NCBI GenBank assembly: GCA_009692705.1
Contig: SHYR01000001.1
Coordinates: 33,948 to 97,947, forward strand
Origin: Dehalococcoidia bacterium
Lineage (GTDB): Bacteria > Chloroflexota > Dehalococcoidia > UBA2979
DNA: 64,000 nucleotides
Direction of reading: 5' to 3'
Part shown: one piece after another, positions 1-64,000 of the stretch
Numbering within the stretch: the stretch's first letter is position 1
Layout of the letters: every line of letters begins with the position of its first letter
Program-made: the position numbers and the translations under genes
The notes under the pieces: model-generated
The model's database searches: none
What the model was told of the DNA's origin: nothing
Seen by the model: the letters and a program-made list of their open reading frames with translations, nothing else

Positions 1-423
1 TCGCGCTCGCTGGTGCCGGGCCGCGCGGCCCCTGCTCGTGCATCCAGCGCAGCGCGGCGACGGCGTCGTCGACGGCGGCCGGGAACGGCGCGGCCGGCGC
101 CAGCCGGTAGTCGAGCGAGAGCATGGCGCAGCCGGAGGCGGCCGAGATGCGTGCGACGAGCTGGCGGTGGGAGGTGGCGGAGCCGCCGGTGTAGCCGCCG
201 CCGTGTAGGTAGAGCACGCGGCGGTCGGCGTCGGCGCGCGCCGCGAGCACCCACTCGCCGCGCACGCCGCCGGCGTCGACCGGCGTGACCGCCACGTCGA
301 CGACCGCCGCGGCCGCGGCCGCGGCTGCCGCCCGCGGGCGCTGCTCGGCGGCCTGCGCGGCGGCCGGCTGGTGCCGCCGGTCGCGGATGCGCTGCACCGC
401 CGCGCGCAGTTCGGCTGACGCCA
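1..423 (-). CDS. alpha/beta hydrolase fold-3 (HSL-type esterase/lipase), N-terminal part; 3' end lies beyond window start
   Basis: Reverse-strand translation from ATG at 423 gives MASAELRAAVQRIRDRR...VLYLHGGGYTGGSATSHRQLVARISAASGCAMLSLDYRLAPAAPFPAAVDDAVAALRWMHEQG. This contains the HGGG oxyanion-hole block typical of fold-3 esterases. There is no in-window stop, and the ORF is absent from the track because it runs off the edge. Confidence 0.55.
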
Positions 424-561
424 TCGGTGCCTCCGTCGCACCCCTGCAACGCTTGGTGCTGGTGGTTATAGCCGATCGCCGCCCCGCGGTGGGCTGCCCG
501 GGGCACACCGCGGGGCGCTCGGCGGCGTAGGATCCGCTCGGCGCCTGGGCGGGAGCACGCG

Positions 562-1743
562 GTGTTCGAGTTCGGTGGCTGGTGGCCGTCGGCGAACGGC
601 GCGCCGTGGCAGTGGGGCTGGCGAGCCTATCCCGGCACCTGGCTGCTGCCGCTGGCGCTGGCCGCCGCATACGCCGCCGTGCTCGCCCGGTTGGCGTCTG
701 GGCGGGTGGCGCGCGGCGAGCCCCGGGCGGCGCGGCGGCGACTGGCGCTGTTCGCGCTCGGGCTGCTGGTGCTGTGGCTCGCGATCGACTGGCCGCTCGG
801 CGCGCTCGCTGGGTACCTGCTGGTGGCCCACACCGCTCAGTACCTGCTGCTAACGCTGGTCGCGGCGCCGCTGCTGCTGGTGGGGCTGCCGGCGTGGCTG
901 GCGATCGCGTGGACGCCCCGGCGCGGCCCGCGGCTGTGGCGCGCGGCGGTGGGGCGGCTGATCTGGCCGCCGGTGGAGCTGGCGGTGTTCGCGCTGGTGC
1001 TGGCGGCGACGCACCTGCCCGGCGTGCTCGACGCGCTGCGTCCGCACGCGGCGGGCGCGGCGGCGATGGCGCTGGCGTGGCTGGCGGCGGCGGCGCTGTT
1101 CTGGTGGCCGGTGGTGGGTCCGGCGCCGGCGCGGCGGCGGCTGCCGTACCTCGCGAGCATCGGCTACCTGGTCGTGCCGTTCGTGCTGCCGAAGGTGCCG
1201 GGCGCGTTCTTCATCTTCAGCGGCACGCCGCCGTACCGCGTCTACGAGCAGGCGCCTCGGGTGTGGGCGCTCTCGGCGACCGCCGATCACCAGCTCGCCG
1301 GGCTGCTGCTGTGGATCGTGGGGAGCGTGATGGTGGTCGTGGCGCTCGGCGTGCTGCTGTTCCAGTGGGCGGCCGAGGACCGGCGGCTGACGGAGGAGCA
1401 GGGCATCGCGGTGCCGGCGGACCCGCGCGCGGTGGCTGTGCTGTTCGAGGTGCCCGGGGGCTGGGCGGCGCTGGAGCGGCTGGTCGCGATCGTGGGACGG
1501 GCGCTGTCGCCCGAGCCGCTCGCGACGGAGCTCGCGTTCGCGCTGCCGCCGCCGGGTGGCACGGCGCCGCTGCTGACGCTCGAGCTGCGCATCGGCCTCG
1601 AGGGGGAGCCGGCGGCCGCGCTGGCGGAGCGCATCGCACGCGATTACAGCGCGTTTCTCTCCGGGCTGGCGGTGGAGCGCCGCATGGCGATCGCGGACGC
1701 GCTGGCGTTCCGTGTGGTGGGCTACGGCAGCCGTGTGATCTGA
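562..1743 (+). CDS. polytopic membrane protein, CtaG (caa3-type cytochrome oxidase assembly factor)/CopD-like, with a soluble C-terminal extension
   Basis: 393-aa ORF with multiple hydrophobic segments. The N-terminus (WWPSANGAPWQWGWRAYPGTWLLPLALAAAYAAVL) resembles the Caa3_CtaG family. The C-terminal ~120 aa are hydrophilic. Confidence 0.45.
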   Translation: MFEFGGWWPSANGAPWQWGWRAYPGTWLLPLALAAAYAAVLARLASGRVARGEPRAARRRLALFALGLLVLWLAIDWPLGALAGYLLVAHTAQYLLLTLVAAPLLLVGLPAWLAIAWTPRRGPRLWRAAVGRLIWPPVELAVFALVLAATHLPGVLDALRPHAAGAAAMALAWLAAAALFWWPVVGPAPARRRLPYLASIGYLVVPFVLPKVPGAFFIFSGTPPYRVYEQAPRVWALSATADHQLAGLLLWIVGSVMVVVALGVLLFQWAAEDRRLTEEQGIAVPADPRAVAVLFEVPGGWAALERLVAIVGRALSPEPLATELAFALPPPGGTAPLLTLELRIGLEGEPAAALAERIARDYSAFLSGLAVERRMAIADALAFRVVGYGSRVI

Positions 1744-1750
1744 GGCGCGA

Positions 1751-2746
1751 CTAGCTCGGGATCACGGCGGAGAAGAGGTAGCCGAGGCCGAAGCAGATCG
1801 GGAAGGTGGACACCCATGCCAGAACGATGTTGTAGGCGATGCCCCATCGCACGGCCGAGAGCCTCCTGGTGGCGCCCGCCCCCATGATCGCGGAGCCGAT
1901 GGTGTGGGTGGTGCTGACGGGTATGCCAAAGCGGGCGGTGATCGCCAGGGTCGCGGCCGCGGCGGTCTCGGCGCCGAAGCCCTGGTAGGTCTCCAGATGG
2001 GTGATGCCCGTTCCCAGCGTCTTCATGATCCGCCAGCCCCCGGCCATCGTGCTCACCCCCATCGTCACCGCGGCGAGCAAGATCACCCAGAGCGGCACGC
2101 TGAAATCTTTGGCCGGTGTCTTGTCGTAGAGCGCGAGCGCAAGGGCCATGGCTCCGATCGCCTTCTGGCCGTCGGATGTGCCGTGGCTCCACGCCATGAA
2201 GGCGGAGGAGATGATCTGGGCATGGCCGAAGTTGCGCCGGACGCCGGAGGGGCTTGCGTTCCGGAACAGCCAGAGCACCATCAGCACGATCGCGAACGCC
2301 GCGCCGAAGCCGAAGAGCAGGGAGAGGCCCATGCCGCTGAACACCTTCTGCCAGCCGTGCCAGATCAGCGCGTCGAAGCCTACCTGCTGGACAGCGGCGC
2401 CGGCCAGTCCGGCGACCAGGCCGTGGCTCTCGCTCGTGGGGATTCGCCAGTAGGCTGTCAGGCCACTCCAGCAGACAACGGCGAGACAGCCGGCCGCCAC
2501 CGTCTGCAGGCCGATGCCAGAGTCGATGTTGACGACCCCCTTGCCGACGGTCACCGCGACCGCGGTGCCGGAGAGCGCTCCGACGAGGTTGAGTACCGCC
2601 GCCATCGACACGGCGGCGAAGGGCGGCATGACGCGCGTCGACACCACGGTGGCGATGGAGTTCGGGGCGTCCGTCCAGCCGTTTACCGCCTCAAAGGCGA
2701 TCATGATGACGAAGGTGACAATCAGGAACGCAAGACTTTCGGTCAC
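1751..2746 (-). CDS. pit: inorganic phosphate transporter, PiT family
   Basis: 331-aa ORF with 10+ TM segments and PiT/PHO4 signatures (GWTDAPNSIATVVSTRV; C-terminal repeat GSAIMGAGATRRLSAVRWG). It is paired with a DUF47 gene immediately upstream, as is usual for pit loci. Confidence 0.9.
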   Translation of the reverse strand: MTESLAFLIVTFVIMIAFEAVNGWTDAPNSIATVVSTRVMPPFAAVSMAAVLNLVGALSGTAVAVTVGKGVVNIDSGIGLQTVAAGCLAVVCWSGLTAYWRIPTSESHGLVAGLAGAAVQQVGFDALIWHGWQKVFSGMGLSLLFGFGAAFAIVLMVLWLFRNASPSGVRRNFGHAQIISSAFMAWSHGTSDGQKAIGAMALALALYDKTPAKDFSVPLWVILLAAVTMGVSTMAGGWRIMKTLGTGITHLETYQGFGAETAAAATLAITARFGIPVSTTHTIGSAIMGAGATRRLSAVRWGIAYNIVLAWVSTFPICFGLGYLFSAVIPS

Positions 2747-2776
2747 GGCTTAGCACCGGTTCGCTCGCACCGCGGC

Positions 2777-3412
2777 TTAGCCATGCTTGAGGACGATCGA
2801 TTCGAGCACGTGCGCGACGTTCTCGCAGCTATCGATCGCGTTTTCCAGCTGGTCGTAGATCTCGCGCCACTTGATGATGTCGATGGCCGTCATCTCGCCA
2901 TCGAAGAGATGCGCCAACGCCTGCAGGTAGAGCGTGTCGCCCTCGTTCTCGAGCCGGTTGATCTCCCTGGCGATCTTGAAGATATCCTTGAGCTTGCCTT
3001 TGTGTCTCAGCACCTCGATCGCCTTCGCGATCTGCAGGCTTTGGAGCCGTGCCAGGTCCGCCAGGCCGCGCGCCGCCGGCATGGTGTGGGTGATGCCGTA
3101 AATGCTGATGCCGGTGGCCGTCGCCTCGGTGTAATCGACGATATCGTCCAGGCGTTGAGCGAGGGCGACGATGTCCTCCCGGTCGATGGGAGTGACGAAC
3201 GTCTGGTTGACCAGCGTGTAGATGTCGTGCGTCAGCCCGTCGGCTTGGTGTTCGAGCTCCTTCATACGCTTAGACTTCATCTCGACGTTCTCGAAATGTT
3301 CGAGGAGATCGGCCAGAGTTTCGGTGCTGATGATGACCAGTTGCGTGAGCTCCGCAAACAGGTCGTAGAAGCGGTTATTCCTGGGGAAGATCGAAAAGCG
3401 CAGGCCAGACAT
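2777..3412 (-). CDS. DUF47/PhoU-like Pit accessory protein (TIGR00153 family)
   Basis: 211 aa of helical-bundle PhoU-like sequence (EHQADGLTHDIYTLVNQTFVTPIDREDI...ENEGDTLYLQAL). It sits upstream of and is co-oriented with pit. Confidence 0.85.
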   Translation of the reverse strand: MSGLRFSIFPRNNRFYDLFAELTQLVIISTETLADLLEHFENVEMKSKRMKELEHQADGLTHDIYTLVNQTFVTPIDREDIVALAQRLDDIVDYTEATATGISIYGITHTMPAARGLADLARLQSLQIAKAIEVLRHKGKLKDIFKIAREINRLENEGDTLYLQALAHLFDGEMTAIDIIKWREIYDQLENAIDSCENVAHVLESIVLKHG

Positions 3413-3748
3413 GCAGCACCACCGCTCTCGTCACTGTGGGCGAACGTCACGCCAGCTGTGGTGCTGGCTTTTCGATCGAGGCTCCGCTCGCCGGATTTCC
3501 CGCCCGCCGAATTCTATTACCGCCTTTGCATTGGCGCTAATACCAAGCGTGGAACGGCGGCGCGAGGACGCTGGGGCGCGGCGGCTCGCGGCGGCGAGTG
3601 GTTCCTCAGGCCCGGCACGAGCGGGCTCGCAGGAGCCAACGAAGAGGCCCCCGCGGCAACGCGGGGGCTTCTTCGTGTCCGGCGCGTGCGCTCGCTCCCC
3701 CCGGCTGGGCGCGCGCACGCGCATGCGCATGCGTGCTAGGATACGGCC

Positions 3749-4261
3749 ATGTCCGACGCACCGGCGCTCGACGCGCGCGCCTTCCGCACGCTGCTCGGGC
3801 GTTTCGCCACCGGCGTCACCGTGGTCACGAGCGTCGACGGGGGTACGCCCCTGGGCATGACGGCCAACGCCTTCAGCTCGGTGTCGCTGAATCCGTTGCT
3901 GGTGCTGGTGTGCGTGGACCGCAAGGCGTCGATGTACGAGCCGCTGCTACGCAGCGGGCACTTCGCGGTGAACATCCTGGCCGCCGATCAGCAGCCGGTC
4001 GCCGCGTTCTTCGCGCGCAGCGGACGCGGCGTCGACGGCGGCGGCTCGATGGGCGGCGTCCAGTACCGCATGGGCAAGACCGGCTCGCCGCTCATCGAGG
4101 GCTCCCTCGGCTGGCTCGACTGCCGCGTGTGGCGGCAGTACGACGGCGGCGATCACACGATCCTGGTCGGCGAGGTCGTGGACATGGAGTTGACCACGTC
4201 GGACGCCGTGCCGCTGCTGTTCTTCGGCGGCGGCTACGGGAGCTTCACGCCGCGGCGCTGA
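3749..4261 (+). CDS. flavin reductase (NAD(P)H:FMN oxidoreductase, HpaC-like)
   Basis: 170 aa with flavin_reduct domain motifs (FRTLLGRFATGVTVVTS...GMTANAFSSVSLNPLLVLVCV...GDHTILVGEVV). Confidence 0.85.
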   Translation: MSDAPALDARAFRTLLGRFATGVTVVTSVDGGTPLGMTANAFSSVSLNPLLVLVCVDRKASMYEPLLRSGHFAVNILAADQQPVAAFFARSGRGVDGGGSMGGVQYRMGKTGSPLIEGSLGWLDCRVWRQYDGGDHTILVGEVVDMELTTSDAVPLLFFGGGYGSFTPRR

Positions 4262-4514
4262 GCCGCCGCCCTGCCAGCGGGCTTCGCCCTCGCCTCGCGC
4301 GGCCTGTCGCTTCGCGCTCGCGCATTAGTGGCTGCACCGTCGCCGACGCTGGTCTCCCCGCATGGGGAGCGGTGGCGCGCGGCCGGTAGGCTGGAGCGGC
4401 CGGGAGGTGACGTGAGCGCGGACGCCGTCGGCCCGCTGCAGGCGCCGGGCCGCCGCGAGGCGGCCTGGGTCCGCCGCCCCGCGCCCGGAGCGCGGCGCCG
4501 AGTTCGGCCGCCTG

Positions 4515-5066
4515 TTGCAGCAGCAGCTCGCCGAGCCGCGCGGCGGCGTGGAGCGCGCGCGGCAGGCGGTCGACGCGCTGCGTGACGGCGGCGCGCTGCG
4601 CGTGGAGCTGGCGTCCGCTGCGGCCTCGCGGCGCGCGACGGCGGAGCTCGCGGCGGGGTTGCCGTACGCGGGCGGGGACGGCGGCACGGACCACTTCGGT
4701 TGGCGCTCGCTCACGCGCCGGCTGGGCGAGGACGTGGTCGTGCCCGGATTCGGCATGATCTTCGAGCAGCAGATCAACCAGGAATCCGGCTTCGCGCCGG
4801 AGGTGGCGTTCGGCCTGCGCCGCTCGCGCGCGGGTGCGGAGGGCATTGCGCAGCTGATGCCGCAGTACTACCCCGGCGTCGATCGCGCCGATCCGCAGGC
4901 GTCGCTGAACGCGGCGGCGCTGACTATGAAGCACTACCTCGCGGCCTTCGATGGCGACACGCGCAAGGCGCTGGCGGCGTACAACGCCGGGCTGGGCCGC
5001 GTGCAGGCGCTGGTGCAGGCGCACGGCGATGACTGGCAGCGCGCGCTGCCGCTCGAAACCCGGTAG
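4515..5066 (+). CDS. lytic transglycosylase (SLT domain) protein, TTG start, no recognisable signal peptide
   Basis: SLT family signature (FEQQINQESGFAPEVAFGLRRSRAGAEGIAQLMPQYY...AAYNAGLGRV) including the catalytic Glu in the ESGF block. It ends at a TAG that is in the same frame as the downstream M23-like ORF. Confidence 0.55.
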   Translation: MQQQLAEPRGGVERARQAVDALRDGGALRVELASAAASRRATAELAAGLPYAGGDGGTDHFGWRSLTRRLGEDVVVPGFGMIFEQQINQESGFAPEVAFGLRRSRAGAEGIAQLMPQYYPGVDRADPQASLNAAALTMKHYLAAFDGDTRKALAAYNAGLGRVQALVQAHGDDWQRALPLETR

Positions 5067-5108
5067 TACCTGCAGGCGATCCTCGGCACGACGCAGCCGC
5101 AGCTCCTG

Positions 5109-5501
5109 GTGCGCGCCGCGGAGGAGGTGGCGGTGTTCGGTGGGCGCGGGCCGGGCGGCGTGCTCACGCCGCCGCTGGAGCGCGTGCTCGATCGGCGCGC
5201 CACGGGCTCGCTGCTCAACCTGCTGGCCGCCGCCGGCTCTACGGTGCGGGCGCCGGCGGACGGGCGCGTGGACTCGGTCCGGGACCGCGATGGCCTGGGC
5301 ACGCTCGCGCTTGACCACGGAAATGGCTGGGAGAGCTCGCTCTCCGGACTCGCGGGCGTGCTGGCGCTCGCCGGGCAACAGGTGCGGCGCGGCAATGCAC
5401 TGGGCACGCTGGCCGAAGGGCTGACGCCGGGGCAGGGCGTGCTGGGCCTGAGCCTGAACGGGTGGATGCTGCCCGCGTCGCGCTATGTGTTGCTCTCGTA
5501 G
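5109..5501 (+). CDS. degenerate LytM/M23 peptidase domain protein (zinc-ligand His residues absent)
   Basis: M23 fold motifs (APADGRVDSV...LDHGNGWES...GQQVRRGNALGTLAEG) are present, but the HxH zinc-binding motif is replaced (GVLGLSL). The ORF is in the same frame as the upstream SLT ORF, separated from it by one TAG and 14 codons. Confidence 0.5.
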   Translation: MRAAEEVAVFGGRGPGGVLTPPLERVLDRRATGSLLNLLAAAGSTVRAPADGRVDSVRDRDGLGTLALDHGNGWESSLSGLAGVLALAGQQVRRGNALGTLAEGLTPGQGVLGLSLNGWMLPASRYVLLS

Positions 5502-5576
5502 CTCCCCCGCGGGCGGGATGCTAGACTGACTTGCCGCGGTCGGAGACCGTTGTTCCTTGTCCCGTGGTGGGTCCGT

Positions 5577-5654
5577 GGTGGGTGTCGCCTAGCGGTCAAA
5601 GGCGCCAGGTTGTGGCCCTGGAGAACGAGGGTTCAAATCCCTTCACCCACCCCA
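5577..5654 (+). tRNA. tRNA-His (anticodon GTG) with encoded G-1 and 3' CCA
   Basis: Manual fold: acceptor GTGGGTG/CACCCAC preceded by G-1 at 5577; D arm GCCT-AGCGGTCAA-AGGC; anticodon arm CCAGG-TTGTGGC-CCTGG with anticodon GTG; T arm GAGGG-TTCAAAT-CCCTT; discriminator C then CCA. G-1 paired to C73 is the hallmark of bacterial tRNA-His. Confidence 0.85.
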
Positions 5655-5769
5655 ACCGCCTGATTCGCGCGACGGCCTGCGCTGCGCGCGCGGCGTAACG
5701 CATCGCGCCAGTGCTAAGATTGGTTCTTCCACTGCCGCGCCGCGTCGCCATCTGAAGGAGCTGTCGAGC

Positions 5770-6819
5770 ATGCGCTCGAAGCTGGCGCTGGCGTGTGCGG
5801 CTGCCGCGCTGCTGCTCGCCGCCTGCGGCGGCGGCGATGGCGACGACGAGGCGAGCGTGCTCGCGGACCGTATCCTGCGCATCGGCGAGAATCCAGACAC
5901 GATCGTGGAGGTGCTGCGCGGTGTGCCGCCGGGCCTCAGCGCCGCGCTCAACCCCGGCGCCACGGCGGACACGCCCGCTTCCGAACGCATGGCGCTCCCT
6001 GTGCACCCAGACGGCAAGCTGCTGGGCTCGTTCCGGGTCGTGCGGCCGGACGGCGTGCAGAACTTCTACCTGCTGTACGATATTCCGCGCGCCGACGAGC
6101 TGGTCGAGGGCGCGATCGTGAAGCAGCTGAACGAGTCGCCGTGGCAGATGAAGGTCGGCCAGTCGACGGGCTCGCAGACGGCGATCGGGTTCGAGAACAC
6201 GCGCTTCGCCGAGATCAGCGGCACGGTGTTCCTGCGCGCGGTGCGCCCGGGGCCGGACCAGCCGCTGACGAACGTGGTGTACCTGATCGAGGTGCATCCG
6301 GCGCAAGCCCCGGAGAAGCGCCCCTTCGTGCTGTCCGCGTCGCGGCCGGTGCCCGAGCGGTTTCCCGCCGGCTTCCTGGTGCAGAAGGACATGACCGCGA
6401 TCACGGTCGCATGGTCCTTCGACGCCGACGGCGATAGCTACCAGTTCGTGCTGCTGACCCGCACCACGGCCTTCGACGTGGTGGCCTTCTACCGCGCCCT
6501 GCTGCGGCAGCAGGGCTGGCAGCTCGTTGCCGACCGTGCGGTCGGATTCGCTACCGCGCTCGACTTCGCATCGCAGGACGGCGCGATCCGGGGCACGCTG
6601 ACCGCGGACGCCTTCAAGGACGACAGCGCGTACACGTCCGTGCTGCTGGAGCTGCAGCAGGCGCGAGGTGGGGCTGCCGGGCAGGGCGGTTCCCCGGCGC
6701 CGCGCACCACCCCGACGCCCGCAGGCTCGGCCATGCCAACGGCCACGCCGACGGCTACGCCGACGGCCACCCCGACGATCGCGCCCTCAGCCTCGCCGAC
6801 CCCCACCGGGGCCCGCTAG
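5770..6819 (+). CDS. lipoprotein of unknown function with C-terminal Pro/Thr-rich tail
   Basis: Signal peptide with lipobox (MRSKLALACAAAALLLAACGGG). RBS GAAGGAG lies 9 nt upstream of the ATG. The C-terminus is low complexity (TPTPAGSAMPTATPTATPTATPTIAPSASPTPTG). Confidence 0.6.
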   Translation: MRSKLALACAAAALLLAACGGGDGDDEASVLADRILRIGENPDTIVEVLRGVPPGLSAALNPGATADTPASERMALPVHPDGKLLGSFRVVRPDGVQNFYLLYDIPRADELVEGAIVKQLNESPWQMKVGQSTGSQTAIGFENTRFAEISGTVFLRAVRPGPDQPLTNVVYLIEVHPAQAPEKRPFVLSASRPVPERFPAGFLVQKDMTAITVAWSFDADGDSYQFVLLTRTTAFDVVAFYRALLRQQGWQLVADRAVGFATALDFASQDGAIRGTLTADAFKDDSAYTSVLLELQQARGGAAGQGGSPAPRTTPTPAGSAMPTATPTATPTATPTIAPSASPTPTGAR

Positions 6820-7057
6820 CCCCGCTCCGAGCGCCCCTGTGCGGATTAACCCCGAGCGGGGGATCCCTGCAGGGTGCGCGCCAGCGCTGCCGCAGGTGTT
6901 CCCCGATCAGCCGCCCGCCGGATCGCCGCGATGATCCCCGCAGATTGAGTTGCGGCGGGGACCGACCGCAACCGCTGGCCGGCACGGATGCAGGCCGGTC
7001 CGCAGGCAGGGAAGGCAAGGGAGACCGCTGGCATGGGCATGACCATCCACCAACGTC

Positions 7058-7923
7058 ATGGCGATCAATGCGCAGCGCAACTTGAACGTCACGAGCTTCA
7101 AGCTCGGGCGTGCGCTGGAGCAGCTGTCCAGCGGCATGCGCATCAACCGCGCCGCCGACGACGCAGCCGGGCTGGCGATCAGCGAGAAGATGCGCACCCT
7201 GATCCGCGGCATGCAGCAGGGATCGCGCAACGGCCAGGACGGCATCTCGATGGTGCAGATCGCCGAGGGCGCGCTGAACGAGGTCACCGGGATTCTCCAG
7301 CGCATGCGCGAACTGACGGTGCAGGCCGGCAACGACACGCTCTCGCTCAACGACCGCCGGGCGATCGGTGAGGAGCTGCTGACGCTCAAATCCGAGGTGG
7401 ACAATATCTCGGCGCGCACGACGTTCAACGGCCTCAGCCTGCTGACCGGCTCGCTCTCGACCTTGCAGGACCTGCGACGGCGCTCACGCAGAGCAGCGGC
7501 ATGGTCACGATCAACGGCGTCGCGATCAGCTGGGACGCGACCGTGGATTCCCTGAACAATGTGATCTCGCGCATCAACCAGTCCGCTACCGGCGTGACCG
7601 CGACCTACGACGAGCAGAACGACAAGTTCGTGATCACGTCGAACAAGACCGGGTCGGTGGCGGTGGGGCTGGCGGACACGGCTGGCAACCTGCTCACCTC
7701 GCTCGGTGTGCTCGCCGCGACGCAGGGCATCGGTACCGGCGCGTCGTACAAGATCAACGGCGGACCGCTGCAGTACGCGGCGACGAACGAGGTCACGAAC
7801 GCCGTGACCGGGGTGACGCTCTCGCTGAAGGAGGTTACGGCTGCCGCGATCAAGGTCACGATCAACGCCGATACCAGCACGCTGAAGGCTCGGCTGGTCG
7901 ACTTCGTGGAGGAACCAAGGTAG
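7058..7923 (+). pseudogene. flagellin-family gene remnant, frameshifted near 7465 and lacking the conserved C-terminal domain
   Basis: 7058..7555 encodes a textbook flagellin N-domain (MAINAQRNLNVTSFKLGRALEQLSSGMRINRAADDAAGLAISEKMRTLIRGMQQGSRNGQDGISMVQIAEGALNEVTGILQRMRELTVQAGNDTL). After a +1 frame switch, 7501..7923 encodes a variable-domain-like segment ending in KARLVDFVEEPR then a stop. No flagellin C-terminal helix follows, and the start lacks the usual N-terminal NTN(V)AAL residues. Confidence 0.6.
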
Positions 7924-7942
7924 ACGAACATCCCCGTGCCGA

Positions 7943-8107
7943 TCACAACAGCAGCGCAACACACCATGTGAGCACGCCCACCAGCGATACCGTCGTAAAG
8001 AAACCAGCGGTGGTCGAACCCACCATGGAGCCGATGAGAACGTCCCCGGCAACCAAAGCTCGGATCACTTCCTGCGCGGTGAACGCGAGCGCCAGGGCTG
8101 CACCCAT
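7943..8107 (-). CDS. possible small hydrophobic protein (54 aa) in a low-GC patch
   Basis: Minus-strand ORF MGAALALAFTAQEVIRALVAGDVLIGSMVGSTTAGFFTTVSLVGVLTWCVALLL* with two predicted TM helices, below the track's length cutoff. The local GC is lower than flanking DNA. No convincing RBS. Confidence 0.2.
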   Translation of the reverse strand: MGAALALAFTAQEVIRALVAGDVLIGSMVGSTTAGFFTTVSLVGVLTWCVALLL

Positions 8108-8274
8108 GGCTCACCCGACCCAAGCTGAAGCGTCGACCACCGTGCACCACGCGGCGGCTCCAACGCCCCAGAGCATCGTGTACCCCACGACCTGGGTTAT
8201 GCGGAGAATCAAGCTCCTGCGGCGGTCGTTCACTAGCGACACTCCTAGTCTCCCGCACTCTACATCGCGGCTCA

Positions 8275-8529
8275 GTGGGCACCCCTCCATTACCGTTAGT
8301 ACGGGCGCTCGAGTGGCGGCGGCGTTCCGCGCCGGCGAACAGCGCCTCGCTTTGCGCCATCGACGAGTGTGGCGAGCGCATGCGGCACCAGTGCTCGCGC
8401 TGCCGGCTGATGTTCTGCGACCAGCACCTGAGCGAGGTCAGTGTGATCGAGGGGCGCGGCGCCAGCCGGCGGCGCGTGCACGTGCTGGTGTGCGCGTACT
8501 GCCGCGCTCGCGCGCGGTACTGGAACTGA
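8275..8529 (+). CDS. hypothetical Cys-rich small protein (possible zinc-binding)
   Basis: 84-aa ORF with 7 Cys arranged as CAIDEC...CSRC...FCDQH...CAYC. The N-terminal part lies in the low-GC patch. There is no RBS, and the start (GTG at 8275 or internal ATG) is uncertain. Confidence 0.3.
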   Translation: MGTPPLPLVRALEWRRRSAPANSASLCAIDECGERMRHQCSRCRLMFCDQHLSEVSVIEGRGASRRRVHVLVCAYCRARARYWN

Positions 8530-8530
8530 G

Positions 8531-8608
8531 GCCGCGTGCGGGCGCGAGCGGGCCACGGGCGGGGCCGCGTGCGGGCGCGAGCGGGCCACGGGCGGGGCCG
8601 CGGGCGGG
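8531..8608. repeat. tandem direct repeat, 33-bp unit x about 2.3, intergenic between convergent genes
   Basis: The unit gccgcgtgcgggcgcgagcgggccacgggcggg occurs at 8531 and again at 8564, followed by a partial third copy (ggccgcgggcgggctag). Confidence 0.6.
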
Positions 8609-10255
8609 CTAGGGGCGCGCGGCGAACAGCGACTCGAACGCGCCGGGAGGGCGGTCGCGCACCGGGTTGGTGCCGGGCGCCATGTCGTTCCAGCGCGCGA
8701 GCACCCGGTTGAGGTCGGCGGCGGTCGCCATCTCCTCGCCGGCGAGCGTCTCGCCGAGCACGGCGCCGCTGGGGTCGATCACGTATGCGCCGTCCTGCGC
8801 GGACGGCGTGCCCGCCGCGATCACGTAGGCGCGGTTCTCGTTCGCGCGCGTGCGGGCGAGGGTGCGCAGCGGCGCCGCAAGCGCGCCCGCGCTCCACGCG
8901 ATCACCTCCGCGCCGCGCCACTTGAGCGAGCGCGCGAGCTCGGGCACCAGGCCCTCGGAGCCCGCCAGCAGCCCCACGTTCCCCACCGTCGTCTCCACCA
9001 CTGGCGGGGGCTCGTCGCCCGGAGAGAACCCGGCGCGCAGTTCCGCCTCGCTGAGGTGGGTCTGGCGGTGCGCGACCAGCAGCTCGCCGCCCAGCAGCAG
9101 GTACGCGGTCTTGAAGGTGCGGCCGTTGCTGCGCTCGGCGAGTTGCACGGTGAGCAGCGTGCCGCGCTCCGCGGAGAGCTCCGCGAACAGCGGCAGCGCC
9201 TCCCACTTAGTGACCGCGCGCGCGTCCAGGCCGGCGAGGTCCGGCAACACCACCAGCGCGGTGCCCTGCGCGGCGAGCGCGCGCACGATCGTGCGCGCGC
9301 GCTGCATCAGCGCCACCGCCGAATGGGCGGGCGCGAGCGCGACCGCGCCGACGCGTGCGGCGGCGTCTTCCGCCACCAGCGGCTCGCGTGCGAGCGCAGC
9401 GGCGCGCGAGCGCTGTCCAGGCGTCGCCGCCCCGGCGTAGAGGTGTGGGCGGCGCTCGACCGGCGGCCCGCCGGCGGCGTCGAGGTCGATGGTGCAGGTG
9501 AGGAGGCCGTCGCGGTCGGCCGGCGCCTGCGCCACCCAGCGCCCGGCGGGGTCGATCACGCCGGAGCGCCCGGCGTAGACGATCGAGCCGGCCTCCACGC
9601 CCACCTTGTCGGCGGCGACGACCCATGCGCCGTTCTCGATCGCGCGCGCAGGCATGATGTAGTCGATCTGCGCCGAGCTCAGCAGGGCGCGCTCGCGCGC
9701 CCACGACACCCACGCGGTGCAGTCGACGATCAGGCGCGCGCCCGCGACGGCGAAGCTGCGCGTGATCTCCGGCAGTCGCCCGTCCGCGCATACCAGCAGG
9801 CCCGCGGCGGCACCGTCGATGTCGAACACGGGGTATTCCGTGCCCGCCGTGAACCAGTCGCGGTCGAAGTGCCAGAGGAAGCTCTTGGTGTAGCGCCCGG
9901 CGACGTGACCGTCGGGGCCGAACAGCACGCAGGCGTTGTGCAGCGCGGTGCCGGTTGCGTCGCGCGGGTCCGGGCGGCGGGAGACCAGCCCGGCGGCGAT
10001 GTAGCAGCCGAAGCGGGCTGCGCGCTCGCCGAGCTCGCCTTCGACCTCGGCGTCAGGGCGCACGCCGGCGCGCTCGTAGGCCGCGCGCGAGTGCAGGAAG
10101 TAGGCGGGATAGCTGGCCTCCGGCAGCACGATCAGTCGCGGCTCGGCGGCGCCGGCCTCGTCCACCCGTTGCAGCAGCTCGCCCCACGCCGTGGCATGCT
10201 CGCCCAGGTCGAAGGCACGCAACTGCAGCAGCGCGACCTTCAGCGGCCGGCTCAC
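8609..10255 (-). CDS. carbon-nitrogen hydrolase (nitrilase superfamily) protein with two tandem CN-hydrolase domains; second domain lacks the catalytic triad
   Basis: Start taken as the GTG at 10255 (VSRPLKVALLQL...) because the upstream part of the track ORF overlaps the FAH gene. Domain 1 has the E-K-C triad (VLPEAS / RYTKSFLW / LLVCADGRLPE). Domain 2 has D/Q/G at the equivalent positions (VVLPDLAG / HRQTHL / LLAGSEGLVPE). GTG overlaps the TGA of the upstream gene (GTGA). Confidence 0.75.
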   Translation of the reverse strand: MSRPLKVALLQLRAFDLGEHATAWGELLQRVDEAGAAEPRLIVLPEASYPAYFLHSRAAYERAGVRPDAEVEGELGERAARFGCYIAAGLVSRRPDPRDATGTALHNACVLFGPDGHVAGRYTKSFLWHFDRDWFTAGTEYPVFDIDGAAAGLLVCADGRLPEITRSFAVAGARLIVDCTAWVSWARERALLSSAQIDYIMPARAIENGAWVVAADKVGVEAGSIVYAGRSGVIDPAGRWVAQAPADRDGLLTCTIDLDAAGGPPVERRPHLYAGAATPGQRSRAAALAREPLVAEDAAARVGAVALAPAHSAVALMQRARTIVRALAAQGTALVVLPDLAGLDARAVTKWEALPLFAELSAERGTLLTVQLAERSNGRTFKTAYLLLGGELLVAHRQTHLSEAELRAGFSPGDEPPPVVETTVGNVGLLAGSEGLVPELARSLKWRGAEVIAWSAGALAAPLRTLARTRANENRAYVIAAGTPSAQDGAYVIDPSGAVLGETLAGEEMATAADLNRVLARWNDMAPGTNPVRDRPPGAFESLFAARP

Positions 10256-11007
10256 GGCGCCAGCGCCACCGGGTTGCGCAGCACGCCAACGCCCACGACC
10301 TCCACCTCGACCACGTCGCCGGGGTGCAGCGCGGCGGTGGTGCCGGGCGTGCCGGTGAAGACGAGGTCGCCACGCTCCAGTGTCATGACGCTGGTGATGC
10401 GCGCGATGCACTTGCGGATCGAGTGCACCATCTGGCTCGTGTCGGCGTGCTGGATCACCACGCCGTTGACGCGGCCCTCCACGCCGATGTGCTCGGGCGT
10501 GAGCGTCGTCTCGATCCAGGGGCCGACGGCGGTGAAGGTGTCGGACGACTTCGCGCGCCACCACTGCAGGTCGTCACGCTGCCATTCGCGCGCCGAGACG
10601 TCGTTGCCGCAGGTGTAGCCGAAGACATAGCGATCGACGTCCGCTTCGGCGATGCGGCTGGCGCGGCGGCCGATCACGGCCACCACCTCGGCCTCCTCGT
10701 CCACGCGCCCGGCGTCGCGCGGCAGCAGGATCGTTTGGCCGTGGCCGATCAGGGAGGACGGTGCCTTCAGGAACGGCTCCGGTTGTGCGGGCGGCGTGCG
10801 CTCGCCGGCGTGGCTGTAGTAGTTGATGCCGATCGCCACGATCTTTGTCGGTCGCACCGGCGGCAGGAACTGGAGCTTCGAGAGCGGCACCAGCTCGCCG
10901 ATGCGCTGGAGGCGGCCGAAGGGCCCGCCGCGCACCAGCTGGGCGCTGCGTCCGGAGATGATCGCGGTGGCGGTGCGGCCGTCGAAGCGGACGCGGGCGA
11001 TGCGCAT
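10252..11007 (-). CDS. fumarylacetoacetate hydrolase (FAH) family protein
   Basis: 251 aa starting at MRIARVRFDG (ATG at 11007), with FAH-family motifs (KIVAIGINYYSHAGE...EEAEVVAVIGRRASRIAEADVDRYVFGYTCGNDVSAREWQ...GDLVFTGTPGT). The N-terminal 340 aa of the track ORF are antisense artefact over cysS. Confidence 0.85.
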   Translation of the reverse strand: MRIARVRFDGRTATAIISGRSAQLVRGGPFGRLQRIGELVPLSKLQFLPPVRPTKIVAIGINYYSHAGERTPPAQPEPFLKAPSSLIGHGQTILLPRDAGRVDEEAEVVAVIGRRASRIAEADVDRYVFGYTCGNDVSAREWQRDDLQWWRAKSSDTFTAVGPWIETTLTPEHIGVEGRVNGVVIQHADTSQMVHSIRKCIARITSVMTLERGDLVFTGTPGTTAALHPGDVVEVEVVGVGVLRNPVALAP

Positions 11008-11154
11008 GTGGCCTCCCCCCGGGCGACGTCGCGGATCGTAGCACCGCGCGGCGATGGGGGCTCGCCGCGCGGGTGGAGGGCGCCGGCTGTGGCGGGCGAG
11101 GGGGCCGTTCCGCCATGCTACGATGCTGTCCGCCTCCGCCCTGGTCGGACGCGT

Positions 11155-12375
11155 GTGAGAGGAGCGCCGACGCTGCTCGAGGTCTACAACTCCCTCAGCG
11201 GGCGGAAGGAGGAGTTCTGGCCGCTCGAAGATCGCGTGGTGCGCATGTACGTGTGCGGGATCACGCCGTACGACGTCGGGCACCTGGGCCACGCGCGCGT
11301 CTTCGTGTTCTTCGACACCGTGCGGCGCTATTTCGAGTTCAACGCCTACCGCGTGCGGCACGTCCAGAACATCACGGACGTGGACGACGACATGGTGCGA
11401 GTCTCGCAACGGCTGGGCCTGACCATCGCCGAGCTGACCGAGCGCAACCAGCAGCTTTACCTGCAGGAGATGGACGCGCTGAACGTGCAGCGCCCCGACC
11501 TCTTCCCGAAGGCGAGCGAGCACATCGACGGCATGATCGCGCTCGTGCAGGCGCTGCTGCGCAGCGGGCACGCCTACGGCGTCGACGGCTACGTGTTCTT
11601 CGACACCGCCACCACCCCGCGCTTCGGCGCGCTCGCCGGGCACGACCGCGAGGGGCTGCGCCACGTGCGCAACGACTCGATGCCGCAGGAGCCGGAGGAG
11701 CTGAAGCGCGACGCGCTCGACTTCTTGCTCTGGCAGCCCTCCGAGCAGGCGGGCGCGGCTTTCGACTCGCCGTGGGGGCGCGGGCGTCCCGGCTGGCACA
11801 TCGAGTGCTCCGCGATGGTGCATGCGGCGCTGGGCGACCGCATCGATATCCACGGCGGGGGCAGCGACCTGCGCTATCCACACCATGACTCGGAGATCGT
11901 GCAGTCGGAGTGCGCCACCGGCGCCGCGCCGTACGTTTCGCTCTGGATGCACATCGGCACGGAGTTGCTCGAGGGCGTGAAGATGTCGAAGTCTCTCGGC
12001 AACCTGGTGAAGGTGAGCGAGCTGCTGGTGCGGGGGCACACACCGGACGGCATCCGGCTGTACCTGCTGGGCACGCCGTACCGCGAGCAGCAGGACTTCT
12101 CCCCCGCCGCGCTGTCGCAGTGGGAGCAGCGCGCTGCCACGCTGGCACGCGCGGCGGCGGCAGCAGGCGGGCCGCCGGACCGGCTGCGCGTGCAGCCGCT
12201 GCGCAACGAGTTCACGGCGGCGATGGACGATGGCTTCGACACGCCGCGCGCGATCGCTGCGCTGCTGCGGATCGCGGACGGCGTGGAGCGGCAGCGGCTG
12301 GCGGGCGAGACGGCGGTGCCCGCGCTGCTGGAGCTGGCGGGCGTGCTGGGACTGCGGCTGGGCCGGGAGGGCTAG
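11155..12375 (+). CDS. cysS: cysteine--tRNA ligase (class I, short form without the C-terminal extension)
   Basis: HIGH-type block MYVCGITPYDVGHLGHARVFVFFDTVRRYF; WGRGRPGWHIECSAM; DIHGGGSDLRYPHHDSEIVQSE; KMSKSLGNLV. The N-terminus LLEVYNSLSGRKEEFWP aligns with the CysRS start MLKIFNTLTRQKEEF rather than with MshC. Start is either the GTG at 11155 or a CTG at 11173 that sits 8 nt after an AGGAG. The upstream 400 codons of the track ORF are artefact. Confidence 0.8.
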   Translation: MRGAPTLLEVYNSLSGRKEEFWPLEDRVVRMYVCGITPYDVGHLGHARVFVFFDTVRRYFEFNAYRVRHVQNITDVDDDMVRVSQRLGLTIAELTERNQQLYLQEMDALNVQRPDLFPKASEHIDGMIALVQALLRSGHAYGVDGYVFFDTATTPRFGALAGHDREGLRHVRNDSMPQEPEELKRDALDFLLWQPSEQAGAAFDSPWGRGRPGWHIECSAMVHAALGDRIDIHGGGSDLRYPHHDSEIVQSECATGAAPYVSLWMHIGTELLEGVKMSKSLGNLVKVSELLVRGHTPDGIRLYLLGTPYREQQDFSPAALSQWEQRAATLARAAAAAGGPPDRLRVQPLRNEFTAAMDDGFDTPRAIAALLRIADGVERQRLAGETAVPALLELAGVLGLRLGREG

Positions 12376-12408
12376 CGCGTGACGGCGCTTGCCGGGAAGT
12401 AGCTGGCA

Positions 12409-13710
12409 TTGTTATCGATCGGCGGCGGGCTGCTCGCCGTCCTGGCGCTGGTGCTTGTGAACGGCTTCTTCGTCGCTGCCGAGTACGCGATCGTGACCGT
12501 GCGCCGCACGCGCGTGGCGCAGCTCGTGGCCGAAGGCGCGCTCGCGGGGCGCACGCTCGAGCACGCGGTGGGGCGCCTCGACTCCTACATCGCGACCTGC
12601 CAGCTCGGCGTGACGATCGCCAGCCTGGCGCTGGGGTGGATCGGCGAGCCGGCGCTGGCCGGGCTGCTGGATCCGGTGTTCGGGCGCGCCTCGCACCCGG
12701 CGGCGGTGGCGCTGGCGTTCATCGCGATCACCACGGTGACCGTGGTCGCCGGCGAACTCGCGCCGAAGAATATCGCGCTGCGGTACGCCGAGCGCGTGGC
12801 GCTGATCGTGGTGTTGCCGCTGCGTGTATTCCGCGCGCTGTTTCGCCCAGTGATCTGGCTGCTCACGGAGGCAGGGTGGGCGGTCGCCGGCGTCTTCGGC
12901 GTGCGGCGCGACGCCTTGGAGGCGTCGTCCGCGAGCGCGGCGGAGCTGCGGCTGATCGTAGAGCACAGCGCCGCCGCCGGACAACTGGGCGACGACGAGC
13001 GCCTGCTACTCGGCCGCGTGCTGCGCTTCGGTGAGCTGCGCGTGGGCGATGTGATGGTGCCGCGCACGGAGGTACTGGCGATCGCGCTCGACACCGCGGT
13101 GGTGGAGGCCGTGCGCTTCGTCGCCGAGCATCATCACTCTCGCTACCCGGTATACCGCGAGAGCGTGGACGATGTGATCGGGGTGCTGCACGCGCGCGAC
13201 CTGTTGCGGCCGGCGTTGCCTGGCACGCTCGAAGCGCTGCTGCGACAGCCGCTGATGGTGCCGGCGCAGGCGAGCGTCGCCGAGCTGCTGGAGCAGATGC
13301 GCGAACACCGCACGCACTTCGCGATCGCCGTCGACGAATACGGCGGTACGGACGGCATCGTGACGCTGGAGGACGTGCTCGAGCAGATCGTCGGCGAGTT
13401 GCGCGACGAGTTCGAGCCTGTGCTGCCCGCCGCCGAGACACGGCCGGGGGTGCTGCGCATCGACGGCCTCGACGCGGTGGAAGTGCTCGCCGAGCGGTTG
13501 AGCGTGACGGTGGAGCCCGGCCCGTACAACACGGTCGCCGGCTACGTGCTGGAGCGCATCGGCCGCATCCCGCACGTGGGCGACGCCGTGGAGCTGGACG
13601 GCTACTCGCTCACGGTAGTGGAGATGGACGATCTGCGCGTCGCGGCGGTGGAGGCGAGCCCGGCGCCACGACGCCGGATCGCGCCGGGCGCTAGGGCCGG
13701 ATCGCGCTGA
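12409..13710 (+). CDS. CNNM/CorC-family transporter (DUF21 membrane domain + CBS pair + CorC_HlyC)
   Basis: 433 aa beginning at TTG. It has an N-terminal 4-TM DUF21 domain (GELAPKNIALRYAERVALI), CBS pair (VGDVMVPRTEV...IGVLHARDLL) and C-terminal transporter-associated domain (GYSLTVVEMDDLRV). Confidence 0.85.
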   Translation: MLSIGGGLLAVLALVLVNGFFVAAEYAIVTVRRTRVAQLVAEGALAGRTLEHAVGRLDSYIATCQLGVTIASLALGWIGEPALAGLLDPVFGRASHPAAVALAFIAITTVTVVAGELAPKNIALRYAERVALIVVLPLRVFRALFRPVIWLLTEAGWAVAGVFGVRRDALEASSASAAELRLIVEHSAAAGQLGDDERLLLGRVLRFGELRVGDVMVPRTEVLAIALDTAVVEAVRFVAEHHHSRYPVYRESVDDVIGVLHARDLLRPALPGTLEALLRQPLMVPAQASVAELLEQMREHRTHFAIAVDEYGGTDGIVTLEDVLEQIVGELRDEFEPVLPAAETRPGVLRIDGLDAVEVLAERLSVTVEPGPYNTVAGYVLERIGRIPHVGDAVELDGYSLTVVEMDDLRVAAVEASPAPRRRIAPGARAGSR

Positions 13711-13713
13711 GCA

Positions 13714-14295
13714 CTAGGGCCGGTCGCGCGGCTCCCGGCCGGCCTGCGGCTCCGTGCCGGCTGCCGGGGCGTCTGCCGGGCCGCCGTCGCCGGCCCCGCC
13801 GGGCGGTGTCTCACGGTGGCCCTCCGCGGGTGCGGGACGCGAGCGCAGCTCCGACCGCAGCGCCTCGACGGCCGGCCGCAGCAGCGGTGGCGTGACCGCG
13901 CGGGCGGTGCTCTCGGCCGCGCGGGCGGCGGCGCGCCGCAGCTCCGGCGCGTGCTCGCGCGCGTACTCGCGCGTGCGGTCCGCGGCGGCGCGCGCCGCGC
14001 GCTCCACCTGCGGGCGCGCCGCCGCGGCGGCCTCCCGCGCCTGTCCCGCAAGCCGCTCGAGCCCGGGCTTCGCCGCCTCGACGGCCTGTTCGAGGCGCTC
14101 GCCGGCGGCCCGCGCGGCGCGTTCCGCCTGCGGGCGCCGCTGCTCGACCGCCGCGCGCGCCCGCCGCGCGGCGGGCGCAGCGCGTGCTGCGAGCCAGCGG
14201 AGCGCGCGTCCCGCCTGCCCGGCGCGCTGCTGGAACTGCTCGCCGCCCTCAGCGTTGTCGCTGGGCGGTGCTTCGCCGGGCCCCGGTGCGGTCAT
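13714..14295 (-). CDS. hypothetical Ala/Arg/Glu-rich protein with 11-residue amphipathic repeats (apolipoprotein/phasin-like)
   Basis: Start set at ATG 14295 (MTAPGPGEAPPSDN...) with RBS GAGGGAGAG 6 nt upstream. The longer track ORF would overlap the NUDIX gene. The sequence has 11-mer periodicity, e.g. QRRPQAERAAR / AAGERLEQAVE / AAKPGLERLAG / QAREAAAAARP / QVERAARAAAD / RTREYAREHAP / ELRRAAARAAE. Confidence 0.45.
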   Translation of the reverse strand: MTAPGPGEAPPSDNAEGGEQFQQRAGQAGRALRWLAARAAPAARRARAAVEQRRPQAERAARAAGERLEQAVEAAKPGLERLAGQAREAAAAARPQVERAARAAADRTREYAREHAPELRRAAARAAESTARAVTPPLLRPAVEALRSELRSRPAPAEGHRETPPGGAGDGGPADAPAAGTEPQAGREPRDRP

Positions 14296-14399
14296 GTCGC
14301 TCTCCCTCGCTCGGCCCCTGTCGCGTGTCGCAGGAACCAGAGGCCTACAGTTTACAGCGTCAGCAGCGCGTGACCGGCGTGCGCCCCGCCCGCACGCGT

Positions 14400-14906
14400 C
14401 TAGGGCGCGGCTGGCGTGTGGTCGCCGCTGCGCCATCGCTCGAGGATCGCAGCGTCGTGGGGAAAGCCGAGCTCCGGCACGTCGCCGGGGCTGAAGAGCC
14501 CGACCTCCAGCGCCTCCGCGCCCGCGTGCGGCTCGCCGCCGGTGGTGGACCCCGCGTAGGCGACGAAGATCACCGCGTCGTCGGCGGTGCTGTAGACGCC
14601 GAGCAGGCGCTCGATGCGCACCTGCACGCCGGTCTCCTCGAGCACCTCGCGCGCGGCGGCTTCGGTGATCACCTCGCCGGCATCGACGAAGCCGGAGGGG
14701 AAGGACCATGCGCCGTAGCGTGGCTCATGGTTGCGGCGCACCAGTAGCAGCTGGCCGCGGTGCTCGACGACCACGCCGGTCGCCACTTTCGGGTCGGCGT
14801 ACTGCACGTAGTGGCAGGCCGGGCAGCGGGGGCGCCCGTGTGGCCCCCCGGCGGGGTCGAGCGCGGTGGCGCAGAGCGGGCAGTAGCGGAAGCGCGGCAG
14901 GTCCAT
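14400..14906 (-). CDS. NUDIX hydrolase with N-terminal CxxC...CxxC zinc ribbon
   Basis: RYCPLCATAL...RPRCPACHY zinc ribbon followed by a Nudix box (GAWSFPSGFVDAGEVITEAAAREVLEETGV). Confidence 0.8.
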   Translation of the reverse strand: MDLPRFRYCPLCATALDPAGGPHGRPRCPACHYVQYADPKVATGVVVEHRGQLLLVRRNHEPRYGAWSFPSGFVDAGEVITEAAAREVLEETGVQVRIERLLGVYSTADDAVIFVAYAGSTTGGEPHAGAEALEVGLFSPGDVPELGFPHDAAILERWRSGDHTPAAP

Positions 14907-14918
14907 CGCGGTGGGGCG

Positions 14919-15671
14919 TCAGCGGAAGAGCGTGACGCGGCGGTAGCGCTCGAGGTAGCGCCCCTGCTCGTCCTTCCAGCGCATGCGCAGCTGGTCGATG
15001 AAGCCTTCGCCGCCGGCGAACTGGCTGGTGTGGGCGAGCAGCGCGGCGATCTTCAACTCGAGTACGGCGGCGATGTCGACCTCGAAGGTCGGCTGGTTGG
15101 TGCCCCAGAGGTAGAGCTCGCGCACCTTGTGCGGGGTGAGCCCCTCCGTCTCGTGCTCTGGGAAGTTGAGGCGGTCGCGCGCGGTGGGGTAGACGGCATC
15201 GACGGTGGCGAGGCCGGTGCAGCGGTGGTCGCTGTGGTTGACGAAGGAGTTGTTGATGATCACCGGCTCCGGGTCGTGCGTGTACACGGCGTGCGGGCGG
15301 AAGGCGCGGATCGCGCGGGTGATGCCGCCGAGCAGTGCGCGCGAGTAGACCAGCTCGCCGTCGGTGAAGCCCAGGAAGTCCACGTCCCGCACGCCGAGCA
15401 CCGCCGCGGCGTCGCGCTGCTCACGCTGACGGGCCTGCGTGAGCGTGGCGGGCGTGAACGCGGGGTCGGCGGAGCCCTTCGAGCCGTCCGTGACCACGAG
15501 GTAGCGCACCTCCCAGCCGGCCTGTGCCAGCAGGGCGGAGACGCCGGCGGCGCCGAAGTCCGCGTCGTCGGGGTGGGCGGCGACGACCAGGGCGCGCGGC
15601 AGCTCGCCCTGCGACCGATCCGGCTCCGCGGGGCGCTGCTCGCCGAAGAGATCCTCGAGCCCGGCCGCCAT
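14919..15671 (-). CDS. PIG-L family deacetylase (LmbE/MshB/BshB-like)
   Basis: Start set at ATG 15671 (MAAGLEDLFG...), which has a GGGAGG RBS 5 nt upstream. It carries the HPDDxxxG motif (VVAAHPDDADFGAAG) and the LmbE fold. Confidence 0.8.
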   Translation of the reverse strand: MAAGLEDLFGEQRPAEPDRSQGELPRALVVAAHPDDADFGAAGVSALLAQAGWEVRYLVVTDGSKGSADPAFTPATLTQARQREQRDAAAVLGVRDVDFLGFTDGELVYSRALLGGITRAIRAFRPHAVYTHDPEPVIINNSFVNHSDHRCTGLATVDAVYPTARDRLNFPEHETEGLTPHKVRELYLWGTNQPTFEVDIAAVLELKIAALLAHTSQFAGGEGFIDQLRMRWKDEQGRYLERYRRVTLFR

Positions 15672-15783
15672 CGACGCCTCCCGTTTCCCGCAGCCCCGCC
15701 GGGCCGCTCGCCCGGCGCGCCCGGCGCGCTCAATCGTAGCGCACGCGCACGGGATCGCCGGGCGGCGCGGCGTAGGGGGCCGC

Positions 15784-15812
15784 TTGACGCCGTTATGACC
15801 GGTCACTAGAGT
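15784..15812 (+). promoter_or_regulatory. sigma-70-like promoter (TTGACG-N17-TAGAGT) for lexA
   Basis: The -35 TTGACG is at 15784..15789, followed by a 17-nt spacer and -10 TAGAGT at 15807..15812. It lies about 90 bp upstream of the lexA ATG. Confidence 0.5.
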
Positions 15813-15819
15813 AGGCAGC

Positions 15820-15833
15820 AGAACATATGTGCC
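15820..15833 (+). promoter_or_regulatory. LexA (SOS/Cheo-type) operator AGAACATATGTGCC overlapping the lexA transcription start region
   Basis: Matches the Gram-positive SOS box CGAACATATGTTCG at 11/14 positions, with the GAAC-N4-GT(G/T)C core intact. It lies immediately downstream of the -10 element. Autoregulated lexA is the standard arrangement. Confidence 0.55.
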
Positions 15834-15904
15834 GACCAGGGCCGTTGGCAGCAGCAGCCCGGTCGCGGGCCACGCGGCGGCGGGGCCGGACGGAGCGAGC
15901 GAGC

Positions 15905-16543
15905 ATGAGCGAACGGGTGTCGGAGAAGCAGCAGCAGATCCTGCAGTTCCTGCGGGAGTTCATCGGGGAGAAGGACTACCCGCCCTCGATCCGCGACATC
16001 CAGGAGGGCTGCCGCATCTCCTCCACCTCCGTGGTGGACTACAACCTGAAGCGACTGGAGGAGAAGGGCTTCATCCGGCGCGACCGCGAGGTCTCGCGCG
16101 CGATCGAGCTGCTCGAGGGCGGGGAGCGCCGCGCGCGCACGGTGCGGGTGCCGGTGCTGGGCAAGATCGCGGCCGGGCGTCCGATCCCGATGCCGCCTGA
16201 GCACCTGACGCCGGAGAGCTACGACGAGTTTGTGGAGGTCACCGACCGCCAGACCGGCGGGCGCGACAACGTGTTCGCGCTGCGGGTGGAGGGCAACTCC
16301 ATGGTGGATGCGCTGATCAACGACGGCGACATCGTACTGTTGCAGCCGACGCAATCCTGCGACGACGGCGACATGGTGGCGGTGTGGCTGAAGCGCGAGA
16401 ACGAGACCACGCTCAAGCGGCTGTACCACGAGGGCGGCCGCGTGCGGTTGCAGCCGATGAACGCCGCGATGCAGCCGTTCTACACCGACCTGGACAACGT
16501 GGAGGTGCAGGGCCGCGTGCTGGCCGCGATCCGCAACTGGTAG
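15905..16543 (+). CDS. lexA: LexA repressor
   Basis: 212 aa from MSERVSEKQQQILQFL. It has an N-terminal winged HTH and the S24 peptidase domain, with the cleavage-site region VPVLGKIAAGRPI and Ser/Lys dyad context (VEGNSMVD...KRL). Confidence 0.9.
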   Translation: MSERVSEKQQQILQFLREFIGEKDYPPSIRDIQEGCRISSTSVVDYNLKRLEEKGFIRRDREVSRAIELLEGGERRARTVRVPVLGKIAAGRPIPMPPEHLTPESYDEFVEVTDRQTGGRDNVFALRVEGNSMVDALINDGDIVLLQPTQSCDDGDMVAVWLKRENETTLKRLYHEGGRVRLQPMNAAMQPFYTDLDNVEVQGRVLAAIRNW

Positions 16544-16573
16544 TGTCGGCTTGGCAGCGCGGGCGGACGCTCG

Positions 16574-17599
16574 CTAGCGCGTCGCCGCCGGGCGCGCGAG
16601 CGTAGCCAGGCGGGTGATCAGCAGATCGAGCGCCGGGCCCTCGTCACGGCGCCCGCTCTTGACCGCGAACTCGGAAGCCTCCAGCTCACGCAGCGCCGCC
16701 TCCGCGGCCGAGCGTGGGATCGCCTGCGCCTGCCGCAGCAGCTTGCCGAGCGGGAAGTCGCTGCGGACGCCGGTCGCTTCCGCGATCGCCCCGGGCTCGG
16801 CTCCCTGCTCGATCAGCTCGGTGGCGCGCACGAGGTGGCGGAACTGGCGCGCGATCATGGACTGGATGCGCGCCGGCGTCTCGCTGCCCTCGTCCAGCAT
16901 GCGCCGCACCGCGAGCAGCGCCGGCGCGGCACGTCCCTCCACGACCGCGTCCACGACGTCGAAGATGCTCTGCTCGCGCGCCTGCGGGGTGAGCAGCCGC
17001 ACATCGTCCGCCGTGACCGCGCGCCCCTCGGCGTAGCGCGCGAGCTTGTCGAGCTCCGCGGCCAGCATCCAGAGATCCGGGCCGACGAGCTCCACCAGCG
17101 CCTCGACGGCGCCGGGCGCGAGTGTGGTCTTGCGTGCCTGCGCCTCGCGCCGCAGCCACGCGGCCACCTCGTTGTCGCGGCCGCCGGCGCGCAGCGGGCG
17201 GAACTCCTGCACATCGGCCCCTGCGACGGCGCGCAGCGCGCGCAGCAGCGGGGAGCGCTCGATGGCGACGCCCTGCTCGCGCGAGGCGAACGGCTCGAGT
17301 AGCACGAGGTGGTTGGTGGGCGGGAGCTGCGGCAGCGCGTCGAGCAGCGGCTGCCACGCGCGCACGGCGGCCTGCCCGCCGCCGGCGGCCGCGAGCAGGC
17401 CCTCGATGACCACCACCCGTGCCGGCGCGAGGAACGGCAGCGCCGCGGCGTGCTGGATCAGCTCCTGCGGGCGCAGGCCGCGCGGTTCGAGCGTGGTGGT
17501 GTTGGTCGCCAGCATGCCGTGGACATCGAGCGAGTCGCACAGCGCGCGGTAGGCGTGCCGCAGGCGGTAGTCGTCGGCGCCGGAGTAGAGGTGTAACAC
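16574..17599 (-). CDS. holA: DNA polymerase III subunit delta
   Basis: Start set at GTG 17599 (VLHLYSGADDYRLRHAYRAL...). The sequence is a HolA-like clamp-loader delta fold (LLTPQAREQSIFDVVDAV...). The upstream part of the track ORF is artefact. Confidence 0.75.
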   Translation of the reverse strand: MLHLYSGADDYRLRHAYRALCDSLDVHGMLATNTTTLEPRGLRPQELIQHAAALPFLAPARVVVIEGLLAAAGGGQAAVRAWQPLLDALPQLPPTNHLVLLEPFASREQGVAIERSPLLRALRAVAGADVQEFRPLRAGGRDNEVAAWLRREAQARKTTLAPGAVEALVELVGPDLWMLAAELDKLARYAEGRAVTADDVRLLTPQAREQSIFDVVDAVVEGRAAPALLAVRRMLDEGSETPARIQSMIARQFRHLVRATELIEQGAEPGAIAEATGVRSDFPLGKLLRQAQAIPRSAAEAALRELEASEFAVKSGRRDEGPALDLLITRLATLARPAATR

Positions 17600-17622
17600 G
17601 GGGCGCCGCCTTCGCTCGCGCG

Positions 17623-17907
17623 TCAGTCGAGGTCGAGCTGCCAGCCGAAGAACGCCGCGAGGGTAGCGAGCAGGAACAGCGCCGCGCCCGGCCAGAGCAG
17701 CGCGGAGAGGAAGCGCGCGCCCCCGCCCCCGCCGACGCCCTCGTAGGCGGCCCACGCCAGCGCCAGCATCAGCCCGGGCAGCGGCAGCCACCACGGCAGC
17801 CAGGGGTCCTCGCCGCCGACGAGCGCGCCGCGCAGCAGCTCGCGCGCGCCGGGCCGCGCTCGCTTGTCCCTGCGCCTGCGTCCGCCGTCGCCCGCCATCC
17901 ACGGCAT
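17623..17907 (-). CDS. possible small membrane protein
   Basis: 94-aa ORF with two hydrophobic segments (PWLPWWLPLPGLMLALAWAAY / LWPGAALFLLATLAAFFGW), located between cofE and holA. No homology recognised. Confidence 0.25.
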   Translation of the reverse strand: MPWMAGDGGRRRRDKRARPGARELLRGALVGGEDPWLPWWLPLPGLMLALAWAAYEGVGGGGGARFLSALLWPGAALFLLATLAAFFGWQLDLD

Positions 17908-17983
17908 CGTACGGCGTGGCGGCGACCCCCGCCACGCGCGGGCGGCAGCACCGGGCGGACGGGCGGGAGCGGCGTGCGGGAAC

Positions 17984-18751
17984 TTAGAGGAAGAGATCCA
18001 GCTCGCGGGCGCGCACCAGCTCCGCGCTCGACCCCTCGCCGCGCTCGAAGCGGTAGCCGCGCACGATCGCGGCGGGCACGGCGTCGACCTTGCCCATCAC
18101 CAGCTCGGCGGCGGCGGCGAGCTCGTCGGCGACGCAGATCGTGGTCACGCGCAGCTCGCGGCCGTCCATGTCGGGCATGCCGATGTATGAGCGCAGCGGG
18201 CGCAGCCCGGCGACGCCGATCGCGACATTGGTGTGGCCCTCGCGCCAGGGGCGGCCGAAGGTATCGGTCATCACCACCCCCAGATCGACGCCCAGCCGCG
18301 CGCGGGCGGCGTCACGGATGCGGCGGCAGGAGGCGTCGGGGTTCAGCGGCAGCAGCGAGACGAGGTCCTGTCCGCCGACGTTCGAGGCGTCGACGCCGGC
18401 GTTGGCGCAGATGTAGCCATGGCGCGTCTGCGTGATCAGCACGCCGCCGACCTGCCGCACCACGCGCGTCGACTCGCGCAGCACCGCCTCCACCAGCCGC
18501 GGGTCCTTCTCCATGCGCTGCGCGAAGTCGCGCGCGAACGGGGAGGGCTCGAAGTTGTCGAGCGGCACCACGCGCCCTTCGGCCTTCGACACCACGCGCT
18601 GCGTCACCACCAGCGCGTCGCCGTCGGCGAGCGGAGTGGCCTGCGCGGCAGCGGCTTCGAGGATCAGCGCGGCGAGGTCGTCGCCGGCCCGCACGAGTGG
18701 GATGCCGGTGATGCCGATCACGCGCAGCTCGGGGTGCGCGGGGTGGGTCAC
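17984..18751 (-). CDS. cofE: coenzyme F420-0:L-glutamate ligase
   Basis: Start set at GTG 18751 (VTHPAHPELRVIGITGIPLVRAGDDLAALI). It closely matches the CofE/FbiB N-domain (VVTQRVVSKAEGR...ANAGVDASNVGG...VVMTDTFGRPWREGHTNVAIGVAGL). The GTG overlaps the npdG stop (GTGA). Confidence 0.85.
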   Translation of the reverse strand: MTHPAHPELRVIGITGIPLVRAGDDLAALILEAAAAQATPLADGDALVVTQRVVSKAEGRVVPLDNFEPSPFARDFAQRMEKDPRLVEAVLRESTRVVRQVGGVLITQTRHGYICANAGVDASNVGGQDLVSLLPLNPDASCRRIRDAARARLGVDLGVVMTDTFGRPWREGHTNVAIGVAGLRPLRSYIGMPDMDGRELRVTTICVADELAAAAELVMGKVDAVPAAIVRGYRFERGEGSSAELVRARELDLFL

Positions 18752-19421
18752 GGCGCGCGCGGCGGCAGGCCCTGGATGCGCACGCCGCTGTGTGCCTGGT
18801 AGCGAGCGTTGATGCCGATCAGCAGCACGGTGATCCCTTCCACGAAGCGCGAGAAGCGCAGCGGGCCGGCGTCCACTGCGCGCACGCCGGCGATCTGCTC
18901 CGCGAGCTCGCAGACCACGCGCTTCGCCTCGGCGTCGGCGCCGGTCACTAGCACGTCGGCGTCGAGGGGAAGCGTGGGGTCGAGCAGTACCTCCGCCGGG
19001 AGGTTGTGGAAGGCGCCGACGACGCGCGAGGTGGGCAGTAGCGCCGCCGCTTGCTCGGTGGCGGAGCCTTCGGCCACTTCGACCGGGCGCGGGCCGCGGT
19101 CGAAGCGTACCGGCACCACGGTGTCGACTACCAGCTTGCCGGCGAGCGCCTCGCGCAGCGCCTCGAGGGTGTCGCGGTGCCCCTCGTAGGGGACGGTGAT
19201 GACGACGAGGTCGGCGGCCGCGACCGCGTCCGCATTCGTCGCGCCGCTGAGCGTCCCGTGGGTGCGCGCGCCGAGGCCGGCCGTGAGCGCCGCCGCCACG
19301 GCGACGCCGCGGCCGGCCTCGCGGCTGCCGATGACCACGCCGTGCCCGGCGAGCGCGAACCGGGTCGCGAGCCCCCGGCCCTCCGGCCCCGTGCCGCCAA
19401 TGAGCGCGATGGTGTGGGTCA
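18748..19421 (-). CDS. npdG: NADPH-dependent F420 reductase
   Basis: Start set at TTG 19421 (MTHTIALIGGTGPEGRGLATRFALAGHGVVIGSREAG) with a GAGGAG RBS 11 nt upstream. It has a Rossmann fold of the F420_oxidored family. The remaining 430 codons of the track ORF are artefact. Confidence 0.7.
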
Positions 19422-19569
19422 ACGCGGGTGAGGCTCCTCGGTCCGTCGCAGGCGGTGGGCCTGCGCCGTGCGGTACGCTGCACGATGGCTCGCGTACTGC
19501 TGCGGGCCGTGAGAGCGTACGCGCGCGCCACGAGGCGTGACAACTCGACGGTGGGAGGGAGCGCGGCGC

Positions 19570-20337
19570 ATGACCACCGTCATCGGCGTGCCCGCCGTGC
19601 GCGTGCGCGGCCTCTCGCACCGCTACCGCGGCGATGGCGGGCCGCTGCTCGCGCTCGCCGGTGTGGAGCTCGAGGTGGGCGCGGGCGAATTCGTGGCACT
19701 GGTCGGCCCGAGCGGCTGCGGGAAGTCGACGCTGCTGCGCGTGGTGGCTGGTTTGCTGGAGGTGTCGGGCGGGGCGGTCGACGTGCTGGCGGGGAGTGCG
19801 ACCGCGGCGCGGGCGGGCCACCGCGTGGGGCTGGTGACCCAGGAGCCGGGACTGCTCCCGTGGCGCACGGTGGCGGGAAACATCGCGCTGCCGCTGGAGG
19901 TGACGGGCGCGCGCGCCGACGTCGATGCGCTGCTGGCGCGCGTGGGGATCGCGGCCTTCGCGCGCTACCACCCGCACGAGCTCTCGGGCGGCATGCGGCA
20001 GCGCGTGGCGCTGGCGCGCGCGCTCGCGCACGGGCCGCGGCTGCTGCTGATGGACGAGCCCTTCGGGTCGCTCGACGAGTTCGCGCGTGAGGCGATGGGG
20101 CGGGAGCTGCTGCGCATCTGGGAGCGCGACCGCGTCTCGGTGCTGTTCGTCACGCACTCGATCCGCGAGGCGGTGCTGCTCGCCGACCGCGTGCTGGTGA
20201 TGAGCGCCGCGCCTGGGCGCATCGTCGCGGAGCTGCCGGTGCACCTGCCGCGGCCGCGTCCGCGCGCGCTGGACGAGACGCCGGAGTTCGCGGCGCTGCT
20301 GCACCGCGTGCGCGAGGCGCTGGGCGGCGCACCGTGA
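19570..20337 (+). CDS. ABC transporter ATP-binding protein (nitrate/sulfonate/taurine NitT-TauT family)
   Basis: Start at ATG 19570 with a GGGAGGGAG RBS. It has Walker A (GPSGCGKST), the ABC signature (LSGGMRQRVALARAL) and Walker B (LLLMDEPFGSLD). Confidence 0.85.
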   Translation: MTTVIGVPAVRVRGLSHRYRGDGGPLLALAGVELEVGAGEFVALVGPSGCGKSTLLRVVAGLLEVSGGAVDVLAGSATAARAGHRVGLVTQEPGLLPWRTVAGNIALPLEVTGARADVDALLARVGIAAFARYHPHELSGGMRQRVALARALAHGPRLLLMDEPFGSLDEFAREAMGRELLRIWERDRVSVLFVTHSIREAVLLADRVLVMSAAPGRIVAELPVHLPRPRPRALDETPEFAALLHRVREALGGAP

Positions 20338-21215
20338 GCGTGCTGGCGGGACGCGAGGCGGCGGGCGGCGCTCCGGAGCCCGGCGACCTGCTGGAGGGCA
20401 CGGAGTGGGTGGCCGCTCCGCCATCCGCGCGCTCGCGGGCGCGGCCGGCGTTCGGCGCGGCGCTGCGGATTGCTGCGCCGCCGCTGCTGGCGGCGGCGCT
20501 GGCGCTGACGCTGTGGGAGGCGTGGGTGCGCGCCTTCGAGGTGCGCGAGTACCTGGTGCCCGCACCGAGCGCCGTGCTGCGCGCGCTCGCGGCGGACCCC
20601 GCCCGCTACCTTGGTGCGGCGCGAGTGACGCTGGCCCACGCGCTCGGTGGACTCGCGGTCGGCGCCGGGTCGGCGTTCCTGCTGGCGGTGGTGATGGCGC
20701 ACTCGCGGCCACTGGAGCGTGCGCTGTACCCGCTGGCGATCCTGGTGAAGGTGACGCCGGTGGTGGCGGTGGCGCCGCTGTTCCTGATCTGGTTCGGCTT
20801 CAACGCCTGGCCGAAGGTGCTGGTGGCGGCGCTGATCACCTTCTTCCCGATGCTGGTGAACGCCGTGACCGGGCTGCGCAGCGTGGAGCCGGCGGCGTTC
20901 GACTTCCTGCGCGCGCTCGACGCGTCGCGCTGGCAGCTGTTCTGGAAGCTGCGCTTGCCGTCCTCGTTGCCGTATGTGCTGGCGGCGCTGCGCATCTCCG
21001 TGCCGCTGGCCGTGATCGGTGCGGTGGTGGCGGAGTGGTTCGCCGCCGACACCGGGGTCGGGCAGATCATCGTGATCGCGAACGGGGAACTGGACACGCC
21101 GACGCTCTTTGCCGCCGTGCTCGTGCTGGCGCTGATCGGCGTGACGCTTACGCTTGCGATTGCCTATATTGAGCACCGCGTGCTGTTCTGGCACGAATCC
21201 TCGACGGGCGTGTAG
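20334..21215 (+). CDS. ABC transporter permease (SsuC/TauC-type)
   Basis: 6 TM segments and an EAA-like loop. GTG start overlaps the ATPase stop (GTGA). Confidence 0.85.
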   Translation: MSVLAGREAAGGAPEPGDLLEGTEWVAAPPSARSRARPAFGAALRIAAPPLLAAALALTLWEAWVRAFEVREYLVPAPSAVLRALAADPARYLGAARVTLAHALGGLAVGAGSAFLLAVVMAHSRPLERALYPLAILVKVTPVVAVAPLFLIWFGFNAWPKVLVAALITFFPMLVNAVTGLRSVEPAAFDFLRALDASRWQLFWKLRLPSSLPYVLAALRISVPLAVIGAVVAEWFAADTGVGQIIVIANGELDTPTLFAAVLVLALIGVTLTLAIAYIEHRVLFWHESSTGV

Positions 21216-21297
21216 CGCCCGCGACTGCGTCGCGGATGCACGCCCGAGCCACCCCGACCGGCGTGCAGCGCCCGCGTGCGTCGCGGATGCACGCCCC
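21207..21297. repeat. two ~40-bp direct repeats separated by 12 bp, each containing a short palindrome (CGCGAC-TGC-GTCGCG)
   Basis: ggcgtgtagcgcccgcgactgcgtcgcggatgcacgcccg at 21207 and ggcgtgcagcgcccgcgtgcgtcgcggatgcacgcccc at 21259. The first copy begins at the permease stop codon. Both lie just upstream of the SBP gene. Confidence 0.55.
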
Positions 21298-21317
21298 GGA
21301 CCCGACGGAGCCGCCCC

Positions 21318-22364
21318 ATGTCTCGTCTGCGTGCCCTCGCGCCCCTCGGCGCGCTTCTGCTTGCGCTGCTGCTCGCCGCCTGCGGCGGTGACGGTGCTCC
21401 CGCCGCCGCGCCCGCCTCGCTGGCCGCGTCGACCGCGTCGCGTGCCCCGGAGCGCGTCACGTTCATGGCGGGGTTTACGCCGCAGGCGAACCTGCCGTTC
21501 GTCGGGGTCTACGTCGCCGTCGCGAAGGGCTACTTCGCCGAGCAGGGCCTCGAGGTGGAGGTGCGGCATTCGAGCGGGCAGGACGAGCACCTCAAGCTGC
21601 TGCTCGCGCAGGGGATTGACTTCACCACCGGCACCGCGGCCCAGGTGCTGCGCCGGCGCGCGGATGTGGTGCCGGTGGTGGCGGTGGCGCTGTTCGGACA
21701 GCGCGGCGACCAGGGCTACGTCGCGCGCGCGGACTCCGGCATCAAGGGGCCCGCCGATTTCCGCGGGCGCAGCGTGGGCTTCAAGGCCGGGGTCGTTCCC
21801 GCCGAGCTGAAAGCGATGCTCGCGAGCGCAGGCCTCGCGGAGAGCGACGTGAAGTTGCAGGCGGTGGGCTTCGACCCGCGGGTCTTTATCGAGAAGCAAG
21901 TGGATGTCTACCCGGTGTTCCTGAACAACGAGCCCGACACGATCCGGCGCGTCGGCGTGCCGATCACGGTGATCGATCCGGCCGACTTCGGCGTGCTCAC
22001 GCTCGGCCTGACGTTCCTCGCGCACGAGGACACCGTGAAGCAGCGGCCGCAGACGGTGGAGCGCTTCCTGCGCGCCTCGCTGCGCGGCGTGCAGTATGCC
22101 TCAGAGCACGTCGACGAGGCGGTGCAGATCACGCTGCAGTACGCGAAGGGCGCTGACGCCGAGCACCAGAAGTTCCTGCTCGAGACCGAGATCGCGGGCG
22201 CGAAGCGCGCGGGCGGGGTGGGGCGCTCGGACGCGGCGCAGTGGCAGTCGCTGGAGCAGCTGCTGCGGAAGTTCGGCGTGCTGGAGGCCGGCAAGAGCGT
22301 GGCCGGGGCCTACGACGGGTCCTTCGTCGACCGACTGTACGACGCGCAGGGGAAGCTGAAGTGA
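21318..22364 (+). CDS. ABC transporter substrate-binding lipoprotein (NMT1/SsuA/TauA-like)
   Basis: Start at ATG 21318 (MSRLRALAPLGALLLALLLAACGG lipobox). It has a periplasmic-binding fold of the NMT1/THI5 type. Confidence 0.8.
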   Translation: MSRLRALAPLGALLLALLLAACGGDGAPAAAPASLAASTASRAPERVTFMAGFTPQANLPFVGVYVAVAKGYFAEQGLEVEVRHSSGQDEHLKLLLAQGIDFTTGTAAQVLRRRADVVPVVAVALFGQRGDQGYVARADSGIKGPADFRGRSVGFKAGVVPAELKAMLASAGLAESDVKLQAVGFDPRVFIEKQVDVYPVFLNNEPDTIRRVGVPITVIDPADFGVLTLGLTFLAHEDTVKQRPQTVERFLRASLRGVQYASEHVDEAVQITLQYAKGADAEHQKFLLETEIAGAKRAGGVGRSDAAQWQSLEQLLRKFGVLEAGKSVAGAYDGSFVDRLYDAQGKLK

Positions 22365-22380
22365 GCGCAGGCGGCGGCCG

Positions 22381-24048
22381 CTAGAAGAGCTGGACGCCGT
22401 TCGCGCCGCGGCTCACCGGCTTGGGCTGGCCCGGGCTGTCGAAGTAGATCTCGAACTCCCAGAAGCCGGCCCCGACCGGGTCGTCGGGGGAGTAGCCAAC
22501 CCACCAGCGGCCGCTGTCGCCGCCGCTCCACGGCACCACCGGCGACTGGTATTCGACGCGGCCGTTGCGGAACACGATCCAGCGCATCTGCGAGGTGCCC
22601 CCGGCGTCGCGGTAGTCGAAGAACGCCAGCAGTTGCCGCGCGGAGCCGCTGGCCGGGACCGGTTGGCCGCCCGCCGGCGCGGCGGCGGAGGCGAAGCTGA
22701 AGCCGCTCATGCGCGGCTCCGTCGATGGCGGCGCGCCCACGATCGCGGCGGCGCCGGCGCGCACCGCGCCGCCGATACGGACCTCGAGGCGCCAGACGCC
22801 CAGTGGCATGCCGCGCGGGTTCGGCGCGGTCAGGTGATCCGCCACGAGGCCGAACGATCCGCCGTTCCAGTTGTAGGAGGACGAGAAGCCGTCCTGCAGC
22901 ACATCCTGCAGGTACCAGCGCTCCTCCACCAGCGTGCCGTTCGGCACCGCCTGGAGCGCGTACTCGTAGTAGATCGCCGGTGGCGGCTGCGAGAACAGGC
23001 GCGTGTAGTCGAAGAGGCCGAGCTGGCCCTCGTCCACGACGGCGTTCTGAGCGAACGCCGGCTGGCCGATCACGATCCCGTCGGTCGGCGTGCCGCCGGC
23101 GGTGCCGGGCAGCAGCGGCGAGTGCTGGAGCGGCGCCACGTAGCGCGCCTCCGCTCCCGCCCGGCGCGCGCGCTCGATCAGGTCGCTCGCGAGCGTGAGC
23201 GGCCGCAGCTCGCCCACCACGGCGCGGGCGTCGTAGCGCAGCTGCGTGACGATGCCGATCAGCGCGCCGGTGACGTCGAACGCCGGCCCGCCGCCGATCG
23301 CGGCCGGCAGGCGCGCGTCCGTCTTGATCCACGCGCGGCCGCTGACACGGGCGTTGCCGCGGAACCCGGTGACGACGGCGGTCGTGGAGCTGACCGCGGA
23401 CGGGCGCGCCGGGTCCGGGACGGAGTAGCCGAGCAGCCGGATCGCGTCGCCGCGCTTGATCGCGTCGGCGTTGCCGAGCGTGGCGGCGCTGATCGTGAAC
23501 GCGCCGGGATCGAGCGCACCGCCGCGGTAGGTGCGCACGGCGCGCAGCACGGCGAGGTCGAGCGTGGGGTCGGCGCTCACGATCTCGGCCTCGAAGCGCG
23601 GCTCGGGCGCTGCACCGGCGGTCGCCGCCACCGCCACCGCGATCGTGGCGTACGCGCGCGTGCCGTCTGCCCGGTACGGATCGACGAGCGCGTAGCTCGT
23701 GAGCAGCAGCCGCTGCGCGCGGTCCACGACGACCGCGGATCCGACGCGCACCGGCGCGGGCTGCCCCGCGGCGGTTTCGAGCAACTGGAGCTGCACCACG
23801 GGAGCGGAGAGCTGCGCCAGCGGGAGCGCGTCGGCGCGCGCGCGTTGGTCGGCGCCGGGGACGCCGACGCCGCTGGGGGGGAGGATCGGCGGCGCGACAA
23901 TCGGGGTCGGGGTGGCGGAGGCGTCGAGCGGGGTGGGGGTGACCTGGTCGCGGCGGATGAACGTGCTCGCGCGGTCGCAGGCGGTGAAGAGCACCGCCAG
24001 CAGCAGCAGGGTCGCCAGGGCCGCCGGGGCCGTGCGGGTTGCGCGCAT
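22381..24048 (-). CDS. lipoprotein with catalytically dead trypsin-like (S1) domain plus C-terminal domain of unknown function
   Basis: Lipobox LLLAVLFTACD. The trypsin-like core aligns to the neighbouring HtrA but with catalytic His replaced by Ala (LLLTSYALVD vs ILTNYHVVEG) and Ser replaced by Gly (AAIGGGPAFD vs NPGNSGGPLF). Asp is retained (DLAVL). Confidence 0.7.
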   Translation of the reverse strand: MRATRTAPAALATLLLLAVLFTACDRASTFIRRDQVTPTPLDASATPTPIVAPPILPPSGVGVPGADQRARADALPLAQLSAPVVQLQLLETAAGQPAPVRVGSAVVVDRAQRLLLTSYALVDPYRADGTRAYATIAVAVAATAGAAPEPRFEAEIVSADPTLDLAVLRAVRTYRGGALDPGAFTISAATLGNADAIKRGDAIRLLGYSVPDPARPSAVSSTTAVVTGFRGNARVSGRAWIKTDARLPAAIGGGPAFDVTGALIGIVTQLRYDARAVVGELRPLTLASDLIERARRAGAEARYVAPLQHSPLLPGTAGGTPTDGIVIGQPAFAQNAVVDEGQLGLFDYTRLFSQPPPAIYYEYALQAVPNGTLVEERWYLQDVLQDGFSSSYNWNGGSFGLVADHLTAPNPRGMPLGVWRLEVRIGGAVRAGAAAIVGAPPSTEPRMSGFSFASAAAPAGGQPVPASGSARQLLAFFDYRDAGGTSQMRWIVFRNGRVEYQSPVVPWSGGDSGRWWVGYSPDDPVGAGFWEFEIYFDSPGQPKPVSRGANGVQLF

Positions 24049-24215
24049 GGGGCGTCACGGTAGCGCGCCGCCCACGTCCGGGCCAGCGCGGGCCAGCGTA
24101 CACTTCGTGGTGAGGGGTCTCAGGGGACCGCGTTAGCACCCGTTTCACACTCACCACACGTTGCGATCACGCGCGTCTGCCACGATCGGGGTGCGCAGGC
24201 GTGGGAGGTGCTCGA

Positions 24216-25400
24216 ATGTCGCGAAACGCGTGGGTCCGGCTGCTGGCTCAGGCAGTGCTGCTGGTCGCGGCGGCGGCGCTCGGCGGCGTGCTGGCGGTGA
24301 GTCTCGGCGGCGGTGGTGGCGGCGGCGGCGGTGGCGCGGTGCCAACGGCGACGCTCGGCGAGCGGGCGCCGCAGACGCAGGCCGTGAGCGGAACGCTCCC
24401 CCAGCCGGCGGAAGCGGGGGCCGCCGCCGCCACGTCGCCGTCGCTCGCGGACGTGGTCGCCGACGTGCGCCGCTCGGTGGTGGTGATCACGGCGGTCAGC
24501 TCCGCCTCCCACGGCCGGGGCGGCGAGGGCACCGGCCTGGTCGTGGACCAGCATGGACACATCCTCACGAACTACCACGTCGTGGAGGGCGCAGATGACC
24601 TGATGGTGCGCTTCTACGACGGCACCACGGCGGTCGCGCGCCTGCTCGGCGCGGATCAGGACAACGACCTCGCGGTCCTACAGGTCTTGCTGCAGCCGCA
24701 GCAGCTGGTGCCGGTGCGCTTCGCGGACTCGAGCGCCGTGCGCGAGGGCGACAGTGTGTTCGCGATCGGTAACCCGTTCTCGTTCGGCTTCACGGTCACC
24801 CGGGGGATCGTCAGCGGGCTGGGGCGCGAGTCCAGCTCGAACTCGTCTGGGCGCGCGATCCGGGGCGTGATCCAGACGGACGCGGCGGTGAACCCCGGCA
24901 ACTCCGGCGGGCCGCTGTTCAACCTGCGGGGCGAGGTGGTGGGCGTCAACAACGCGATCCACAACCCGACCGGGCAGCGTGTCTGGGTGGGCGTGGGCTT
25001 CGCGATCCCCTCGAACACGGCGCAGCGCTACCTGCCGGACATGATCGCCGGGCGCGAGATCCGGCACCCGCAGCTCGGCCTGTCCGGGCTCACGCTGGAC
25101 GATGTGAACGCGCCGAAGGCGGGCTTGAGCGTGACCCGCGGCGCCTACGTGACGGCCGTGGTCGCTGGCAGCGCGGCCGAGCGTGCGGGCCTGCGTGCGG
25201 CCGCCGGCACGGCCGCGGCCGGCTCGCTGCCGCCGAGTGGGGACGTGGTGGTGAGCGTGAACGGTACGGCGGTGACGAGCATGCAGCAGCTTGCGCGGCT
25301 GATCGACGAGCACAACATCGGCGACCAGGTGACGTTGGCCGTGGTGCGTGGCGGCCAGCGGCTGTCACTGACCGCCACGCTGCTGGAGTGGCGCCGCTAG
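24216..25400 (+). CDS. htrA: HtrA/DegP-family serine protease (trypsin domain + PDZ), membrane-anchored
   Basis: ATG at 24216 has a GGGAGGTG RBS 5 nt upstream. It has an N-terminal TM segment, an intact catalytic triad (HILTNYHVV, DLAVL, GNSGGPL) and a C-terminal PDZ. Confidence 0.9.
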   Translation: MSRNAWVRLLAQAVLLVAAAALGGVLAVSLGGGGGGGGGGAVPTATLGERAPQTQAVSGTLPQPAEAGAAAATSPSLADVVADVRRSVVVITAVSSASHGRGGEGTGLVVDQHGHILTNYHVVEGADDLMVRFYDGTTAVARLLGADQDNDLAVLQVLLQPQQLVPVRFADSSAVREGDSVFAIGNPFSFGFTVTRGIVSGLGRESSSNSSGRAIRGVIQTDAAVNPGNSGGPLFNLRGEVVGVNNAIHNPTGQRVWVGVGFAIPSNTAQRYLPDMIAGREIRHPQLGLSGLTLDDVNAPKAGLSVTRGAYVTAVVAGSAAERAGLRAAAGTAAAGSLPPSGDVVVSVNGTAVTSMQQLARLIDEHNIGDQVTLAVVRGGQRLSLTATLLEWRR

Positions 25401-25422
25401 TCGCGCGGCGCGGGGGCGGCGA

Positions 25423-26010
25423 CTAACCGCCTGGTAGCCCGCCGGTGCCCTCGCCAGCTTCGCCGGGCGGCAGTTCGAGCGCGCGCCCGGCGACCAGCAG
25501 CCACGCCTGCGCCGCGCGCGCAGCGGCGCGCTGGTTCGCGCGCCCGAGCAGGTCGCGGTACGCGCGGCCGAGCGGCGCCGGCGGCACCACGCCCGCGCCG
25601 ACCTCGTTGGTGACGATGATCGTGGGCGCGTCGCGCCCCGCGGCGGCGTCTAGCAGCGCGTCGAGCTCGCGCTCGAGCTCGCCCTCGAGCGCGGCGAGCG
25701 CGGCGGCCGCGGGCGTCTCGCCCAGCGCGAGCAGGCGGTTGGAGACCCACAGCGAGAGACAGTCCAGCAGCACGCAGTCGCCGGCCTCCGCTTGCGCGAG
25801 CGCGCGTGCCGGCTGCAGCGGCGCCTCGACGGTGCGCCACGCCCGCGGCCGCTGTGCGCGGTGGCGCGAGATGCGCTCGCGCATCTCGTCGTCGAGCCCC
25901 TCCAGTGTCGCGACGTAGAGTACGGGGCGGCCGGTGCGCTCCGCGAGGCGCTCCGCGAAGCGGCTCTTGCCGCTGCGCGCGCCGCCGGTGACGAACCACA
26001 GCTCGCCCAC
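25423..26010 (-). CDS. cobU: adenosylcobinamide kinase / adenosylcobinamide-phosphate guanylyltransferase
   Basis: P-loop FVTGGARSGKS and CobU/CobP family. Start set at the GTG 8 nt after the cobQ stop. The upstream part of the track ORF is antisense to cobQ. Confidence 0.8.
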   Translation of the reverse strand: MGELWFVTGGARSGKSRFAERLAERTGRPVLYVATLEGLDDEMRERISRHRAQRPRAWRTVEAPLQPARALAQAEAGDCVLLDCLSLWVSNRLLALGETPAAAALAALEGELERELDALLDAAAGRDAPTIIVTNEVGAGVVPPAPLGRAYRDLLGRANQRAAARAAQAWLLVAGRALELPPGEAGEGTGGLPGG

Positions 26011-26018
26011 CGTGTCGC

Positions 26019-27572
26019 CTAGCGCGCCGCGTGGCCGGAGGGCCACAGCAGCGCGCGCACGCGCTCTAGGTCGACGTGGGAGCGCACGTGCTGGGCGAGG
26101 CGGTCGAACTCCCGCTCGCGGTCGAAGGGCCGCCCCCCCGCGCCGCGCCGGCCGAGGGCGGCGAGCAGCGCGCCGCGCAGGGCGTCGTTGTGGAACAGCC
26201 CGTGCAGGTATGTGCCCGCCGCGCGCCCGTCCGCCGTGACCGCGCCGTCGGGGCGGCCGTCGAGCTCGAGCAGCGGCGCCACGACCGCGCCGCCGGTGCC
26301 CTCGCTGTGGCCCATGTGGATCTCGTAGCCGTCGACCGCGCAGCCGGCCGCCTGCTCCCACGGGCCGCATGCCGCCTGCACGCGGCCGTGCGCGCGGCGC
26401 GTCGCTTTCTCGGCGGCGAAGGTGGTGGTGATCGGAAGCAGCCCGAGCCCCGGCACCGCGGTGCCGGGCGGGGCCTCGACGCCGTCGGGGTCGAGCAGGC
26501 GCTCGCCCAGCATCTGGAAGCCGCCGCAGATGCCCAGCACCGGCGTGCCGCCACGGTGCAGCGCCACCACTGCGGCGGCGAGGCCGGCGCGGCGCAGCGC
26601 CTCGAGGTCGGCGATCGTTGCCTTCGTGCCGGGGAGGATCACGAGCGAGGGTGTGCCGAGGTCCTCCACGCGCGAGACGTAGCGCAGGCGCACCCCCGGC
26701 TCGTCGATGAACGGATCGAAGTCGTCGAAGTTCGCGATTCGCGCCAGCCGCAGCACCGCGATGTTCACCTCGACCGCGCGCGCCGGGTCGCGCGCCGCGC
26801 CGCGCTCCCCGGGGCCTTCCCCCGCGCGTTCGAGCGCGACGGCGTCTTCCTGCGCGATGCGCAGGTCGTCGAGCCACGGGATCACGCCGAGCACGGGCAC
26901 GCCGGTGCGCGCCTCGAGCTCCGCGATCGCCGGCGCGAGCAGCGAGGGATCGCCGCGGAAGCGGTTGATCAGGAAGCCGCGCACCAGCGCGCGCTCCTCC
27001 GCGGTCAGCAGCGCGAGCGTGCCGAGCAGGTGCGCGAATACCCCGCCGCGGTCGATGTCGCCGGCCAGCAGCACGACGGCGCCGGCGTGTCGCGCGACGC
27101 GCAGGTTCACGATGTCGCCCGCGCGCAGGTTCGGCTCCACCGCGGCACCGGCGCCCTCCGCCACCACCAGCTCGTACTGCGCGCGCAGACGGTCGAGCGC
27201 GCGCTCCACGGCGGGCCAGAGGTCGCGCTTGCGCTCGACGAACTCGCGCGAGCCGATCACGCCCGCCGGGCGGCCCTCCAGCACGACCTGGGAGGTACGG
27301 TCGCCCTGCGGCTTGAGCAGCACGGGGTTCATCAGCACGCTCGGGGCAAGCCCGGCCGCGGCCGCCTGTTCGGACTGCGCGCGCCCGATCTCGAGCCCGT
27401 CGGGGGTGACGTCGGCGTTGTTCGACATGTTCTGCGCTTTGAACGGCGCCACGCGCACGCCGTCCTGCCGGAAGATGCGGCAGAGCGCGGTCACCAGCAC
27501 CGACTTGCCCACGGAGGAGGCGGTGCCGAGCACCATCAGCACCGGTGTGGGAGTGGCGGGGCGGGCGGTCAC
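26019..27572 (-). CDS. cobQ: cobyric acid synthase
   Basis: 517 aa with the CobQ/CbiP N-terminal dethiobiotin-synthetase-like domain (MVLGTASSVGKSVLVTALCR) and C-terminal GATase1 (ICGGFQMLG...YEIHMGHS). Confidence 0.9.
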   Translation of the reverse strand: MTARPATPTPVLMVLGTASSVGKSVLVTALCRIFRQDGVRVAPFKAQNMSNNADVTPDGLEIGRAQSEQAAAAGLAPSVLMNPVLLKPQGDRTSQVVLEGRPAGVIGSREFVERKRDLWPAVERALDRLRAQYELVVAEGAGAAVEPNLRAGDIVNLRVARHAGAVVLLAGDIDRGGVFAHLLGTLALLTAEERALVRGFLINRFRGDPSLLAPAIAELEARTGVPVLGVIPWLDDLRIAQEDAVALERAGEGPGERGAARDPARAVEVNIAVLRLARIANFDDFDPFIDEPGVRLRYVSRVEDLGTPSLVILPGTKATIADLEALRRAGLAAAVVALHRGGTPVLGICGGFQMLGERLLDPDGVEAPPGTAVPGLGLLPITTTFAAEKATRRAHGRVQAACGPWEQAAGCAVDGYEIHMGHSEGTGGAVVAPLLELDGRPDGAVTADGRAAGTYLHGLFHNDALRGALLAALGRRGAGGRPFDREREFDRLAQHVRSHVDLERVRALLWPSGHAAR

Positions 27573-27582
27573 GTGCGAGCCC

Positions 27583-28389
27583 TCACGTGAGAAAGGTGGC
27601 GTCGAGCCAGCCGCGCGCGCCGGCGGCGACGATCGCGAGCCAGAGCGCCGCCTGCGCGATCTCGATCGCCGCGCCGTAGGTGTCGCCCGTCACGCCGTCT
27701 AGCATGCGCGCGCTGGCGTAGGCGATCGCGACCGCGGCGCCGGCGGCGACCGCCAGCAGCGCCAGCCCCTGCGGTCCGAACAGTGCGAGCGCGGCCGCGG
27801 CCGCGAGCACCGTCGCGAGCGGGACGGCGAGCGGCCACGCGGCGGCGTGCAGCGCGTGCCCGAGCCCGCGCGGGCGCGCGGGGTGGAATAGCACCACCAC
27901 CGGGACCACCGCCCAGCGCGCCAGCGCCGGCGCTAGCACGATGCCCGCGGAGCGTACCGGCGCGGCCAGCGAGGCGAGCGCGGTCCACGTCACCAGCAGC
28001 ACGAGCACCAGCGCCATCACGCCGGCGGGGCCGGTGTTGCCCTCGCTCATGATGCCGAGGCGCTCGGCGCGGTCGCCCTGTAGCGCGAGGCCGTCGGCGG
28101 TGTCGGCGATGCCGTCGAGGTGCAGCCCGCCGCTGAGCAGCACTAGCGCGGCGACGAGCAGCGCCGACGCGGGCCCGCTCGGCAGTAGCCGCTCGAGGCC
28201 GCGGTCGAGCAGCAGTAGCACGATGCCGATCGCGAGGCCGACGAGCGGGTACCACGCCAGCGCCGCGCCGAAGCTGCGGTCGTCCCACTGCCGGACGCGG
28301 CGCAGGCGCAGCGGGGTGAGGAACTCCAGCGCGATCAGCGGGGAGGGCCACACGTGGGCGCGCGCGCTGCGGGCGAGGGCGGAGCGCAT
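27583..28389 (-). CDS. cobS: adenosylcobinamide-GDP ribazoletransferase (cobalamin synthase)
   Basis: Polytopic membrane protein with the CobS motif (GGLHLDGIADTADGL). Confidence 0.85.
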   Translation of the reverse strand: MRSALARSARAHVWPSPLIALEFLTPLRLRRVRQWDDRSFGAALAWYPLVGLAIGIVLLLLDRGLERLLPSGPASALLVAALVLLSGGLHLDGIADTADGLALQGDRAERLGIMSEGNTGPAGVMALVLVLLVTWTALASLAAPVRSAGIVLAPALARWAVVPVVVLFHPARPRGLGHALHAAAWPLAVPLATVLAAAAALALFGPQGLALLAVAAGAAVAIAYASARMLDGVTGDTYGAAIEIAQAALWLAIVAAGARGWLDATFLT

Positions 28390-28398
28390 CGGCGACCG

Positions 28399-29496
28399 CT
28401 ACGACTCTGGCGGCACGACGTCGTCGGAGTCGTCGACGCCGGCCTCCTCGAAGGTCGCCATCTCGTCGAGCAGGCGGCAGGCGGCGACGCAGAGCGTGAT
28501 GCCGAGCGCCGCGCCGGTGCCCTCGCCGAGCCGCATGCCGAGGTCGATCAGCGGTTCGAGGCGCAGCCACTCGAGCATCGCCGCGTGCCCCGGCTCCACC
28601 GAGCGGTGCGAGGCGATCAGGCAGGCGCGCGCCGCCGACGCGACCGCGTCCGCCACCAGCGCGGCGGCGCCCGAGATCATGCCGTCCATCACCGCGGGCA
28701 CGCGCGCGGCGGCGGCGGCGAGGTAGACGCCGGCCAGCACGCCGATCTCGAAGCCGCCGAGGGCCGCCAGCAGCCCGACGCCGTCGGCCGGGTCGGGGGC
28801 ATTCACGGCCAGCGCGCGCTCGATCGCCACGACCTTGGCCTCGAAGCGCGCGTCGTCGATGCCGGTGCCGCGGCCGGTGACGGCGCGCGGCGGGCGACGC
28901 GTGACCGCCGCGACGATCGCCGCGGCAGCGGTGGAGTTGCCGATGCCCATGTCGCCGAGGCCCACGATGTCGACGCCAGCCCCGGCGCGCTCCGCCTCGA
29001 ACAGCGCGATGCCCTCTGCGAGCGCGCGCTCGGCGAGCGCGCGCGGCATCGCCGGGCCGCGAGTGAAATCCGCGGTGCCGGGGCCGAGGCGCAGGCGCAG
29101 CAGTTGCGGCGAGTGCGGCGTTTCGGCGGCGACCCCGGCGTCGACGACGCGCACGCGGGCGCCGGCGTGGCGGGCGAGCACGTTGATCGCGGCGCCGCCG
29201 GCGAGGAAGTTCGCCACCATCTGCGCGGTCACGGACTGCGGGTAGGCGGAGACGCCCTGCGCGGTCACGCCGTGATCGCCGGCGGCCACCACCACCAGGC
29301 GGCGGTCCAGTCGCGGGCGCTGCTGGCCGGTGATGCCGGCGATGCGCGTCGCCAGCGCCTCGAGGCGGCCGAGCGAGCCGGGCGGCTTGGTGAGGCGGTC
29401 CTGCCGCGCCGCGGCGTGCGTCGCCGCGTCCGCATCGGGCGGAGCGATCGCGCGCACGGTGCGCTCGAGCAGGGCGGCGGGATCGGTCACGGGCAT
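28399..29496 (-). CDS. cobT: nicotinate-nucleotide--dimethylbenzimidazole phosphoribosyltransferase
   Basis: CobT family (KPPGSLGRLE...VVVAAGDHGV...GLGDMGIGNSTAAAA...GEGTGAAL). Confidence 0.9.
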   Translation of the reverse strand: MPVTDPAALLERTVRAIAPPDADAATHAAARQDRLTKPPGSLGRLEALATRIAGITGQQRPRLDRRLVVVAAGDHGVTAQGVSAYPQSVTAQMVANFLAGGAAINVLARHAGARVRVVDAGVAAETPHSPQLLRLRLGPGTADFTRGPAMPRALAERALAEGIALFEAERAGAGVDIVGLGDMGIGNSTAAAAIVAAVTRRPPRAVTGRGTGIDDARFEAKVVAIERALAVNAPDPADGVGLLAALGGFEIGVLAGVYLAAAAARVPAVMDGMISGAAALVADAVASAARACLIASHRSVEPGHAAMLEWLRLEPLIDLGMRLGEGTGAALGITLCVAACRLLDEMATFEEAGVDDSDDVVPPES

Positions 29497-30143
29497 CAGT
29501 AGTCGATCCCCGGTTGCGCCTTGATGCCGGACTGGTAGGGGTGCTTGATCTCGCGCATCTCGGTCACCAGGTCCGCGAACGCTACCAGCTCCGGCGCGGC
29601 GTCACGGCCGGTCAGGATCACATCGACATTGGCGGGGCGCGCCCGCAGCGTCTCGATCACGTCCTGCACGTCGAGCCAGCCGTAGGTGATGGCGTAGGTG
29701 ATCTCGTCCAGCACGACCAGGTCGTACTGCGCGGAGTTCAGCTTCTCGCGCGCCAGTGCCCAGCACTCGCGTGCCAGCGCCTTGTCGTGCTCGATGTCCT
29801 GCGAGAGCCAGGTGAAGCCGTCGCCGAGCGGGATCATCTCGATCCCCATGCGCTCGGCGGAGCGCTGCTCGCCGTAGTGCGAGGTCTTGGACTTGATGAA
29901 CTGGAGCCAGCAGATCTTCCAGCCGCGGCCCCACGCGCGCATCGTCACCCCGAGCGCGGAGGTAGTCTTGCCCTTGCCGTTGCCGGTGTAGAGCACCACC
30001 AGCGGGTGCTTCTTGGGGAACAGCCCCTCCCACCGCCCCCGCCACTGCTCGACGGCGGCGTCGGGATCGACGAACTGCTGCGTGGCACGCGGCGGCGCCG
30101 CTCCCGCCTCCGCGCCGCCGGCGCTGCGCGCTTCTTCAGCCAC
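29496..30143 (-). CDS. cobO: cob(I)yrinic acid a,c-diamide adenosyltransferase
   Basis: CobA/CobO/BtuR family P-loop (YTGNGKGKTTSALGVTMRAWGRGWKICWLQF). Its stop overlaps the cobT start. Confidence 0.85.
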   Translation of the reverse strand: MAEEARSAGGAEAGAAPPRATQQFVDPDAAVEQWRGRWEGLFPKKHPLVVLYTGNGKGKTTSALGVTMRAWGRGWKICWLQFIKSKTSHYGEQRSAERMGIEMIPLGDGFTWLSQDIEHDKALARECWALAREKLNSAQYDLVVLDEITYAITYGWLDVQDVIETLRARPANVDVILTGRDAAPELVAFADLVTEMREIKHPYQSGIKAQPGIDY

Positions 30144-30975
30144 GCGCGTCCTCCAGCACTGCCGGCACCACGAGCGGGGCGCCGCTCCGCGGGTGGCGGA
30201 TCACCTCGACGCGGTCGCCGTAGGCGCGGCGCACGTGCTCCGCCGTCAGCACCGCCTCCGGCGCCCCCGCCACCACGATGCGGCCGCTGTGCAGGAGCGC
30301 GATGCGATCGCAGTATGCGGCCGCCAGCGTCAGATCGTGCACCACCACCAGCACGCCGGCGCCGTCCGCCGCCAGCTCCCGCAGGAGCGCGAAGATCTCG
30401 CCCTGCGCCTGCGGGTCGAGGTTCGCGGTCGGCTCATCGAGCAGCAGCAGCGCCGGTTCCTGCGCGAGCGCGCGCGCGACGAAGGCGCGGCGGCGCTCTC
30501 CGCCAGAGAGCGTGCCGAGCGCGCGTCCGGCGAAGCGGGCGCAGCCGGCGCGCCGCATCGCCTCCCCGGCGGCGGCGTAGTCGCGGGCGGACTCGCGGCC
30601 CAGCAGCCGCAGGTGGGGCGTGCGGCCGAGCAGCACGAGCTCCGCCACCGCCATTGTTGTGGGCGCTTCCGGTAGCTGCTGCACGACCGCGACCAGCCGC
30701 GCCAGCGCGCGCGGTGAGAGCGCGTGCAGCGGGCGGCCCGCCACCTCCACGCGCCCGCTGGCGAGCGGCACGCGCGCGGTGGCGGCGCGCAGCAGCGTGG
30801 TCTTGCCGGCGCCGTTCGGCCCGACGAGGCCGAGCAGCTCGCCGGCCCGCAGCGTGAGCGTCGCGCCGTCGAGCACGCGCTGGCCGTCGAGGTCGACGCA
30901 GACGTCCTCGGTCGCCAGCAGCGGCACGGTTGGCGCGACGGTGGTTGGCGCGGCGGTGGCCGGTGCGGCGGTCAT
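30136..30975 (-). CDS. btuD: ABC transporter ATP-binding protein, BtuD/FecE (iron-siderophore/cobalamin) type
   Basis: Walker A (GPNGAGKTTLL), signature (LSGGERRRAFVARAL) and Walker B (LLLLDEPTANLD). It lies within the B12 riboswitch operon. Confidence 0.85.
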   Translation of the reverse strand: MTAAPATAAPTTVAPTVPLLATEDVCVDLDGQRVLDGATLTLRAGELLGLVGPNGAGKTTLLRAATARVPLASGRVEVAGRPLHALSPRALARLVAVVQQLPEAPTTMAVAELVLLGRTPHLRLLGRESARDYAAAGEAMRRAGCARFAGRALGTLSGGERRRAFVARALAQEPALLLLDEPTANLDPQAQGEIFALLRELAADGAGVLVVVHDLTLAAAYCDRIALLHSGRIVVAGAPEAVLTAEHVRRAYGDRVEVIRHPRSGAPLVVPAVLEDARG

Positions 30976-32081
30976 CGCAGGCCGTCCACGCGGCGTGCGC
31001 GCAGCAGGTAGAGGAAGAAGGGCGCGCCCGTCAGCGCCGTGACGATGCCGACGGGCACCTCCTGCGGTGCGAGCAGCGAGCGCGACAGCACGTCCGCCAG
31101 CACGAGGAAGCTCGCTCCCAGCAGCGCGGTGAGCGGCAGCAGCCGCCGGTAGTCACCGCCGAACAGCATGCGCACGGCGTGCGGCACGATCAGCCCAACG
31201 AAGCCGATCACGCCGGCGATCGCGACCGCGGTCGCCGCCACCAGCGAGGCAGCGGCGAGCACGATCAACTTCGTGCGCGTGACGTCCACGCCGAGCTGTG
31301 CCGCCTGCTCCTCGTCGAGCTGGAGCACGTTGAGGATACGCCCGTGCGCGCCCACCACCAGCGCCCCCAGCACGACGTAGGGCGCGCCGATCAGCAACCG
31401 CTCCCAGCTCGCGGTGTTGAAGCTGCCGAACAGGAAGGCGAAGACGGGCTGCGCGCGCTGCCCACCGGTGAGCAGGATGAAGGAGGTGACCGAGCCGAAG
31501 ATGGCGGAGATCGCCACCCCGGCGAGGATCAGCGTGGCGTTCGAGACCGCCGCACCGGCGCGCGCCACCAGGTAGGCGCCGAGCACGGCGACGGCCGCGC
31601 CGCCGAACGCGCACAGCGGCACCCAGCCGAAGCCGTACGAGCCGGTCGGCAGCGGCAAGACGTGCGCGATCGCCGCGCCGAAGGCCGCCCCTGCCGCCAC
31701 ACCGAGCAGGTACGGCTCCGCCAGCGGGTTGCGGAATACGCCCTGGTACGCCGCCCCGGAGAAGGCCAGCCCCCCGCCCACCAGCGCGGCGGCGAGCACC
31801 CGCGGCAGCCGCACGTCGATCACGATGCGCTCCCAGGTGTCGGGAGCGGAGACGCCGAGGTGGACGAATGGCAGGCGTTGCACCAGCAACGCAAGCGCGG
31901 TGCCGGGCGGGATCGCGGCTGCGCCCTGGGTGAGGGCGAAGCCGAGCACCAGCACCAGCAGCGCGGCGGCGAGCGCGAGCGGCCCGAGCACGGCGAGGCG
32001 GCTACGGCGGTACGCGCCCGCGGCGATCTCGGGCGCGCGGACGCTGGGCTCGCTCCCCTGCACCTCTGCCACGTCTATCAC
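30972..32081 (-). CDS. btuC: FecCD-family ABC permease (BtuC-like)
   Basis: About 9 TM segments and FecCD signature blocks (RLPRVLAAALVGGGLAFSGAAYQGVFRNPLAEPYLLGV). Confidence 0.85.
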   Translation of the reverse strand: MIDVAEVQGSEPSVRAPEIAAGAYRRSRLAVLGPLALAAALLVLVLGFALTQGAAAIPPGTALALLVQRLPFVHLGVSAPDTWERIVIDVRLPRVLAAALVGGGLAFSGAAYQGVFRNPLAEPYLLGVAAGAAFGAAIAHVLPLPTGSYGFGWVPLCAFGGAAVAVLGAYLVARAGAAVSNATLILAGVAISAIFGSVTSFILLTGGQRAQPVFAFLFGSFNTASWERLLIGAPYVVLGALVVGAHGRILNVLQLDEEQAAQLGVDVTRTKLIVLAAASLVAATAVAIAGVIGFVGLIVPHAVRMLFGGDYRRLLPLTALLGASFLVLADVLSRSLLAPQEVPVGIVTALTGAPFFLYLLRARRVDGLR

Positions 32082-32095
32082 CGCGTTGCCTCCAG

Positions 32096-33088
32096 CTACT
32101 TGAAGCGGTCGGGGTAGAGCGCCCTCGCGAGCGCCTCGATGCCGTCGGCGATGCGCGGTCCCGGGCGGTCGACGATGTTGGTGTCGATCGCGTAGACGCG
32201 GCGGTTCTTGACCGCGGAGACGGCGGCCCAGCCGGGCCGCTTCGCGACGGTGTCGTAGCTCTCACCGAAGGCGGCGTCGCCGAGCATCACTACCTCCGGG
32301 TCGGCGGCGATCACGGCCTCCGCCGTGAGCTGCGGGAACGGCGAGGGTGCTCCCGCCGCGATGTTGCGCGCCTTGATCGCGATGAACATCCCGCCGATGA
32401 AGGTGTTGGGCGCGGCGGTGTAGAGGTCCTTCGTCACCTCGTAGAACACGCGCGGTCCCTGCGGCACGTCCGCCACGCCCTGTGTCACCGCCTCGATGCG
32501 AGTGCGCATCTGCGCCACCACCCGCTGCGCCTGCTCGCTGTTCCCGGTGACGCGGCCCAGCAGGATGATCTGCTCGTAGACGCCGTCGATCGAGGAGGCC
32601 TCCTGCTGGTAGAGCACGTTTAGCTTGAGGTCGCGGAACGGCTTCACCTGGTCACGCTGGCGGGTGGCGAACAGCACGAGGTCCGGTTGGTGCGCGAGCG
32701 CCGCCTCGGGGTTTGGGTCGCTGTATTCCAGCTTCGGCAGGCGCTTCGCCTGCTCGGGGTAGTCGGAGAACTTGTCGACCGCCACCACGCGCTCGCTGGC
32801 GCCGATCGCGAACAGGATCTCGGTCGCGCCCGGCGAGTACGAGATGATGCGCTGCGGCGGCGCTTGGATCGTGACGGCAGTATTTGAGGAGTCTGTGACG
32901 ATGAGCGGGAATGCGGGCGCGCTGGTCGTGGCCGCCACCGTGGGCGTGGAGGTCGCGGGCGCTGCCTCCTCGCCGCCGCCGCAAGCCACGGTGGCGAAGG
33001 CGAGCGCGAGCAGCAGCGCCGTCGGCGCGCGGCCGGGGCGGAACAGGGAGCGCAACGGGAAGCGGGACACGGTGAACCTCCGCACCAT
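32096..33088 (-). CDS. btuF: cobalamin/siderophore-type substrate-binding lipoprotein (BtuF-like, cluster A-2)
   Basis: Start set at ATG 33088 (MVRRFTVSRFPLRSLFRPGRAPTALLLALAFATVACGGG lipobox). The longer track ORF (to 33196) would run into the riboswitch. It has a periplasmic binding protein fold (RIISYSPGATEIL...PDLVLF). Confidence 0.8.
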   Translation of the reverse strand: MVRRFTVSRFPLRSLFRPGRAPTALLLALAFATVACGGGEEAAPATSTPTVAATTSAPAFPLIVTDSSNTAVTIQAPPQRIISYSPGATEILFAIGASERVVAVDKFSDYPEQAKRLPKLEYSDPNPEAALAHQPDLVLFATRQRDQVKPFRDLKLNVLYQQEASSIDGVYEQIILLGRVTGNSEQAQRVVAQMRTRIEAVTQGVADVPQGPRVFYEVTKDLYTAAPNTFIGGMFIAIKARNIAAGAPSPFPQLTAEAVIAADPEVVMLGDAAFGESYDTVAKRPGWAAVSAVKNRRVYAIDTNIVDRPGPRIADGIEALARALYPDRFK

Positions 33089-33199
33089 GGTGCGAGGAGG
33101 CGACGCGCGCGGCCGCCAGCACAAACAACCCATCGCCGAGGCGAGGGGCTCGTGCGGAAGCGGCTGGGTGGAGGGACGCGCTTGCGTCCCAGCCACGTG

Positions 33200-33360
33200 C
33201 CGTCCCCGATCCTCGCGGGGCTCTGACAGCTGGCGTAGGCCGGTAGCCTGGCTCGTCGCGGCGGCGTCCCGAGGGGGAGGCCGCGCGGCTTACAGTTGCG
33301 GGTCAGCGCCGGAGTTGCACCGGACTTCCCCAGTCTCTACGCCGAGACGCGTTGGACGCT
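33200..33360 (-). ncRNA. cobalamin (AdoCbl) riboswitch in the 5' leader of btuF-btuC-btuD-cobO-cobT-cobS-cobQ-cobU
   Basis: Minus-strand reading gives GGGGAAGTCCGGTGCAACTCCGGCGCTGACCCGCAACTGTAAGCCGCG...GACGAGCCAGGCTACCGGCC. This matches the conserved core (GGAAGCCGGTGAAAATCCGGCGC.G.CCCGCAACTGTAA) and the B12-box (AGCCAGGATACCTGCC) of RF00174. It sits about 110 nt upstream of the btuF start. Confidence 0.8.
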
Positions 33361-33462
33361 ACCATGCGGCCGGGTGGCTCGCCAGCGGGGGCCCGTGGTC
33401 GCCCGCCGCGGGCGCCTGCGCCGGGCGCTTCTGCGCTCGGTAGAGAATTCGGAAATCACCGG

Positions 33463-33490
33463 TTGACAAACGCGGCGCGGTGACTATGCT
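33463..33490 (+). promoter_or_regulatory. strong sigma-70-like promoter TTGACA-N16-TATGCT
   Basis: Consensus -35 TTGACA at 33463..33468, a 16-nt spacer, then TATGCT at 33485..33490. It faces away from the cob operon and towards the small zinc-ribbon ORF. Confidence 0.55.
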
Positions 33491-33713
33491 CTTGTTGTCA
33501 CAATCACGAATTAGACGCGATTGTGATGGGACGCAGCCGCGTCTTGCCGAATTCCCGCTCAGGTGGGGACCGGGGGAACCAACACTTTGGGTGAACCCTC
33601 CTCGCAGGGCGGGCCACTCTGTTCGGCCCGAACGAGTCAGCTAACCCAGGAGGCAATGGGAGCAGGCCCGGCCGGATGGCTACCGGCTTGGATCGTTCCC
33701 GGGAGAGACTGCT
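33491..33713 (+). other. ~220-nt low-GC structured leader / candidate small RNA between promoter and zinc-ribbon ORF
   Basis: Contains an 8-bp perfect hairpin TCACAATC-(13 nt)-GATTGTGA at 33498..33526, a GGGCC...GGCCC stem, and the near-palindrome GTTCGGCCCGAAC. GC is markedly lower than the surroundings. No known riboswitch or sRNA family is recognisable by eye. Confidence 0.35.
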
Positions 33714-33926
33714 GTGATCAATACCTCGCCGCCCCGTAACTGCCCGCGCTGCCAGGGCCTCGTGATCGTCGAAGACGACGCCTACGGCCAGTTTGGCACC
33801 TGCATCACCTGCGGCTACGTTCACGAGACGCAGCGCGCCGACCCGCGCGAGCTGGTGGAAGAGGAGCGCCTGGCCGCCGGCAAGCAGCGCCGCCGCCAGC
33901 CGTCGCACGGCAAGTTGCGCCTCTAG
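33714..33926 (+). CDS. small zinc-ribbon protein (CxxC-N17-CxxC), 70 aa
   Basis: GTG start with a GGGAGAGA RBS 9 nt upstream. Sequence MINTSPPRNCPRCQGLVIVEDDAYGQFGTCITCGYVHETQRADPRELVEEERLAAGKQRRRQPSHGKLRL has a basic C-terminal tail. It is followed by a perfect terminator. Confidence 0.45.
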   Translation: MINTSPPRNCPRCQGLVIVEDDAYGQFGTCITCGYVHETQRADPRELVEEERLAAGKQRRRQPSHGKLRL

Positions 33927-33952
33927 CCCGCGGTCGCGGTCGAGCACACCAT

Positions 33953-33982
33953 AAGGGCCCGCTCACGCGGGCCCTTATTCAT
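33953..33982 (+). terminator. rho-independent terminator (10-bp perfect stem AAGGGCCCGC-tcac-GCGGGCCCTT then ATTCAT)
   Basis: Perfect GC-rich hairpin 27 nt after the zinc-ribbon ORF stop, followed by a T-containing tail. Confidence 0.65.
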
Positions 33983-34251
33983 GTCGATCTCCGCGCCGGG
34001 TTTCCGGCACGGCCCAGCCACTGGCGTTACCACGAGCAGCGAGCGGGCCTTGCGGCGGCAGCCAGTACGGGCTTCCGCGCGCCCGTTCATCGGCGGTCGC
34101 GGCCTCGCATATAGGGATGGCGGGTGCGGAAGTGCGGGGCGCAGGCCCCGCGGATCGTGGGCGCGCCGGCCGGGGAAGTTATGGGGTCCCCCTATTAGGA
34201 GCGGCGTCCATGGCCCATAGCATGCCGTCCAGCGAGCAAGTGAGGTGACCG

Positions 34252-34512
34252 GTGGACGGGATCAAGGACGGGATCGAGATCGTGTCTGCTGACCTCCCGC
34301 GCTGCGTGCACCACTGGGTGCTGGCGGAGCCGGCGCGCTCCGATGGTCGACATGTTGGCCTCGGTCTCGCGACCGTGGCCGAGCTGGTGCAGGCGCACGG
34401 TGGAAGCGTGCAGGCGCGCTCCTCGCCGGAGACGGGGACGGTGATCACGGTGCGGCTGCTGCGCGCCGGGCCGGAGGGCTACGCTGTGGAGGCTGGGCAG
34501 ACGAGGAAGTAA
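34252..34512 (+). pseudogene. histidine-kinase C-terminal (HATPase_c) fragment, remnant
   Basis: The 86-aa ORF carries only the G2-box region of a sensor kinase (GLGLATVAELVQAHGGSVQARSSPETGTVITVRLL). A TGA lies in-frame just upstream. No HisKA, G1 box or TM domains are present. Confidence 0.5.
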
Positions 34513-34525
34513 GGAGAGCAAGCGA

Positions 34526-35284
34526 ATGGAACCGTTCAGACGCAACGTGCTGCCGGTGGTGGTGGGGATCGCGGCGCTGCTGGTCGCGGTCGCCTCGGTG
34601 GTCTACCTGGTGGACTGCGTCCGCGGACGCGACGACGGGGACGGCGAGCGCGATCGGCGGGAGTCGTTGCGCCTCGACCCGCAGCTGCTGCAGCTGCTGC
34701 AGCTGTTCGCGCGCGCCCGCGCCGACGCCGCCGCAGGCGCGGCGGCCCCCGCTCCCGGCCCAGACGCGGCGCCCGCACGCGCTCCCGGCCTGTTGCTGGG
34801 CGTGAGCGTGGCCGAGCAGGACGGGAAGCTGGTGGTGCAGCGCGTGCTGCCGAACACGCCGGCGGTGAAGGCCGGGGTGAAGGAGGGCGACCAGATCGCC
34901 GCGGTCGCCGATCAGGCCGTGACCAGCTTCGATGCGCTGCGGCAGGCCGTCCAGCAGCAGCCGCCCGGCAAGCAGTACGACCTCGCGGTGGTGCGCGGCA
35001 GCAAGCGCCTGACGCTCAAGGTCGACCGGCCGCAGGCGGTGCGTGCGGTCCCCGGCGCGGGGCCGCTGCGGCGGGGACCCGGAGCCGGCGCGCAGCCTGG
35101 TCAGCAGCCTGGTCAGCAGCCTGGTCAGCAGCCTGGTCAGCAGCCGGACCAGCAACGGCCGCGCTTCATGCCGGGCGCGCCGAACGCCCCGCGCGGCGGC
35201 GTGATGCCTGCGCCCTCGCCCTCGGGCGGCAGCAGCGGCCAGACGCTGGCGCTGCTTGTGCAGCCGCTGGCGGCGGGCGCCTGA
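34526..35284 (+). CDS. membrane-anchored PDZ-domain protein with C-terminal (QPGQ)n repeat
   Basis: N-terminal TM (VLPVVVGIAALLVAVASVVYLV) and a PDZ domain (GLLLGVSVAEQDGKLVVQRVLPNTPAVKAGVKEGDQIAAVADQAV...YDLAVVRGSKRLTLKV), followed by QPGQQPGQQPGQQPGQQPDQQ. Confidence 0.7.
   Translation: MEPFRRNVLPVVVGIAALLVAVASVVYLVDCVRGRDDGDGERDRRESLRLDPQLLQLLQLFARARADAAAGAAAPAPGPDAAPARAPGLLLGVSVAEQDGKLVVQRVLPNTPAVKAGVKEGDQIAAVADQAVTSFDALRQAVQQQPPGKQYDLAVVRGSKRLTLKVDRPQAVRAVPGAGPLRRGPGAGAQPGQQPGQQPGQQPGQQPDQQRPRFMPGAPNAPRGGVMPAPSPSGGSSGQTLALLVQPLAAGA
35093..35152 (+). repeat. 12-bp tandem repeat (cagcctggtcag) x4-5, coding for QPGQ repeats
   Basis: cagcctggtcagcagcctggtcagcagcctggtcagcagcctggtcagcagccggaccag, read directly from the sequence. 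Confidence 0.8.
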
Positions 35285-35587
35285 GCGGGCAATGCCTGCG
35301 GTGGGCCGCATGAGCCTCCGTGACTACTACTGGTCGCGTGGCCTGTGGGACAGATCTCGTCCGAACCGTGATGAGCGAATCGTGTTCTACTACAGACGAT
35401 CGGGGAGCCTGAACGTGTCTTCGATGAGCAGAGGCAGTAGATGCCTCCGGTCGTCACGGGCAGTAATGGCGACTATCCCTATGACGAATGAAAACACGTA
35501 ATCGTAGTTACGTGGTTTGCCTACGGAGACGATAGTGGCACTCACCTTGGCACCAATTGTGCCAAGTACTGCCTCGTTCTAGGCTAT

Positions 35588-36152
35588 GTGGCTTCCCCCC
35601 GCCAATGGACACTCTTTAGGTGGGAGTGGCGTCGGGCCCTCGGAGGCGTCCGAGAGTTCCACGCTGTCGAGTTCTTTCAGCGAGATCGTTGGAGATCCGA
35701 AACCAGCCACTATTACGGCTGGAACGACAAGAAGGCGCGCGCCTTCCTCAATAGATTACTTGCGGCTGTTCATCGGAATCGGTTGTGGCTCATAGGTGGT
35801 GCTGTCGACGTGGCGGCCTTCTTCAGTTATTCGGTTCCTGATCGGCGTTATCTGACCGGCGCGGCACATATCACAACGACTCACTGGCACAACGACGCGC
35901 TAGGGGTGGAGCACCAAGCTCATCGAGCACCAGAGTTCACCCGGGCGCCCGTATTTCATCGTGTTGCCTGGGTTCTTCGCTGAGGAAATGTCGGCGGCAC
36001 CGAACACACGGATTCATTTGGTTCTGGATTCGCAAGGTGATGCCGCGGTCCGTGCTAAGGAATACTTCGACCAGTTTAAGAAGAACGCGCCTGGCGCAGA
36101 GAGACTTGAGTCGCTTACCTGTACGTCGTCGTTGGCCGAAGTCGCGCTATAA
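35588..36152 (+). pseudogene. degraded ORF(s) of unknown family inside a low-GC island (two overlapping frames plus a downstream in-frame continuation)
   Basis: 35588..35983 (131 aa, GTG start) and 35961..36152 (63 aa) overlap in different frames. The second continues after its stop as AADMYSYVWHAKLMGKEMTGD... GC is clearly below genome average. No confident homology is visible by eye (a DUF3800-like C-terminal S-x-L-x-L-AD motif is possible but unsupported). Confidence 0.3.
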
Positions 36153-36506
36153 GCCGCAGACATGTACTCCTACGTCTGGCATGCGAAGCTGATGGGCAAG
36201 GAGATGACTGGCGACCGCGCACGCGCGTACGCTGTGCTCTCTCAAAAGAAACCCCAGATCGTTGCATCCGGGAAACGCTAGCTCAACAAACTACTGGCAA
36301 CGCGTGACGATGGGCATCGTGTAGCGGTTGAATGAGCGATGTTGCAGTTATGACGACGCCTTGACCGTTTCCACTCACGCTCGCGTTCGTCGAGTTTCGA
36401 TTTCGGTACTGGCGATGATCTGCCGCATTGCGCGCTCCTCGTCTTTTTCGGCGTCCTCGCGCTGCCCCCGACTGTGGCAACACGACGCCGCTGCGGTGTG
36501 CCGGCG

Positions 36507-38174
36507 CTAGCCGGCGTGGCCCCAGCGCAGCACCCAGTACTCGTAGGCGTCCTGTAGCGCGAGCCACGAGGCTTCGATCACGTCGGTCGAGGCGCCGACG
36601 GTGCGCCAGTGGTGCTGGCCGTCGGAGCACTCGATCAGCACGCGCACCGCGGCGTTCGCGCCCGCCCCCGGGTCGATGATGCGTACCTTGTAGTCGACCA
36701 GGTGCACGCCGGCGAGGCGGGGGAAGACCTCCTCCAGCGCGCGGTGCACGGCGGCATCGAGCGCGGAGACGGGGCCGTTGCCGTCGGCGGCGGTCTGGCT
36801 CAAGCGCTCGCCGACGCGCACCTTCACCATCGCCTCCGCCTGCATCTCGCGTTCGTCGTCGGGCCGGCGCGCGTTGTCGTGCAGGCGCCGGCGCTCGACG
36901 ATCAGGAAGTCCTCGAGCTCGAACGGCGCAACGTAGTGGTCGAGGCTGCGGCGCACCAGCAGCTCGAACGAGGCTTCGGCGGACTCGTACTGGAAGCCTT
37001 TCGCTTCCTGCTCCTTGACGCGCTGGAGCGCTGCGCGCACCTGCTCCTCGGTCAGCTCGATGTCCACGCCCTGCTCGCGCAGCTTGCTCGTGATGTTGCG
37101 CCGCCCGGCCAGCTCGGAGACCAGCACGCGCTCGCTGTTGCCGACCACCAGCGGGTTGACATGGGCATATGAGCCGGCGGACTTCGCGATCGCGGCGGCG
37201 TGCAGCCCCGCCTTGTGCGCGAAGGCGCTCACGCCGACGTAGGGCTGCTGCGGGTTGGGCGGGAGGTTCGCCAGCTCGGAGGCGAAGCGCGCCACCTCGG
37301 TTAGTCGCTGCAGCTGGTCGTCGCGCACCACGCGGATGCCGAGCTTCAGCTGTAGGTTCGCGATCACCGAGACGATGTTGGCGTTGCCGCAGCGCTCGCC
37401 CCAGCCGTTGAGGCACGCCTGCACCTGCGTGGCCCCGGCCTGCACCGCCAGCAACGTGTTCGCGACCGCGAGGTCGGCGTCGTTGTGCACGTGGATGCCG
37501 ATCGCGCAGCGCACCGCCGCACGGGCGGCCGTCACCCCTTCGACGATCGCGCCCGGCAGCGAGCCGCCGTTGGTGTCGCAGAGCGTGACAGTGCTCGCTC
37601 CGCCGCGCTCGGCGGCGCGCAGCGTGGCGAGCGCGTAGGCGGGGTTGGCGGCGTAGCCGTCGAAGAAATGCTCGGCGTCGAACACCAGCTCGCGGCCGTG
37701 GCCGGTGAGGTGGTGCACCGAGTCCTCGATCATGGCGAGGTTCTCCTCCTCGGTCGTCTCGAGCACGTCACGCACCTGCGACGCCGAGGACTTGCCGACG
37801 AGGGTGATCACGGGCGTCTCCGCCTCCAGCACCGAGCGCAGCGCCGCGTCGGTGGCCGCGTCGCCGCCCGCTCGGCGCGTGGAGCCGAACGCCACCAGCC
37901 GCGCGTGCTGGAGCTGGAGCGAGCGGGCGCGCCGGAAGAACTCCGCGTCCTTCGGGTTGGAGCCAGGGTAGCCGCCCTCGATGTAGTGCACGCCCAGTTC
38001 GTCGAGCTTCTGCGCGATCGTGAGCTTGTCCTCGAGCGAGAGGCTGAGGCCCTCCATCCCGAGACCGTCACGCAGCGTGGTGTCGTACAGCACGATGCCG
38101 CCGGGGGCGCCGGGGGCGCCGGGGGCGCCGGGGGCGTCGGGGGCGTCGGGGGTCGGGCGGTCGGTGGTCGTCAT
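36507..38174 (-). CDS. cimA: (R)-citramalate synthase (LeuA-family, CimA type) with N-terminal PDAPGAPG low-complexity extension
   Basis: LYDTTLRDGLGMEGLSLSLEDKLTIAQKLDELGVHYIEGGYPGSNPKD...CDTNGG...IHVHNDADLAVANTL and the C-terminal LeuA_dimer regulatory domain closely parallel Geobacter/Leptospira CimA (LYDTTLRDGTQ...YIEGGWPGSNPKD). It is distinct from the canonical leuA at 46874. Confidence 0.8.
   Translation of the reverse strand: MTTTDRPTPDAPDAPGAPGAPGAPGGIVLYDTTLRDGLGMEGLSLSLEDKLTIAQKLDELGVHYIEGGYPGSNPKDAEFFRRARSLQLQHARLVAFGSTRRAGGDAATDAALRSVLEAETPVITLVGKSSASQVRDVLETTEEENLAMIEDSVHHLTGHGRELVFDAEHFFDGYAANPAYALATLRAAERGGASTVTLCDTNGGSLPGAIVEGVTAARAAVRCAIGIHVHNDADLAVANTLLAVQAGATQVQACLNGWGERCGNANIVSVIANLQLKLGIRVVRDDQLQRLTEVARFASELANLPPNPQQPYVGVSAFAHKAGLHAAAIAKSAGSYAHVNPLVVGNSERVLVSELAGRRNITSKLREQGVDIELTEEQVRAALQRVKEQEAKGFQYESAEASFELLVRRSLDHYVAPFELEDFLIVERRRLHDNARRPDDEREMQAEAMVKVRVGERLSQTAADGNGPVSALDAAVHRALEEVFPRLAGVHLVDYKVRIIDPGAGANAAVRVLIECSDGQHHWRTVGASTDVIEASWLALQDAYEYWVLRWGHAG
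38097..38154 (-). repeat. 9-bp tandem repeat (gccgggggc/gtcgggggc x5) at the 5' end of cimA, coding for PDAPGAPGAPGAPGG
   Basis: Forward strand gccgggggcgccgggggcgccgggggcgccgggggcgtcgggggcgtcggggg, read directly. Confidence 0.8.
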
Positions 38175-38453
38175 GGCTTCGTTCCACTGTCAGCGGTCGG
38201 CGTGATGGCAGGCAAAAGCCGGCGCTCCGACGGTCGTCGGCCCGCGGTAATGTGGCGGGTCGGTCGGAGGCCGGGACTCAGGCGCGCGCAATGGCGGCCG
38301 CCGGTCGCGATGGACCGGCGACGGGTATCGCCTTCGGATGCGTGGCGCATGGTTCCGAGTGCACGATATGTCATTCTATGCGGCGGCCGCGCAGGGCCGC
38401 AAACACTGGATCACCCCTACTGGACGCGGCGTGCAGGTTCGGGAGCGAGCACG

Positions 38454-38964
38454 ATGGCGGAGCCTCCGGGCGGGCACGGCGGGCGGGGGAACCAGATCCT
38501 CCGCCCCGGCGCGCGTGCGATCCTGCTGGACGCCCGCGACCGCCTGCTGCTGTTCCGTACCCGCGTGCCGGGCGGCGCGGTCGAGGCGTGGATCACGCCG
38601 GGCGGCGGACTGGAGCCGGGTGAGAGCCACGAAGCGGCCGCGCGGCGCGAGCTATGGGAAGAGACCGGGCTGCGCGACGCGGCGCTGGGGCCGTGGGTGT
38701 GGTCGCGGCGCCAGAGCTGGCGCTGGGGCGAGACGTGGTACGACTCCCCGGAGCGGTTTTTCCTGGTGCGGGTCGGGCGGCTCGACGTGCGGCCGCAGCA
38801 ACTGGGGGGCGATGGAGCGCGAATCGCTGCTCGAGCACCGCTGGTGGAGCGTGGCGGAGATCGCCGCGTCGAGCGACGTCTTTATCCCGCGCGACCTCGC
38901 GCGGCTGCTGTCGCTGCTGGTCGCAGGCGAGCTGCCGGGCGAGCCGCTGACCGTGGGCGAGTAG
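38454..38964 (+). pseudogene. NUDIX hydrolase gene disrupted by a frameshift at a G6 run (about 38804..38809)
   Basis: The ATG 38454 frame encodes MAEPPGG...GGGLEPGESHEAAARRELWEETGL (Nudix box)...ERFFLVRVGRLDVRPQQLGG. The family-typical C-terminus MERESLLEHRWWSVAEIAASSDVFIPRDLARLLSLLVAGELPGEPLTVGE* is in the +1 frame. The two frames meet at caactggggggcgatgg. Confidence 0.6.
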
Positions 38965-39083
38965 GGCGCTAGCCTGCGAGGCGGTCGAGCACGCTCTCGG
39001 CCATTTCGCGCGTGCCGATCGCGCGCTCGCCGGGGGCGGCGAGGTCGGGCGTGCGTAGGCCGTCGGCGATCGCGCGGGCGGTG
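38923..39083. repeat. 161-bp direct repeat, copy A (NUDIX 3' end plus a detached 3' fragment of leuB)
   Basis: Identical except for 2 mismatches to 41839..41999. It contains the NUDIX C-terminal codons AGELPGEPLTVGE* and, on the minus strand, the last ~38 codons of leuB (...[16 protein letters not shown]). Confidence 0.85.
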
Positions 39084-39158
39084 GGCGAAGCACGGCTGTG
39101 GTAGGCTGCGCCCGATCTGACCACCGGCCGTGGGTGTCACGAGCGAGGAGGGACTGGG

Positions 39159-40928
39159 ATGCACGAGTCGAACTACTGGACGAAGAAGAGCGTGGGGCGG
39201 CGCGCGGTGCTGCGCGGTTCCGGGCTCGGGATCGCCGGCCTCGCCGGCGCGGCGCTGATCGGCTGCGGCAGCGGGGAGGAGGCAGCCCCTGCGACCGCGG
39301 CGACCGCGGCGACTGCGGCGACCGGGGCGACCCCAGCACCAGCGGCGACGGTGACTGAGGCGCAGAAGAGGGGCGGCTACTTCAAGGGCATTGTTGCCCA
39401 GGGCTACAATCCGACGAACATCGACCCGTACACCACACCAGCTGGCAGCGTGTATAACGTCCAGGGGAACTCGTGGTACGAGTCGCTGATCGATCCTGAC
39501 CTTACGAACGTGGATTGGGTGAGGAACTACAAGCTGACGCCGAAGCTCGCCGAAAAATGGGAGCAGCCGGATCCAGCGACTTATCTCTTCACCGTCCGGC
39601 CCGGTGTGAAGTTCCACAACGGCTCGACGTTGACGGCCGAGGACGTCGCGTACAGCTATGGGAGATGGAACGAGCTGGGGGCTAACCCGAACACGGCGGC
39701 GCTGAGTCGAGACGTCAAGTCAATAGACGCGATTGATGCAAAGACGTTTCGCGCGGTTGCGAAAAAGCCCGACGTGGATTTCATCGAGAATTTCAACGGG
39801 AATGTCAGGTTGGGCACCGGTATCATGCCGAGGAGCGCCGCTACCGCCGGCGTCGACTTCAAGAAGACGGTGGTCGGGACTGGGCCTTTCAGGCTCCAGC
39901 GCTACCAGGCGGACGGCACCGCACTCGCTGTTCGCTTCGACGAGTACTGGCAGGCGGGCAGACCGTATCTCGACGGTATCCACCTCGTGATGGGCGCGGA
40001 CGACGCGACGATCTCGGCCGCCTTCATCGCGCGCGAGGTCGATGCCGTGACCCGGCCGGATCGCCTGCAGGCGGATCCGATCCGCAAGGCGGTGCCCGAT
40101 GCCGAGGTGGTGACGTGGGCTGGCGACAACGTTTACGGGCTGAGCCTGAATGTGGGCCGGGCGCCCTACAGTGATGTCCGGGTCCGGCGCGCGCTTCACC
40201 TCGCGCTCGATCGCCCGGGCATCGAGGCCCTGGTGTCCTTCGGCGATGGCCTGATCAGCGGCCCGCTGATCATCGAGCGAGCGGGCTACACCATGACGCA
40301 TGCTGAGCTGCTCGCGCAGCCCGGTTATCGCACGCCGAAGGATGCGGACATCGCGGAGGCGCTGAAGCTGCTCGACGCCGCCGGCTACAAGGGAGGGTTC
40401 AAGGCGGAGTTCATGTCCAACCCCGCCACGGCTGCCGCGACCGGGGCATTTGCTGAGGCGATACAGGCGCAACTGAAGAAGACACTGTCGATAGACACTA
40501 GGCTGGTGCCCGTGGAAGGTGCGGCGTTCACCGCGCGGCGCAACACCAGCGGCGACTTCGATCTGGTGATCGAACTGCCCGCCGGTGTCGCCCGGCCTGG
40601 CGTCAGGGTGCAGAGCATATATTCCACCAACGCGGCTCCGAAAGCCGCCGGCTGGAAGGACACCGAACTCGACTCGCTGATCGACGCGCAACGGCTGGAG
40701 TTCGACGACAAGGCACGCGGCGCGATCTTCCAGAAGATCGAGCGCAAGCTGCTTGACCTGGCATGGTTCCTGGGCATTTCGGCGGGTCCGTATTTCGGCC
40801 TGCGGCAGCCATGGGTCCGCGACTACCGGGACAACCGCGCCCGAATAACGGCACTCACGAATCCGAGCTGGGTCTGGCTGGACTTGAACAAGGCGCCCGC
40901 CAATCGTAAGTCGCAGCCTGCATCGTAG
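39159..40928 (+). CDS. ABC substrate-binding protein family 5 (peptide/nickel/opine type), Tat-signal lipoprotein, orphan (no cognate permease or ATPase nearby)
   Basis: Twin-arginine motif and lipobox (GRRAVLRGSGLGIAGLAGAALIGC). The SBP_bac_5 fold is present throughout (KFHNGSTLTAEDVAYSY...). GC is lower than in neighbouring genes. Confidence 0.85.
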   Translation: MHESNYWTKKSVGRRAVLRGSGLGIAGLAGAALIGCGSGEEAAPATAATAATAATGATPAPAATVTEAQKRGGYFKGIVAQGYNPTNIDPYTTPAGSVYNVQGNSWYESLIDPDLTNVDWVRNYKLTPKLAEKWEQPDPATYLFTVRPGVKFHNGSTLTAEDVAYSYGRWNELGANPNTAALSRDVKSIDAIDAKTFRAVAKKPDVDFIENFNGNVRLGTGIMPRSAATAGVDFKKTVVGTGPFRLQRYQADGTALAVRFDEYWQAGRPYLDGIHLVMGADDATISAAFIAREVDAVTRPDRLQADPIRKAVPDAEVVTWAGDNVYGLSLNVGRAPYSDVRVRRALHLALDRPGIEALVSFGDGLISGPLIIERAGYTMTHAELLAQPGYRTPKDADIAEALKLLDAAGYKGGFKAEFMSNPATAAATGAFAEAIQAQLKKTLSIDTRLVPVEGAAFTARRNTSGDFDLVIELPAGVARPGVRVQSIYSTNAAPKAAGWKDTELDSLIDAQRLEFDDKARGAIFQKIERKLLDLAWFLGISAGPYFGLRQPWVRDYRDNRARITALTNPSWVWLDLNKAPANRKSQPAS

Positions 40929-41023
40929 GGCGGGCGAGCTCATCACTGACGCCGCCAGTACGAGCTGGACGGCGATCTGAAGCGGCCGTAACTGCCGCGC
41001 CACTGTCCGAGAGGAGCCGCAAG

Positions 41024-41824
41024 ATGCCGATCGTTCGCGTCAACGGGATCGATCTCTTCTACCAGCAAGACGACTTCTGCGATCCGTGGGCTGCACACGA
41101 CACGGTGTTCATTCAGCACGGCTTCTGCCGGAATTCAAACTTCTGGTACGCGTGGGTTCCGTGGCTCGCGAGACACTTCCGTGTGATCAGGATGGATCTC
41201 AGGGGATGCGGTCGCAGCGGCGATCCCGGCCCGGACTACAAGTTCACCGGCCCGGGCTTCATCAGCGATTTCACCGGCTTCCTGGATGCCGTGAAGGTGG
41301 ACCGGGTCCACTACATCGGGGAAGCGCTCGGCGGGATCATTGGAGTGGCCTCGGCCGTGGCGCACCCTGAGCGGTTCAAGAGCCTGACGATCGTGGGCGG
41401 AGCCATCCAGAAGGTCACAGGCAACCCGCTGATGGGAAGAGCCGGCTACTCAAGCTGGGAGGAGACCGTCCAAGACGTGAAGGCGAACGGGATGAAACAC
41501 TGGTGGATGAAGTCGCGTGGCCGTGCCGGCGAACTTACCGGCAATGCCGCTATGGATGACTATTTCGCCAGCGAATTCGCCCGCACTCCAGTGCATGTGG
41601 CTTTGGCTCTCTCGCAGGCCGCACCCACCATCGATAACACAAAGGCGCTGACACAGCTTTCAGTCCCGACGCTCATTCTTTCGCGGACCCAGCAGGGACT
41701 GATCCCCGGTGCGAGAGAAATGGTCTATCCGGAGGCTAGCTCGGTCGGAGCAGCGGCGTTCTACCTGATGGCCGACAGGCTGGCGCAGGATACCGCAGCT
41801 TTCCTGCAGGAAATCTCGCGATGA
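41024..41824 (+). CDS. alpha/beta hydrolase fold protein with nucleophile Ser replaced by Ala (G-E-A-L-G in place of G-x-S-x-G)
   Basis: GAGAGGAG RBS 7 nt upstream. The alignment around the nucleophile elbow is VHYIGEALGGIIGVASAVAHPERFKSLTIVGG versus canonical v.lvGHSMGG..A...A...P.rv..L.L. Lowest GC in the region (about 58%). Confidence 0.75.
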   Translation: MPIVRVNGIDLFYQQDDFCDPWAAHDTVFIQHGFCRNSNFWYAWVPWLARHFRVIRMDLRGCGRSGDPGPDYKFTGPGFISDFTGFLDAVKVDRVHYIGEALGGIIGVASAVAHPERFKSLTIVGGAIQKVTGNPLMGRAGYSSWEETVQDVKANGMKHWWMKSRGRAGELTGNAAMDDYFASEFARTPVHVALALSQAAPTIDNTKALTQLSVPTLILSRTQQGLIPGAREMVYPEASSVGAAAFYLMADRLAQDTAAFLQEISR

Positions 41825-41838
41825 TGTTGGCGACGACG

Positions 41839-41999
41839 GCAGGCGAGCTGCCGGGCGAGCCGCTGACCGTGGGCGAGTAGGGCGCTAGCCTGCGAGGCGG
41901 TCGAGCACGCTCTCGGCCATTTCGCGCGTGCCGATCGCGTGCTCGCCGGGGGCGGCGAGGTCGGGCGTGCGCAGGCCGTCGGCGATCGCGCGGGCGGCG
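41839..41999. repeat. 161-bp direct repeat, copy B (contiguous with the intact leuB 3' end; carries a displaced copy of the NUDIX last 13 codons fused to the hydrolase gene's downstream region)
   Basis: See copy A. Sequence caggcgagctgccgggcgagccgctgaccgtgggcgagtagggcgctagcctgcgaggcggtcgagcacgctctcggccatttcgcgcgtgccgatcgcg... Confidence 0.85.
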
Positions 42000-42979
42000 G
42001 CGGCCTCTACTGCCTGCGCCTCGCGTTCGAGGCCGCAGGAGTAGCGCAGCAACATCGCCGCGCACAGCATCGTCGCCAGCGGGTTGGCGATCCCCTGGCC
42101 CGCGATGTCGGGCGCGGAGCCGTGGATCGGCTCGTACATCCCCAGCCCGGTGCCGTCGGCGCGCAGCTGCCCGAGCGACGCGGAGGGCAGCATCCCCAGC
42201 GACCCGGTGAGCATCGAGGCCTCATCGGTCAGGATGTCGCCGAAGAGGTTGGTGGTGATCACCACGTCGAAGTCGCGCGGGCGACGCAGCAGGTGCATCG
42301 CCGCGGCGTCCACTAGCAGGTTCTCGAACTGCACGTCGGGGTACTCGGGGCGGACCTCCGACACCACCGCGCGCCAGAGCCGCGACGACTCCAGCACGTT
42401 CGCCTTGTCGACGCTGGTGACCTTGCCGCGGCGCTCGCGCGCGAGCTTGAAGCCGAGGTGGGCCACCCTCGCCACCTCGTCCTCGTTGTAGTACATCGTG
42501 TCGATTGCCTCGCGGCGCCCGCGCACCACACGGCGCTCCTGCGGCTTGCCGAAGTAGACGTCGCTGGTGAGCTCCCGGATGAACAGGATGTCCACGCCCT
42601 CGATCACCTCGCGCTTGAGCGTCGAGGCGTCCGCGAGCGTGGGGTCGACCTTGACCGGGCGCAGGTTCGCCCACAGCCCGAGCTCGGAGCGCAGCGCGAG
42701 CAGCCCCTGCTCGGGGCGTACCGGCGCCGCGGGGTCCGACCACCGGGGTCCGCCGACCGCACCGAACAGCACCGCGTCCGACGCGCGAGCGGCCGCGATC
42801 GTCTGTGGCCGGATCGCGATGCCATGCGCGTCGATCGAGGCGCCGCCGACGATGTCCTCGCTGAACGCGAAGCGGTGACCGAAGCGCCTGCCGATCGCCT
42901 CGAGCAATCGCACGCCCTCGGCCGTCACCTCGGGGCCGATGCCGTCGCCGGGAAGCACCAGGATCGTGTAGTCGGTCAT
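41885..42979 (-). CDS. leuB: 3-isopropylmalate dehydrogenase
   Basis: Start at ATG 42979 ([18 protein letters not shown]...). Classic IMDH motifs ([26 protein letters not shown]). The upstream part of the track ORF is artefact. Confidence 0.9.
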
Positions 42980-43204
42980 GTCGCCCGCCGTCCGCAGCTC
43001 GCAGCATTGATCGCGGCGAGCGTGTGTGGCGAGAGTGTAACGGGTCGCGACGCGTCGGGCGGACCGCAAAAAATCGCCGCACGCCGCGCATCGGTTCGCG
43101 CCATCACGTATGTGACGTGCGATACTCGGCACGCGGTCCACAGTGGGACCGCGGTCGATCGCACAGGGACGACCGGCCGCGACACGGAAGGAGCGACCGG
43201 TATC

Positions 43205-43777
43205 GTGGCGATGCAAGCATCACGCACCAGAGCGCGACGGACGGCGGCGAAGCCGGCGGCCCGCCACACCACGGCCGCCCGCAAGCCGGCGGTCCGCCGC
43301 GCCACCGCCCGCAAGCCGGCGGCCCGCCGCACCACGGCCGCCCGCAAGCCGGCGGCCCGGCGCACGACCGCCCGCAAGCCGGTCGCCCGGCGCACGACCG
43401 CCCGCAAGCCGGCGGTCCGCCGCACCACCGCCCGCAAGCCGGCGGCCCGCCGCACCACGGCCGCCCGCAAGCCGGTGGCCCGGCGCACGACCGCCCGCAA
43501 GCCGGCGGTCCGCCGCACCACCGCCCGCAAGCCGGCGGCCCGCCGCACCACGGCCGCCCGCAAGCCGGCGGCCCGGCGCACGACCGCCCGCAAGCCGGTC
43601 GCCCGGCGCACGACCGCCCGCAAGCCGGCGGCCCGCCGCACGACGGCTCGCAAGCCGGCTGCCCGCCGCACGACGGCTCGCAAGCCGGCGGTCCGCCGCA
43701 CGGCTGCCCGGCGCACCACGGCTCGCAAGCCGGCGGTCCGTCGCACGACGGCACGCCGCACGACCGCGCGCCGCTAG
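43205..43777 (+). CDS. highly basic tandem-repeat protein (about 17 copies of [T][10 protein letters not shown]; histone H1/AlgP/HU-tail-like)
   Basis: GTG 43205 or ATG 43211, with GGAAGGAG upstream. The product, [53 protein letters not shown]..., is almost entirely composed of 10-11-residue K/R/A/T/P repeats. The DNA is 30/33-bp tandem repeats that generate long ORFs in all frames and on both strands. Confidence 0.55.
43250..43775. repeat. 30/33-bp tandem repeat array (about 17 units) coding for the basic repeat protein
   Basis: Units such as cgcaccacggccgcccgcaagccggcggcccgc and cgcacgaccgcccgcaagccggtcgcccgg alternate with minor variants (V/A, one- or two-T forms). Confidence 0.85.
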
Positions 43778-43790
43778 CGGTGTCCGCGCA

Positions 43791-44765
43791 CTACCGTCGA
43801 GGGCGGGCGCGAACGCTCGCGCCCGCCCTCGGTGTCTGTTCCGCCCGCGTCGCCGCCGCCGCTCGCGCGGCGAACCGCCGCAGCCCCTCGACGCGCTGCG
43901 CGCCGTCACGCACGACAGCGCCGAATTCCACCGAGTACAGCGGCTCCATGTCGAGGTAGAAGCGCGCGCGACGGCGTAGCTGCCGGTCGACCGCACCCTC
44001 GTAGCGCGCGACCATCAGCTCGCAGAACCCGCGCTGGAGGTGACTGAGCAGCGCCGCGAAGTCCAGCGCCGGGTCGGCCAGCATCGCGTCGCCGAGGTCG
44101 ATCACCACCGCCGGCGCCCCACCGTCGTCCACCAGCAGGTGCTGCGGCGCGAGGTCGCCGTGGACCAGCACGCGCGGCGCGCCGGCCATGCCGCCCTCGG
44201 CGTGGAAGCGCTCCACCGTGGCATCGAGCCACGCGCGGCTGCGCGGGCCGAGCAGCGGCCGGCACGACTCGACCAGCCCGGCGTAGCGGTCGCGCCAGAG
44301 ATCGAGATCGCGCACGCCGAGCGCGAGCGCGCGCTCGCGCGGGAAGGCGTGCAGCCGCGAAAGGAACGCCGCGAGCTGCGCTGCCAGCCGCTCGCCGCGC
44401 GCGCCGCGCGCGTCCGACCGCCGCAGCGGGCGGCCCTCGACGACGCGGTGCAGCGTGCCGGCGAAGCGTCCGGCGGCATCGAGCACGGCGAACGCCCCGC
44501 GCGGCGTGGGCAGGCCCCACCCCTCCAGCGCCGGCAGCAGTCGCACCTCGCGCTCGAGGTCGGCGGCGGCCCAGTGCGCCTGCGGGCGCGGAACGCGCAA
44601 CACCCAGTCGTCGCCGCCCGCCGGGTCGGGGACGCGGAACGCCTGCGCGCCCCAGCCCTCGCCGAGCGGCTGCGCGGCGTCGAGGTTCACGCCCGGCAGC
44701 GCGCGGCGCAACGCATCGCGCGCCGCGTCGGGCAGCGCCGCCTGCGGCCCCGCGGGCGGCGCCAC
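43791..44765 (-). CDS. aminoglycoside/choline-kinase-like phosphotransferase (APH family)
   Basis: Brenner motif and DxD (VLVHGDLAPQHLLVDD...VVIDLGDA). The start is 4 nt after the leuD stop, so it appears co-transcribed with the ilv-leu operon. Confidence 0.75.
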   Translation of the reverse strand: MAPPAGPQAALPDAARDALRRALPGVNLDAAQPLGEGWGAQAFRVPDPAGGDDWVLRVPRPQAHWAAADLEREVRLLPALEGWGLPTPRGAFAVLDAAGRFAGTLHRVVEGRPLRRSDARGARGERLAAQLAAFLSRLHAFPRERALALGVRDLDLWRDRYAGLVESCRPLLGPRSRAWLDATVERFHAEGGMAGAPRVLVHGDLAPQHLLVDDGGAPAVVIDLGDAMLADPALDFAALLSHLQRGFCELMVARYEGAVDRQLRRRARFYLDMEPLYSVEFGAVVRDGAQRVEGLRRFAARAAAATRAEQTPRAGASVRARPRR

Positions 44766-44769
44766 GGGG

Positions 44770-45366
44770 CTAGCCGGTGGTGGTCGGCAGCAGCTCGGAG
44801 CGCGTTGCCTCGAAGGCCGCGACGTCCGGCTCGTACTCCAGCGTCATCGAGATGTCGTCGAGGCCGCGCAGCAGGCGGTACTTGCGGAACGCGTCGATCT
44901 CGAAGCGACGTTCCCACGCGCCGTCGGCGGTGCGCACCGTCTGCGACTCGAGGTCGACCACGAGCTCGGACTGCGGCAGCTCTTCCGCTCGCGCCATCAG
45001 GTAGTCGATGTCCGCCTGCGGCAGCTCGATGGTGAGCAGGCCGCCCTGGAAGCAGTTGTTCTTGAAGATGTCGGCGAACTTCGGCGCGATCAGCGCGCGC
45101 ACGCCCAGCCCCTCGACGGCCCACACCGCGTGCTCGCGGCTGGAGCCGGAGCCGAAGTTGGCGCCGGTGAGCAAGATCGGGGCGCCGGCGTAGGCCGGGT
45201 TGTTGAGCACGAACGCGGGGTCCTTGCGCCAGGCCTCGAACGCGAACGGCCCGTAGCCGGTGCGCTCGATGCGCTTGAGGTACTGCGCCGGGATGATCTG
45301 GTCGGTGTCGACGTTCGCGCGGTTGAGCGGGATCGCCCGGCCGGTCACGCGGCGGACCGCCCGCAT
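44770..45366 (-). CDS. leuD: 3-isopropylmalate dehydratase small subunit
   Basis: Start at ATG 45366, overlapping the leuC TGA (ATGA). LeuD motifs (NVDTDQIIPAQYLKRIERTGYG...LTGANFGSGSSREHA). Confidence 0.9.
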   Translation of the reverse strand: MRAVRRVTGRAIPLNRANVDTDQIIPAQYLKRIERTGYGPFAFEAWRKDPAFVLNNPAYAGAPILLTGANFGSGSSREHAVWAVEGLGVRALIAPKFADIFKNNCFQGGLLTIELPQADIDYLMARAEELPQSELVVDLESQTVRTADGAWERRFEIDAFRKYRLLRGLDDISMTLEYEPDVAAFEATRSELLPTTTG

Positions 45367-46844
45367 CACAGCACCTCCCGCACGTCGACGAAGTGCCCGG
45401 CGATCGCGGCCGCGGCCGCCATCTCCGGGCTCACCAGGTGGGTGCGGCCGCCCGCGCCCTGCCGCCCCTCGAAGTTGCGGTTGGAGGTGGAGGCGCAGCG
45501 CTCGCCAGGCAGCAGGATGTCGGGGTTCATGCCGAGGCACATCGAGCAGCCGGGGTCGCGCCACTCGAAGCCGGCGTCAGTGAAGACTCGGTCGAGGCCC
45601 TCGCGCTCGGCTTGCGCCTTCACCAGCCCGGAGCCCGGCACCACCATCGCCTGCACGGTGCTCGCCACGTGCTTGCCTGCCACCACCTTGGCGGCGGCGC
45701 GCAGGTCCTCGATGCGCCCGTTGGTGCAGGAGCCGAGGAACACGCGGTCGATCGCGATCTGGCGGATCGGCGTACCGGCGGCGAGGTCCATGTAGGTCAG
45801 CGCGCGCTCCGCCGACTCGCGCTGCGAGGCGGTCGCGAAGCTGCTGGGGTCCGGCACGCGGCCGCCCACCGGCACGCTCTGGCCCGGGTTCGTGCCCCAG
45901 GTGACGAACGGCTGCACGGCGGAGCCGTCGAGCACCACCTCCTGGTCGAAGCGCGCGCCGGGGTCGCTGGGGAGCGCGCGCCAGCGCTCGACCGCCTGCT
46001 CCCAGTGTTCGCCCTGTGGCGCGTGCGGGCGGCCCTTGAGGTACGCGAACGTGGTCTCGTCCGGCGCGATCAGGCCGGCGCGCGCGCCCGCCTCGATCGA
46101 CATGTTGCAGACGGTCATGCGCCCCTCCATCGAGAGGCTGCGGATCACCTCGCCGCGGTACTCGATCACGTGGCCCACGCCGCCGTCGACGCCGATGCGG
46201 TTGATGATCGCGAGGATCACGTCCTTCGCTGCCACCCCGGGGCCGAGCGCGCCGGTGACCTCCACCGACATCGTGCGGGGACGCGTCTGGCGCAGCGTCT
46301 GCGTCGCAAGCACGTGCTCCACCTCGGACGTGCCGATGCCGAAGGCGAGCGCGCCGAACGCGCCGTGGGTGGAGGTGTGGCTGTCGCCGCACACGATCGT
46401 GAGGCCGGGCTGGGTGTAGCCCTGCTCCGGCCCGATGATGTGCACGATCCCCTGGCGGATGTCGAAGATGTCGTAGAGCGGGACCCCGAACTCCTTCGCG
46501 TTCTGGCGCATCACCTCCAGTTGCTGCGCGGAGAGTGGGTCCGGGTTGGGCTGCTCGCGCCCGATCGTCGGCACGTTGTGGTCGACGGTGGCGAGCGTGA
46601 GGTCGGGCCGGCGCACGCGCCGCCCGGCGAGCCGCAGCCCATCGAACGCCTGCGGCGAGGTGACCTCGTGCACAAGGTGGAGGTCGATGTAGAGCAGGTC
46701 CGGCCGCTCGCCGGGCTGACCGGTGGCGCCGCGCCCGCCGCCCTCGGCGAGGGCTGCCAGCCGCGCGTGCTCCTGCAGCGGACTGGGGACGGCGTGCTGC
46801 TCCCAGATCTTCTCCGAGAGTGTCCGCGGTCCGCTCGTGGTCAT
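45366..46844 (-). CDS. leuC: 3-isopropylmalate dehydratase large subunit
   Basis: Start at ATG 46844 ([17 protein letters not shown]) with a GGGGGAGGG RBS. Aconitase-family motifs and Fe-S ligand cysteines (CGDSHT...GSCTNGR...GCSMCLGM). The upstream 140 codons of the track ORF are artefact. Confidence 0.9.
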
Positions 46845-46873
46845 GCGACCCTCCCCCTGCAGACTGGCCAGCG

Positions 46874-48436
46874 CTATGTGCGCGCCGCCGCCACCGTCGT
46901 GCCGCCCGCGGCGCGCACCGCGGCGGCGTGCAGGTAGCGGTTGAGCGCGTGCAGGTAGGCGCGGGCGCTGGCGACCAGAATGTCCGTGTCGGCCGCCCGC
47001 CCGGTGTACAGGCTCCCCTCCGCCTCGATGCGGATCGTCACCTCGCCCTGGGCGTCGATGCCCTCCGTGACCGCCTTCACGCTGAACTCGGTGAGCCGGT
47101 TCTGCACGCCCATCACGCGGTTGATCGCGCGGTAGATCGCGTCCACCGGCCCGTCGCCGATCGCCGCGTCCTGGCGCGTCTCGCCGTCCGGGCCGGTCAG
47201 CCGCACGGTCGCCGTCGGTGCCGCGTGGTCGCCCGCCGACACCTGCACGAGGTCGAGCGTCCACTGCTCCTGGAACGTCACAGAGGTCTGCTCGGAGACG
47301 ATCGCCTGCAAGTCGCGGTCGTCCACCTCGTGCTTGCGGTCGGCGACCTCCTTGAAGGCCTCGTGCACGCGCTCGAACTCCGGGCCGTCGAGGCGGATGC
47401 CGAGGTCCTCCAGGCGGGAGCGCAGCCCGTGCCGCCCGGAAACCTTGGTGAGCACGATGGTGCCGCCGGCGGGGGTGCCGACCGTCTTCGGGTCCATGAT
47501 CTCGTAGGTCTCGCGCATCTTCAGCACGCCGTCCTGGTGGATGCCGGAGGAGTGCCGGAAGGCGTTCTTGCCCACGATCGCCTTGTTGGACTGCACTTGC
47601 ATGCCGGAGAGCCGCTCCACCAGCCGACTGGCGCGGAACAGCTCCTCGGTGGCGACGTCGGTGTGTACGTCCACGAAGTCGCGGCGCGTGCGGATCGCCA
47701 TGATCACCTCTTCCAGCGAGGTGTTCCCGGCGCGCTCGCCGATGCCGTTGATGGTGCCTTCGATCTGCCGTGCGCCGGCGAGCACCCCGGCCAGCGAGTT
47801 CGCCGTCGCCATGCCGAGGTCGTTGTGGCAGTGCACGGAGACCAGCGCCCGGTGGATGTTCGGCACGTGCTCGAAGACCGAGCGCACGAAGGCCTCGAAC
47901 TCGCGCGGGATCGCGTAGCCGACGGTGTCGGGGAGGTTGACGGTGGTCGCCCCCTCCTCGATCGCCGCCTCCAGCAGCCGGTACACGAACTCCGGGTCGG
48001 AGCGCGAGGCGTCCATCGGCGAGAACTCGACATCGGAGCAGTAGCGCCGGGCGTACGCCACCGACTCGCGCGCCATCAGCAGCACGTCTTCCTTGTTCTT
48101 GTGCAGCTGGTGTGCGAGGTGGATGTCGCTGGAGGAGATGAAGACGTGGATGCGCGGCGACTCCGCGCCCCGCACGGCCTCCCAGGCATGGTCGATGTCG
48201 CGCTCCACGGCGCGCGCCAGCCCAGCGATCACCGGGCCCTTGATCTCGCGCGCGATCGCGGCCACCGCCGCGAGGTCGCCCGGCGAGCTGGCGGGGAACC
48301 CGGCCTCGATGATGTCCACGTTCAGGCGCACGAGCTGTCGCGCGATCTCCAGCTTGTCCTCGGCGGAGAAGCTGATGCCCGCCGACTGCTCGCCGTCGCG
48401 CAGCGTGGTGTCGAATATGTAGACCTTGTCGCTCAT
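46874..48436 (-). CDS. leuA: 2-isopropylmalate synthase (canonical type)
   Basis: Start at ATG 48436 ([35 protein letters not shown]). Motifs [37 protein letters not shown] and a C-terminal LeuA_dimer domain. Confidence 0.9.
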
Positions 48437-48511
48437 CTCAGTCGTCCCATCCCGATCGTCCCTGAGTATCCCCTGCGCGTGCGTGCGGCGCGCGCGATCC
48501 GTTCGCGCGGG

Positions 48512-48550
48512 CGGCGGTTCGGCCCTCCCTTCCGTCTCAGCGGGAGGTGG
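48512..48550 (-). promoter_or_regulatory. stable hairpin in the 240-nt ilvC-leuA intercistronic leader (candidate attenuator/processing structure)
   Basis: GGCCCTCC-(23 nt)-GGAGGGCC with inner CCCTCCC/GGGAGG pairing. It lies about 75 nt upstream of the leuA start on the mRNA. Confidence 0.3.
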
Positions 48551-48676
48551 AGGAGGGCCGTGGCAGGGCGAGCGACGGGCCCTGCGCGGCCGCGCCTCGC
48601 AGCCCGACGCGGCCACGCGCGCGCGGGGCTGCCGTGCGCGCGGCCGGCCGGGCTCCGGGGCGGTGGTGTGGCGCGC

Positions 48677-49681
48677 TCATCGCTGGTTGCCGCCCTGCAG
48701 CCACGCCATCATGCCCCGCATCTCCTTGCCCACGCTCTCGATCGGGTGCTGCGCGTTGATGCGGCGTAGCGCCAAGAAGCGCGGGCGGCCGGCCTGGTTC
48801 TCAGCGATCCACTCGCTCGCGAATTGGCCGCTCTGGATCTCGCCGAGGATCTTGCGCATCTCGGCGCGCACCTGCTCGCCGATCACGCGCGGCCCGCGCG
48901 TGTAGTCGCCGTACTCGGCGGTGTCGCTGATCGAATAGCGCATGTACTCCATGCCGCCCTCGTACAGCAGGTCGACGATCAGCTTCAGCTCATGGAAGGT
49001 CTCGAAGTACGCGGACTCCGGCTGGTAGCCGGCCTCCACCAGCGTCTCGTACGCCGTCTTGATCAGCGCGGTGATGCCGCCGCAGAGGATCACCTGCTCG
49101 CCGAAGAGGTCGGTCTCCGTCTCCTCGTGGAACGTCGTCTGCAGGATGCCGGCGCGCGTGGAGCCCACACCCTTGCCGTAGGCGAGCGCCATCTGCAGCG
49201 CCGACTCGCTGGCGTCCTGGTGCACCGCGACCAGCGCGGGCACGCCCGCGCCCTGCGTGAAGACGCGGCGCATCAGGTGGCCCGGTGCCTTGGGCGCGAT
49301 CATCGAGACGTCGATGCCCTTCGGCGGCGCGATCTGGTTGAAGTGGATGTTGAAGCCGTGCGCGAACATCAGCGTCTTGCCGCGCTCCAGGTGTGGCGCG
49401 ATGTGCTCTTCGTACACCTGTCGCTGCACCTGGTCCGGCACCAGCAGCATGATCACGTCGCAATCGCGCGCCACGTCGTCCACGCTGCCGACCTTGAGCC
49501 CGGCGGCGCGCGCCTTCTCCGCCGAGGGCGAACCGGGGTACAGGCCGACAGCCACGTCGACCCCGGAGTCCTTCAGGTTGAGCGCGTGCGCGTGCCCCTG
49601 CGACCCGTACCCGATCACGCCGACCTTCTTGCCCTTGAGCAGGCCGAGGTCCGCGTCCGAATCGTAGTAGACCTTCGTCAC
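48677..49681 (-). CDS. ilvC: ketol-acid reductoisomerase
   Basis: [43 protein letters not shown]... is a textbook class I KARI. Confidence 0.95.
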
Positions 49682-49776
49682 TGGTGTCCCTCTCTCGTCT
49701 CGGTGCGCTCTTCGCGCCGCCGTCCCGCTGCGGCACCCGCCACGCGGAGGCCGGCGTCCCGTCGCTTGCTGCCCGC

Positions 49777-50352
49777 TCAGTCGCTCACGTACGGCAGCTG
49801 GCCTTCGGGCAGCCGCCCGGATTCGGTGTGGAACCGCTGCGCGCCCGCCGCCTCCAACTCGTGCACCGCCGTCGTGCGCTCGCCGCGCACCAGCGCCACG
49901 CGCCCGGTGCGCACCGACTCCAGCACCCCGTACGGGCGCAGGTTCTCGAGCAGCGCTTCGAGGCGGTCCTCTTCGGCGACGATCTGGATGATCAGGCTCA
50001 CCGGCGAGAGGTCCACCACCTGCGCGCGAAACACTTCGACCAGGTCCAGCACCTCGCGTCGCTCGGCGGGCCGGCAGCGCACCTTCACCAGCGCCAGCTC
50101 GCGCACCACCGATTCCTCAGCGGTGATCGTTGCCACGTGCACGACGTCGATCAGCTTCGTCAGCTGCTTCTCCACCTGTTCCGCGATGGCGTCGTCGCCG
50201 TCGACGACGATCGTCATGCGCGAGATGCCGGGTTCCTCCGTCACCCCCACGGCGAGCGAGTGGATGTTGAAGCCGCGGCGGCGGAACAGCGAGGAGACGC
50301 GGGTCAGCACGCCGGGGCGGTTCTCGACCAGGGCCACGAGCGTGTGCTTCAT
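49777..50352 (-). CDS. ilvN: acetolactate synthase small (regulatory) subunit
   Basis: Start at ATG 50352 ([40 protein letters not shown]), overlapping the ilvB stop (ATGA). ACT domain plus AHAS small-subunit C-terminal domain. Confidence 0.85.
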
Positions 50353-52049
50353 GTGGCCGGAACCGCGCTCGGGCGCTCCGGCGCGCCGACGGTCTCGGAG
50401 AGCGCGGCGCCGGCGGGCACCATCGGCCACACGTTGCCCTCCGCCTCCACCTGGAAGTCGAGGATCACCGGGCCGGGGTGCGCGTTCGCCTCGCGGATTG
50501 CGGCGTCCACCTGCTCGCGCTCGGTGACGCGCAGCGCCTTGATGCCGTAGGCGTCGGCCAGCTTCACGAAGTCCGGCTGCGAGATCGCCACCGCCACGTA
50601 GTTGTCCTTGTAGAACAGTTCCTGCCACTGGCGCACCATGCCCAGGTAGCCGTTGTTCATGATCGCCATCTTCACCGGCAGGTGCTCGTCCACCATCGTG
50701 GCGAGCTCCTGCATCGTCCTCTGGAATCCGCCGTCGCCGCAGATCGACCACACCTTCGAGTTGGGCCGCGCCACCTGCGCGCCCACCGCCGCCGGCACCT
50801 CGAAGCCCATCGTGCCCAGCCCGCCGGAGGTGATCAGCTGGTGCGGGCGCGTGAACTTCATGTGCTGCGCGGCCCACATCTGGTGCTGGCCGACCCCGGT
50901 CACGATCACGGTGTCGTCGTCGTTCAGCTCCGAGATGCGGCGCACGATGTGCTGCACCGACAGCACGGGCCCGCCCGGGATCGCGAGCGTGTGCGCGTGC
51001 TGCGCTCGCACCTCGTCCATCCAGCGGATCCACTGCACGTGCGAGCGCTGCCGGATCGCCTGCGTGAGCTGCGCCAGCACCTGTTTCACGTCGCCGGTGA
51101 TCGGCAGCGCTGTGCGGAGGTTCTTGTTGTGCTCCGACGGATCGATATCGATGTGGATGATCGATGCCTGGTGGTTGAAGTCCGCGAAGCGGCCGATGGC
51201 GCGGTCGTCCATGCGGTTGCCGAGGCCGATCACGAGGTCGGCGTTCGACGCCGCCAGGTTCGCCTCGAAGGAGCCGTGCATGCCGAGCATGCCGTACGAC
51301 AGCGCGTGATCGCGCGGGATCGAGCCCAGCCCCAGCAGCGTGTTCAGCACCGGGATGCCGGAGCGCTCGACGAACGCGCGCAGCTCCGCGCTGGCGTTGC
51401 CGAGGATCACGCCGTGCCCCGCGATCACGATCGGGCGCTGCGCGGCGTCGATCAGCGCCGCGGCGCGCGCGATCGAGTCCGCGTCGGCGGCACCGGGCAC
51501 GTGGTAGCCGCGGATCGAGATCTGCTCCGGCCACTCGAACTCCGCCTGCTCGAGGAAGACGTCCTTCGGGATGTCGATGTGCACCGGGCCCGGGCGGCCG
51601 CTCTGCGCGATGTAGGCGGCCTCCGCGAAGCTGTAGGCGAGGTCGGCCGCGCGCATCACCAGGTAGTTGTGCTTCACCGCCGGCATCAGGATGCCGGTGA
51701 TGTCCGCCTCCTGGAAGCCATCGCGGCCCAGCAGGTTGCGCGCCACGTTGCCGGTGATGAAGAGCGTGGGGATGGAGTCCATCATCGCGTTCTGCACCGC
51801 GGTCACTAGGTTCGTCGCGCCGGGGCCGGAGGTGGCGAGCGCCACGCCCAGCCGCCCGCTCGCGCGCGCGTAGCCGTCGGCGGCGTGCCCGCCGCCCTGC
51901 TCGTGGCGCACTAGGATGTGGCGGATCTTTGGGTGCGCAGGCAGTCGGTCGTAGAGCGGGAGCACCACCCCGCCGGGGTAGCCGAAGACGGTGTCCACGC
52001 CGATGCGCCTCAAGCATTCGAGGACGATGTCGGCGCCGCTGAGCTTCAT
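50349..52049 (-). CDS. ilvB: acetolactate synthase large (catalytic) subunit
   Basis: 566 aa with TPP-enzyme N, central and C domains (GYPGGVVLPLYD...GPGATNLVT...GGLGTMGFEVPAAVGA...ICGDGGFQ). GGAGAAGG RBS. Confidence 0.9.
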   Translation of the reverse strand: MKLSGADIVLECLRRIGVDTVFGYPGGVVLPLYDRLPAHPKIRHILVRHEQGGGHAADGYARASGRLGVALATSGPGATNLVTAVQNAMMDSIPTLFITGNVARNLLGRDGFQEADITGILMPAVKHNYLVMRAADLAYSFAEAAYIAQSGRPGPVHIDIPKDVFLEQAEFEWPEQISIRGYHVPGAADADSIARAAALIDAAQRPIVIAGHGVILGNASAELRAFVERSGIPVLNTLLGLGSIPRDHALSYGMLGMHGSFEANLAASNADLVIGLGNRMDDRAIGRFADFNHQASIIHIDIDPSEHNKNLRTALPITGDVKQVLAQLTQAIRQRSHVQWIRWMDEVRAQHAHTLAIPGGPVLSVQHIVRRISELNDDDTVIVTGVGQHQMWAAQHMKFTRPHQLITSGGLGTMGFEVPAAVGAQVARPNSKVWSICGDGGFQRTMQELATMVDEHLPVKMAIMNNGYLGMVRQWQELFYKDNYVAVAISQPDFVKLADAYGIKALRVTEREQVDAAIREANAHPGPVILDFQVEAEGNVWPMVPAGAALSETVGAPERPSAVPAT

Positions 52050-52324
52050 GGTCGCTGCCTTCTCCGGTTCGGCGACCGGGGCGCGAGGTGGTCGAGCCGC
52101 CGGTCGGGTCGAGGTTGGGGGGGACGCCCGGCACGCGGGCGGTGGCGACGGCTGCTGGGGCAGCGTCGCCTAGCGCAGTACGAGCAGGAGTAGCCCGCGG
52201 ATGGTCGCGGGCAGGAGCGGCGCGCGCCGGAGGGCAATCGTAGCGACCATAGGACTGTCTAGTATTGATGGTGCGCGCGGCGCCGTCAACAGGGGAAGGC
52301 CCCGGTGCGCATCGCAGGTCGAGG

Positions 52325-53506
52325 CTAGCGCGGGCCGTAGCGAAGCGCGTTGACGCACCGGCTCAGCGCGGCGAGCGGCTCGAGCGTGGCCGCCAGCGGG
52401 CCGGAGGCGGCGCGCACGATGCCGTCCAGGCTCTGCTCGCCGGTGAGCACGCGGCACAGGGCCCCCCACAGGCGATCCGAGCGCTGGAACAGCGCCGTGA
52501 ACGGGTCCGGCCAGGCGTGGAAGATCTCCATCAGCGCGCGTGACGCCGCCAGCTCCGGCAGCAACTCGCGCTGCAGCGTGAGCTCGTATCCGGCGAGCGA
52601 GCCGGCGCGCCCCGCGAGGTAGTCGTCGACGGCCGGGGCGAGCGCGGCCGCCGAGGCGACGGCGTGGTAGATGCCCTCACCGGAGAGCGGGTCCACGAGC
52701 CCGGCGGCATCGCCCACCAGCGCCGCGCCGCCCGCCGCCACGCGCGCGCCCGGGCGCTGCATCGGCAGGTGGTGGCCGCGCACCGCGACCAGCGCGGCGG
52801 GGTCGAGCTGGTAGGCGCGGCAGAGCTCGTCGAGGGAACGACGCAGCGTCGGGCCCGCGATCGGTTGCCAGCCGCCGACGCCGAGGTTCACGTGGTCGCC
52901 CTTCGGGAACAGCCAGCCGTAGCCGCCGGGGATCTTCCCGAACTGCAACGCCACGCGGCCGCGCAGCCACTCCGGCACCCCCTGCGGGCAGGGCCAGTTG
53001 CCCTCCAGCGCCACCGCCGCCTGCGGGGGGCGCTCGAACCCGAGCACGCCGGCCACCACGCCGTTCGCGCCGTCGGCGCCCACGACCACGCGCGCGAGGT
53101 GGCGCTCGCCGTTCGCCTCCACCGCGTAGCCGCCGCCCAGGGCGGTGACGCGACGCACCACCTGGCCATCGCGGAACTCCACGCCGGCCTCGCACGCGCG
53201 CTCGACCAGGAAGGCATCGAGCCGCGAGCGCTGCGTGAGGTAGGTGAGCGCCCGCGGGTAATCGCGCGTCACGTGGCGGCCGTCGCGCAGGCGCAGGTGC
53301 GCGCCTGTCACCACCTGCTCGACCACCGGCGAGAGGTCGAAGGGCAACAGTCGCGCGCAGCGCACGGTCACGCCCCCGCCGCACGGCTTGTCGCGCGGGA
53401 AGCGCGCGCGGTCCAGCAGCAGCACGCGCGCGCCGCGAGCGGCGCTCTCGCGCGCGGCGGTGCTGCCGGCGGGCCCGGCGCCCACAACGATCACGTCGGT
53501 CTGCAT
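52325..53506 (-). CDS. geranylgeranyl reductase family FAD-dependent oxidoreductase
   Basis: MQTDVIVVGAGPAGSTAARESAARGARVLLLDR...KPCGGGVT is the GGR family signature (FAD-binding GxGxxG and PCGGG). Confidence 0.8.
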   Translation of the reverse strand: MQTDVIVVGAGPAGSTAARESAARGARVLLLDRARFPRDKPCGGGVTVRCARLLPFDLSPVVEQVVTGAHLRLRDGRHVTRDYPRALTYLTQRSRLDAFLVERACEAGVEFRDGQVVRRVTALGGGYAVEANGERHLARVVVGADGANGVVAGVLGFERPPQAAVALEGNWPCPQGVPEWLRGRVALQFGKIPGGYGWLFPKGDHVNLGVGGWQPIAGPTLRRSLDELCRAYQLDPAALVAVRGHHLPMQRPGARVAAGGAALVGDAAGLVDPLSGEGIYHAVASAAALAPAVDDYLAGRAGSLAGYELTLQRELLPELAASRALMEIFHAWPDPFTALFQRSDRLWGALCRVLTGEQSLDGIVRAASGPLAATLEPLAALSRCVNALRYGPR

Positions 53507-53555
53507 GGGGCCGTGCCTTCCGCGGACTCGATGCTAGAGCGGGCCGCGCTTGCGA

Positions 53556-54452
53556 TCAGGCGAGTGCGAGCGCGACCGCGGCGTAGAAGGCGGCCTGGAT
53601 CAGCACCGCCGCGATCAGCACCACGTAGCCGGTCACGCGATCCCAGAGGTGCAGCGCCGCCCCCACGACGAGGTTGATGCCGAGGATCAGCGAGGCGGTG
53701 CGCGGCAGCTCCAGCAGCGCGTCGCGCGCCACCACCGAAACGATCGCGCGCGGCCCAGCCGGCGGGAAGTGCAGGTCGAGCATCTCAGGCAGGCTGGCCA
53801 AGCGCAGCGCCACCTGCACCCACACCGTCGCGGAGGCCGCGATCGCCAGCACGCACAGCGCCAGCGCCAGGCGATCGCTCCAGAACCCCTGCGCCGCCGT
53901 GCCAGAGCGGTCCACGTGGTGCGTCACCAGCGTCGTCGGGCCGAGGTCCTGCCGCACCTGGATCGCACGCGCGAAGTCGGCGGGGTTCTCGACGGAGATG
54001 GCGTAGTTGCGTTCCGTCGTCATCACGTAGAGCACCTGCTCCGGGGACTCGTGCGCGGAGTAGAAAAGCACGTCGCCGATGCGCTCGATGTGCGCGCGGC
54101 CGACGTGATGTCCCCACCACGAGACGCCGCGCACGTGCGGTACGCCCACCGAGGTGCCGGGCACGAGCCGCTCGATCGCGCCCAGCGGGATCACGTGCCG
54201 CGTCGGACCCCAGGCAATCACGAGCCCGTTGCGGTCCACCGCGTAGGAGAGCGTCGACAGCGCGTAGGTCCAGTAGGCGAACAGCGCCGTGAGCGCCACT
54301 CCGGCCAGCGCCACGGCGTAGGAGAGGAACCACCCGATGCCGACGTCGGCAGTCAGCCCGTTGTTGAACAGCGTTAGCGCGACCGCCGCCGCCCAGAGCG
54401 TGATCACGGAGCCGACCAGCAACCCGAGCCCGCGCGGAGGCTGATAGTACAC
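53556..54452 (-). CDS. membrane protein with bacterial PH-like domain
   Basis: Two N-terminal TM helices, then a soluble ~120-aa segment (NGLVIAWGPTRHVIPLGAIERLVPG...LFYSAHESPEQVLYVMTTERNYAISVENPADFARAI) resembling bPH-type domains, followed by C-terminal TMs. Confidence 0.45.
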   Translation of the reverse strand: MYYQPPRGLGLLVGSVITLWAAAVALTLFNNGLTADVGIGWFLSYAVALAGVALTALFAYWTYALSTLSYAVDRNGLVIAWGPTRHVIPLGAIERLVPGTSVGVPHVRGVSWWGHHVGRAHIERIGDVLFYSAHESPEQVLYVMTTERNYAISVENPADFARAIQVRQDLGPTTLVTHHVDRSGTAAQGFWSDRLALALCVLAIAASATVWVQVALRLASLPEMLDLHFPPAGPRAIVSVVARDALLELPRTASLILGINLVVGAALHLWDRVTGYVVLIAAVLIQAAFYAAVALALA

Positions 54453-54545
54453 AGCTTACCTCGAAGTTACTTCGAACCCGTCCGCGGTGCGCGGAGCACG
54501 GCGGCACGGGGCGGCGACAGCTGCGCCGCCCTCACGGCCGTCGCG

Positions 54546-55517
54546 TCATGCTCCGCGGTGTCGCGCGTCGGCGGGGCGCGCACCCGCGCTGACTGCGGTG
54601 TCGTAGACTGGCGTCAGCCACTGGGCGTGCTCCGGCAGGCGGCCGGTGATGGCGTCGAAGTAGCGCCGCTGGAGCTCGCGGCTGATCGGTCCCGGCCGGC
54701 CGTCGCCGATCGCGATGCGGTCCACCTCGACCACGGGGGTGACGTGCGCGGCCGTCCCGGTCATGAATACCTCGTCCGCGATGTACAGTTCGGAGCGGTC
54801 GATCGTGCGCCGCTCGACGGTGAGCCCCAGTGCGTGCTGCGCGATCTCGAACGCCGTCTCCAGCGTGATGCCCTCGAGGATGTTGTCCGAGGGTGGCGGC
54901 GTGATCAGGCGGCCGAAGCGCACGATCACGATGTTCTCGCCGGAGCCCTCGGAGACGTGACCGTCCTGGTTGAGCATGATCGCTTCGTCGAAGCCGTTGA
55001 GCTGCGCTTCGGTCTTCGCCATAGCGTTGTTCACGTACAGCCCATTCACCTTGGCGCGCGCCGGGATCGCCGCGTCGTCGACGCGCCGCCACGAGGAGGT
55101 CGCGCAGCGCGCGCCGGCATCAGCGTCTAGGTACGCGCCGAACGGCGTGATGAAGGCCAGGAAGTCGTCCTCCAGGTTGTGCATGCGGACGCCGACTACC
55201 TCTTGCGACTTGTAGACGATGGGGCGGATGTAGACGTCCTCGCGGTAGCCGTTGAGCGCCGCGAGCTGCGTGATCGTGTCGACCAGCTCGTCGTCGCTGT
55301 AGCGCAGGTCCAGTCGCATGATCTTGGCGCTCTGCCGCACGCGCTGGATGTGATCGCGCACGCGGAAGAGGTAGAGCTGCTGCTGCTCGCCGTTCCAGTT
55401 GCCGCGAATGCCTTCGAACACCGCCGTGCCGTAGAGGAAGGCGTGGGTCATGATCCCGATCTTGGCTTCCGCCAGCGGGACGAAGTGGCCCTGGAAGAAG
55501 GCGGTGGGCGTCGGCAT
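54546..55517 (-). CDS. ilvE: branched-chain amino acid aminotransferase (class IV PLP enzyme)
   Basis: GAAVFEGIRGNW-type N-terminus, the EGSGENIV block and a class IV fold over 323 aa. Confidence 0.9.
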   Translation of the reverse strand: MPTPTAFFQGHFVPLAEAKIGIMTHAFLYGTAVFEGIRGNWNGEQQQLYLFRVRDHIQRVRQSAKIMRLDLRYSDDELVDTITQLAALNGYREDVYIRPIVYKSQEVVGVRMHNLEDDFLAFITPFGAYLDADAGARCATSSWRRVDDAAIPARAKVNGLYVNNAMAKTEAQLNGFDEAIMLNQDGHVSEGSGENIVIVRFGRLITPPPSDNILEGITLETAFEIAQHALGLTVERRTIDRSELYIADEVFMTGTAAHVTPVVEVDRIAIGDGRPGPISRELQRRYFDAITGRLPEHAQWLTPVYDTAVSAGARPADARHRGA

Positions 55518-55769
55518 GCGGCTTCCCTTCGGGCCGGGTGGCGCGCAAATGGCGCGCGCGGCGGCGGGAATCAGATCATGCAGGATGATAGGGCGCTCCC
55601 GGAACGGGCGGCAACCAGCACGCCTCCGCCGCGCGCCGGCATCGCGGCAGGCGCGCGGCGGAGGCGTGCTGGTTGCCGGCGTGCGCCGCGCCGCGCATCC
55701 TGTGCGGGCCCGCGACCGCGCGGTCGCGACGCGTGATCGAGCGATGCGGGATCACGGAGGCAGCGGACC

Positions 55770-56663
55770 GTGACGGTTCCCTCGGGCGCGCGCTACCAGG
55801 TCGGCACGGTCCACTTCACCGTGCTGAACGACGGCGTCTTCTACTCCGACGCCGGCGCGGTCTTCGGCATCATCCCGCGCGTGCTGTGGGAGCGCGTCTC
55901 GGGGCCGCTCGACGAGCGCTACCGCATCCCGCTGGCGCTGAACTGCCTGCTGCTGCGCTCCGAGGGGAAGACGATCCTGATCGAGACCGGCATCGGGGGG
56001 AAGCCGGGAGACCGCGACGCCGCCTCGCCCGCCGCGGACGGCACGCTGATGGACGCCCTGGCCGCGGCCGGCGTGCGGCCGGAGGAGGTCGATGTCGTGA
56101 TCAACTCGCACCTCCACTCCGACCACTGCGGCTGGAACACGGTGGTGGACGAGCGCGCGCCGCAGGACGCGCCGCTCGAGCGGCGCGTGAAGCTCGGCTT
56201 CCCCAACGCCACCTACTACGTCGGCGCGGCCGAGTGGCGTGACGCCACGCACCCCAACGAGCGCACGCGCGGCACCTACTTCGAGCGCAACCTCACCCCG
56301 GTCGCGGACCACCTCATGCTGGTGGACGGCGAGCTGGACATCACCGGCGAGGTGAAGTTCGTGCCGGCGCCCGGGCACACGGAGGGGCACGGCACGGTGC
56401 TGATCCACTCCGGCCGCGAGTCCGCGATCTACGTCGGCGACCTCGCGCAGCATCGCGTCCAGCTCGAGCGCACGGTCTGGGTGTCGAGCTTCGACCTGTT
56501 GCCGCTGCTGTCGATGGAGACCAAGAAGCAGCTCGTCGATCGCGCGATCGAGCAGCGGTCGCTGCTGATCATGACCCACTCGCCGTACCCCGGCGTGCTG
56601 CGGCCCACCCGCAACGAGCGCGGCTTCCGCGAGCTGCTCGACGTCTCGCCGCTCGAGGCGTAG
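55770..56663 (+). CDS. MBL-fold metallo-hydrolase
   Basis: HxHxDH motif (VVINSHLHSDHCGWN) and downstream H/D ligands (APGHTEGH...GDLAQH). GTG start with GGAGG 9 nt upstream. Confidence 0.8.
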   Translation: MTVPSGARYQVGTVHFTVLNDGVFYSDAGAVFGIIPRVLWERVSGPLDERYRIPLALNCLLLRSEGKTILIETGIGGKPGDRDAASPAADGTLMDALAAAGVRPEEVDVVINSHLHSDHCGWNTVVDERAPQDAPLERRVKLGFPNATYYVGAAEWRDATHPNERTRGTYFERNLTPVADHLMLVDGELDITGEVKFVPAPGHTEGHGTVLIHSGRESAIYVGDLAQHRVQLERTVWVSSFDLLPLLSMETKKQLVDRAIEQRSLLIMTHSPYPGVLRPTRNERGFRELLDVSPLEA

Positions 56664-56670
56664 CGCGGCC

Positions 56671-57792
56671 GTGACCGCGCCCGGCGGCGCCGCAGGCGAG
56701 CCGCGCGAGCCTCGGCGGCGCGAGGGCGCGCAGCTCCGCGTGCTGCCGCTCGCCGGCCTGCACCTCCAGCTCGGCTGCCGTCCCACGCCCGCGCACGGCT
56801 GGTCGATGCCGCTGTGGTACGAGGGTGCGCTCGACGAGCAGGAGCAGACGCGGCGCGCCGCCGGCGTCTTCGACCGCTCGCACCTCGGCCGCTTCTACGT
56901 CACCGGCGAGCGCGCGGGCGCCGTGCTGGGTCGCGTGCTGGCGAGCGATCCCGCGCGCATGGCGGTCGGCGCCGTGCAACGCGCGGTGGCCTGCCAGGAC
57001 GGCGGCACGATCCTCGACCTCGTCACGCTGGGCCGGCTCGACGATCAGCGCTGGCTCGTGGTCACCGGTCCGCGCCACGGTGACCGGCTGCTGGCTGCTG
57101 TCGCTGCCGAGGCGGCCGGCGCGGCGGTCGAGGTGCACGACCGCCGCATGGCGACCGCGCTGGTGTCGTTGCAGGGCCCGGCGGCGGCGGAGATCTTTGG
57201 CAAGGTGTTCGGCGCGAGCCTGCGCGACGGCATCGCGCGGGAGCGCTGCCGCGAGCTGCTGCTGGGGCTGCATCGCGCCGCGATCCTGCGCACCTCGGCG
57301 ATGGGCGAGGACGGCTTCTGGCTGCTGATCCGCCCCGACGACGGCGCCGAGCTCTGGCGGGCGTTCGTGGCGGCGGGCGCGGTCTCCGCGGGGCTGCAGG
57401 CGCACGACGCCCTGCGGCTGGAGGCTGCGGTGCTGGAGGCGCCCGCCGAGACTCCGCCGCCCGTGACGCCGCAGGCGGCTGGCCTCGGCTCGCTGGTGGA
57501 GCTCGACGGCCGGGCGTTCCGCGGTGCGGAGGCGCTGCGCGCCGCGGGGCCGCCTCCGCGCCTGCTCACCGGCCTGTGGCTGGAGGGGCCGCGGCTCGCT
57601 CGTGCCGGCGCCCGCATCAGCATCGAAGGCGCCGATGTCGGGGCGTGCGTCGCGGGCGGCTACTCGCCGGCGCTCGGCGCCGCGATCGCGCTCGCGTACC
57701 TGCCGCCGGGCGCGCAGCGCGTGGAGGTGGACGCGGGCGGGCAGCACGCCGCGGCCACGGTGGTGCCGCTACCGTTCGTCGCGCTGCGCTAG
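56671..57792 (+). CDS. gcvT: aminomethyltransferase (glycine cleavage system T protein)
   Basis: GcvT-family N-terminus (MPLWYEGALDEQEQTRRAAGVFDRSHLGRFYVTGERA...LVSLQGPAAAEIF). Length 373 aa, typical for GcvT. Confidence 0.7.
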   Translation: MTAPGGAAGEPREPRRREGAQLRVLPLAGLHLQLGCRPTPAHGWSMPLWYEGALDEQEQTRRAAGVFDRSHLGRFYVTGERAGAVLGRVLASDPARMAVGAVQRAVACQDGGTILDLVTLGRLDDQRWLVVTGPRHGDRLLAAVAAEAAGAAVEVHDRRMATALVSLQGPAAAEIFGKVFGASLRDGIARERCRELLLGLHRAAILRTSAMGEDGFWLLIRPDDGAELWRAFVAAGAVSAGLQAHDALRLEAAVLEAPAETPPPVTPQAAGLGSLVELDGRAFRGAEALRAAGPPPRLLTGLWLEGPRLARAGARISIEGADVGACVAGGYSPALGAAIALAYLPPGAQRVEVDAGGQHAAATVVPLPFVALR

Positions 57793-57813
57793 CGCGGGCG
57801 CACGCGCCGGTCG

Positions 57814-58491
57814 CTAGTACCAGGCCTCGATCGGCGTGCCCCACTGGAAGGGCCGCGTCAGCACCCAGCCGAGCCCGCGCTCGGCGGCGTGGTGCTTGAG
57901 CCACGCGCGCACCGGCTCGGTCAGCGGCCCGTCGTACCCCACGTCGTAGGAGAACCGCGGGCCACTGAGGTTGAAGTCGAGGTAGTAGATGCGCCCGCGC
58001 AGCGCGCCGGCGCCGTCGAGGTCGCGCGCGGCGGCCTCCGCGCCGGCGGCGACTTGCTGCAGCAGCAGCTCGAGCGTGCGCGCCGGCCACAGTCGCCGGG
58101 GCGCGATCGCCGCCTCGATCGTGGGCACGCGCACCAGCAACCGCTCGCCGTCGGCGGTGTGCTCCAGCGTGGCGGGGCCGAGTTGCTCCAGCGCCCACGC
58201 CAGCGCGCAGGTCGCCGAGAGCACGTCCTGCGCGCGCTGGTCTCGTTCGCCGCCGCCACCGCAGCCGTCCGCGCCGTGCGCGGCCACCAGGCGCTCGCGC
58301 AGCTCGCCGAGCTGCCCGGCGCGCTCGACGTCATCGAGCGCGCGCGCGAGCCAGTAGTACGGCGGGTGATGCTCGGCGTTGCGCGTCTTGGTGCGCGCAA
58401 CCCAGCAGCTGCGCTCGCCGCCGTACGACTCGACGCGCGGCAGCAGGCGCTGCAGCCAGTCGCCGATCTCGAGCCGCCGGTGCGTCGTCAC
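57814..58491 (-). CDS. hypothetical protein
   Basis: 225-aa ORF with protein-like composition (RIYYLDFNLSGPRFSYDVGYDGPLTEPVRAWLKHH). It has the opposite orientation to its neighbours. No family recognised. Confidence 0.45.
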   Translation of the reverse strand: MTTHRRLEIGDWLQRLLPRVESYGGERSCWVARTKTRNAEHHPPYYWLARALDDVERAGQLGELRERLVAAHGADGCGGGGERDQRAQDVLSATCALAWALEQLGPATLEHTADGERLLVRVPTIEAAIAPRRLWPARTLELLLQQVAAGAEAAARDLDGAGALRGRIYYLDFNLSGPRFSYDVGYDGPLTEPVRAWLKHHAAERGLGWVLTRPFQWGTPIEAWY

Positions 58492-58601
58492 GCGCCGATC
58501 GTACGCGCGCGCCCCGTGGTTGGTCGGCGCGCGCCGCCGTGGGGTCCGCGGTCGCCCGCAGGCGATCCGGGGCGTAGCCTCCCGGGGCGGACGCGGAGCG
58601 A

Positions 58602-59435
58602 GTGGTCGTGGACGATTACGTGCGCGCGGTGCTGCTCGGCCTGCTGCAGGCGGTCACCGAGTTCGCGCCGGTCTCCTCCTCCGGCCATCTCGTGCTCGCC
58701 GCCGAGCTCACCGGCGAGCGGGCGAACGCGCTCACCTTCGACGTCGGCCTGCACCTCGGCACGACCGCGGCGGTGATCGTGTGTTTCTGGCGCGACTGGT
58801 GGGTGATCGCGGTGGCCGTGTGGCGCGGCGTGGCCACCTACGGCCCGCGCATCGAGCGCTGGGAGCCGCGCGCGCAGCTTGGCGGCTGGATCGCGCTCGC
58901 CACCGTCCCCGCGGTGGTCGTGGGGTTCGCGCTCGACCGCACGATCGAGGCGGAGCTGCGGCGCGCGTGGCTGGTGGCGGTGCTGCTGATCGTGGCGGGG
59001 GTCGTGATGGGCGTCGCCGACGCTCGCGGCGGCAGCCGCCGCGGGATCGGCGACGCCACCGGCTCACGCGCGCTCTGGATCGGCGTCGCGCAGGCGCTGG
59101 CGCTCGTGCCGGGTGTCTCGCGCTCCGGCGCCACGATCGCGGCCGCGCGTGCGCTCGGCTTCGACCGTCTGTCCGCGGTCCGCTACTCGTTCCTGCTCTC
59201 GGCGCCGGCCGTGCTGGGCGCGGGCGCGCTCGCGGTCGTAAACGCGCTACGCGGGGACGAGGTGGTGGAGTGGGGTCCGTTGCTCGCCGGTGCGGCGGTC
59301 TCCGGCATCTGTGGGCTGGTCGCGCTGCGTGCGCTGCTGCGTTTCTTCGAGCGGCACACCTTGCGCGTCTTCGTCTGGTATAGGATCGCGCTCGGCCTCG
59401 CCGTGCTGCTCGCGCTGGCCGCGGGCGCGCGCTAG
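58602..59435 (+). CDS. uppP: undecaprenyl-diphosphate phosphatase
   Basis: BacA/UppP motifs (AVTEFAPVSSSGHLVLAA...GVSRSGATIAAA) and 8 TM segments. Confidence 0.9.
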   Translation: MVVDDYVRAVLLGLLQAVTEFAPVSSSGHLVLAAELTGERANALTFDVGLHLGTTAAVIVCFWRDWWVIAVAVWRGVATYGPRIERWEPRAQLGGWIALATVPAVVVGFALDRTIEAELRRAWLVAVLLIVAGVVMGVADARGGSRRGIGDATGSRALWIGVAQALALVPGVSRSGATIAAARALGFDRLSAVRYSFLLSAPAVLGAGALAVVNALRGDEVVEWGPLLAGAAVSGICGLVALRALLRFFERHTLRVFVWYRIALGLAVLLALAAGAR

Positions 59436-59505
59436 CGCGCCCCGCGGCGAACCGACAGCCGCGGTCCCGGGCACCACGCGTCGCAGGCCGCCGAGGGAGA
59501 TCGCC

Positions 59506-60300
59506 GTGGTCACGCCGCGCCCCGAGATGCCCGCCGGGGCGGTGGACCTCTCCGGCCGCAAGGCGATGGTGGTGGGCGTCGAGACGCCCGCGGGCGCGGC
59601 GATCGCGCTGGCGTACGCGCGGGCGGGCGCCGACGTCGCGCTCTGTGCGCTGCGCGCCGACGAGGGCGTGGTGACCGCCAAGCGCATCCAGAAGCAAATC
59701 CAGGCGCTTGGACGCGGCAGCAGCGTGTACGTGATGGACGTGCTGCTGGGCAGGAACGTGCAGGTCACCACGCGGCAGGTGACGAAGGAGCTGGGCGGGC
59801 TCGACATCGTGGCCGGCTGTTCGCATCGCCTGCTCGCCAGGCCGCTCGCGCAGACCACCGACGTGGAGCTGCAGCAGGTGCTGGCGCTCAACTTCAACGC
59901 CCAGTTCTTCCTCGCGCGCTCTGCGGCGGGAGAGTTGGTGCGGCAGGGCCGAGGCGGCAGCATCCTGCTGGTGACGCGCGCCCTCGACGAGCGCGGGATC
60001 GCCGGCGGCGCCGCCGCGTACAGCGCCGCGCACGCGGCGGTACACGCGCTCGTGCGAGCGCTGGCGCAGGAGCTCGCGCCGCAGCAGGTCGCGATCAACG
60101 CCCTCGCGCTGGACTGGGAGGCCGCGCCGGCCGGCGGGCACGACGAGCAGGCCGCGCATGCCGTAGGCTCCGCGCCCGCGGAGCGCCCCGGCGCTGCGGA
60201 CGCGGTCGGACCGCTCGCGGTCCGGCTGTCCCGTGGCGGCGCCGGAGCCGTCAGCGGGCAGGTGGTCGCCGCGGACGGGGACACGCTGCCGCGCGGATAG
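59506..60300 (+). CDS. SDR-fold protein with non-canonical motifs (Y-x3-H in place of Y-x3-K; degenerate glycine-rich loop)
   Basis: GTG 59506 with a GAGGGAG RBS 6 nt upstream. VVGVETPAGAAIA replaces TGxxxGIG. The active-site block is AAYSAAHAAVHALVRALAQE. An SDR Rossmann core is present. Confidence 0.55.
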   Translation: MVTPRPEMPAGAVDLSGRKAMVVGVETPAGAAIALAYARAGADVALCALRADEGVVTAKRIQKQIQALGRGSSVYVMDVLLGRNVQVTTRQVTKELGGLDIVAGCSHRLLARPLAQTTDVELQQVLALNFNAQFFLARSAAGELVRQGRGGSILLVTRALDERGIAGGAAAYSAAHAAVHALVRALAQELAPQQVAINALALDWEAAPAGGHDEQAAHAVGSAPAERPGAADAVGPLAVRLSRGGAGAVSGQVVAADGDTLPRG

Positions 60301-60347
60301 CGATCGGTAGCCGCCGCCCTGGCCCGTGACAGAGGCGACAGGAGGCG

Positions 60348-61145
60348 ATGGTGATCCTCGATCGGTTCGACCTCAGCGGCCGGAGCGCCATCGTCACCGG
60401 TGCGGGCAGCGGCCTCGGTCGCGCGATGGCGATCGCGCTGGCGCAGGCGGGGGCCGACATCGTCGGCGTCGGTCGCCGGCGCGAGGTGCTCGAGGAGAGC
60501 CGGGGGATGGTGGAGGCGCTGGGACGCCGCTTCCTCGTCCACCCCACCGACGTCACCGACTCGGCGCAGGTCAACGCCATGGTCGCGCACGCGATCGCGG
60601 AGATGGGCCGCATCGACATCCTGATCAACAACGCCGGCGGCGGCGGTTCCGGGGCGGGCAAGTCGCTGCCGGAGCTGACGGACGAGGACTGGCACAGCGG
60701 GATCGACAGCAACCTCACGTCCGCCTTCTACTGCACGCGCGCGATCGTGCCGCACATGCTGGAGCGGGGAGGCGGCCGCATCATCAACGTCGCCTCCTCG
60801 GTCGGGTTTCGCGCCATGAGCGGCGCCTGGATGTACCCGATCGCGAAGGCCGGCATCGTCTCGCTCACGCGGGCGATCGGGTTCAACTATGCGCGCGACG
60901 GCATCCGCTGCAGCTGCATCGCGCCCGGCCGCTTCCCCTTTCGCGCCACGGCGGAGACGAAGCGCGCGATCGGCGAGCGGCAGGTGGCCGGGCGCATCGG
61001 CGAGCCGGATGAGATCGCCGCCGCCGCCGTGTTCCTCAGCTCGCCCGCGGCGGACTACCTCTCCGGTGAAACCTTGATCATCGACGGCGGCGTGGTGGCG
61101 GCCGGCATCATCCCGTTCTCGATGCGGCCCGTGGTGGAGGGCTGA
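60348..61145 (+). CDS. SDR-family oxidoreductase (canonical motifs)
   Basis: TGAGSGLGRA, NNAG, S...YPIAKAG (Y-x3-K) and PG...P are all present. Confidence 0.85.
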   Translation: MVILDRFDLSGRSAIVTGAGSGLGRAMAIALAQAGADIVGVGRRREVLEESRGMVEALGRRFLVHPTDVTDSAQVNAMVAHAIAEMGRIDILINNAGGGGSGAGKSLPELTDEDWHSGIDSNLTSAFYCTRAIVPHMLERGGGRIINVASSVGFRAMSGAWMYPIAKAGIVSLTRAIGFNYARDGIRCSCIAPGRFPFRATAETKRAIGERQVAGRIGEPDEIAAAAVFLSSPAADYLSGETLIIDGGVVAAGIIPFSMRPVVEG

Positions 61146-61149
61146 CGCG

Positions 61150-61941
61150 ATGGCGGCCGGCGCCCGGCGCGTGCCGTTCTTCGACCTCACCGGCCGGCAC
61201 GCGCTGGTCACCGGCGCCACCGGCCCGCTCGCGCGGGCGCTCGCGGTGGCGCTCGCCGAGGCGGGCGCCGACGTCTCCGTGACCACGCTGCAGCACGACC
61301 GCGCCGAGGAGGTGCAGGCGAACTCGATCCTCAACGAGTGCTGGGCCATCGGGCGGCGCGGCGAGGCGCGCACGGTCGATCTCACGGACCCGCGCGCGGT
61401 GGCGGCGGCCGTCGATGCGCTCGAGCGCTCGATCGCGCCGATCGACATCCTCGTGAACGCCGGCCATCACGCGAACATCAAGCCCGCGCTCGACGCCACG
61501 GTGGCGGAGTGGAATCGCGAGATCGCGCGCAACGCCACGGCGGTCTTTGTCGCCTCGCAGGCGGTGGCGCGGGGCATGATCCAGCGCCGCTACGGTCGCA
61601 TCGTCAACATCGTCTCGATCCTGTACGACCGCGGAGCGTCGAACGCGGCGCTCTACGCCGCCTCGCAGGGCGCCGTGCTCGGCTTCACGCGCTCAGCGGG
61701 GATCGAGTGGGGACACGCCGGCGTCACCGTCAACGCGCTGGGGATCGGCATCTTCGACGGCGTGCCGGGGCCGCAGAGCGACCCCGAGCTGCACGCCTTC
61801 TTCGAGCGCTACCTGCCGATGCGCCGGCCGGGGAAGCCGGAGGACCTGCAGGGCGCGCTGGTGTACCTAGCCTCCGCGGAGGCCGGCTTCGTGCTGTCCG
61901 AGCTGCTGGTGGTCGACGGCGCGCTCCAGCCGCACATGTGA
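61150..61941 (+). CDS. SDR-fold protein with Y-x3-Q in place of Y-x3-K and altered cofactor loop
   Basis: VTGATGPLARALA; NAGHHAN; the active-site block is SNAALYAASQGAVLGF. It starts 5 nt after the preceding SDR. Confidence 0.65.
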   Translation: MAAGARRVPFFDLTGRHALVTGATGPLARALAVALAEAGADVSVTTLQHDRAEEVQANSILNECWAIGRRGEARTVDLTDPRAVAAAVDALERSIAPIDILVNAGHHANIKPALDATVAEWNREIARNATAVFVASQAVARGMIQRRYGRIVNIVSILYDRGASNAALYAASQGAVLGFTRSAGIEWGHAGVTVNALGIGIFDGVPGPQSDPELHAFFERYLPMRRPGKPEDLQGALVYLASAEAGFVLSELLVVDGALQPHM

Positions 61942-62066
61942 GGCGGTGGTCTGCCAGACGCGAGGATGAGCCTTGCACAATAAGCACAAGAAGTGAAGTA
62001 GCGTCTACACAAGTCGGCGGTCTGCACAAAACAGTCTGGTGCTGTTCGGCGTTGCCGCGAGCCTAC

Positions 62067-62318
62067 TCAAGGCGCGTCAGGTCGGTCGGTCGTAGTGTGG
62101 GCACGGTCGCCCAACGGGATCACGAAGTAACCGATGATCAGGCCTATGATCTCGCCAAGCAGCAAGCCGAACAACATGAGGAGCATCCACCAGTAGGACG
62201 CGCCGCGATCGCGGATCATCCTCCACAGGAAGTAGTACGGTACCGTCAGCACCGCGAGCACCATCGGGAGGATCAGCAGTTCTTGCCAGCCGAGACTCCC
62301 TGGCATCGAAACGTTCAT
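62067..62318 (-). CDS. small membrane protein (83 aa) in a low-GC islet
   Basis: MNVSMPGSLGWQELLILPMVLAVLTVPYYFLWRMIRDRGASYWWMLLMLFGLLLGEIIGLIIGYFVIPLGD has two clear TM helices. The surrounding 600 bp have reduced GC. Confidence 0.35.
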   Translation of the reverse strand: MNVSMPGSLGWQELLILPMVLAVLTVPYYFLWRMIRDRGASYWWMLLMLFGLLLGEIIGLIIGYFVIPLGDRAHTTTDRPDAP

Positions 62319-62543
62319 CCCCGGCGGAAGCGACGGCTAGGTTGCCGTCAACCCCTGCGTGTTCAAGTCCGACGTTGAGGGCCAACGCAGCCTCGTCGTG
62401 TTGATCGACGGCGAGGAGATGAAGCACATCCCGCTCGTGTTCCGCAAGGTCGCAACTCCACCATCCACATCGTAGCGAAGTTGTGGCGGGCCTGTGGTAC
62501 GAACACCGGCCACGCCGAGACAGGGAGTGGGCGCCCCCAGCGC

Positions 62544-63506
62544 CTAGCCCGTCCAGGGCAGGGAGCGCGGCTGCAACACCTGCCGCACGCGCCCGTCCGC
62601 GACCAGCGCGATCAGATCGAGCGCGCCGTACAGCGCCGGGCTCATCCCCCGCAGCGCCGCCGTCGCCAGCTCGTCGTCGATGTGCGCCAGCGCCCCGACC
62701 AGCAGCAGCGCCGCGAGCTCGCAGCTCCCCGCCGCGCGCTGCTCCGCCGCGCGCCGCACGTGGCGTCGCAGCAGCCGCCGCACCGCGGCGCCGTCCCCCG
62801 GCTCGAAGTCGGGCGGCGCGCCGATCACCGTCAGGCCCGCCGGCTCCTCCGCGGGCAGCCGCGACAGCAGCCATGCGTCGTGCACCGCCACGCTCGTGCG
62901 CTGCTCGCGGTTGAGCAGCGCCGCGCGGTCGCGCACGCGCGCGAGCACGATCTCGACCTCGGCCTCCTCCTCGGACAGCCGCCGCAGCGCCCGCGCGTCG
63001 AGGTGGTAGGCGCCCTTCACGCCCTCGGAGAGGTGCGTCCAGCGCGCGGCGAGGGGGCCGCTCACAGACATGTACGCGCCCTCGTCGTCGACCTTCGCCA
63101 GCTCCAGCTGCACCGGCACGCGCAGCTCGCGGCGCTGCCCCGGCGCGAGCCCGCGCAGCGCGCCGGCGACCAGCAGGCGGAACTGCGAGCGCTGCGGCTC
63201 GCTCACCGGCAGCGAGCCGCCGGGCGGCACCCATAGCACGTAGGCGCCGGGATCGAGGTCGGCGGCGAGCATCTGCTCGAACGACCCCCCACCCGGCACG
63301 GGATCGCCATCGGCGTCCTCCCACAGCGCCCCCACGGTCACGCCCACGCGCCGCTCGCGCTGCATCAGCACGGCGTCGAAGGGTGTCGCGTCGCCCTCGC
63401 CGGCGCGGAAGCTGCGGAAGAAGCGCTCGCCCATCCAGGCGGTCAGCATCGCGAGCGCGGCTCGGCTGCTGCGGGAAAGCGGCTGTTGCGGGCGTGGCGC
63501 CGTCAC
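62544..63506 (-). CDS. hypothetical protein
   Basis: 320 aa. A GTG start at 63506 lies 13 nt after the stop of the upstream membrane-protein gene. Soluble, acidic, with protein-like composition. Confidence 0.5.
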   Translation of the reverse strand: MTAPRPQQPLSRSSRAALAMLTAWMGERFFRSFRAGEGDATPFDAVLMQRERRVGVTVGALWEDADGDPVPGGGSFEQMLAADLDPGAYVLWVPPGGSLPVSEPQRSQFRLLVAGALRGLAPGQRRELRVPVQLELAKVDDEGAYMSVSGPLAARWTHLSEGVKGAYHLDARALRRLSEEEAEVEIVLARVRDRAALLNREQRTSVAVHDAWLLSRLPAEEPAGLTVIGAPPDFEPGDGAAVRRLLRRHVRRAAEQRAAGSCELAALLLVGALAHIDDELATAALRGMSPALYGALDLIALVADGRVRQVLQPRSLPWTG

Positions 63507-63519
63507 CGGCGGGCAGGCG

Positions 63520-63948
63520 CTAGCGGCCCGCGGGCGGATCGGCGGCCGCGCGGCGCGCGGCGTGGCGGTCGAGCACCGGGAGGAGGCCGTTGCTCAGCAC
63601 CTGGTAGCCGATGGCGAGGTTCAGCAGCAGGAAGTCGATCAGCCCAACCCACTTCAGCAGCGTCGCCGCGGCACCGCCGTTGTGGCCGCTGCGCTGGAGC
63701 GCGATCACGCCGGCCGCCGCCGCCGCCAGCACCAGCAGCATGGCCAGCGGCACCTCCCAGCGGCGCACGAAGCGGCTGAACACCGCCGCGACCGCGGCTG
63801 CGACCGCGATGTTGACCGCCATGAACCCGAGCAGGGGCGTGCCCCGGTGGTCCCAGGTCTCGTAGGACGCCAGGAAGAGCAGCATCAGCGCCGGCGGCGC
63901 CAGCAGCGCGATCACGAAGCCGGGCAGATCGCCGCGCGTGAACCGCAC
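63520..63948 (-). CDS. hypothetical membrane protein
   Basis: 142 aa with 4 predicted TM helices (FVIALLAPPALMLLFLASY / LLGFMAVNIAVAAAVAAVF / LAMLLVLAAAAAGVIAL / VGLIDFLLLNLAIGYQV). Likely co-transcribed with the downstream ORF. Confidence 0.5.
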   Translation of the reverse strand: MRFTRGDLPGFVIALLAPPALMLLFLASYETWDHRGTPLLGFMAVNIAVAAAVAAVFSRFVRRWEVPLAMLLVLAAAAAGVIALQRSGHNGGAAATLLKWVGLIDFLLLNLAIGYQVLSNGLLPVLDRHAARRAAADPPAGR

Positions 63949-63960
63949 ACCCCGCTCCCG

Positions 63961-64000
63961 TCAGATGTTCGAGCGCGACTGTCCGCCGTCGACGTTGATC
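63961..64000 (-). CDS. 3' end of an SDR-family gene (partial, continues beyond window end)
   Basis: Minus-strand reading ...INVDGGQSRSNI* is a typical SDR C-terminus (VDGG). Only 13 codons are in the window. Confidence 0.25.
   Translation of the reverse strand, partial: INVDGGQSRSNI

Follow-up and report, generated by a model that had tools for sequence, protein, structure and literature searches.

A trypsin-like lipoprotein gene opposite htrA

Within the window (the whole 64-kb stretch of DNA that was analysed), a gene for a trypsin-like protein lies head-to-head with an intact htrA (Table 1); further paralogues of either were not found in these 64 kb. The trypsin-like protein is an exact match to the public entry 'MAG: serine protease [Dehalococcoidia bacterium]'. 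Its N-terminal signal region (residues 7-30) is predicted as a helix in the AF2 model, and a lipobox-like motif is present in 69 of the 75 sequences of its family. Judging from the sequence, we class it as a predicted lipid-anchored bacterial lipoprotein.

The neighbouring HtrA consists of an N-terminal transmembrane helix, a Gly10 linker, a protease domain with H121, D151 and S230, and one PDZ domain. Its ATG start at 24216 has GGGAGG 7 nt upstream; an alternative GTG lies at 24201. The genes are divergent, and the spacer measures 167 bp from the ATG and 152 bp from the GTG. A first-pass annotation of this DNA had described an intact HtrA, head-to-head at a distance of 167 bp: this description holds.

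Table 1 Features of the locus, in positions of the window.
Feature	Position	Strand	Basis
Pseudoprotease lipoprotein gene (predicted)	22381..24048	-	ORF of 555 aa plus stop; Trypsin_2 54 bits
Signal peptide and lipobox, residues 1-24, LFTAC with Cys24	23977..24048	-	Cys24 invariant in family alignment A1
Pro/Thr-rich disordered stalk, residues 25-71	23836..23976	-	Composition; pLDDT < 50 at residues 28-71
HtrA-like (S1C / Trypsin_2) domain, predicted catalytically dead, residues 72-300	23149..23835	-	Pfam, AF2, Foldseek
Ala120 codon, catalytic His column	23689..23691	-	Alignment with neighbouring HtrA and E. coli DegP
Asp164 codon, catalytic Asp column, retained	23557..23559	-	Alignment with neighbouring HtrA and E. 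coli DegP
Gly252 codon, catalytic Ser column	23293..23295	-	Same alignment with HtrA and DegP; BLASTP; phmmer to DegQ
Predicted Ig-like beta-sandwich domain 1, residues 325-440	22729..23076	-	AF2 models, Foldseek; invariant W378, W394, W419
Predicted Ig-like beta-sandwich domain 2, residues 445-555	22384..22716	-	AF2 models, Foldseek; invariant W490, W507, W516, W530
Divergent intergenic region, 167 bp	24049..24215	.	ORF boundaries
htrA upstream motif GTTAGCA-N3-GTTTCAC	24132..24148	+	68 nt before htrA ATG
Intact membrane-anchored HtrA gene	24216..25400	+	394 aa plus stop; Trypsin_2 121.9 bits plus one PDZ

A predicted chymotrypsin fold with a predicted dead active site

The Pfam Trypsin_2 profile matches residues 103-266 of the lipoprotein over all of its 144 positions (54.1 bits, E 3.7e-14), well above the gathering cutoff of 27.6 bits. 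A model of the whole protein (AF2; pLDDT 82, pTM 0.78) finds its best Foldseek matches in DegP, Deg1, DegQ, HTRA1 and DegS, with E from 1e-12 to 1e-9 and a TM on target of up to 0.76 against isolated protease domains. The N-terminal domain is thus modelled as the double beta-barrel of the chymotrypsin fold and assigned to the Peptidase S1 / Trypsin_2 superfamily. The TIGR02037 model of the Do family stays below its cutoff (23.5 against 416.2 bits), and Pfam searches found no PDZ domain, whether in the whole protein (E up to 1) or in its C-terminal half (E up to 10).

With HtrA, DegP, DegQ and DegS (S1C) the protein has in common the fold of the protease domain and the match to Trypsin_2, and it keeps the TD(A) and GG(P) loop scaffolds of HtrA/DegP. 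It differs from them in lacking the His, the Ser and the PDZ domain, and in a lipid anchor where they are anchored by a transmembrane helix or soluble. At the His column A120 stands in LTSYALVD (LTNYHVVE in the adjacent HtrA, VTNNHVVD in E. coli DegP), and at the Ser column G252 stands in AAIGGGP (PGNSGGP and RGNSGGA, respectively); D164 is retained in LDLAV (NDLAV and SDIAL). The first-pass annotation had read the 555-residue protein in the same way, as a trypsin-like lipoprotein with His replaced by Ala, Ser by Gly and the Asp kept; both the alignment and the Trypsin_2 profile bear this out. No His or Ser is recovered at the triad columns, and the S1-type profile match is the one given above, so the outcomes that it had named as refuting were not observed.

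Across the 75 sequences of the family the His column is hypervariable, with 13 residue types (P in 24, A in 11, H in 10, S in 7, Q in 7, and others), as is the Ser column with 10 (A in 30, G in 10, S in 9, V in 9, D in 6, and others); the Asp column holds D in 48, G in 17, E in 7, Q in 2 and R in 1. A complete H-D-S triad occurs in none of 74 homologues from Dehalococcoidia/Chloroflexota. By its sequence, the protein is predicted to be a true pseudoprotease: a protease fold that has neither the His acting as general base nor the nucleophilic Ser. Could it still hydrolyse a substrate with some non-canonical set of residues? Of the 75 sequences, 9 have a Ser at the nucleophile position and 10 a His at that of the general base, which might be read this way, as might the conservation of G253 after the Ser column and of the surrounding loop. 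However, His and Ser appear together in no member from Dehalococcoidia, both columns vary freely, 27 of 75 sequences have Gly, Glu, Gln or Arg in place of the Asp, and alignment A1 offers no invariant Ser, Cys, Lys or His near the site that could stand in. We regard retained enzymatic activity as very improbable.

A C-terminal half with predicted Ig-like domains

The region past the protease-like domain comprises about 235 residues (about 320-555) without a Pfam match, in keeping with the extra C-terminal domain noticed in the first-pass annotation. Modelled alone, it is predicted as a tandem Ig/FN3-like structure (AF2 and Foldseek, pLDDT 86). Its Foldseek matches in the PDB are generic tandem Ig/FN3-like ones only, with TM of 0.25-0.37; the nearest folds include RbmA, a biofilm matrix scaffold, and GbpA, a colonisation factor. 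Many acidic residues and seven Trp are invariant in the beta-sandwich domains in the family alignment A1.

These features raise the question of whether the ligand is a carbohydrate or another polymer rather than a polypeptide, the protein being a glycan- or envelope-polymer-binding, or structural, surface lipoprotein by analogy with RsgI9. The S1C domain of RsgI9 is not known to have catalytic residues. In Clostridium thermocellum this protease-like domain is reported to be capable of cellulose binding (PMC12203970), and Foldseek matches our model to the RsgI9 S1C-NTF2 bi-domain (PDB 7sjy): both are S1C-fold domains in extracytoplasmic, membrane-tethered proteins, a likeness that is structural only. 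RsgI9 otherwise differs: it is an anti-sigma factor that includes an NTF2 domain, its ligand is cellulose, and it lacks both the Ig-like pair and the lipid anchor. Although RbmA and GbpA, together with the invariant Trp and acidic residues, would suit such a role, the beta-sandwich matches are generic, the Trp may be core residues, no CBM or lectin profile of Pfam matches the C-terminal half, and no glycan-related gene is conserved near the pseudoprotease in the compared loci. A glycan ligand therefore seems to us quite unlikely.

A new family under purifying selection

Full-length pseudoprotease ORFs are present in 55 species-level genomes, and intact ones also in deep marine branches of Chloroflexota: the family is new and spans a large clade of Dehalococcoidia. 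In 12 independent pairs, dN/dS ranges from 0.09 to 0.37 in the protease-like half and from 0.07 to 0.29 in the C-terminal one. Alignment A1 contains 40 invariant columns, the seven Trp of the C-terminal half among them. Loss of the catalytic residues could in principle mark a decaying relic with no function and a meaningless neighbourhood, but dN/dS well below 1 in both halves, the intact full-length ORFs and the invariant columns leave this reading a negligible probability. On these sequence data the family is best described as a conserved pseudoprotease under purifying selection, not a pseudogene.

Seven relatives (P0050, P0053, P0061, P0062, P0065, P0071 and P0093) combine Trypsin_2 with the same twin beta-sandwich and have intact TNxH, DLAV and GNSGG motifs; most also have a lipobox-type Cys. 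With these active lipoprotein proteases the pseudoprotease shares the domain order and a homologous C-terminal module. The differences are that active relatives (P0050, P0053, P0061, P0065) keep the triad motifs whereas every member of our family is without the triad, and that they often bear extra C-terminal domains (with or without PPC / CarboxypepD_reg), unlike the pseudoprotease.

In BLASTP the pseudoprotease matches P0050 with 150 bits (E 1e-43, 30% identity) over 476 residues, but the adjacent HtrA with 28.5 bits (E 4e-4) over 79 residues. It is therefore not derived from HtrA, and an origin as a degenerate duplicate of its neighbour was rejected in view of the far stronger similarity to the P0050-type proteases. 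The description of the HtrA next door as its active paralogue has to be revised: the closer active counterparts are the proteases of its own architecture.

The gene pair is not a conserved module

Direct adjacency of htrA and the pseudoprotease gene is found in the window and in 3 of the 55 species-level genomes, while in 40 genomes one to three unrelated genes lie between them. The order is HtrA, enoyl-CoA hydratase, pseudoprotease in 25 genomes and HtrA, (181-aa protein), S49 peptidase, pseudoprotease in 11. The head-to-head pair put forward in the first-pass annotation is thus not a conserved module. We also considered a proteolysis cluster of S49 peptidase, HtrA and pseudoprotease and rejected it, enoyl-CoA hydratase, sometimes accompanied by an acyl-CoA dehydrogenase, being the more common intervening gene.

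At a coarser scale, 43 of the 51 informative loci have an oppositely oriented htrA 0.15-4 kb away, and the other 8 have none within 7 kb. In four loci (L017, L026, L027 and L058) the HtrA slot is empty and the pseudoprotease gene has cobU at a distance of 225-377 bp. Among the genes flanking the pseudoprotease, those of cobU, NMT1-ABC and F420 are as conserved as htrA is, and NMT1-ABC and F420 are kept throughout the compared loci. Since the 15-kb block containing htrA and the pseudoprotease gene is syntenic as a whole, the proximity of htrA is not specific.

The spacer itself points the same way. Of 44 related loci, 27 have the motif GTTAGCA-N3/4-GTTTCAC ahead of htrA, at a distance of 23-97 nt; the 1.5 Mb scanned contains four matches elsewhere, and 0.03 would be expected by chance in the window. 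Where the two genes are apart the motif stays with htrA, and it never occurs beside the pseudoprotease gene alone. Judged by sequence comparison, it is the sole conserved motif of the spacer, which would contain no regulatory element common to both genes; the first-pass annotation had suggested looking there for a common regulator site, and the one conserved motif follows htrA only. A second near-match at 51073-51089 falls inside an acetolactate-synthase-like coding sequence and was taken as chance. A consensus scan of 22200-25600 matched neither a sigma-70-like promoter nor a terminator, and Rfam gave no match in the spacer at E up to 1. Its only repeats, 10 nt duplicated in tandem and some weak inverted ones, are not conserved in other genomes.

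Is the pseudoprotease a partner of HtrA?

Pairs of active and inactive trypsin-fold proteins have evolved repeatedly, and in one of them the pseudoprotease MamO, which has a di-histidine metal site, activates the HtrA protease MamE (PMC4794232). As in magnetotactic bacteria, the gene of an active HtrA-family protease has near it that of a Trypsin_2 protein whose triad is degenerate. Unlike MamO, which carries a C-terminal TauE-like membrane domain, our protein is a predicted lipoprotein with two Ig-like domains and scores only 11.1 bits against the NCBIfam MamO equivalog model (cutoff 800). Alignment A1 lists no invariant His for the family, the MamO feature in question being a surface di-histidine metal-binding motif. 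In contrast to MamO/MamE, the present two genes do not form a conserved module, and their pseudoprotease has its origin outside the HtrA lineage. In mycobacteria, HtrA forms a complex with the lipoprotein LppZ (PMC6538288). There as here a lipoprotein occurs alongside a membrane-anchored HtrA; for the present pair a complex is hypothetical. LppZ is not known to be protease-like. With these two precedents, the earlier remark that no such partner is generally described for HtrA was too strong.

A mirror-tree comparison of 28 gene pairs gave the highest distance correlation, 0.88, to the pseudoprotease and HtrA. After length-matching it was 0.85 (0.79-0.89), and the excess over the best control in a taxon bootstrap was 0.085 (0.019-0.148). 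Because both proteins are extracytoplasmic and the two fastest-evolving of the set (mean distances of 1.01 and 0.62), this signal is confounded, and we take it as a modest hint of a link. Given this result, the adjacency to htrA may not be purely coincidental.

A dedicated HtrA partner would bind HtrA or its substrates through the dead domain or the Ig-like domains, acting as an adaptor, as an allosteric activator or inhibitor, or in mixed oligomers with HtrA. The precedents above, the co-variation, the recurrence of an oppositely oriented htrA no more than 4 kb away and the predicted anchoring of both proteins at the outer face of the membrane all agree with it. Set against this are the block-wide synteny, the cytoplasmic metabolic genes (for enoyl-CoA hydratase, acyl-CoA dehydrogenase and the 181-aa protein) that usually intervene, the separate origin, the lack of a common regulatory motif and the confounding of the mirror-tree signal by rate and compartment. 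Purifying selection also persists where the HtrA slot is empty, with omega values of 0.28 and 0.20 for the L026/L058 pair. A working link between the two proteins is possible, but we hold a dedicated partnership to be doubtful. Its strictest form, an obligate non-catalytic HtrA partner across Dehalococcoidia, recruited from the lipoprotein Trypsin_2 and twin Ig-like subfamily and not by duplication of HtrA, is unlikely; if true, pairing of the MamE/MamO type would have arisen independently once more, here serving general envelope proteostasis of a monoderm lineage. Should a link to HtrA prove true, the principle known from MamO/MamE would also apply to envelope quality control in general.

Proposed role

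We favour, at somewhat better than even odds (roughly 0.55), a non-catalytic extracytoplasmic binding lipoprotein, a dead descendant of active lipoprotein proteases that came to adjoin htrA through gene absence. Active lipoprotein proteases of the same architecture would have given rise to a catalytically dead yet selectively maintained family. From the lipid anchor, a flexible Pro/Thr stalk would lead to the dead HtrA-fold beta-barrel domain and then to the two Ig-like domains. Fold, conservation and analogy suggest that the protein binds non-catalytically at the outer face of the cytoplasmic membrane, where the inert, structurally preserved cleft and the Ig-like domains could hold a polypeptide or another envelope ligand. 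Its gene is probably a transcription unit of its own. The head-to-head position next to htrA would have arisen because this locus, within a block of conserved order, lacks the gene or genes that usually intervene, for enoyl-CoA hydratase or S49 peptidase.

To our knowledge, bacterial pseudoproteases are few and come mostly from special systems such as magnetosomes, the Csp proteins of C. difficile and RsgI9. The present family would add a widespread, selectively kept and predicted surface-anchored example from an abundant, poorly cultivated class. Active relatives with the same architecture exist, and they therefore offer a natural active/dead comparison for the repurposing of a protease scaffold. 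Public pipelines label members of the family as 'serine protease' or 'S1-C subfamily serine protease', names that mislead metabolic and proteolytic inventories.

Catalytic columns and domain structure

We read the triad columns of the lipoprotein from its alignment with the neighbouring HtrA and E. coli DegP, with DegP serving purely as an alignment guide. Alanine (Ala120) replaces the catalytic histidine and glycine (Gly252) the serine, while the aspartate is retained (Asp164). The same columns were obtained in independent pairwise alignments, by BLASTP to the neighbouring HtrA (H121, D151, S230) and by phmmer to DegQ structures. As all three alignments agree and the neighbour keeps its triad, the dead site proposed in the first-pass annotation is confirmed. 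Neither His nor Ser is recovered at its column, and the Pfam Trypsin_2 profile matches in full over residues 103-266 (54.1 bits, cutoff 27.6); NCBIfam HtrA-type models stay well under cutoff (23.5 against 416). At the sequence level, assignment of this product as a putative pseudoprotease is strongly supported. An identical protein, on a 135-kb contig, is public as 'MAG: serine protease [Dehalococcoidia bacterium]'.

The signal peptide ends in LFTAC (Cys24). An AF2 model built on the family alignment (pLDDT 82, pTM 0.78) gave the domains listed in the table. Against the PDB, Foldseek matched it to DegP, Deg1, DegQ, HTRA1 and DegS (E ~1e-12 to 1e-9), and also to the RsgI9 S1C-NTF2 bi-domain. 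The C-terminal half had no match in a Pfam search. Its separate model (pLDDT 86) is similar to tandem Ig/FN3-like pairs of a generic kind, among them RbmA, the Vpr C-terminus and transglutaminase barrels, at TM 0.25-0.37.

The neighbouring HtrA is of the standard single-PDZ type (Trypsin_2 121.9 bits, PDZ_2 47 bits, TIGR02037 289 bits), with an N-terminal TM helix and a ten-glycine linker, which would give an unusually pure flexible tether. With GGGAGG 7 nt ahead of the ATG at 24216, the 167-bp spacer reported earlier stands; a start at GTG 24201 would shorten it to 152 bp. A tblastn match to the HtrA PDZ region probably indicates a further PDZ-containing protein in the window. Two stretches of low G+C in the window (~74% G+C overall) may correspond to RNA genes or to foreign DNA.

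Features of the pseudoprotease–htrA region and other sites in the window
Feature	Position	Strand	Details
Pseudoprotease ORF	22381..24048	-	555 aa
Signal helix	pseudoprotease N-terminus		AF2 model
Disordered Pro/Thr stalk	residues 28-71		AF2 model
Protease-fold domain	residues ~72-300		AF2 model
All-beta domain 1	residues ~325-440		AF2 model
All-beta domain 2	residues ~445-555		AF2 model
Post-Cys segment	~23950-23979	-	residues 24-33, CDRASTFIRRD
Tandem 10-mer CGGGCCAGCG	24079-24098		intergenic
htrA upstream motif GTTAGCA-N3/4-GTTTCAC	24132-24148	+	spacer comparison, PWM scan
HtrA ORF	24201/24216..25400	+	399/394 aa, by start codon
Ten consecutive Gly codons	~24306-24335	+	directly after TM helix
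Cobalamin lower-ligand/salvage cluster	25423-29496	-	cobU, cobQ, cobS, cobT-like
NMT1-type ABC transporter, F420 genes	17984-22364		npdG-like, F420 ligase-like
Match to HtrA PDZ region	34883-35020	+	tblastn, 41% over 46 aa, E 4e-5
Low-G+C stretches	2001-4000; 40001-42000		G+C 0.65, background ~0.74

An inactive family under constraint

A word-indexed search returned 23 full-length homologues (39-58% identity), and scanning a single genome for each GTDB species yielded 55 loci, nearly all from MAGs labelled Dehalococcoidia or Chloroflexota. Across 75 unique sequences, 13 residue types occur at the His column (P24, A11, H10, S7, Q7, others) and 10 at the Ser column (A30, G10, S9, V9, D6, others); at the Asp column, D is present in just 48. 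Despite these variable columns the family proteins are constrained, since 40 columns of the alignment are invariant and dN/dS (Nei-Gojobori, 12 non-overlapping pairs) is 0.09-0.37 in the protease-like half and 0.07-0.29 in the C-terminal half. The dead-protease call is thereby strongly supported for a whole, previously uncharacterised family. Public naming of these triad-less proteins as serine proteases is a systematic misannotation; source pipelines call P0001, P0010, P0015, P0021 and P0023 'serine protease' or 'S1-C subfamily serine protease'.

The sole complete H-D-S belongs to locus L062, at 7001-8431 (Anaerolineae MAG DAOTXL010000137; ILTNCHVAD / DLAV / GNSGGTAV). Its product, a 749-aa relative with 26% identity, is likely to be an active protein of the ancestral type; none of the family's conserved neighbour genes accompany it. 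One sub-clade (L044, L045, L046, L049, L050, L053, L056, L063; genes starting near 7001) retains His within LTSAHVVD, with Glu at the Asp column and Ala/Gly at the Ser column, and looks like another route to, or stage of, inactivation. Several of its proteins are extended at the N-terminus by an Ala/Pro-rich stretch and reach about 590-615 aa.

A lipobox-type Cys occurs in 69 of the 75 sequences. Directly after it the family carries a near-invariant C-x-R-x-A-E-L-I-P-G, at which the window copy is an outlier; this motif might act as a signal for sorting or interaction.

Origin

Searching exhaustively with a profile of the C-terminal alignment gave 270 cluster representatives with E up to 1e-3, of which about 27 (E up to 1e-30) belong to the family proper. 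The remoter matches are proteins of 525-1057 aa combining a Trypsin_2 domain with the same two beta-sandwiches, most with a lipobox-type Cys and many with extra PPC or CarboxypepD_reg domains. In the alignment, seven homologues (P0050, P0053, P0061, P0062, P0065, P0071, P0093) keep TNxH, DLAV and GNSGG intact.

The window pseudoprotease aligns with P0050 over 476 aa (30% identity, 150 bits, E 1e-43), far exceeding its match to the adjacent HtrA, just 79 aa at 28.5 bits (E 4e-4). On this comparison it descends, catalytically dead, from a lipoprotein-protease lineage of its own. We reject a decayed copy of the neighbouring HtrA, and the case is not one of a pseudoprotease beside its active paralog, as the first-pass annotation had it; this ancestry also argues against the pseudoprotease being a partner of HtrA. 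Degenerate triad columns recur in the deeper branches P0052, P0055, P0059 and P0060, which suggests that triad loss is old; P0059, the sole one looked up, comes from marine Chloroflexota.

Gene neighbourhood

Gene tables of seven homologue contigs and tblastn of ten proteins from the window against the 55 loci revealed one long conserved block: cobS, cobU, htrA(-), a variable slot and the pseudoprotease gene (+), then sometimes PALP(-), NMT1(-), ABC permease(-), ABC ATPase(-), npdG(+) and F420 ligase(+). Cobalamin genes flank the pair on one side in the window, NMT1-ABC and F420 genes on the other, an order kept across the clade. The slot holds an enoyl-CoA hydratase (ECH) gene in 25 genomes; in 11 it is occupied by an S49 peptidase, alone or together with a 181-aa hexapeptide-repeat-like protein, in three by ECH plus acyl-CoA dehydrogenase and in one by four genes. 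Such S49 (SppA-like) or ECH genes lie at L001 5079-5885, L003 4983-5813, L008 2409-4578 and L005 5046-5867, among others.

Only in three related genomes (L010, L015, L041), and likewise in the window, does htrA directly adjoin the pseudoprotease gene. The head-to-head pair is thus not generally conserved, ECH or S49 usually standing between; it is a derived state, from absence of the intervening gene(s), and the window's lack of all slot genes implies a lineage-specific deletion. No HtrA was found within 7 kb in 8 of 51 loci with sufficient upstream sequence. In L017, L026, L027 and L058, cobU lies 225-377 bp from the pseudoprotease gene, leaving the htrA slot empty; dN/dS is nonetheless 0.28 and 0.20 for the L026/L058 pair. 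Because the whole block is conserved and the htrA slot can be empty, nearness to htrA, common as it is, is no more specific than nearness to the ABC transporter or F420 genes, which again speaks against a partnership.

Co-variation and likely role

Across 30 genomes and eight genes, mirror-tree correlation between pseudoprotease and HtrA (r = 0.88) was the highest of 28 gene pairs. With the mean of the other genes removed, the partial r was 0.64 (controls <=0.37); with all genes subsampled to 180 columns, the plain correlation was 0.85 [0.79-0.89], the next pair reaching 0.79. Under taxon bootstrap, the excess over the best control was 0.085 [0.019-0.148]. As evidence of a link this is suggestive only: both proteins are extracytoplasmic and the fastest-evolving of the eight (mean distances 1.01 and 0.62), so shared rate or composition effects can yield co-variation.

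The first-pass annotation stated that no such HtrA partner was generally described. This is too strong: MamO is a trypsin-fold pseudoprotease promoting proteolysis by the HtrA MamE, and active/inactive pairs have several origins in magnetotactic bacteria (PMC4794232); in mycobacteria, HtrA and the lipoprotein LppZ together make up an essential complex (PMC6538288). The S1C-like domain of RsgI9 binds cellulose (PMC12203970). Given these precedents the concept is already known, although the family described here stands apart in its architecture (a lipid anchor and two Ig-like domains), lineage and origin. In the literature searched, no paper ties pseudoproteases to Chloroflexota. The family most likely acts at the cell surface as a non-catalytic binder. 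That it serves as an HtrA partner, as co-variation and published precedent would favour, we regard as an unlikely, minority possibility.

An upstream element of htrA

Scanning the spacer for a sigma-70-like promoter, a terminator or an Rfam family found none. Comparison of four directly adjacent spacers gave a common motif, GTTAGCA-N3/4-GTTTCAC in htrA orientation. In a PWM scan, 27 of 44 htrA-bearing loci have it 23-97 nt ahead of htrA (L010, L011, L015, L022, L025, L031, L032, L037, L042, L043, L048, L057, L060 and others), 9 of them outside the set that built the matrix, with only 4 matches elsewhere in 1.5 Mb scanned. It remains beside htrA where ECH or S49 genes part the two genes, and was never beside the pseudoprotease gene alone. 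The motif is htrA's own upstream element; the suggestion of a shared regulator site in the 167-bp spacer falls, and the case for partnership is weakened further. None of the other directly adjacent spacers showed the perfect tandem duplication of CGGGCCAGCG.

The half-sites lie ~10-11 nt apart, a spacing that recalls OmpR-family direct repeats, e.g. the CpxR box upstream of degP. The motif could mark an envelope-stress regulon in Dehalococcoidia.

Follow-up and report, generated by a model that had tools for sequence, protein, structure and literature searches.

The window (the whole 64-kb stretch of DNA that was analysed) carries on its plus strand, between 33463 and 33982, a small gene with a predicted promoter, a long structured leader, an open reading frame (ORF) of 70 codons and a hairpin after the stop codon. 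Its parts are the following:

33463..33468, plus strand, -35 box TTGACA (sigma-70-like promoter scan)
33485..33490, plus strand, -10 box TATGCT, separated from the -35 box by a 16-nt spacer (same scan)
33497..33527, plus strand, 5'-terminal stem-loop GUCACAAUC...GAUUGUGAU (MFE fold)
33535..33670, plus strand, c-di-AMP riboswitch aptamer, RF00379 (Rfam cmscan)
33545-33548 (UGCC) paired with 33652-33655 (GGCA), plus strand, P1 helix of the aptamer
33662..33669, plus strand, C-rich element GCAGGCCC (consensus CAG(G)CCC), candidate anti-Shine-Dalgarno sequestor (alignment A2)
33671..33687, plus strand, post-aptamer hairpin GCCGG-AUGGCUA-CCGGC (consensus CCGG-NGGGAUN-CCGG; covariation)
33701..33707, plus strand, Shine-Dalgarno (SD) sequence GGGAGAG, 6 nt 5' of the start codon (read from the sequence)
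33714..33926, plus strand, 70-aa zinc-ribbon ORF with GTG start and TAG stop (C10-x2-C13-x16-C30-x2-C33, a short helix and the invariant tail RQRRRQPSHGKLRL)
33951..33982, plus strand, terminator-like hairpin with a UCAC loop and a 3' side that contains UUAUU

The sigma-70-like promoter TTGACA-N16-TATGCT is the sole such match within 30-38 kb of the window. It agrees with the consensus at 10 of 12 positions, and a scan of both strands found no other site of at least 10/12 in the 64 kb, in keeping with an earlier note on this DNA that had called it the best promoter match of the window. The hexamers of this predicted promoter have the spacing of the sigma-70 type (16-18 nt) and are kept at orthologous positions: TTGAC[AG]-N16-TAYNNT is present in 76 of the 79 full-length homologous leaders, and the spacer is invariably 16 nt. 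Transcription would start near 33496-33498, a few bases past this near-consensus promoter. The sequence of the transcript start is unusually conserved among homologous loci, and the exact 19-mer TATGCTCTTGTNGTCACAA is found as a single copy in 43 of 89 loci, each time at the place of the -10 box and transcript start.

The promoter, the 5' hairpin, the aptamer, the post-aptamer hairpin, the G-rich SD, the 70-aa ORF and a strong hairpin after the stop codon are all conserved parts of the unit, and the recurrence of this architecture in relatives points to more than chance. The earlier note had proposed a self-contained transcription unit, and this reading, here with a single gene, is supported; all of the features listed there were found where it had placed them. 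The hairpin that would end the unit has a perfect 12-bp stem (33951-62 paired with 33967-78; G/C core GGGCCCGC) and a folding energy of -33.3 kcal/mol (z = -3.95), which none of 200 shuffles equalled. Hairpins at this place in the relatives average -25.3 kcal/mol, whereas random 90-nt windows drawn from these loci average -15.3 kcal/mol (Mann-Whitney p = 2e-12); most of the hairpins are devoid of a U-tail (mean of 1.6 U in 8 nt). The 10-bp perfect GC hairpin terminator described earlier is thus a perfect stem, of 12 bp, but its U-tract is only partial: UUAUU overlaps the base of the stem, UUAUUCAU comes after the hairpin if the stem is taken as the G/C core alone, and a scan for the intrinsic-terminator consensus gave no call. 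The divergent neighbour carries, in front of BtuF-like and FecCD genes, a riboswitch for cobalamin (RF00174, 44.2 bits, 33357..33239 of the minus strand), and the unit is indeed divergent from a B12-riboswitch operon, as had been read from the sequence.

The leader (33491-33713) has 62.3% GC, compared with 72.3% for the window, and 136 of its ~217 nt are covered by a match to RF00379 (ydaO/yuaA) that takes in the complete model (1-134/134) and reaches 56.5 bits, where the gathering score is 38 (E = 2.7e-12). The earlier note had suggested a cis-regulatory RNA in such a long leader, and the match supports this. It had also found no known family for the leader and had named an Rfam hit to a known element as evidence against its reading of the RNA; the cmscan run that it proposed gives such a hit, over the full length and above the gathering score. 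By its covariance-model match, the leader carries a c-di-AMP (ydaO-class) riboswitch, a family already known. Like other members of RF00379, the RNA of the window matches the model from end to end, has the same helices and the cores GAAU, ACCGGGGGAACC, GGGGUGAA and CCCGAACCCGUCAGCUAACC, and lies within the 5' UTR on the same strand as the gene that it would regulate. The RNA itself is of little import, being one further c-di-AMP riboswitch of the kind that a routine Rfam scan finds.

A covariance model of the clade gives the window aptamer 109 bits and detects exactly one copy, just upstream of the ORF, in 80 of the 80 species genomes fetched; these were all the Dehalococcoidia/Chloroflexota species genomes retrieved, and the association thus covers at least 80 species. 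At 18 of 18 loci scanned, RF00379 matches with 70-93 bits immediately before the homologous ORF, and it is also found before the ORF at four loci of homologues (three proteins) with 52-54% identity. The aptamer is likewise positioned in L081-83, L085, L086 and L089. In L087, one of the homologue lineages, the gene is preceded by a long leader in which the RF00379 and clade-model scans found no riboswitch. Over 87 copies, 97.4% of the cells in the aptamer helices are paired, against 38-60% when the helices are slid, and double changes occur at 15 of the 29 pairs, which 0 of 500 shuffles reach, in an alignment that is model-fitted and leans towards the structure.

The fresh point is the gene that follows, since the riboswitch stands before the same uncharacterised 70-residue zinc-ribbon protein in these at least 80 Chloroflexota species. 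Riboswitches of the ydaO class bind c-di-AMP with picomolar affinity and usually accompany genes for K+ and amino-acid transporters, cell-wall remodelling and osmotic shock (PMC7266159). Unlike the usual RF00379 targets (a K+/osmolyte transporter or a cell-wall enzyme), the target in the clade of the window is a 70-aa zinc-ribbon protein, and this uncharacterised gene falls outside the usual regulon. Such an unusual gene does not affect the membership of the RNA in the class, because gene association is typical of the class and not defining. A literature search found no paper pairing "c-di-AMP riboswitch" with "zinc ribbon"; the gene-association tables of Nelson 2013, Block 2010 and the crystal-structure papers were outside its scope. 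Riboswitches point reliably to the physiological role of the genes that they precede. The association here links a small protein, widespread but nameless, with c-di-AMP signalling, which controls the homeostasis of K+, of osmotic balance and of the cell envelope, and it does so in a phylum where hardly any genetics has been done.

Between the aptamer and the ORF, the 3' strand of P1 ends 58 nt and the Rfam match 43 nt before the start codon, and the window scan detected no intrinsic terminator in this interval. The post-aptamer hairpin has 83% of its cells paired, against 12-48% when slid, with 22 double-change cells (0/500 shuffles); it was rejected as an intrinsic terminator, the relatives having no U-tract. 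The SD of the relatives, AGGAGG or AGGGG, is found at the same place as in the window. The C-rich element has complementarity to the SD/start region, which is unusually rich in G (CCCGG/CCGGG and GCAG/CUGC in the window), and pairs more stably with its cognate ribosome-binding site (RBS) than with non-cognate ones (-7.79 vs -7.20 kcal/mol, permutation p = 0.0012), a small effect (0.6 kcal/mol) measured among phylogenetically related sequences. We propose the C-rich element as a candidate SD sequestor. In L022-L030, the 3' strand of P1 (GGCUGA) is complementary to UCAGCC of the C-rich element, which is the classical layout of an OFF switch.

Since there is no terminator between the aptamer and the ORF, the riboswitch probably controls translation initiation. 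In the mechanism that we propose, P1 and its 3' flank would refold with the ligand and so decide whether the C-rich element occludes the RBS, and high c-di-AMP is assumed, by analogy with the characterised Bacillus representatives, to switch expression OFF. The Bacillus representative is an OFF switch that acts via a terminator (PMC5575661). Unlike terminator-type RF00379 riboswitches, the platform in the clade of the window combines a C-rich element with a covarying hairpin and a G-rich SD, and has no intrinsic terminator. Platforms that sequester the SD are found in many TPP, cobalamin and SAM-II leaders of Gram-negative or high-GC bacteria. As in these, the aptamer of the window lies 30-45 nt from the SD, a terminator is absent and the SD/start region has its complement in a conserved pyrimidine-rich segment; unlike in the resolved SD-sequestering platforms, the alternative pairings are here only candidates, with weak covariation support. 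The outer helix around the post-aptamer hairpin showed no covariation in the cognate/non-cognate test as segmented here (p = 0.68), an alternative CCC/GGG hairpin fits the sequences with no covariation, and RNAalifold on the MAFFT alignment of the platform recovered 3 bp and no more. The outer helix can be discerned by eye (CUGGA/UCCAG; GGGA/UCCC in the window). Overall, we consider it likely that the locus is monocistronic, with a gene for an uncharacterised product behind a 217-nt leader that holds a c-di-AMP riboswitch and acts at the level of translation. The unit would then be a compact, fully delimited c-di-AMP riboswitch, probably translational, that could help to define the non-terminator platforms of the class.

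The switch might also be wired in the opposite direction, as an ON switch in which the ligand-free CAGCUAACCYC core or the 5' flank pairs with the SD/start and the ligand frees the RBS, so that the protein would be made at high c-di-AMP. Folding of the 3' half by itself does pair the invariant 3' core of the aptamer, CAGCUAACCYC, with the SD/start in several lineages (11 bp in L063, and likewise in L023 and L053), but any aptamer strand that bears CCUC pairs with any SD, and the pairing of the aptamer core with the RBS had no cognate advantage (-12.65 vs -13.22 kcal/mol, from a flawed segmentation of 17 sequences). The MFE fold of the window pairs the 5' flank 33530-33548 with 33701-33719. Enforcing P1 made the SD more accessible in 17 of 76 leaders and never less so, but this constraint strips the SD of pairing partners, so that accessibility can only rise; the comparison of unconstrained and P1-constrained folding, biased by construction, revealed no consistent switch direction. 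The characterised representatives cited are OFF switches (PMC5575661), and an ON switch seems to us possible but doubtful.

Upstream of the aptamer, the first 31 nt of the transcript would fold as a 5'-terminal hairpin. The 8-bp perfect hairpin previously pointed out in the leader (TCACAATC...GATTGTGA) is real, and the stem-loop to which it belongs spans more, from 33497 to 33527. The first 42 nt of the window leader fold with z = -2.25, and over 73 distinct leaders the mean z is -2.48, with 79% of them below -1.5. Because the arms co-change (in L052 and L073) and the length of the loop varies from 5 to 20 nt across relatives, an RNA hairpin is favoured over a fixed-spacing operator. A dimeric-repressor operator at the inverted repeat of the start site is less likely with an arm spacing that varies between 5 and 20 nt, and the absence of any further copy of the motif from the 8-kb loci and from the window also counts against an operator. 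Stem-loops that stabilise bacterial mRNAs from the 5' terminus are known, for example, from the E. coli ompA leader, and the stem-loop of the window is probably such an mRNA-stabilising hairpin, which would shield the mRNA from 5'-end-dependent decay. Like these stabilisers, it begins within ~1-2 nt of the putative 5' end and is kept in its family as a structure with a variable loop length; unlike the simple ones, it has a 5' arm, GUCACAAUCAC, that is strongly conserved in sequence, which a stabiliser does not need.

The conserved 5' hairpin points towards control of RNA stability, and the riboswitch could set the transcript level, either by Rho-dependent termination or by altered mRNA decay in the leader or the short ORF. 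This would suit a leader that has no intrinsic terminator, and the conserved C-rich CAG(G)CCC could add to a rut-like site. However, this tract is only ~8 nt long, there is no direct evidence for such control, and the SD-complementarity signal fits occlusion of translation more simply. We regard control of the transcript level as unlikely, bearing in mind that it can coexist with control of initiation.

Unlike the other RF00379 copies in the set, the aptamer of this genome has three core mismatches, and it is the most deviant of the 87 copies, with the lowest score (56.5 bits vs 70-93 in relatives). It alone is unpaired at three core pairs (84/226, 104/213 and 105/212 of the alignment) that are otherwise paired in 83-84 of the 84 distinct sequences; the mismatches are a G.A in the 5-bp helix and a G.A and a G.G in the GGGU/ACCC helix. 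In addition, it departs from the relatives at four positions where these are at least 90% conserved. P1 and the cores GAAU, ACCGGGGGAACC, GGGUGAA, CCCGAAC and CAGCUAACC are intact. The aptamer of this genome may bind its ligand less well. In the extreme, the aptamer would be decaying here, with broken core pairs that abolish or greatly weaken c-di-AMP binding and a leader reduced to a constitutive structured 5' UTR. The unique mismatches, the changes at conserved positions and the lowest Rfam score would all agree with decay, but the match is still 18 bits over the gathering threshold along the whole model, the other core motifs and P1 are preserved, as are the promoter, platform, ORF and terminator, and the differences may equally be assembly errors. 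Decay of the aptamer is, in our view, decidedly improbable.

The ORF behind this leader starts with GTG and encodes 70 aa, as described in the earlier note, which had given the spacing of the cysteines as CxxC-N17-CxxC where the sequence has CxxC-N16-CxxC (C10, C13, C30, C33). The search for its conservation that had been suggested there retrieved 53 homologues, every one of them unnamed; 420 species genomes contain relatives, and searching with a profile brought up 1658 cluster representatives. The entropy at the three codon positions is 0.28/0.18/1.00 bits overall and 0.03/0.00/0.89 bits in the tail, a pattern by which the ORF is a real protein gene under purifying selection. The idea of a novel cis-regulatory RNA, or of a dual-function sRNA that also encodes a peptide, can draw on the length of the leader before such a small ORF and on the unusual conservation of the transcript start, but RF00379 explains 136 of the ~217 nt, the ORF evolves as a protein (substitutions are 3-periodic, and the tail varies freely at codon position 3 but not at positions 1 and 2) and no evidence of a trans-acting target was found, so that we give it next to no credence.

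C30 and C33 are invariant in the protein family, C10 is found in at least 90% of the full-length sequences, and C13 is kept in all full-length A1 sequences except P0028 and P0104, which have substitutions. The AF2 model consists of a three-stranded ribbon (strands 16-22, 25-30 and 36-38) and a helix, with a pLDDT of 73.5 overall and 81-88 over the ribbon. With two CxxC knuckles and a three-stranded sheet, the protein is a generic zinc ribbon, with putative metal binding. We use "zinc ribbon" in the generic sense only, because the TFIIB-type matches are under threshold: PF08271 scored 24.3 bits, below its gathering threshold of 29. A profile search of the PDB gave TFIIB (1pft) at E = 0.0075, Foldseek against the PDB returned only matches with E >= 0.12, and searches of Pfam, NCBIfam, PHROGs and PADLOC gave generic or sub-threshold matches only and no characterised family. 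The best matches in sequence and fold, all of them sub-threshold, are ribbons of the TFIIB/RPB9/TFS type (PF08271, PF02150) and ZifS (TTHA0897, PDB 8yoz), with which the protein shares four cysteines, two CxxC knuckles and a predicted three-stranded ribbon. A literature search on ZifS returned unrelated material only. Unlike all of these, the protein of the window bears the invariant basic tail RQRRRQPSHGKLRL.

This tail, the last 14 residues of the protein, is invariant across the family and had no counterpart in any PDB chain when searched alone. Its conservation suggests that it would dock onto a highly conserved partner, which we speculate to be part of the transcription or translation machinery, and an absolutely conserved tail of 14 residues is a clear experimental handle. 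The protein might even be an unrecognised c-di-AMP effector of the Chloroflexota, its level set by the riboswitch and its tail RQRRRQPSHGKLRL docking on RNA polymerase or the ribosome; were this true, the level of the second messenger would be converted into a global change of transcription or translation, but we consider it a long shot. A search with P0084, one of the long relatives of the protein, was uninformative. In these rare long relatives, the same ribbon and tail are joined to repeats with a weak likeness to sigma-70 region 4, a faint hint towards a c-di-AMP effector.

The leader RNA ahead of the zinc-ribbon ORF is a member of the c-di-AMP riboswitch family (RF00379, the ydaO/yuaA leader). 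A cmscan search of Rfam 15 placed the aptamer at 33535-33670 on the forward strand, the match scoring 56.5 bits (gathering score, 38) and spanning the complete model (1-134 of 134; E = 2.7e-12, local search). Since this match is above threshold, the leader that the earlier note had proposed as structured but without a known family is accounted for by one; for the RNA part of the unit this is the kind of hit that the note itself had named as a refutation. Its conservation, on which that proposal had been made to depend, is found in the relatives. In an alignment of 87 copies, fitted to the model and thereby leaning towards the structure, 97.4% of the pair cells in the aptamer helices are standard, versus 38-60% with partners slid; compensatory double changes occur at 15 of the 29 aptamer pairs, and none of 500 shuffles matched the observed covariation.

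Features of the unit and of the divergent genes beside it (window positions)
33463-68, forward: -35 box TTGACA, with a 16-nt spacer to the -10 box
33485-90, forward: -10 box TATGCT, 16 nt after the -35 box
33545-48 with 33652-55, forward: helix P1 (UGCC paired with GGCA), within the RF00379 match
33662-69, forward: candidate sequestor, a conserved element rich in C (CAG(G)CCC) that directly precedes the next hairpin
33671-87, forward: post-aptamer hairpin, consensus CCGG-NGGGAUN-CCGG, the only conserved hairpin before the ORF
33714-33926, forward: 70-residue ORF with GTG start
33951-62 with 33967-78, forward: post-stop hairpin, perfect 12-bp stem, -33.3 kcal/mol, z = -3.95
33357-33239, reverse: cobalamin riboswitch RF00174, 44.2 bits, heading the divergent unit
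32096-33196 and 30972-32081, reverse: genes for a BtuF-like binding protein and a FecCD permease, downstream of RF00174

All 18 loci scanned with Rfam had RF00379 directly 5' of the ORF, with scores of 70-93 bits, and it was present also in four loci (L081, L085, L086, L089) of three distant homologues with 52-54% identity. Trained on 22 of these copies, a clade-specific covariance model recovered exactly one copy, at the same position, in the window and in each of the loci from 80 Dehalococcoidia/Chloroflexota species genomes (L001-L080), as well as one each in the more distant L081-83, L085, L086 and L089; none was found by this model in L084, where the upstream DNA is cut off. Even with the cut-off relaxed to E <= 1, the 450-nt upstream region of L087 and L088 matched no Rfam family. 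These loci (L087 2551-3001, also L088) represent one lineage, with a protein 55% identical (P0046) and no c-di-AMP riboswitch; the L087 region retains both a promoter with TTGACA and a 5' hairpin of the UCACAA type.

The RNA class is known, but the unit differs from textbook RF00379 examples in having no terminator platform and in its regulated gene, a zinc-ribbon protein, which is unusual for the class. The functions that reviews associate with these riboswitches are K+ and amino-acid transporters, cell-wall remodelling and osmotic-shock genes (PMC7266159, PMC5575661, PMC7288161). A literature search combining "c-di-AMP riboswitch" and "zinc ribbon" found no joint paper, the gene tables of the primary papers lying outside its reach, and the association may already be tabulated there under "hypothetical protein".

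No terminator was called between the aptamer and the ORF in the window. The post-aptamer hairpin covaries (83% of cells paired, 22 double-change cells, 0/500 shuffles as good), and in the relatives no uridines follow it. The C-rich element is complementary to the Shine-Dalgarno (SD) and start region (in the window, CCCGG with CCGGG and GCAG with CUGC), the SD regions of the gene family being unusually G-rich (GGAGGGC, AGGGGU, GAGGUGGCC; GGGAGAG in the window). Duplexes of the element with the cognate ribosome-binding site (RBS) had -7.79 kcal/mol versus -7.20 kcal/mol for non-cognate ones (permutation p = 0.0012), a small effect among related sequences. We lean towards control at translation initiation by occlusion of the RBS.

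In L022-L030, the 3' strand of P1, extended by two bases, reads GGCUGA and is perfectly complementary to UCAGCC within the C-rich element. This is the classical OFF layout, in which bound ligand would let P1 keep its 3' strand and the freed sequestor would shut the RBS. There are competing pairings as well: in the window fold, the 5' flank of the aptamer (33530-48) joins 33701-19, and in other lineages the 3' core of the aptamer pairs with the SD. By precedent of Bacillus leaders (PMC5575661), expression would be OFF at high c-di-AMP; partition-function calculations, run with P1 either enforced or left free, gave no reliable switching direction, and we regard ON polarity as doubtful. It is a little less probable still that a Rho- or decay-based mechanism takes the place of RBS occlusion in these leaders.

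The window copy has the lowest Rfam score among all aptamer copies examined and, alone among 87 sequences, carries non-pairs at three otherwise near-invariant core pairs: G.A in the CGGGG/CCYCG helix, and G.A and G.G in the GGGU/ACCC helix (UUUGGGUGAA, GAACGAGUCAGC and AACCCAGG versus NNGGGGUGAA, GAACCCGNCAGC and AACCYCGG in relatives). This would suit a decayed, non-responsive aptamer, but P1 and the other core motifs are unbroken, and we think decay improbable. The copy may bind c-di-AMP normally or more weakly, or it may contain assembly errors.

The promoter TTGACA-N16-TATGCT, singled out earlier as the best in the window, is, with both strands of the 64 kb searched, the only site that agrees with the sigma-70 consensus at 10 or more of 12 positions, and a scan of 30-38 kb found no other promoter-like site. 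Among full-length homologous leaders, 76 of 79 have TTGAC[AG]-N16-TAYNNT. The exact 19-mer TATGCTCTTGTNGTCACAA, covering the -10 box and transcript start, is present as a single copy in each of 43 loci out of 89; this conservation (window 33485-33509) is far above the needs of a promoter or a stabiliser hairpin. Two further claims of the earlier note hold: GC drops to 62.3% in the leader of a 72.3% GC window, and the TCACAATC/GATTGTGA hairpin forms on folding, where it is longer (33497-33527). Its 5' arm GUCACAAUCAC is constant and its 3' arm shifts register. Since the two arms of L052 and L073 changed in concert, and loop length ranges from 5 to 20 nt, comparison of the leaders points to an RNA hairpin at the transcript's 5' end, probably stabilising, rather than a protein operator. 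Against shuffles, the first 42 transcribed nt have a mean z of -2.48, with 79% of leaders below -1.5.

The perfect hairpin described after the ORF is likewise present. Simple hairpins of <= -12 kcal/mol follow the stop codon in 81 of 85 distinct loci, with a mean of -25.3 versus -15.3 kcal/mol for 90-nt windows drawn at random from the same loci (p = 2e-12); the relatives' stems differ in sequence and mostly have no U-tail.

The GTG-initiated mini-protein has the two CxxC pairs ascribed to it (Cys 10, 13, 30 and 33), although the spacer is 16 residues and not 17. Conservation of this ORF, which had been suggested as a check, is extensive. Homologues number 53, with identities as low as 52%; none has a name, and the few taxon-labelled ones are from Chloroflexi; C30 and C33 are invariant, C10 is conserved in at least 90%, and C13 in all but two full-length sequences. 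The stretch of 14 residues that ends the protein, RQRRRQPSHGKLRL, hardly varies (Q58 and R61 at at least 90%, the others identical in 32/32 sequences), which would imply that the tail binds a very conserved partner. In a back-translated scan that took a single genome for each GTDB species, 420 genomes had relatives, and the top 80 are without exception Dehalococcoidia/Chloroflexota MAGs. Entropy by codon position in 80 distinct orthologous ORFs was 0.28/0.18/1.00 bits (0.03/0.00/0.89 in the tail), a pattern that marks the ORF as a protein under strong purifying selection and not an RNA element.

Given the riboswitch upstream, the protein is assigned to the c-di-AMP regulon. Its AF2 model has three strands, a helix (44-54) and the tail (pLDDT 73.5, 81-88 over the ribbon). 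All database matches are to a generic zinc ribbon and below threshold: PF08271 (24.3 bits versus 29), TFIIB 1pft (E = 0.0075 in sequence search), and the RPC10, ZifS and TFIIB folds in Foldseek (all E >= 0.12). NCBIfam, PHROGs and PADLOC returned nothing useful for the protein, nor did PDB chains match the tail. An exhaustive profile search gave 1658 representatives at E <= 1e-3, including rare long relatives of 190-736 residues (P0065-P0156) in which one to four repeats NPWxL..E.T.L.LR....S..E.A precede the ribbon and an RRRQPSHGKxxL tail at the C-terminus. These repeats bear a weak resemblance to the helix-turn-helix motifs of sigma-70 region 4. Two long relatives have sub-threshold matches to that region (E 0.01-0.07), a mere lead that might point towards the transcription machinery; a role for the mini-protein as a factor that acts, under c-di-AMP control, on RNA polymerase or the ribosome is a long shot.

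Divergence from a B12-riboswitch operon, as described earlier, is borne out by RF00174 and the BtuF-like and FecCD genes behind it, and the same back-to-back riboswitch pair is found in L010 and L042. Some 170-210 nt beyond the zinc-ribbon gene, three distant loci (L081 4379-4654, L085 3235-3483, L086 2199-2450) share a conserved 82-91-aa ORF without a Pfam match, for which the window showed no counterpart. In the window, an 86-aa ORF (34252-34512, forward) matches only the C-terminal half of HATPase_c (positions 45-108 of 111) and looks like a histidine kinase remnant or a mis-called start. It is followed by a PDZ-domain protein (34526-35284, forward) with a low-complexity (QQPG)n tail, across which an antisense ORF reads (LLTR)n. 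The next ~1.1 kb (35320-36400) form an island of 52-60% GC within 72% GC, which may be a foreign insertion; its ORFs (e.g., 35588-35983) have no Pfam match, and it holds four of the six terminator-like matches of the 30-38 kb scan. The only further Rfam match in the window is a tRNA gene (RF00005, 63.5 bits) at 5578-5651 on the forward strand.

Follow-up and report, generated by a model that had tools for sequence, protein, structure and literature searches.

Why does a bacterial genome keep three tandem genes of the SDR fold when only the middle one carries a canonical catalytic motif? We addressed this question in a Dehalococcoidia bacterium, within a stretch of 64,000 nucleotides that was analysed as a whole (contig SHYR01000001.1, forward-strand positions 33,948 to 97,947; hereafter the window), where three ORFs on the same strand, termed g1, g2 and g3, occupy exactly the coordinates given in a preliminary description (Table 1). 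That description had taken them for three SDR-fold paralogs with g2 as the sole canonical member, and this was borne out. The Pfam families adh_short_C2 and adh_short match all three proteins far above their cut-offs (E = 1e-27 with adh_short_C2 for g1, 8e-55 for g2 and 4e-38 for g3), so their membership of the SDR fold is not a matter of chance, and alignments to E. coli FabG and solved SDRs, from which all motif states were read, place TGxxxGxG, NNAG and the N-S-Y-K tetrad in g2 only. Heteromeric SDRs in which some subunits are inactive are considered rare, and g2–g3 is probably of this known type; the characterised cases that we found are BbsCD, plant benzaldehyde synthase and HSD17B8–CBR4, the last with a full tetrad in both subunits.

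Table 1 Features of the three-gene SDR locus, in window coordinates
Feature	Position	Strand	Length	Description
g1 Shine–Dalgarno-like site	59493–59499			GAGGGAG
g1	59506–60300	+	264 aa	B1-type pseudo-SDR
g1/g2 spacer	60301–60347	+	47 nt	Contains AGGAGG, the Shine–Dalgarno-like site of g2, at 60340–60345
g2	60348–61145	+	265 aa	A2-type canonical classical SDR; presumed catalytic subunit
g2/g3 junction	61136–61149	+		GGAGGG (61136–61141), the Shine–Dalgarno-like site of g3, in the final g2 codons; TGA stop (61143–61145); 4-nt spacer; g3 ATG
g3	61150–61941	+	263 aa	B2-type pseudo-SDR; presumed non-catalytic partner of g2

Each gene is preceded by a Shine–Dalgarno-like site, that of g3 lying within the 3′ end of g2. 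Of the two gaps first described, 47 nt between g1 and g2 and 5 nt between g2 and g3, the former stands and the latter is in fact 4 nt (61146–61149). The layout of the g2/g3 junction is typical of translational coupling, and orthologous g2–g3 pairs show either the identical 4-nt gap or a 4-nt overlap. Promoter-like or terminator-like sites were looked for in the g1/g2 spacer and none was found; scans of the 58–64 kb interval likewise returned no promoter-like site, credible intergenic terminator or Rfam RNA family. Assigning a function through NCBIfam or solved structures was rejected, all matches being generic and all scores below cut-offs: none of the named SDR equivalogs (FabG, KduD, gluconate 5-dehydrogenase, BadH and others) reaches its curated cut-off for g1, g2 or g3 (for example, best scores of 196.9 against a cut-off of 312 for g2 and 158 against 279 for g3), and the nearest solved relatives of g2 are generic SDRs, BbsD among them (E = 3e-40).

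The motif states of the three proteins agree with those first reported and extend them. In g2, the textbook TGAGSGLG, NNAG and YxxxK (Y-PIA-K) motifs are accompanied by the Asn and Ser of a full tetrad and by the PG motif, and all these columns are 100% canonical in 30 g2 orthologs; the stretch after strand β2 is basic (GRRRE), which, from established SDR knowledge, we take to be of the NADP(H) type. The altered loop of g3 (TGATGPLA) has Pro as its second Gly, Leu stands where Arg follows strand β2, the Asp is kept, NNAG is replaced by N-AG-H, and the tetrad columns hold Asn, Ser, Tyr and, for Lys, Gln (Gln173, in Y-AAS-Q). In g1, which is 100% identical to one NCBI Dehalococcoidia MAG protein, the degenerate loop reads VVGVETPAG (G-V-E-T-P-A-G), AGCS occupies the NNAG position, and the tetrad columns hold Asn, Arg, Tyr and His (Y-SAA-H), so that the catalytic Ser is missing in addition to the Lys whose absence had been noted. 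A nearby Lys or Arg that might rescue the tetrad was sought up to four positions away from the Lys column, in the window proteins and in their families, and none was present.

The losses of catalytic residues in g1 and g3 are family traits. The Lys is missing from nearly all of about 175 g1 relatives, the column holding His, Gln or Cys with K/R at most 3%, and the Tyr column is variable. In the g3 family K/R is at 0% and Gln fills the Lys column in all 120 close homolog clusters, while the Tyr of the window protein is a minority state: Phe takes its place in 96 of the 120 close relatives (80%) and in 73% of a wider set (n = 148).

Two further SDR types, both canonical, occur in relatives: g0, which lies upstream of g1 and is absent from the window, and gM, which is encoded on the minus strand past orf320m. 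Every motif column is 92–100% canonical in the A types (g0, g2 and gM), and the B types (g1 and g3) have common derived changes, namely Pro for the second loop Gly, Leu for the Arg after β2, Leu for the Pro of the PG motif, and loss of NNAG. A neighbour-joining tree on corrected distances (300 bootstraps) gave the topology ((g0,g2),(g1,g3)), with 99% support each for g0 + g2 and g1 + g3, and none of the 300 bootstraps grouped the sequences by gene pair; this topology implies that a pair of one active and one inactive gene was duplicated. In deep-branching B members the Gly loop is already degenerate and YxxxK is still present. Long-branch attraction between the fast-evolving g1 and g3 families is possible; slow-evolving B members join them too.

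The three genes had also been expected to recur as a unit, which the comparative survey did not bear out. Across 54 g1-seeded loci with enough flanking sequence, the locus ranges from one to five genes, its fullest form being g0-g1-crotonase-g2-g3, and the layout of the window recurs in only about 9 of the 54. What does recur is the downstream pair: 25 of these loci have both g2 and full-length g3, and neither occurs without the other (25/25), a joint inheritance of one full-motif and one deficient SDR. All g1-seeded loci fall within a block in which gene order is conserved in general (uppP, orf225m and orf320m), and adjacency there, taken by itself, counts for little. Look-ups seeded with g3 returned g2-like/g3-like pairs with the identical 4-nt gap and with g1, uppP and orf320m absent within 7 kb, and similar A–B pairs stand free in a Proteobacteria MAG (locus L071) and in deep-branching Chloroflexota loci. 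In 17 related loci g1 and g2 are separated by a crotonase gene (NF006128, above cut-off), and a gene of the CoA-transferase family follows the g2–g3 pair in loci L081–L084; both are absent from the window, in which a search for a g0 or crotonase copy elsewhere found none.

Partner losses provide further evidence. In three lineages of the g1 tree g2 has been lost, and in each of them g3 is shortened and degenerate, the ratio of C-half to N-half identity of g3 being 1.06 with g2 and 0.54 without it. The same ratio for g1 is 0.96 where g0 is present and 0.44–0.52 where it is not, with the window g1 intermediate at 0.70; after loss of g0 only the C-terminal half of g1 relaxes. The distance matrices of g1, g2 and g3 correlate (r = 0.72–0.85), and do so beyond the background (partial correlation 0.53–0.72 after controlling for flanking genes, the background being two flanking genes only, in 17 genomes); none of 2,000 mirror-tree permutations reached the observed value.

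We lean, at slightly better than even confidence, towards reading the locus as what is left of two duplicated A/B pairs, in which g2–g3 would be a heteromeric reductase similar to BbsCD and benzaldehyde synthase and g1 an orphaned inactive subunit. Each ancestral pair would have comprised a catalytic A gene followed by a non-catalytic B gene. The intact pair, g2 (A2) and g3 (B2), would most likely form a hetero-oligomer, by analogy an α2β2 tetramer, in which g2 binds NADP(H) and carries out the oxidoreduction and g3 contributes surfaces for assembly and, perhaps, a portion of the substrate pocket. As the B subunit of the other pair, g1 would have lost its catalytic partner g0, together with the crotonase, in this lineage, and may now serve as an accessory subunit of g2/g3 or have a separate non-catalytic role. 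Subunit pairing of g2 and g3 is well supported at the level of sequence comparison by their constant co-occurrence, tight spacing and varied contexts, the decay of g3 without g2, and the tree of duplicated pairs. The proposal in the preliminary description that a catalytic SDR is combined with inactive paralogs as subunits thus finds comparative support for g2 and g3; an ancestral design of one catalytic and two scaffold subunits does not, the ancestral partner of g1 being g0. We infer the physical association of g2 with g3, its stoichiometry and its cofactor preference from sequence and by analogy; a weak hint of an acyl-CoA substrate comes from the crotonase and CoA-transferase genes beside the pairs in relatives, neighbours that the window lacks.

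The closest parallel is BbsCD, in which the catalytic BbsD and the pseudoenzyme BbsC are likewise adjacent SDR paralogs and form an α2β2 tetramer, the assembly proposed here for g2 and g3 by analogy. BbsCD acts on a CoA thioester beside an enoyl-CoA hydratase step (BbsH), to which the crotonase between the SDR pairs of relatives offers a parallel, and BbsD, one of the better solved-structure matches of g2, also matches g3. The gene order differs, however, the inactive bbsC preceding bbsD and the active g2 preceding g3, and bbs or bss genes are absent near the locus. Orthology with BbsC or BbsD was rejected: BbsD (7pcs_B) is the sixth solved-structure match of g2 and the fortieth of g3, amid dozens of unrelated SDRs at comparable scores, and BbsC is absent from the top 60 matches of g1 and of g3.

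In the human HSD17B8–CBR4 enzyme, both subunits carry the full catalytic tetrad and bind cofactor. It resembles the complex proposed here in being a heterotetramer of two classical SDR paralogs, and it acts on a thioester-linked 3-oxoacyl substrate, but two of the three proteins here, g1 and g3, lack the tetrad and the cofactor-binding features. In ketoreductase domains of polyketide and fatty-acid synthases, a structural pseudo-KR subdomain, a degenerate Rossmann or SDR-like half, supports the catalytic SDR half, and some matches to the g1 profile combine, in one chain, a degenerate N-terminal SDR domain with a canonical C-terminal one. Pseudo-KRs are, however, fused megasynthase domains, and the double-SDR proteins found by a search for Rosetta-stone fusions among the exhaustive HMM matches are tandem SDRs of a generic kind with no specific relationship to g1 or g3; because they score like generic SDRs, they provide no Rosetta-stone evidence for g1 or g3.

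HSD17B8–CBR4 has been described as a heterotetrameric 3-ketoacyl-ACP reductase (Venkatesan et al., Nat Commun 2014, cited in PMC13418739), and BbsCD and petunia benzaldehyde synthase as α2β2 SDRs with inactive subunits (PMC13418739). The β subunit of the petunia enzyme retains Asn, Ser and Tyr, with the Lys and the cofactor-binding Arg replaced, and among its orthologs Lys has become Leu, Ala or Ser while the adenine Asp is kept; this inactive subunit is needed for assembly and helps to bind the CoA substrate (PMC13418739). In the petunia β subunit, the substitution L166K disrupted assembly. The state of g3 (N-S-Y/F-Q, Leu for the Arg after β2, Asp kept) resembles that of the β subunit. Benzaldehyde synthase differs in being a plant peroxisomal enzyme that evolved independently and whose genes do not form an operon, and in the Arg-rich C-terminal tail of its β subunit: the tail of g3 is short and conserved, ends in His-Ala or His-Met and has no Arg cluster.

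A different reading, which we consider unlikely, makes g1 and possibly g3 a non-enzymatic regulator, sensor or adaptor of the SDR fold that acts through a conserved surface and is not a subunit with g2. In the reductive series g1 is the last gene retained, persisting in about 23 loci with no adjacent catalytic SDR, either alone or with a degenerate g3 only, from which it follows that B-type proteins need not be subunits. It is conserved chiefly in the N-terminal half, which stays constrained after the loss of g0. This Rossmann half bears a near-invariant polar motif, LG(R/K/Q)NVQVTTRQ(V/I)xKE(L/M)GGLD, and the loop G-x-E-x-P-x-G; the family hallmark, MDVLLGRNVQVTTRQVTKELGGLD, spans g1 residues 77–100, and no element is better conserved than the helix-αD motif LG(R/K/Q)NVQVTTRQ (z = 1.17). 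Conservation of the usual interface helices is average or lower, and a standard tetramer for g1 is unsupported by interface conservation, the canonical αE/αF and αG/β7 elements not being specifically conserved. Against this reading, where g0 is present the two halves of g1 are equally constrained, which points to a partner-dependent function; the correlation of g1 with g2 and g3 in evolution exceeds the background; g1 and the SDR gene that follows it share 4 nt in several loci; and neither a binding partner nor a ligand emerged as a candidate. The AlphaFold2 model of g1 (pLDDT 86) has a generic SDR fold that compares with solved SDR structures at a TM of about 0.8, and a fold search with it returned generic classical SDRs only, with no BbsC-like or other special match.

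It is similarly doubtful that g1-type proteins form a distinct stand-alone class of pseudo-SDRs whose N-terminal half has a partner-independent, non-catalytic function as a ligand sensor or adaptor; such a class would explain why g1 outlives every adjacent catalytic SDR in the reductive series and why its usual place is directly after uppP. A functional link between g1 and uppP was itself set aside, the whole block (uppP, orf225m, orf320m, a metallo-β-lactamase-fold gene and an aminomethyltransferase (GcvT)-like gene) being syntenic in these genomes.

Decidedly improbable, in our judgement, is that the locus encodes three separately acting SDR enzymes, with g1 and g3 as catalysts that use His or Gln in place of Lys, perhaps for non-redox chemistry. 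The window g3 does keep Asn, Ser and Tyr; Gln, Ser, His106 and Arg161 are strictly invariant in its family and could alternatively mark a non-canonical active site, and His106 and Arg161 lie around the pocket together with Trp187, which is invariant too. Purifying selection is clear in both pseudo-families, and new functions have been reported for some SDRs without tetrad residues (PMC13418739). Set against this are the replacement of Tyr by Phe in most close g3 relatives, the variable Tyr of g1, and the alteration of the Gly loop, NNAG, post-β2 Arg and PG motif in both families; the decay of g3 upon every loss of g2, moreover, is unexpected for an autonomous enzyme.

That g1 and g3 are functionless, decaying relics of tandem duplication, held open by chance in a genome of 75% G+C, where long spurious ORFs are many, is very improbable: g1 does show a relaxed C-terminal half in g0-less lineages and, partly, in the window, and shortened forms of g3 occur in other lineages, but here both genes are intact with Shine–Dalgarno sites, each has more than 100 homolog clusters at 45–74% identity with family-specific invariant residues, full-length g3 is conserved as well as g2 or better (63–67% versus 52–53% identity in out-of-context pairs), and both give confident AlphaFold2 models of the SDR fold (pLDDT 88 for g3).

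Taken as duplicated and reduced A/B pairs, the locus and its relatives suggest, from sequence comparison, that active/inactive SDR pairs make up a sizeable bacterial group, as yet uncharacterised, in Dehalococcoidia and in Chloroflexota that are likely of SAR202 type; within this group are a duplicated pair and a natural series in which partners were lost. The practical value of this is for now modest. Non-catalytic proteins are probably among the SDR paralogs that have been counted to infer oxidative capacity in these lineages (for example, PMC5395668). Through the natural series of losses, evolution itself tests which regions of a pseudoenzyme are retained on its partner's account: when the partner is lost, the C-terminal half of the inactive subunit relaxes and the N-terminal half stays constrained.

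The preliminary description placed three tandem genes at 59506-61941, and ORF analysis found three same-strand ORFs that fill this span exactly; of its two intergenic spacings, the 47 nt between g1 and g2 stood, while the 5 nt between g2 and g3 measured 4 nt. Each of these genes, in a window of ~75% G+C, is preceded by a Shine-Dalgarno-like site, that of g3 (GGAGGG) lying within the final codons of g2. For g1 and for g3 alike, a Dehalococcoidia metagenome-assembled genome (MAG) contains an annotated protein with 100% identity. All three products match Pfam adh_short and adh_short_C2 (E = 1e-23 to 8e-55), and since all of them score far short of the curated cut-off of every NCBIfam model, naming stops at 'SDR'. 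AlphaFold2 modelled g1 and g3 with confidence (pLDDT 86 and 88, respectively), and by fold comparison the g1 model resembles ordinary SDR structures.

Coordinates of features in the window and in related loci (each locus in its own numbering)
Source	Feature	Position	Strand	Length
Window	metallo-beta-lactamase-fold gene	55770-56663	+	
Window	aminomethyltransferase (GcvT)-like gene	56671-57792	+	
Window	orf225m	57814-58491	-	225 aa
Window	g1	59506-60300	+	264 aa
Window	g2	60348-61145	+	265 aa
Window	g3 Shine-Dalgarno-like site	61136-61141		
Window	g3	61150-61941	+	263 aa
Window	convergent intergenic region	61942-62066		
Window	membrane ORF	62067-62318	-	83 aa
Window	orf320m	62544-63506	-	320 aa
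L001	crotonase gene	6819-7739		
L002	crotonase gene	5971-6885		
L013	crotonase gene	7107-8003		
L014	gM	11787-12560	-	
L039	gM	9473-10696	-	
L071	SDR pair and transposase genes	1681-6756		
L081-L084	g2-g3 pair and neighbours	6202-10531		

Motif columns, read from an alignment to E. coli FabG and solved SDRs, bear out that only the middle gene has the canonical Tyr-x3-Lys. g2 carries TGAGSGLG, NNAG, Asn, Ser, Y-PIA-K and PG, together with GRRRE after strand beta2; a basic stretch at this point is typical of NADP(H)-dependent classical SDRs, and GRRRE is probably such a signature. In g1 the Gly loop is V-G-V-E-T-P-A-G, NNAG is replaced by AGCS, the Ser column holds Arg and the Tyr motif is Y-SAA-H; g3 reads T-G-A-T-G-P-L-A, N-AG-H, Ser and Y-AAS-Q. 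Neither protein, nor its family, has a Lys or Arg within 4 residues of the Lys column, so rescue by a shifted basic residue, raised as a counter-argument in the preliminary description, fails.

The motif losses are family traits, not local damage. Among ~175 g1 relatives, 44% have His at the Lys column, 25% Gln and 8% Cys, and K/R reaches <=3%; at the Ser column they have His, Ser or Arg, S-A-P-D stands where NNAG is expected, and the Gly loop is G-x-E-x-P-x-G. In the 120 homolog clusters closest to g3, the Lys column is Gln throughout and the Tyr column Phe in 96, with Asn and Ser retained. Four derived changes are common to both families (the loop's second Gly to Pro, the Arg after strand beta2 to Leu, loss of the Lys, and the PG-motif Pro to Leu), and at each of these columns the canonical SDR groups of the same loci, g2, g0 (upstream of g1 in relatives) and gM (minus strand, beyond orf320m), are 92-100% conserved. 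The g1 family is narrow: an exhaustive profile search of 1.84 billion representatives yielded 175 at E <= 1e-30, ~20 of them above 200 bits, and most top-scoring matches are without TGxxxGxG. Double-SDR fusion proteins among these matches were rejected as Rosetta-stone support, being generic.

With the g1 family as seed, a genome scan recovered 71 Chloroflexota loci, in which tblastn and ORF analysis revealed the conserved block orf225m(-) / uppP / [g0] / g1 / [crotonase] / [g2 g3] / ... / orf320m(-) / gM(-). In the 54 g1-seeded loci with sufficient flanking sequence, four of which had their mis-binning corrected, g2 and a full-length g3 occur jointly in 25 and never one without the other; g1 is accompanied by only a shortened, degenerate g3 in ~22 and stands alone in 3. 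The layout of the window, uppP-g1-g2-g3, is found in only ~9 of the 54: the g2-g3 pair is conserved, and the triplet is not, an outcome that the preliminary description had named as telling against its proposal. Because the whole block keeps its gene order in these genomes, adjacency in g1-seeded loci is weak evidence by itself. Look-ups seeded on g3 returned a g2-like gene (52-53% identity), the 4-nt gap of the window and a g3-like gene (63-67%), with no g1, uppP or orf320m within 7 kb. In these g3-seeded loci (L081-L084) the pair is followed by a flavin oxidoreductase of the luciferase-like type and by a gene of the acetyl-CoA hydrolase/transferase (CoA-transferase) family, surroundings that give the impression of a SAR202-type catabolic context. 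An FMO-like, possibly Baeyer-Villiger-type, monooxygenase also lies near the pair in L083 and L084.

The g1 tree, annotated with locus content, shows three lineages that lost g2, every one of them with a g3 that is shortened and degenerate. The ratio of C-half to N-half identity, our measure of partner dependence, is 1.06 for g3 with g2 present and 0.54 with it absent, and 0.96 versus 0.44-0.52 for g1 with and without g0; g1 of the window is intermediate (0.70). Loss of the catalytic partner relaxes the C-half, which holds the active-site region and usual SDR oligomer interfaces, in both inactive families, with the N-half remaining under constraint. The distance matrices for the three genes g1, g2 and g3 correlate more strongly with one another (r = 0.72-0.85) than with those of the flanking uppP and orf320m (r = 0.47-0.69); the partial correlations, at 0.53-0.72, hold up against 2000 permutations, which with only 17 genomes and two background genes is soft evidence.

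On the best-supported reading, g2 and g3 would together make up a heteromeric SDR in which g2 carries out catalysis and g3, though conserved, serves as a subunit without catalytic function. Of the earlier proposal that an active SDR is joined by compromised paralogs in a hetero-oligomer, the g2/g3 part would hold, its weight resting on co-occurrence, decay patterns, out-of-context pairs and phylogeny; the triplet as a unit falls away. The closest precedents for g2/g3 are BbsCD and petunia benzaldehyde synthase, alpha2-beta2 SDRs with an inactive subunit. The petunia beta subunit keeps Asn, Ser, Tyr and the adenine Asp, has Lys and the cofactor Arg replaced, and is needed for assembly and CoA-substrate binding (PMC13418739); g3 has the same residue pattern. 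SDR enzymes with pseudoenzyme subunits are a known class, and we file the locus there as a putative new member, itself uncharacterised; what it would add is the duplication of a pair and an inactive subunit that has been orphaned. The idea of an acyl-CoA substrate comes solely from the crotonase and CoA-transferase genes that relatives have nearby.

In a distance-based neighbour-joining tree (300 bootstraps), g0 groups with g2 and g1 with g3 (99% each), all four group together (88%), and grouping by gene pair (g0+g1 or g2+g3) is recovered in 0/300. Duplication, as one unit, of an ancestral pair of active and inactive genes would be expected to give this topology, ((g0,g2),(g1,g3)). One locus, L062, holds both pairs, the first with a 4-nt overlap and the second with a 4-nt gap. 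Deep-branching inactive-type members (L035, L067, L071 and one L062 gene) keep YxxxK beside an already degenerate Gly loop, so the cofactor site seems to have been lost before the catalytic residues. L071, from a Proteobacteria MAG, holds a lone active/inactive pair adjoining transposase genes (assigned to the IS21 family by reading two translated ORFs), its second gene combining the loop G-A-E-H-P-V-G with YCAAK; this suggests that the pair may have spread horizontally as a unit.

g1 would then be what is left of the other pair, its inactive subunit, the catalytic partner having been lost in the lineage of the window: g0, a canonical fourth SDR that immediately precedes g1 in 25 loci, does not occur in the window. 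g1 might now join g2/g3, might act through its polar and very conserved helix-alphaD motif LG(R/K/Q)NVQVTTRQ, or might be slowly degenerating. The fully canonical gM, ~0.5 kb beyond the orf320m homolog in 41 loci, would in the window fall past position 64000. In lineages without g0 and g2 it is the sole catalytic SDR near g1, which makes it a possible alternative partner. In one clade (L039, L051-L053, L057, L059, L061 and L077) g1 overlaps by 4 nt a ~208-aa degenerate g3 remnant whose catalytic columns have lost Ser, Tyr and Lys alike; the two are a translationally coupled non-catalytic SDR-fold pair with no adjacent same-strand catalytic SDR.

In 17 loci (three in the table and 14 further) g1 is followed closely by the crotonase/enoyl-CoA hydratase gene (NF006128, score above cut-off), which lies between g1 and g2 wherever g2 is present and is absent from the window; this gene shows 76-88% identity among 13 of the 17, against 50-65% for its neighbours. 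The metallo-beta-lactamase-fold and GcvT-like genes upstream of the SDRs belong to the same conserved syntenic block, with no evident link to them. The convergent intergenic region 3' of g3 has ~65% G+C against 75% for the genome, with no Rfam family or terminator-like hairpin detected in it, and the membrane ORF has no tblastn match in related loci at E <= 1e-5. orf225m and orf320m, which flank the SDR cluster, match no Pfam family; nearly all related Dehalococcoidia loci have both in the same positions, at 42-65% identity, which gives them the look of genuine core genes that are still uncharacterised.
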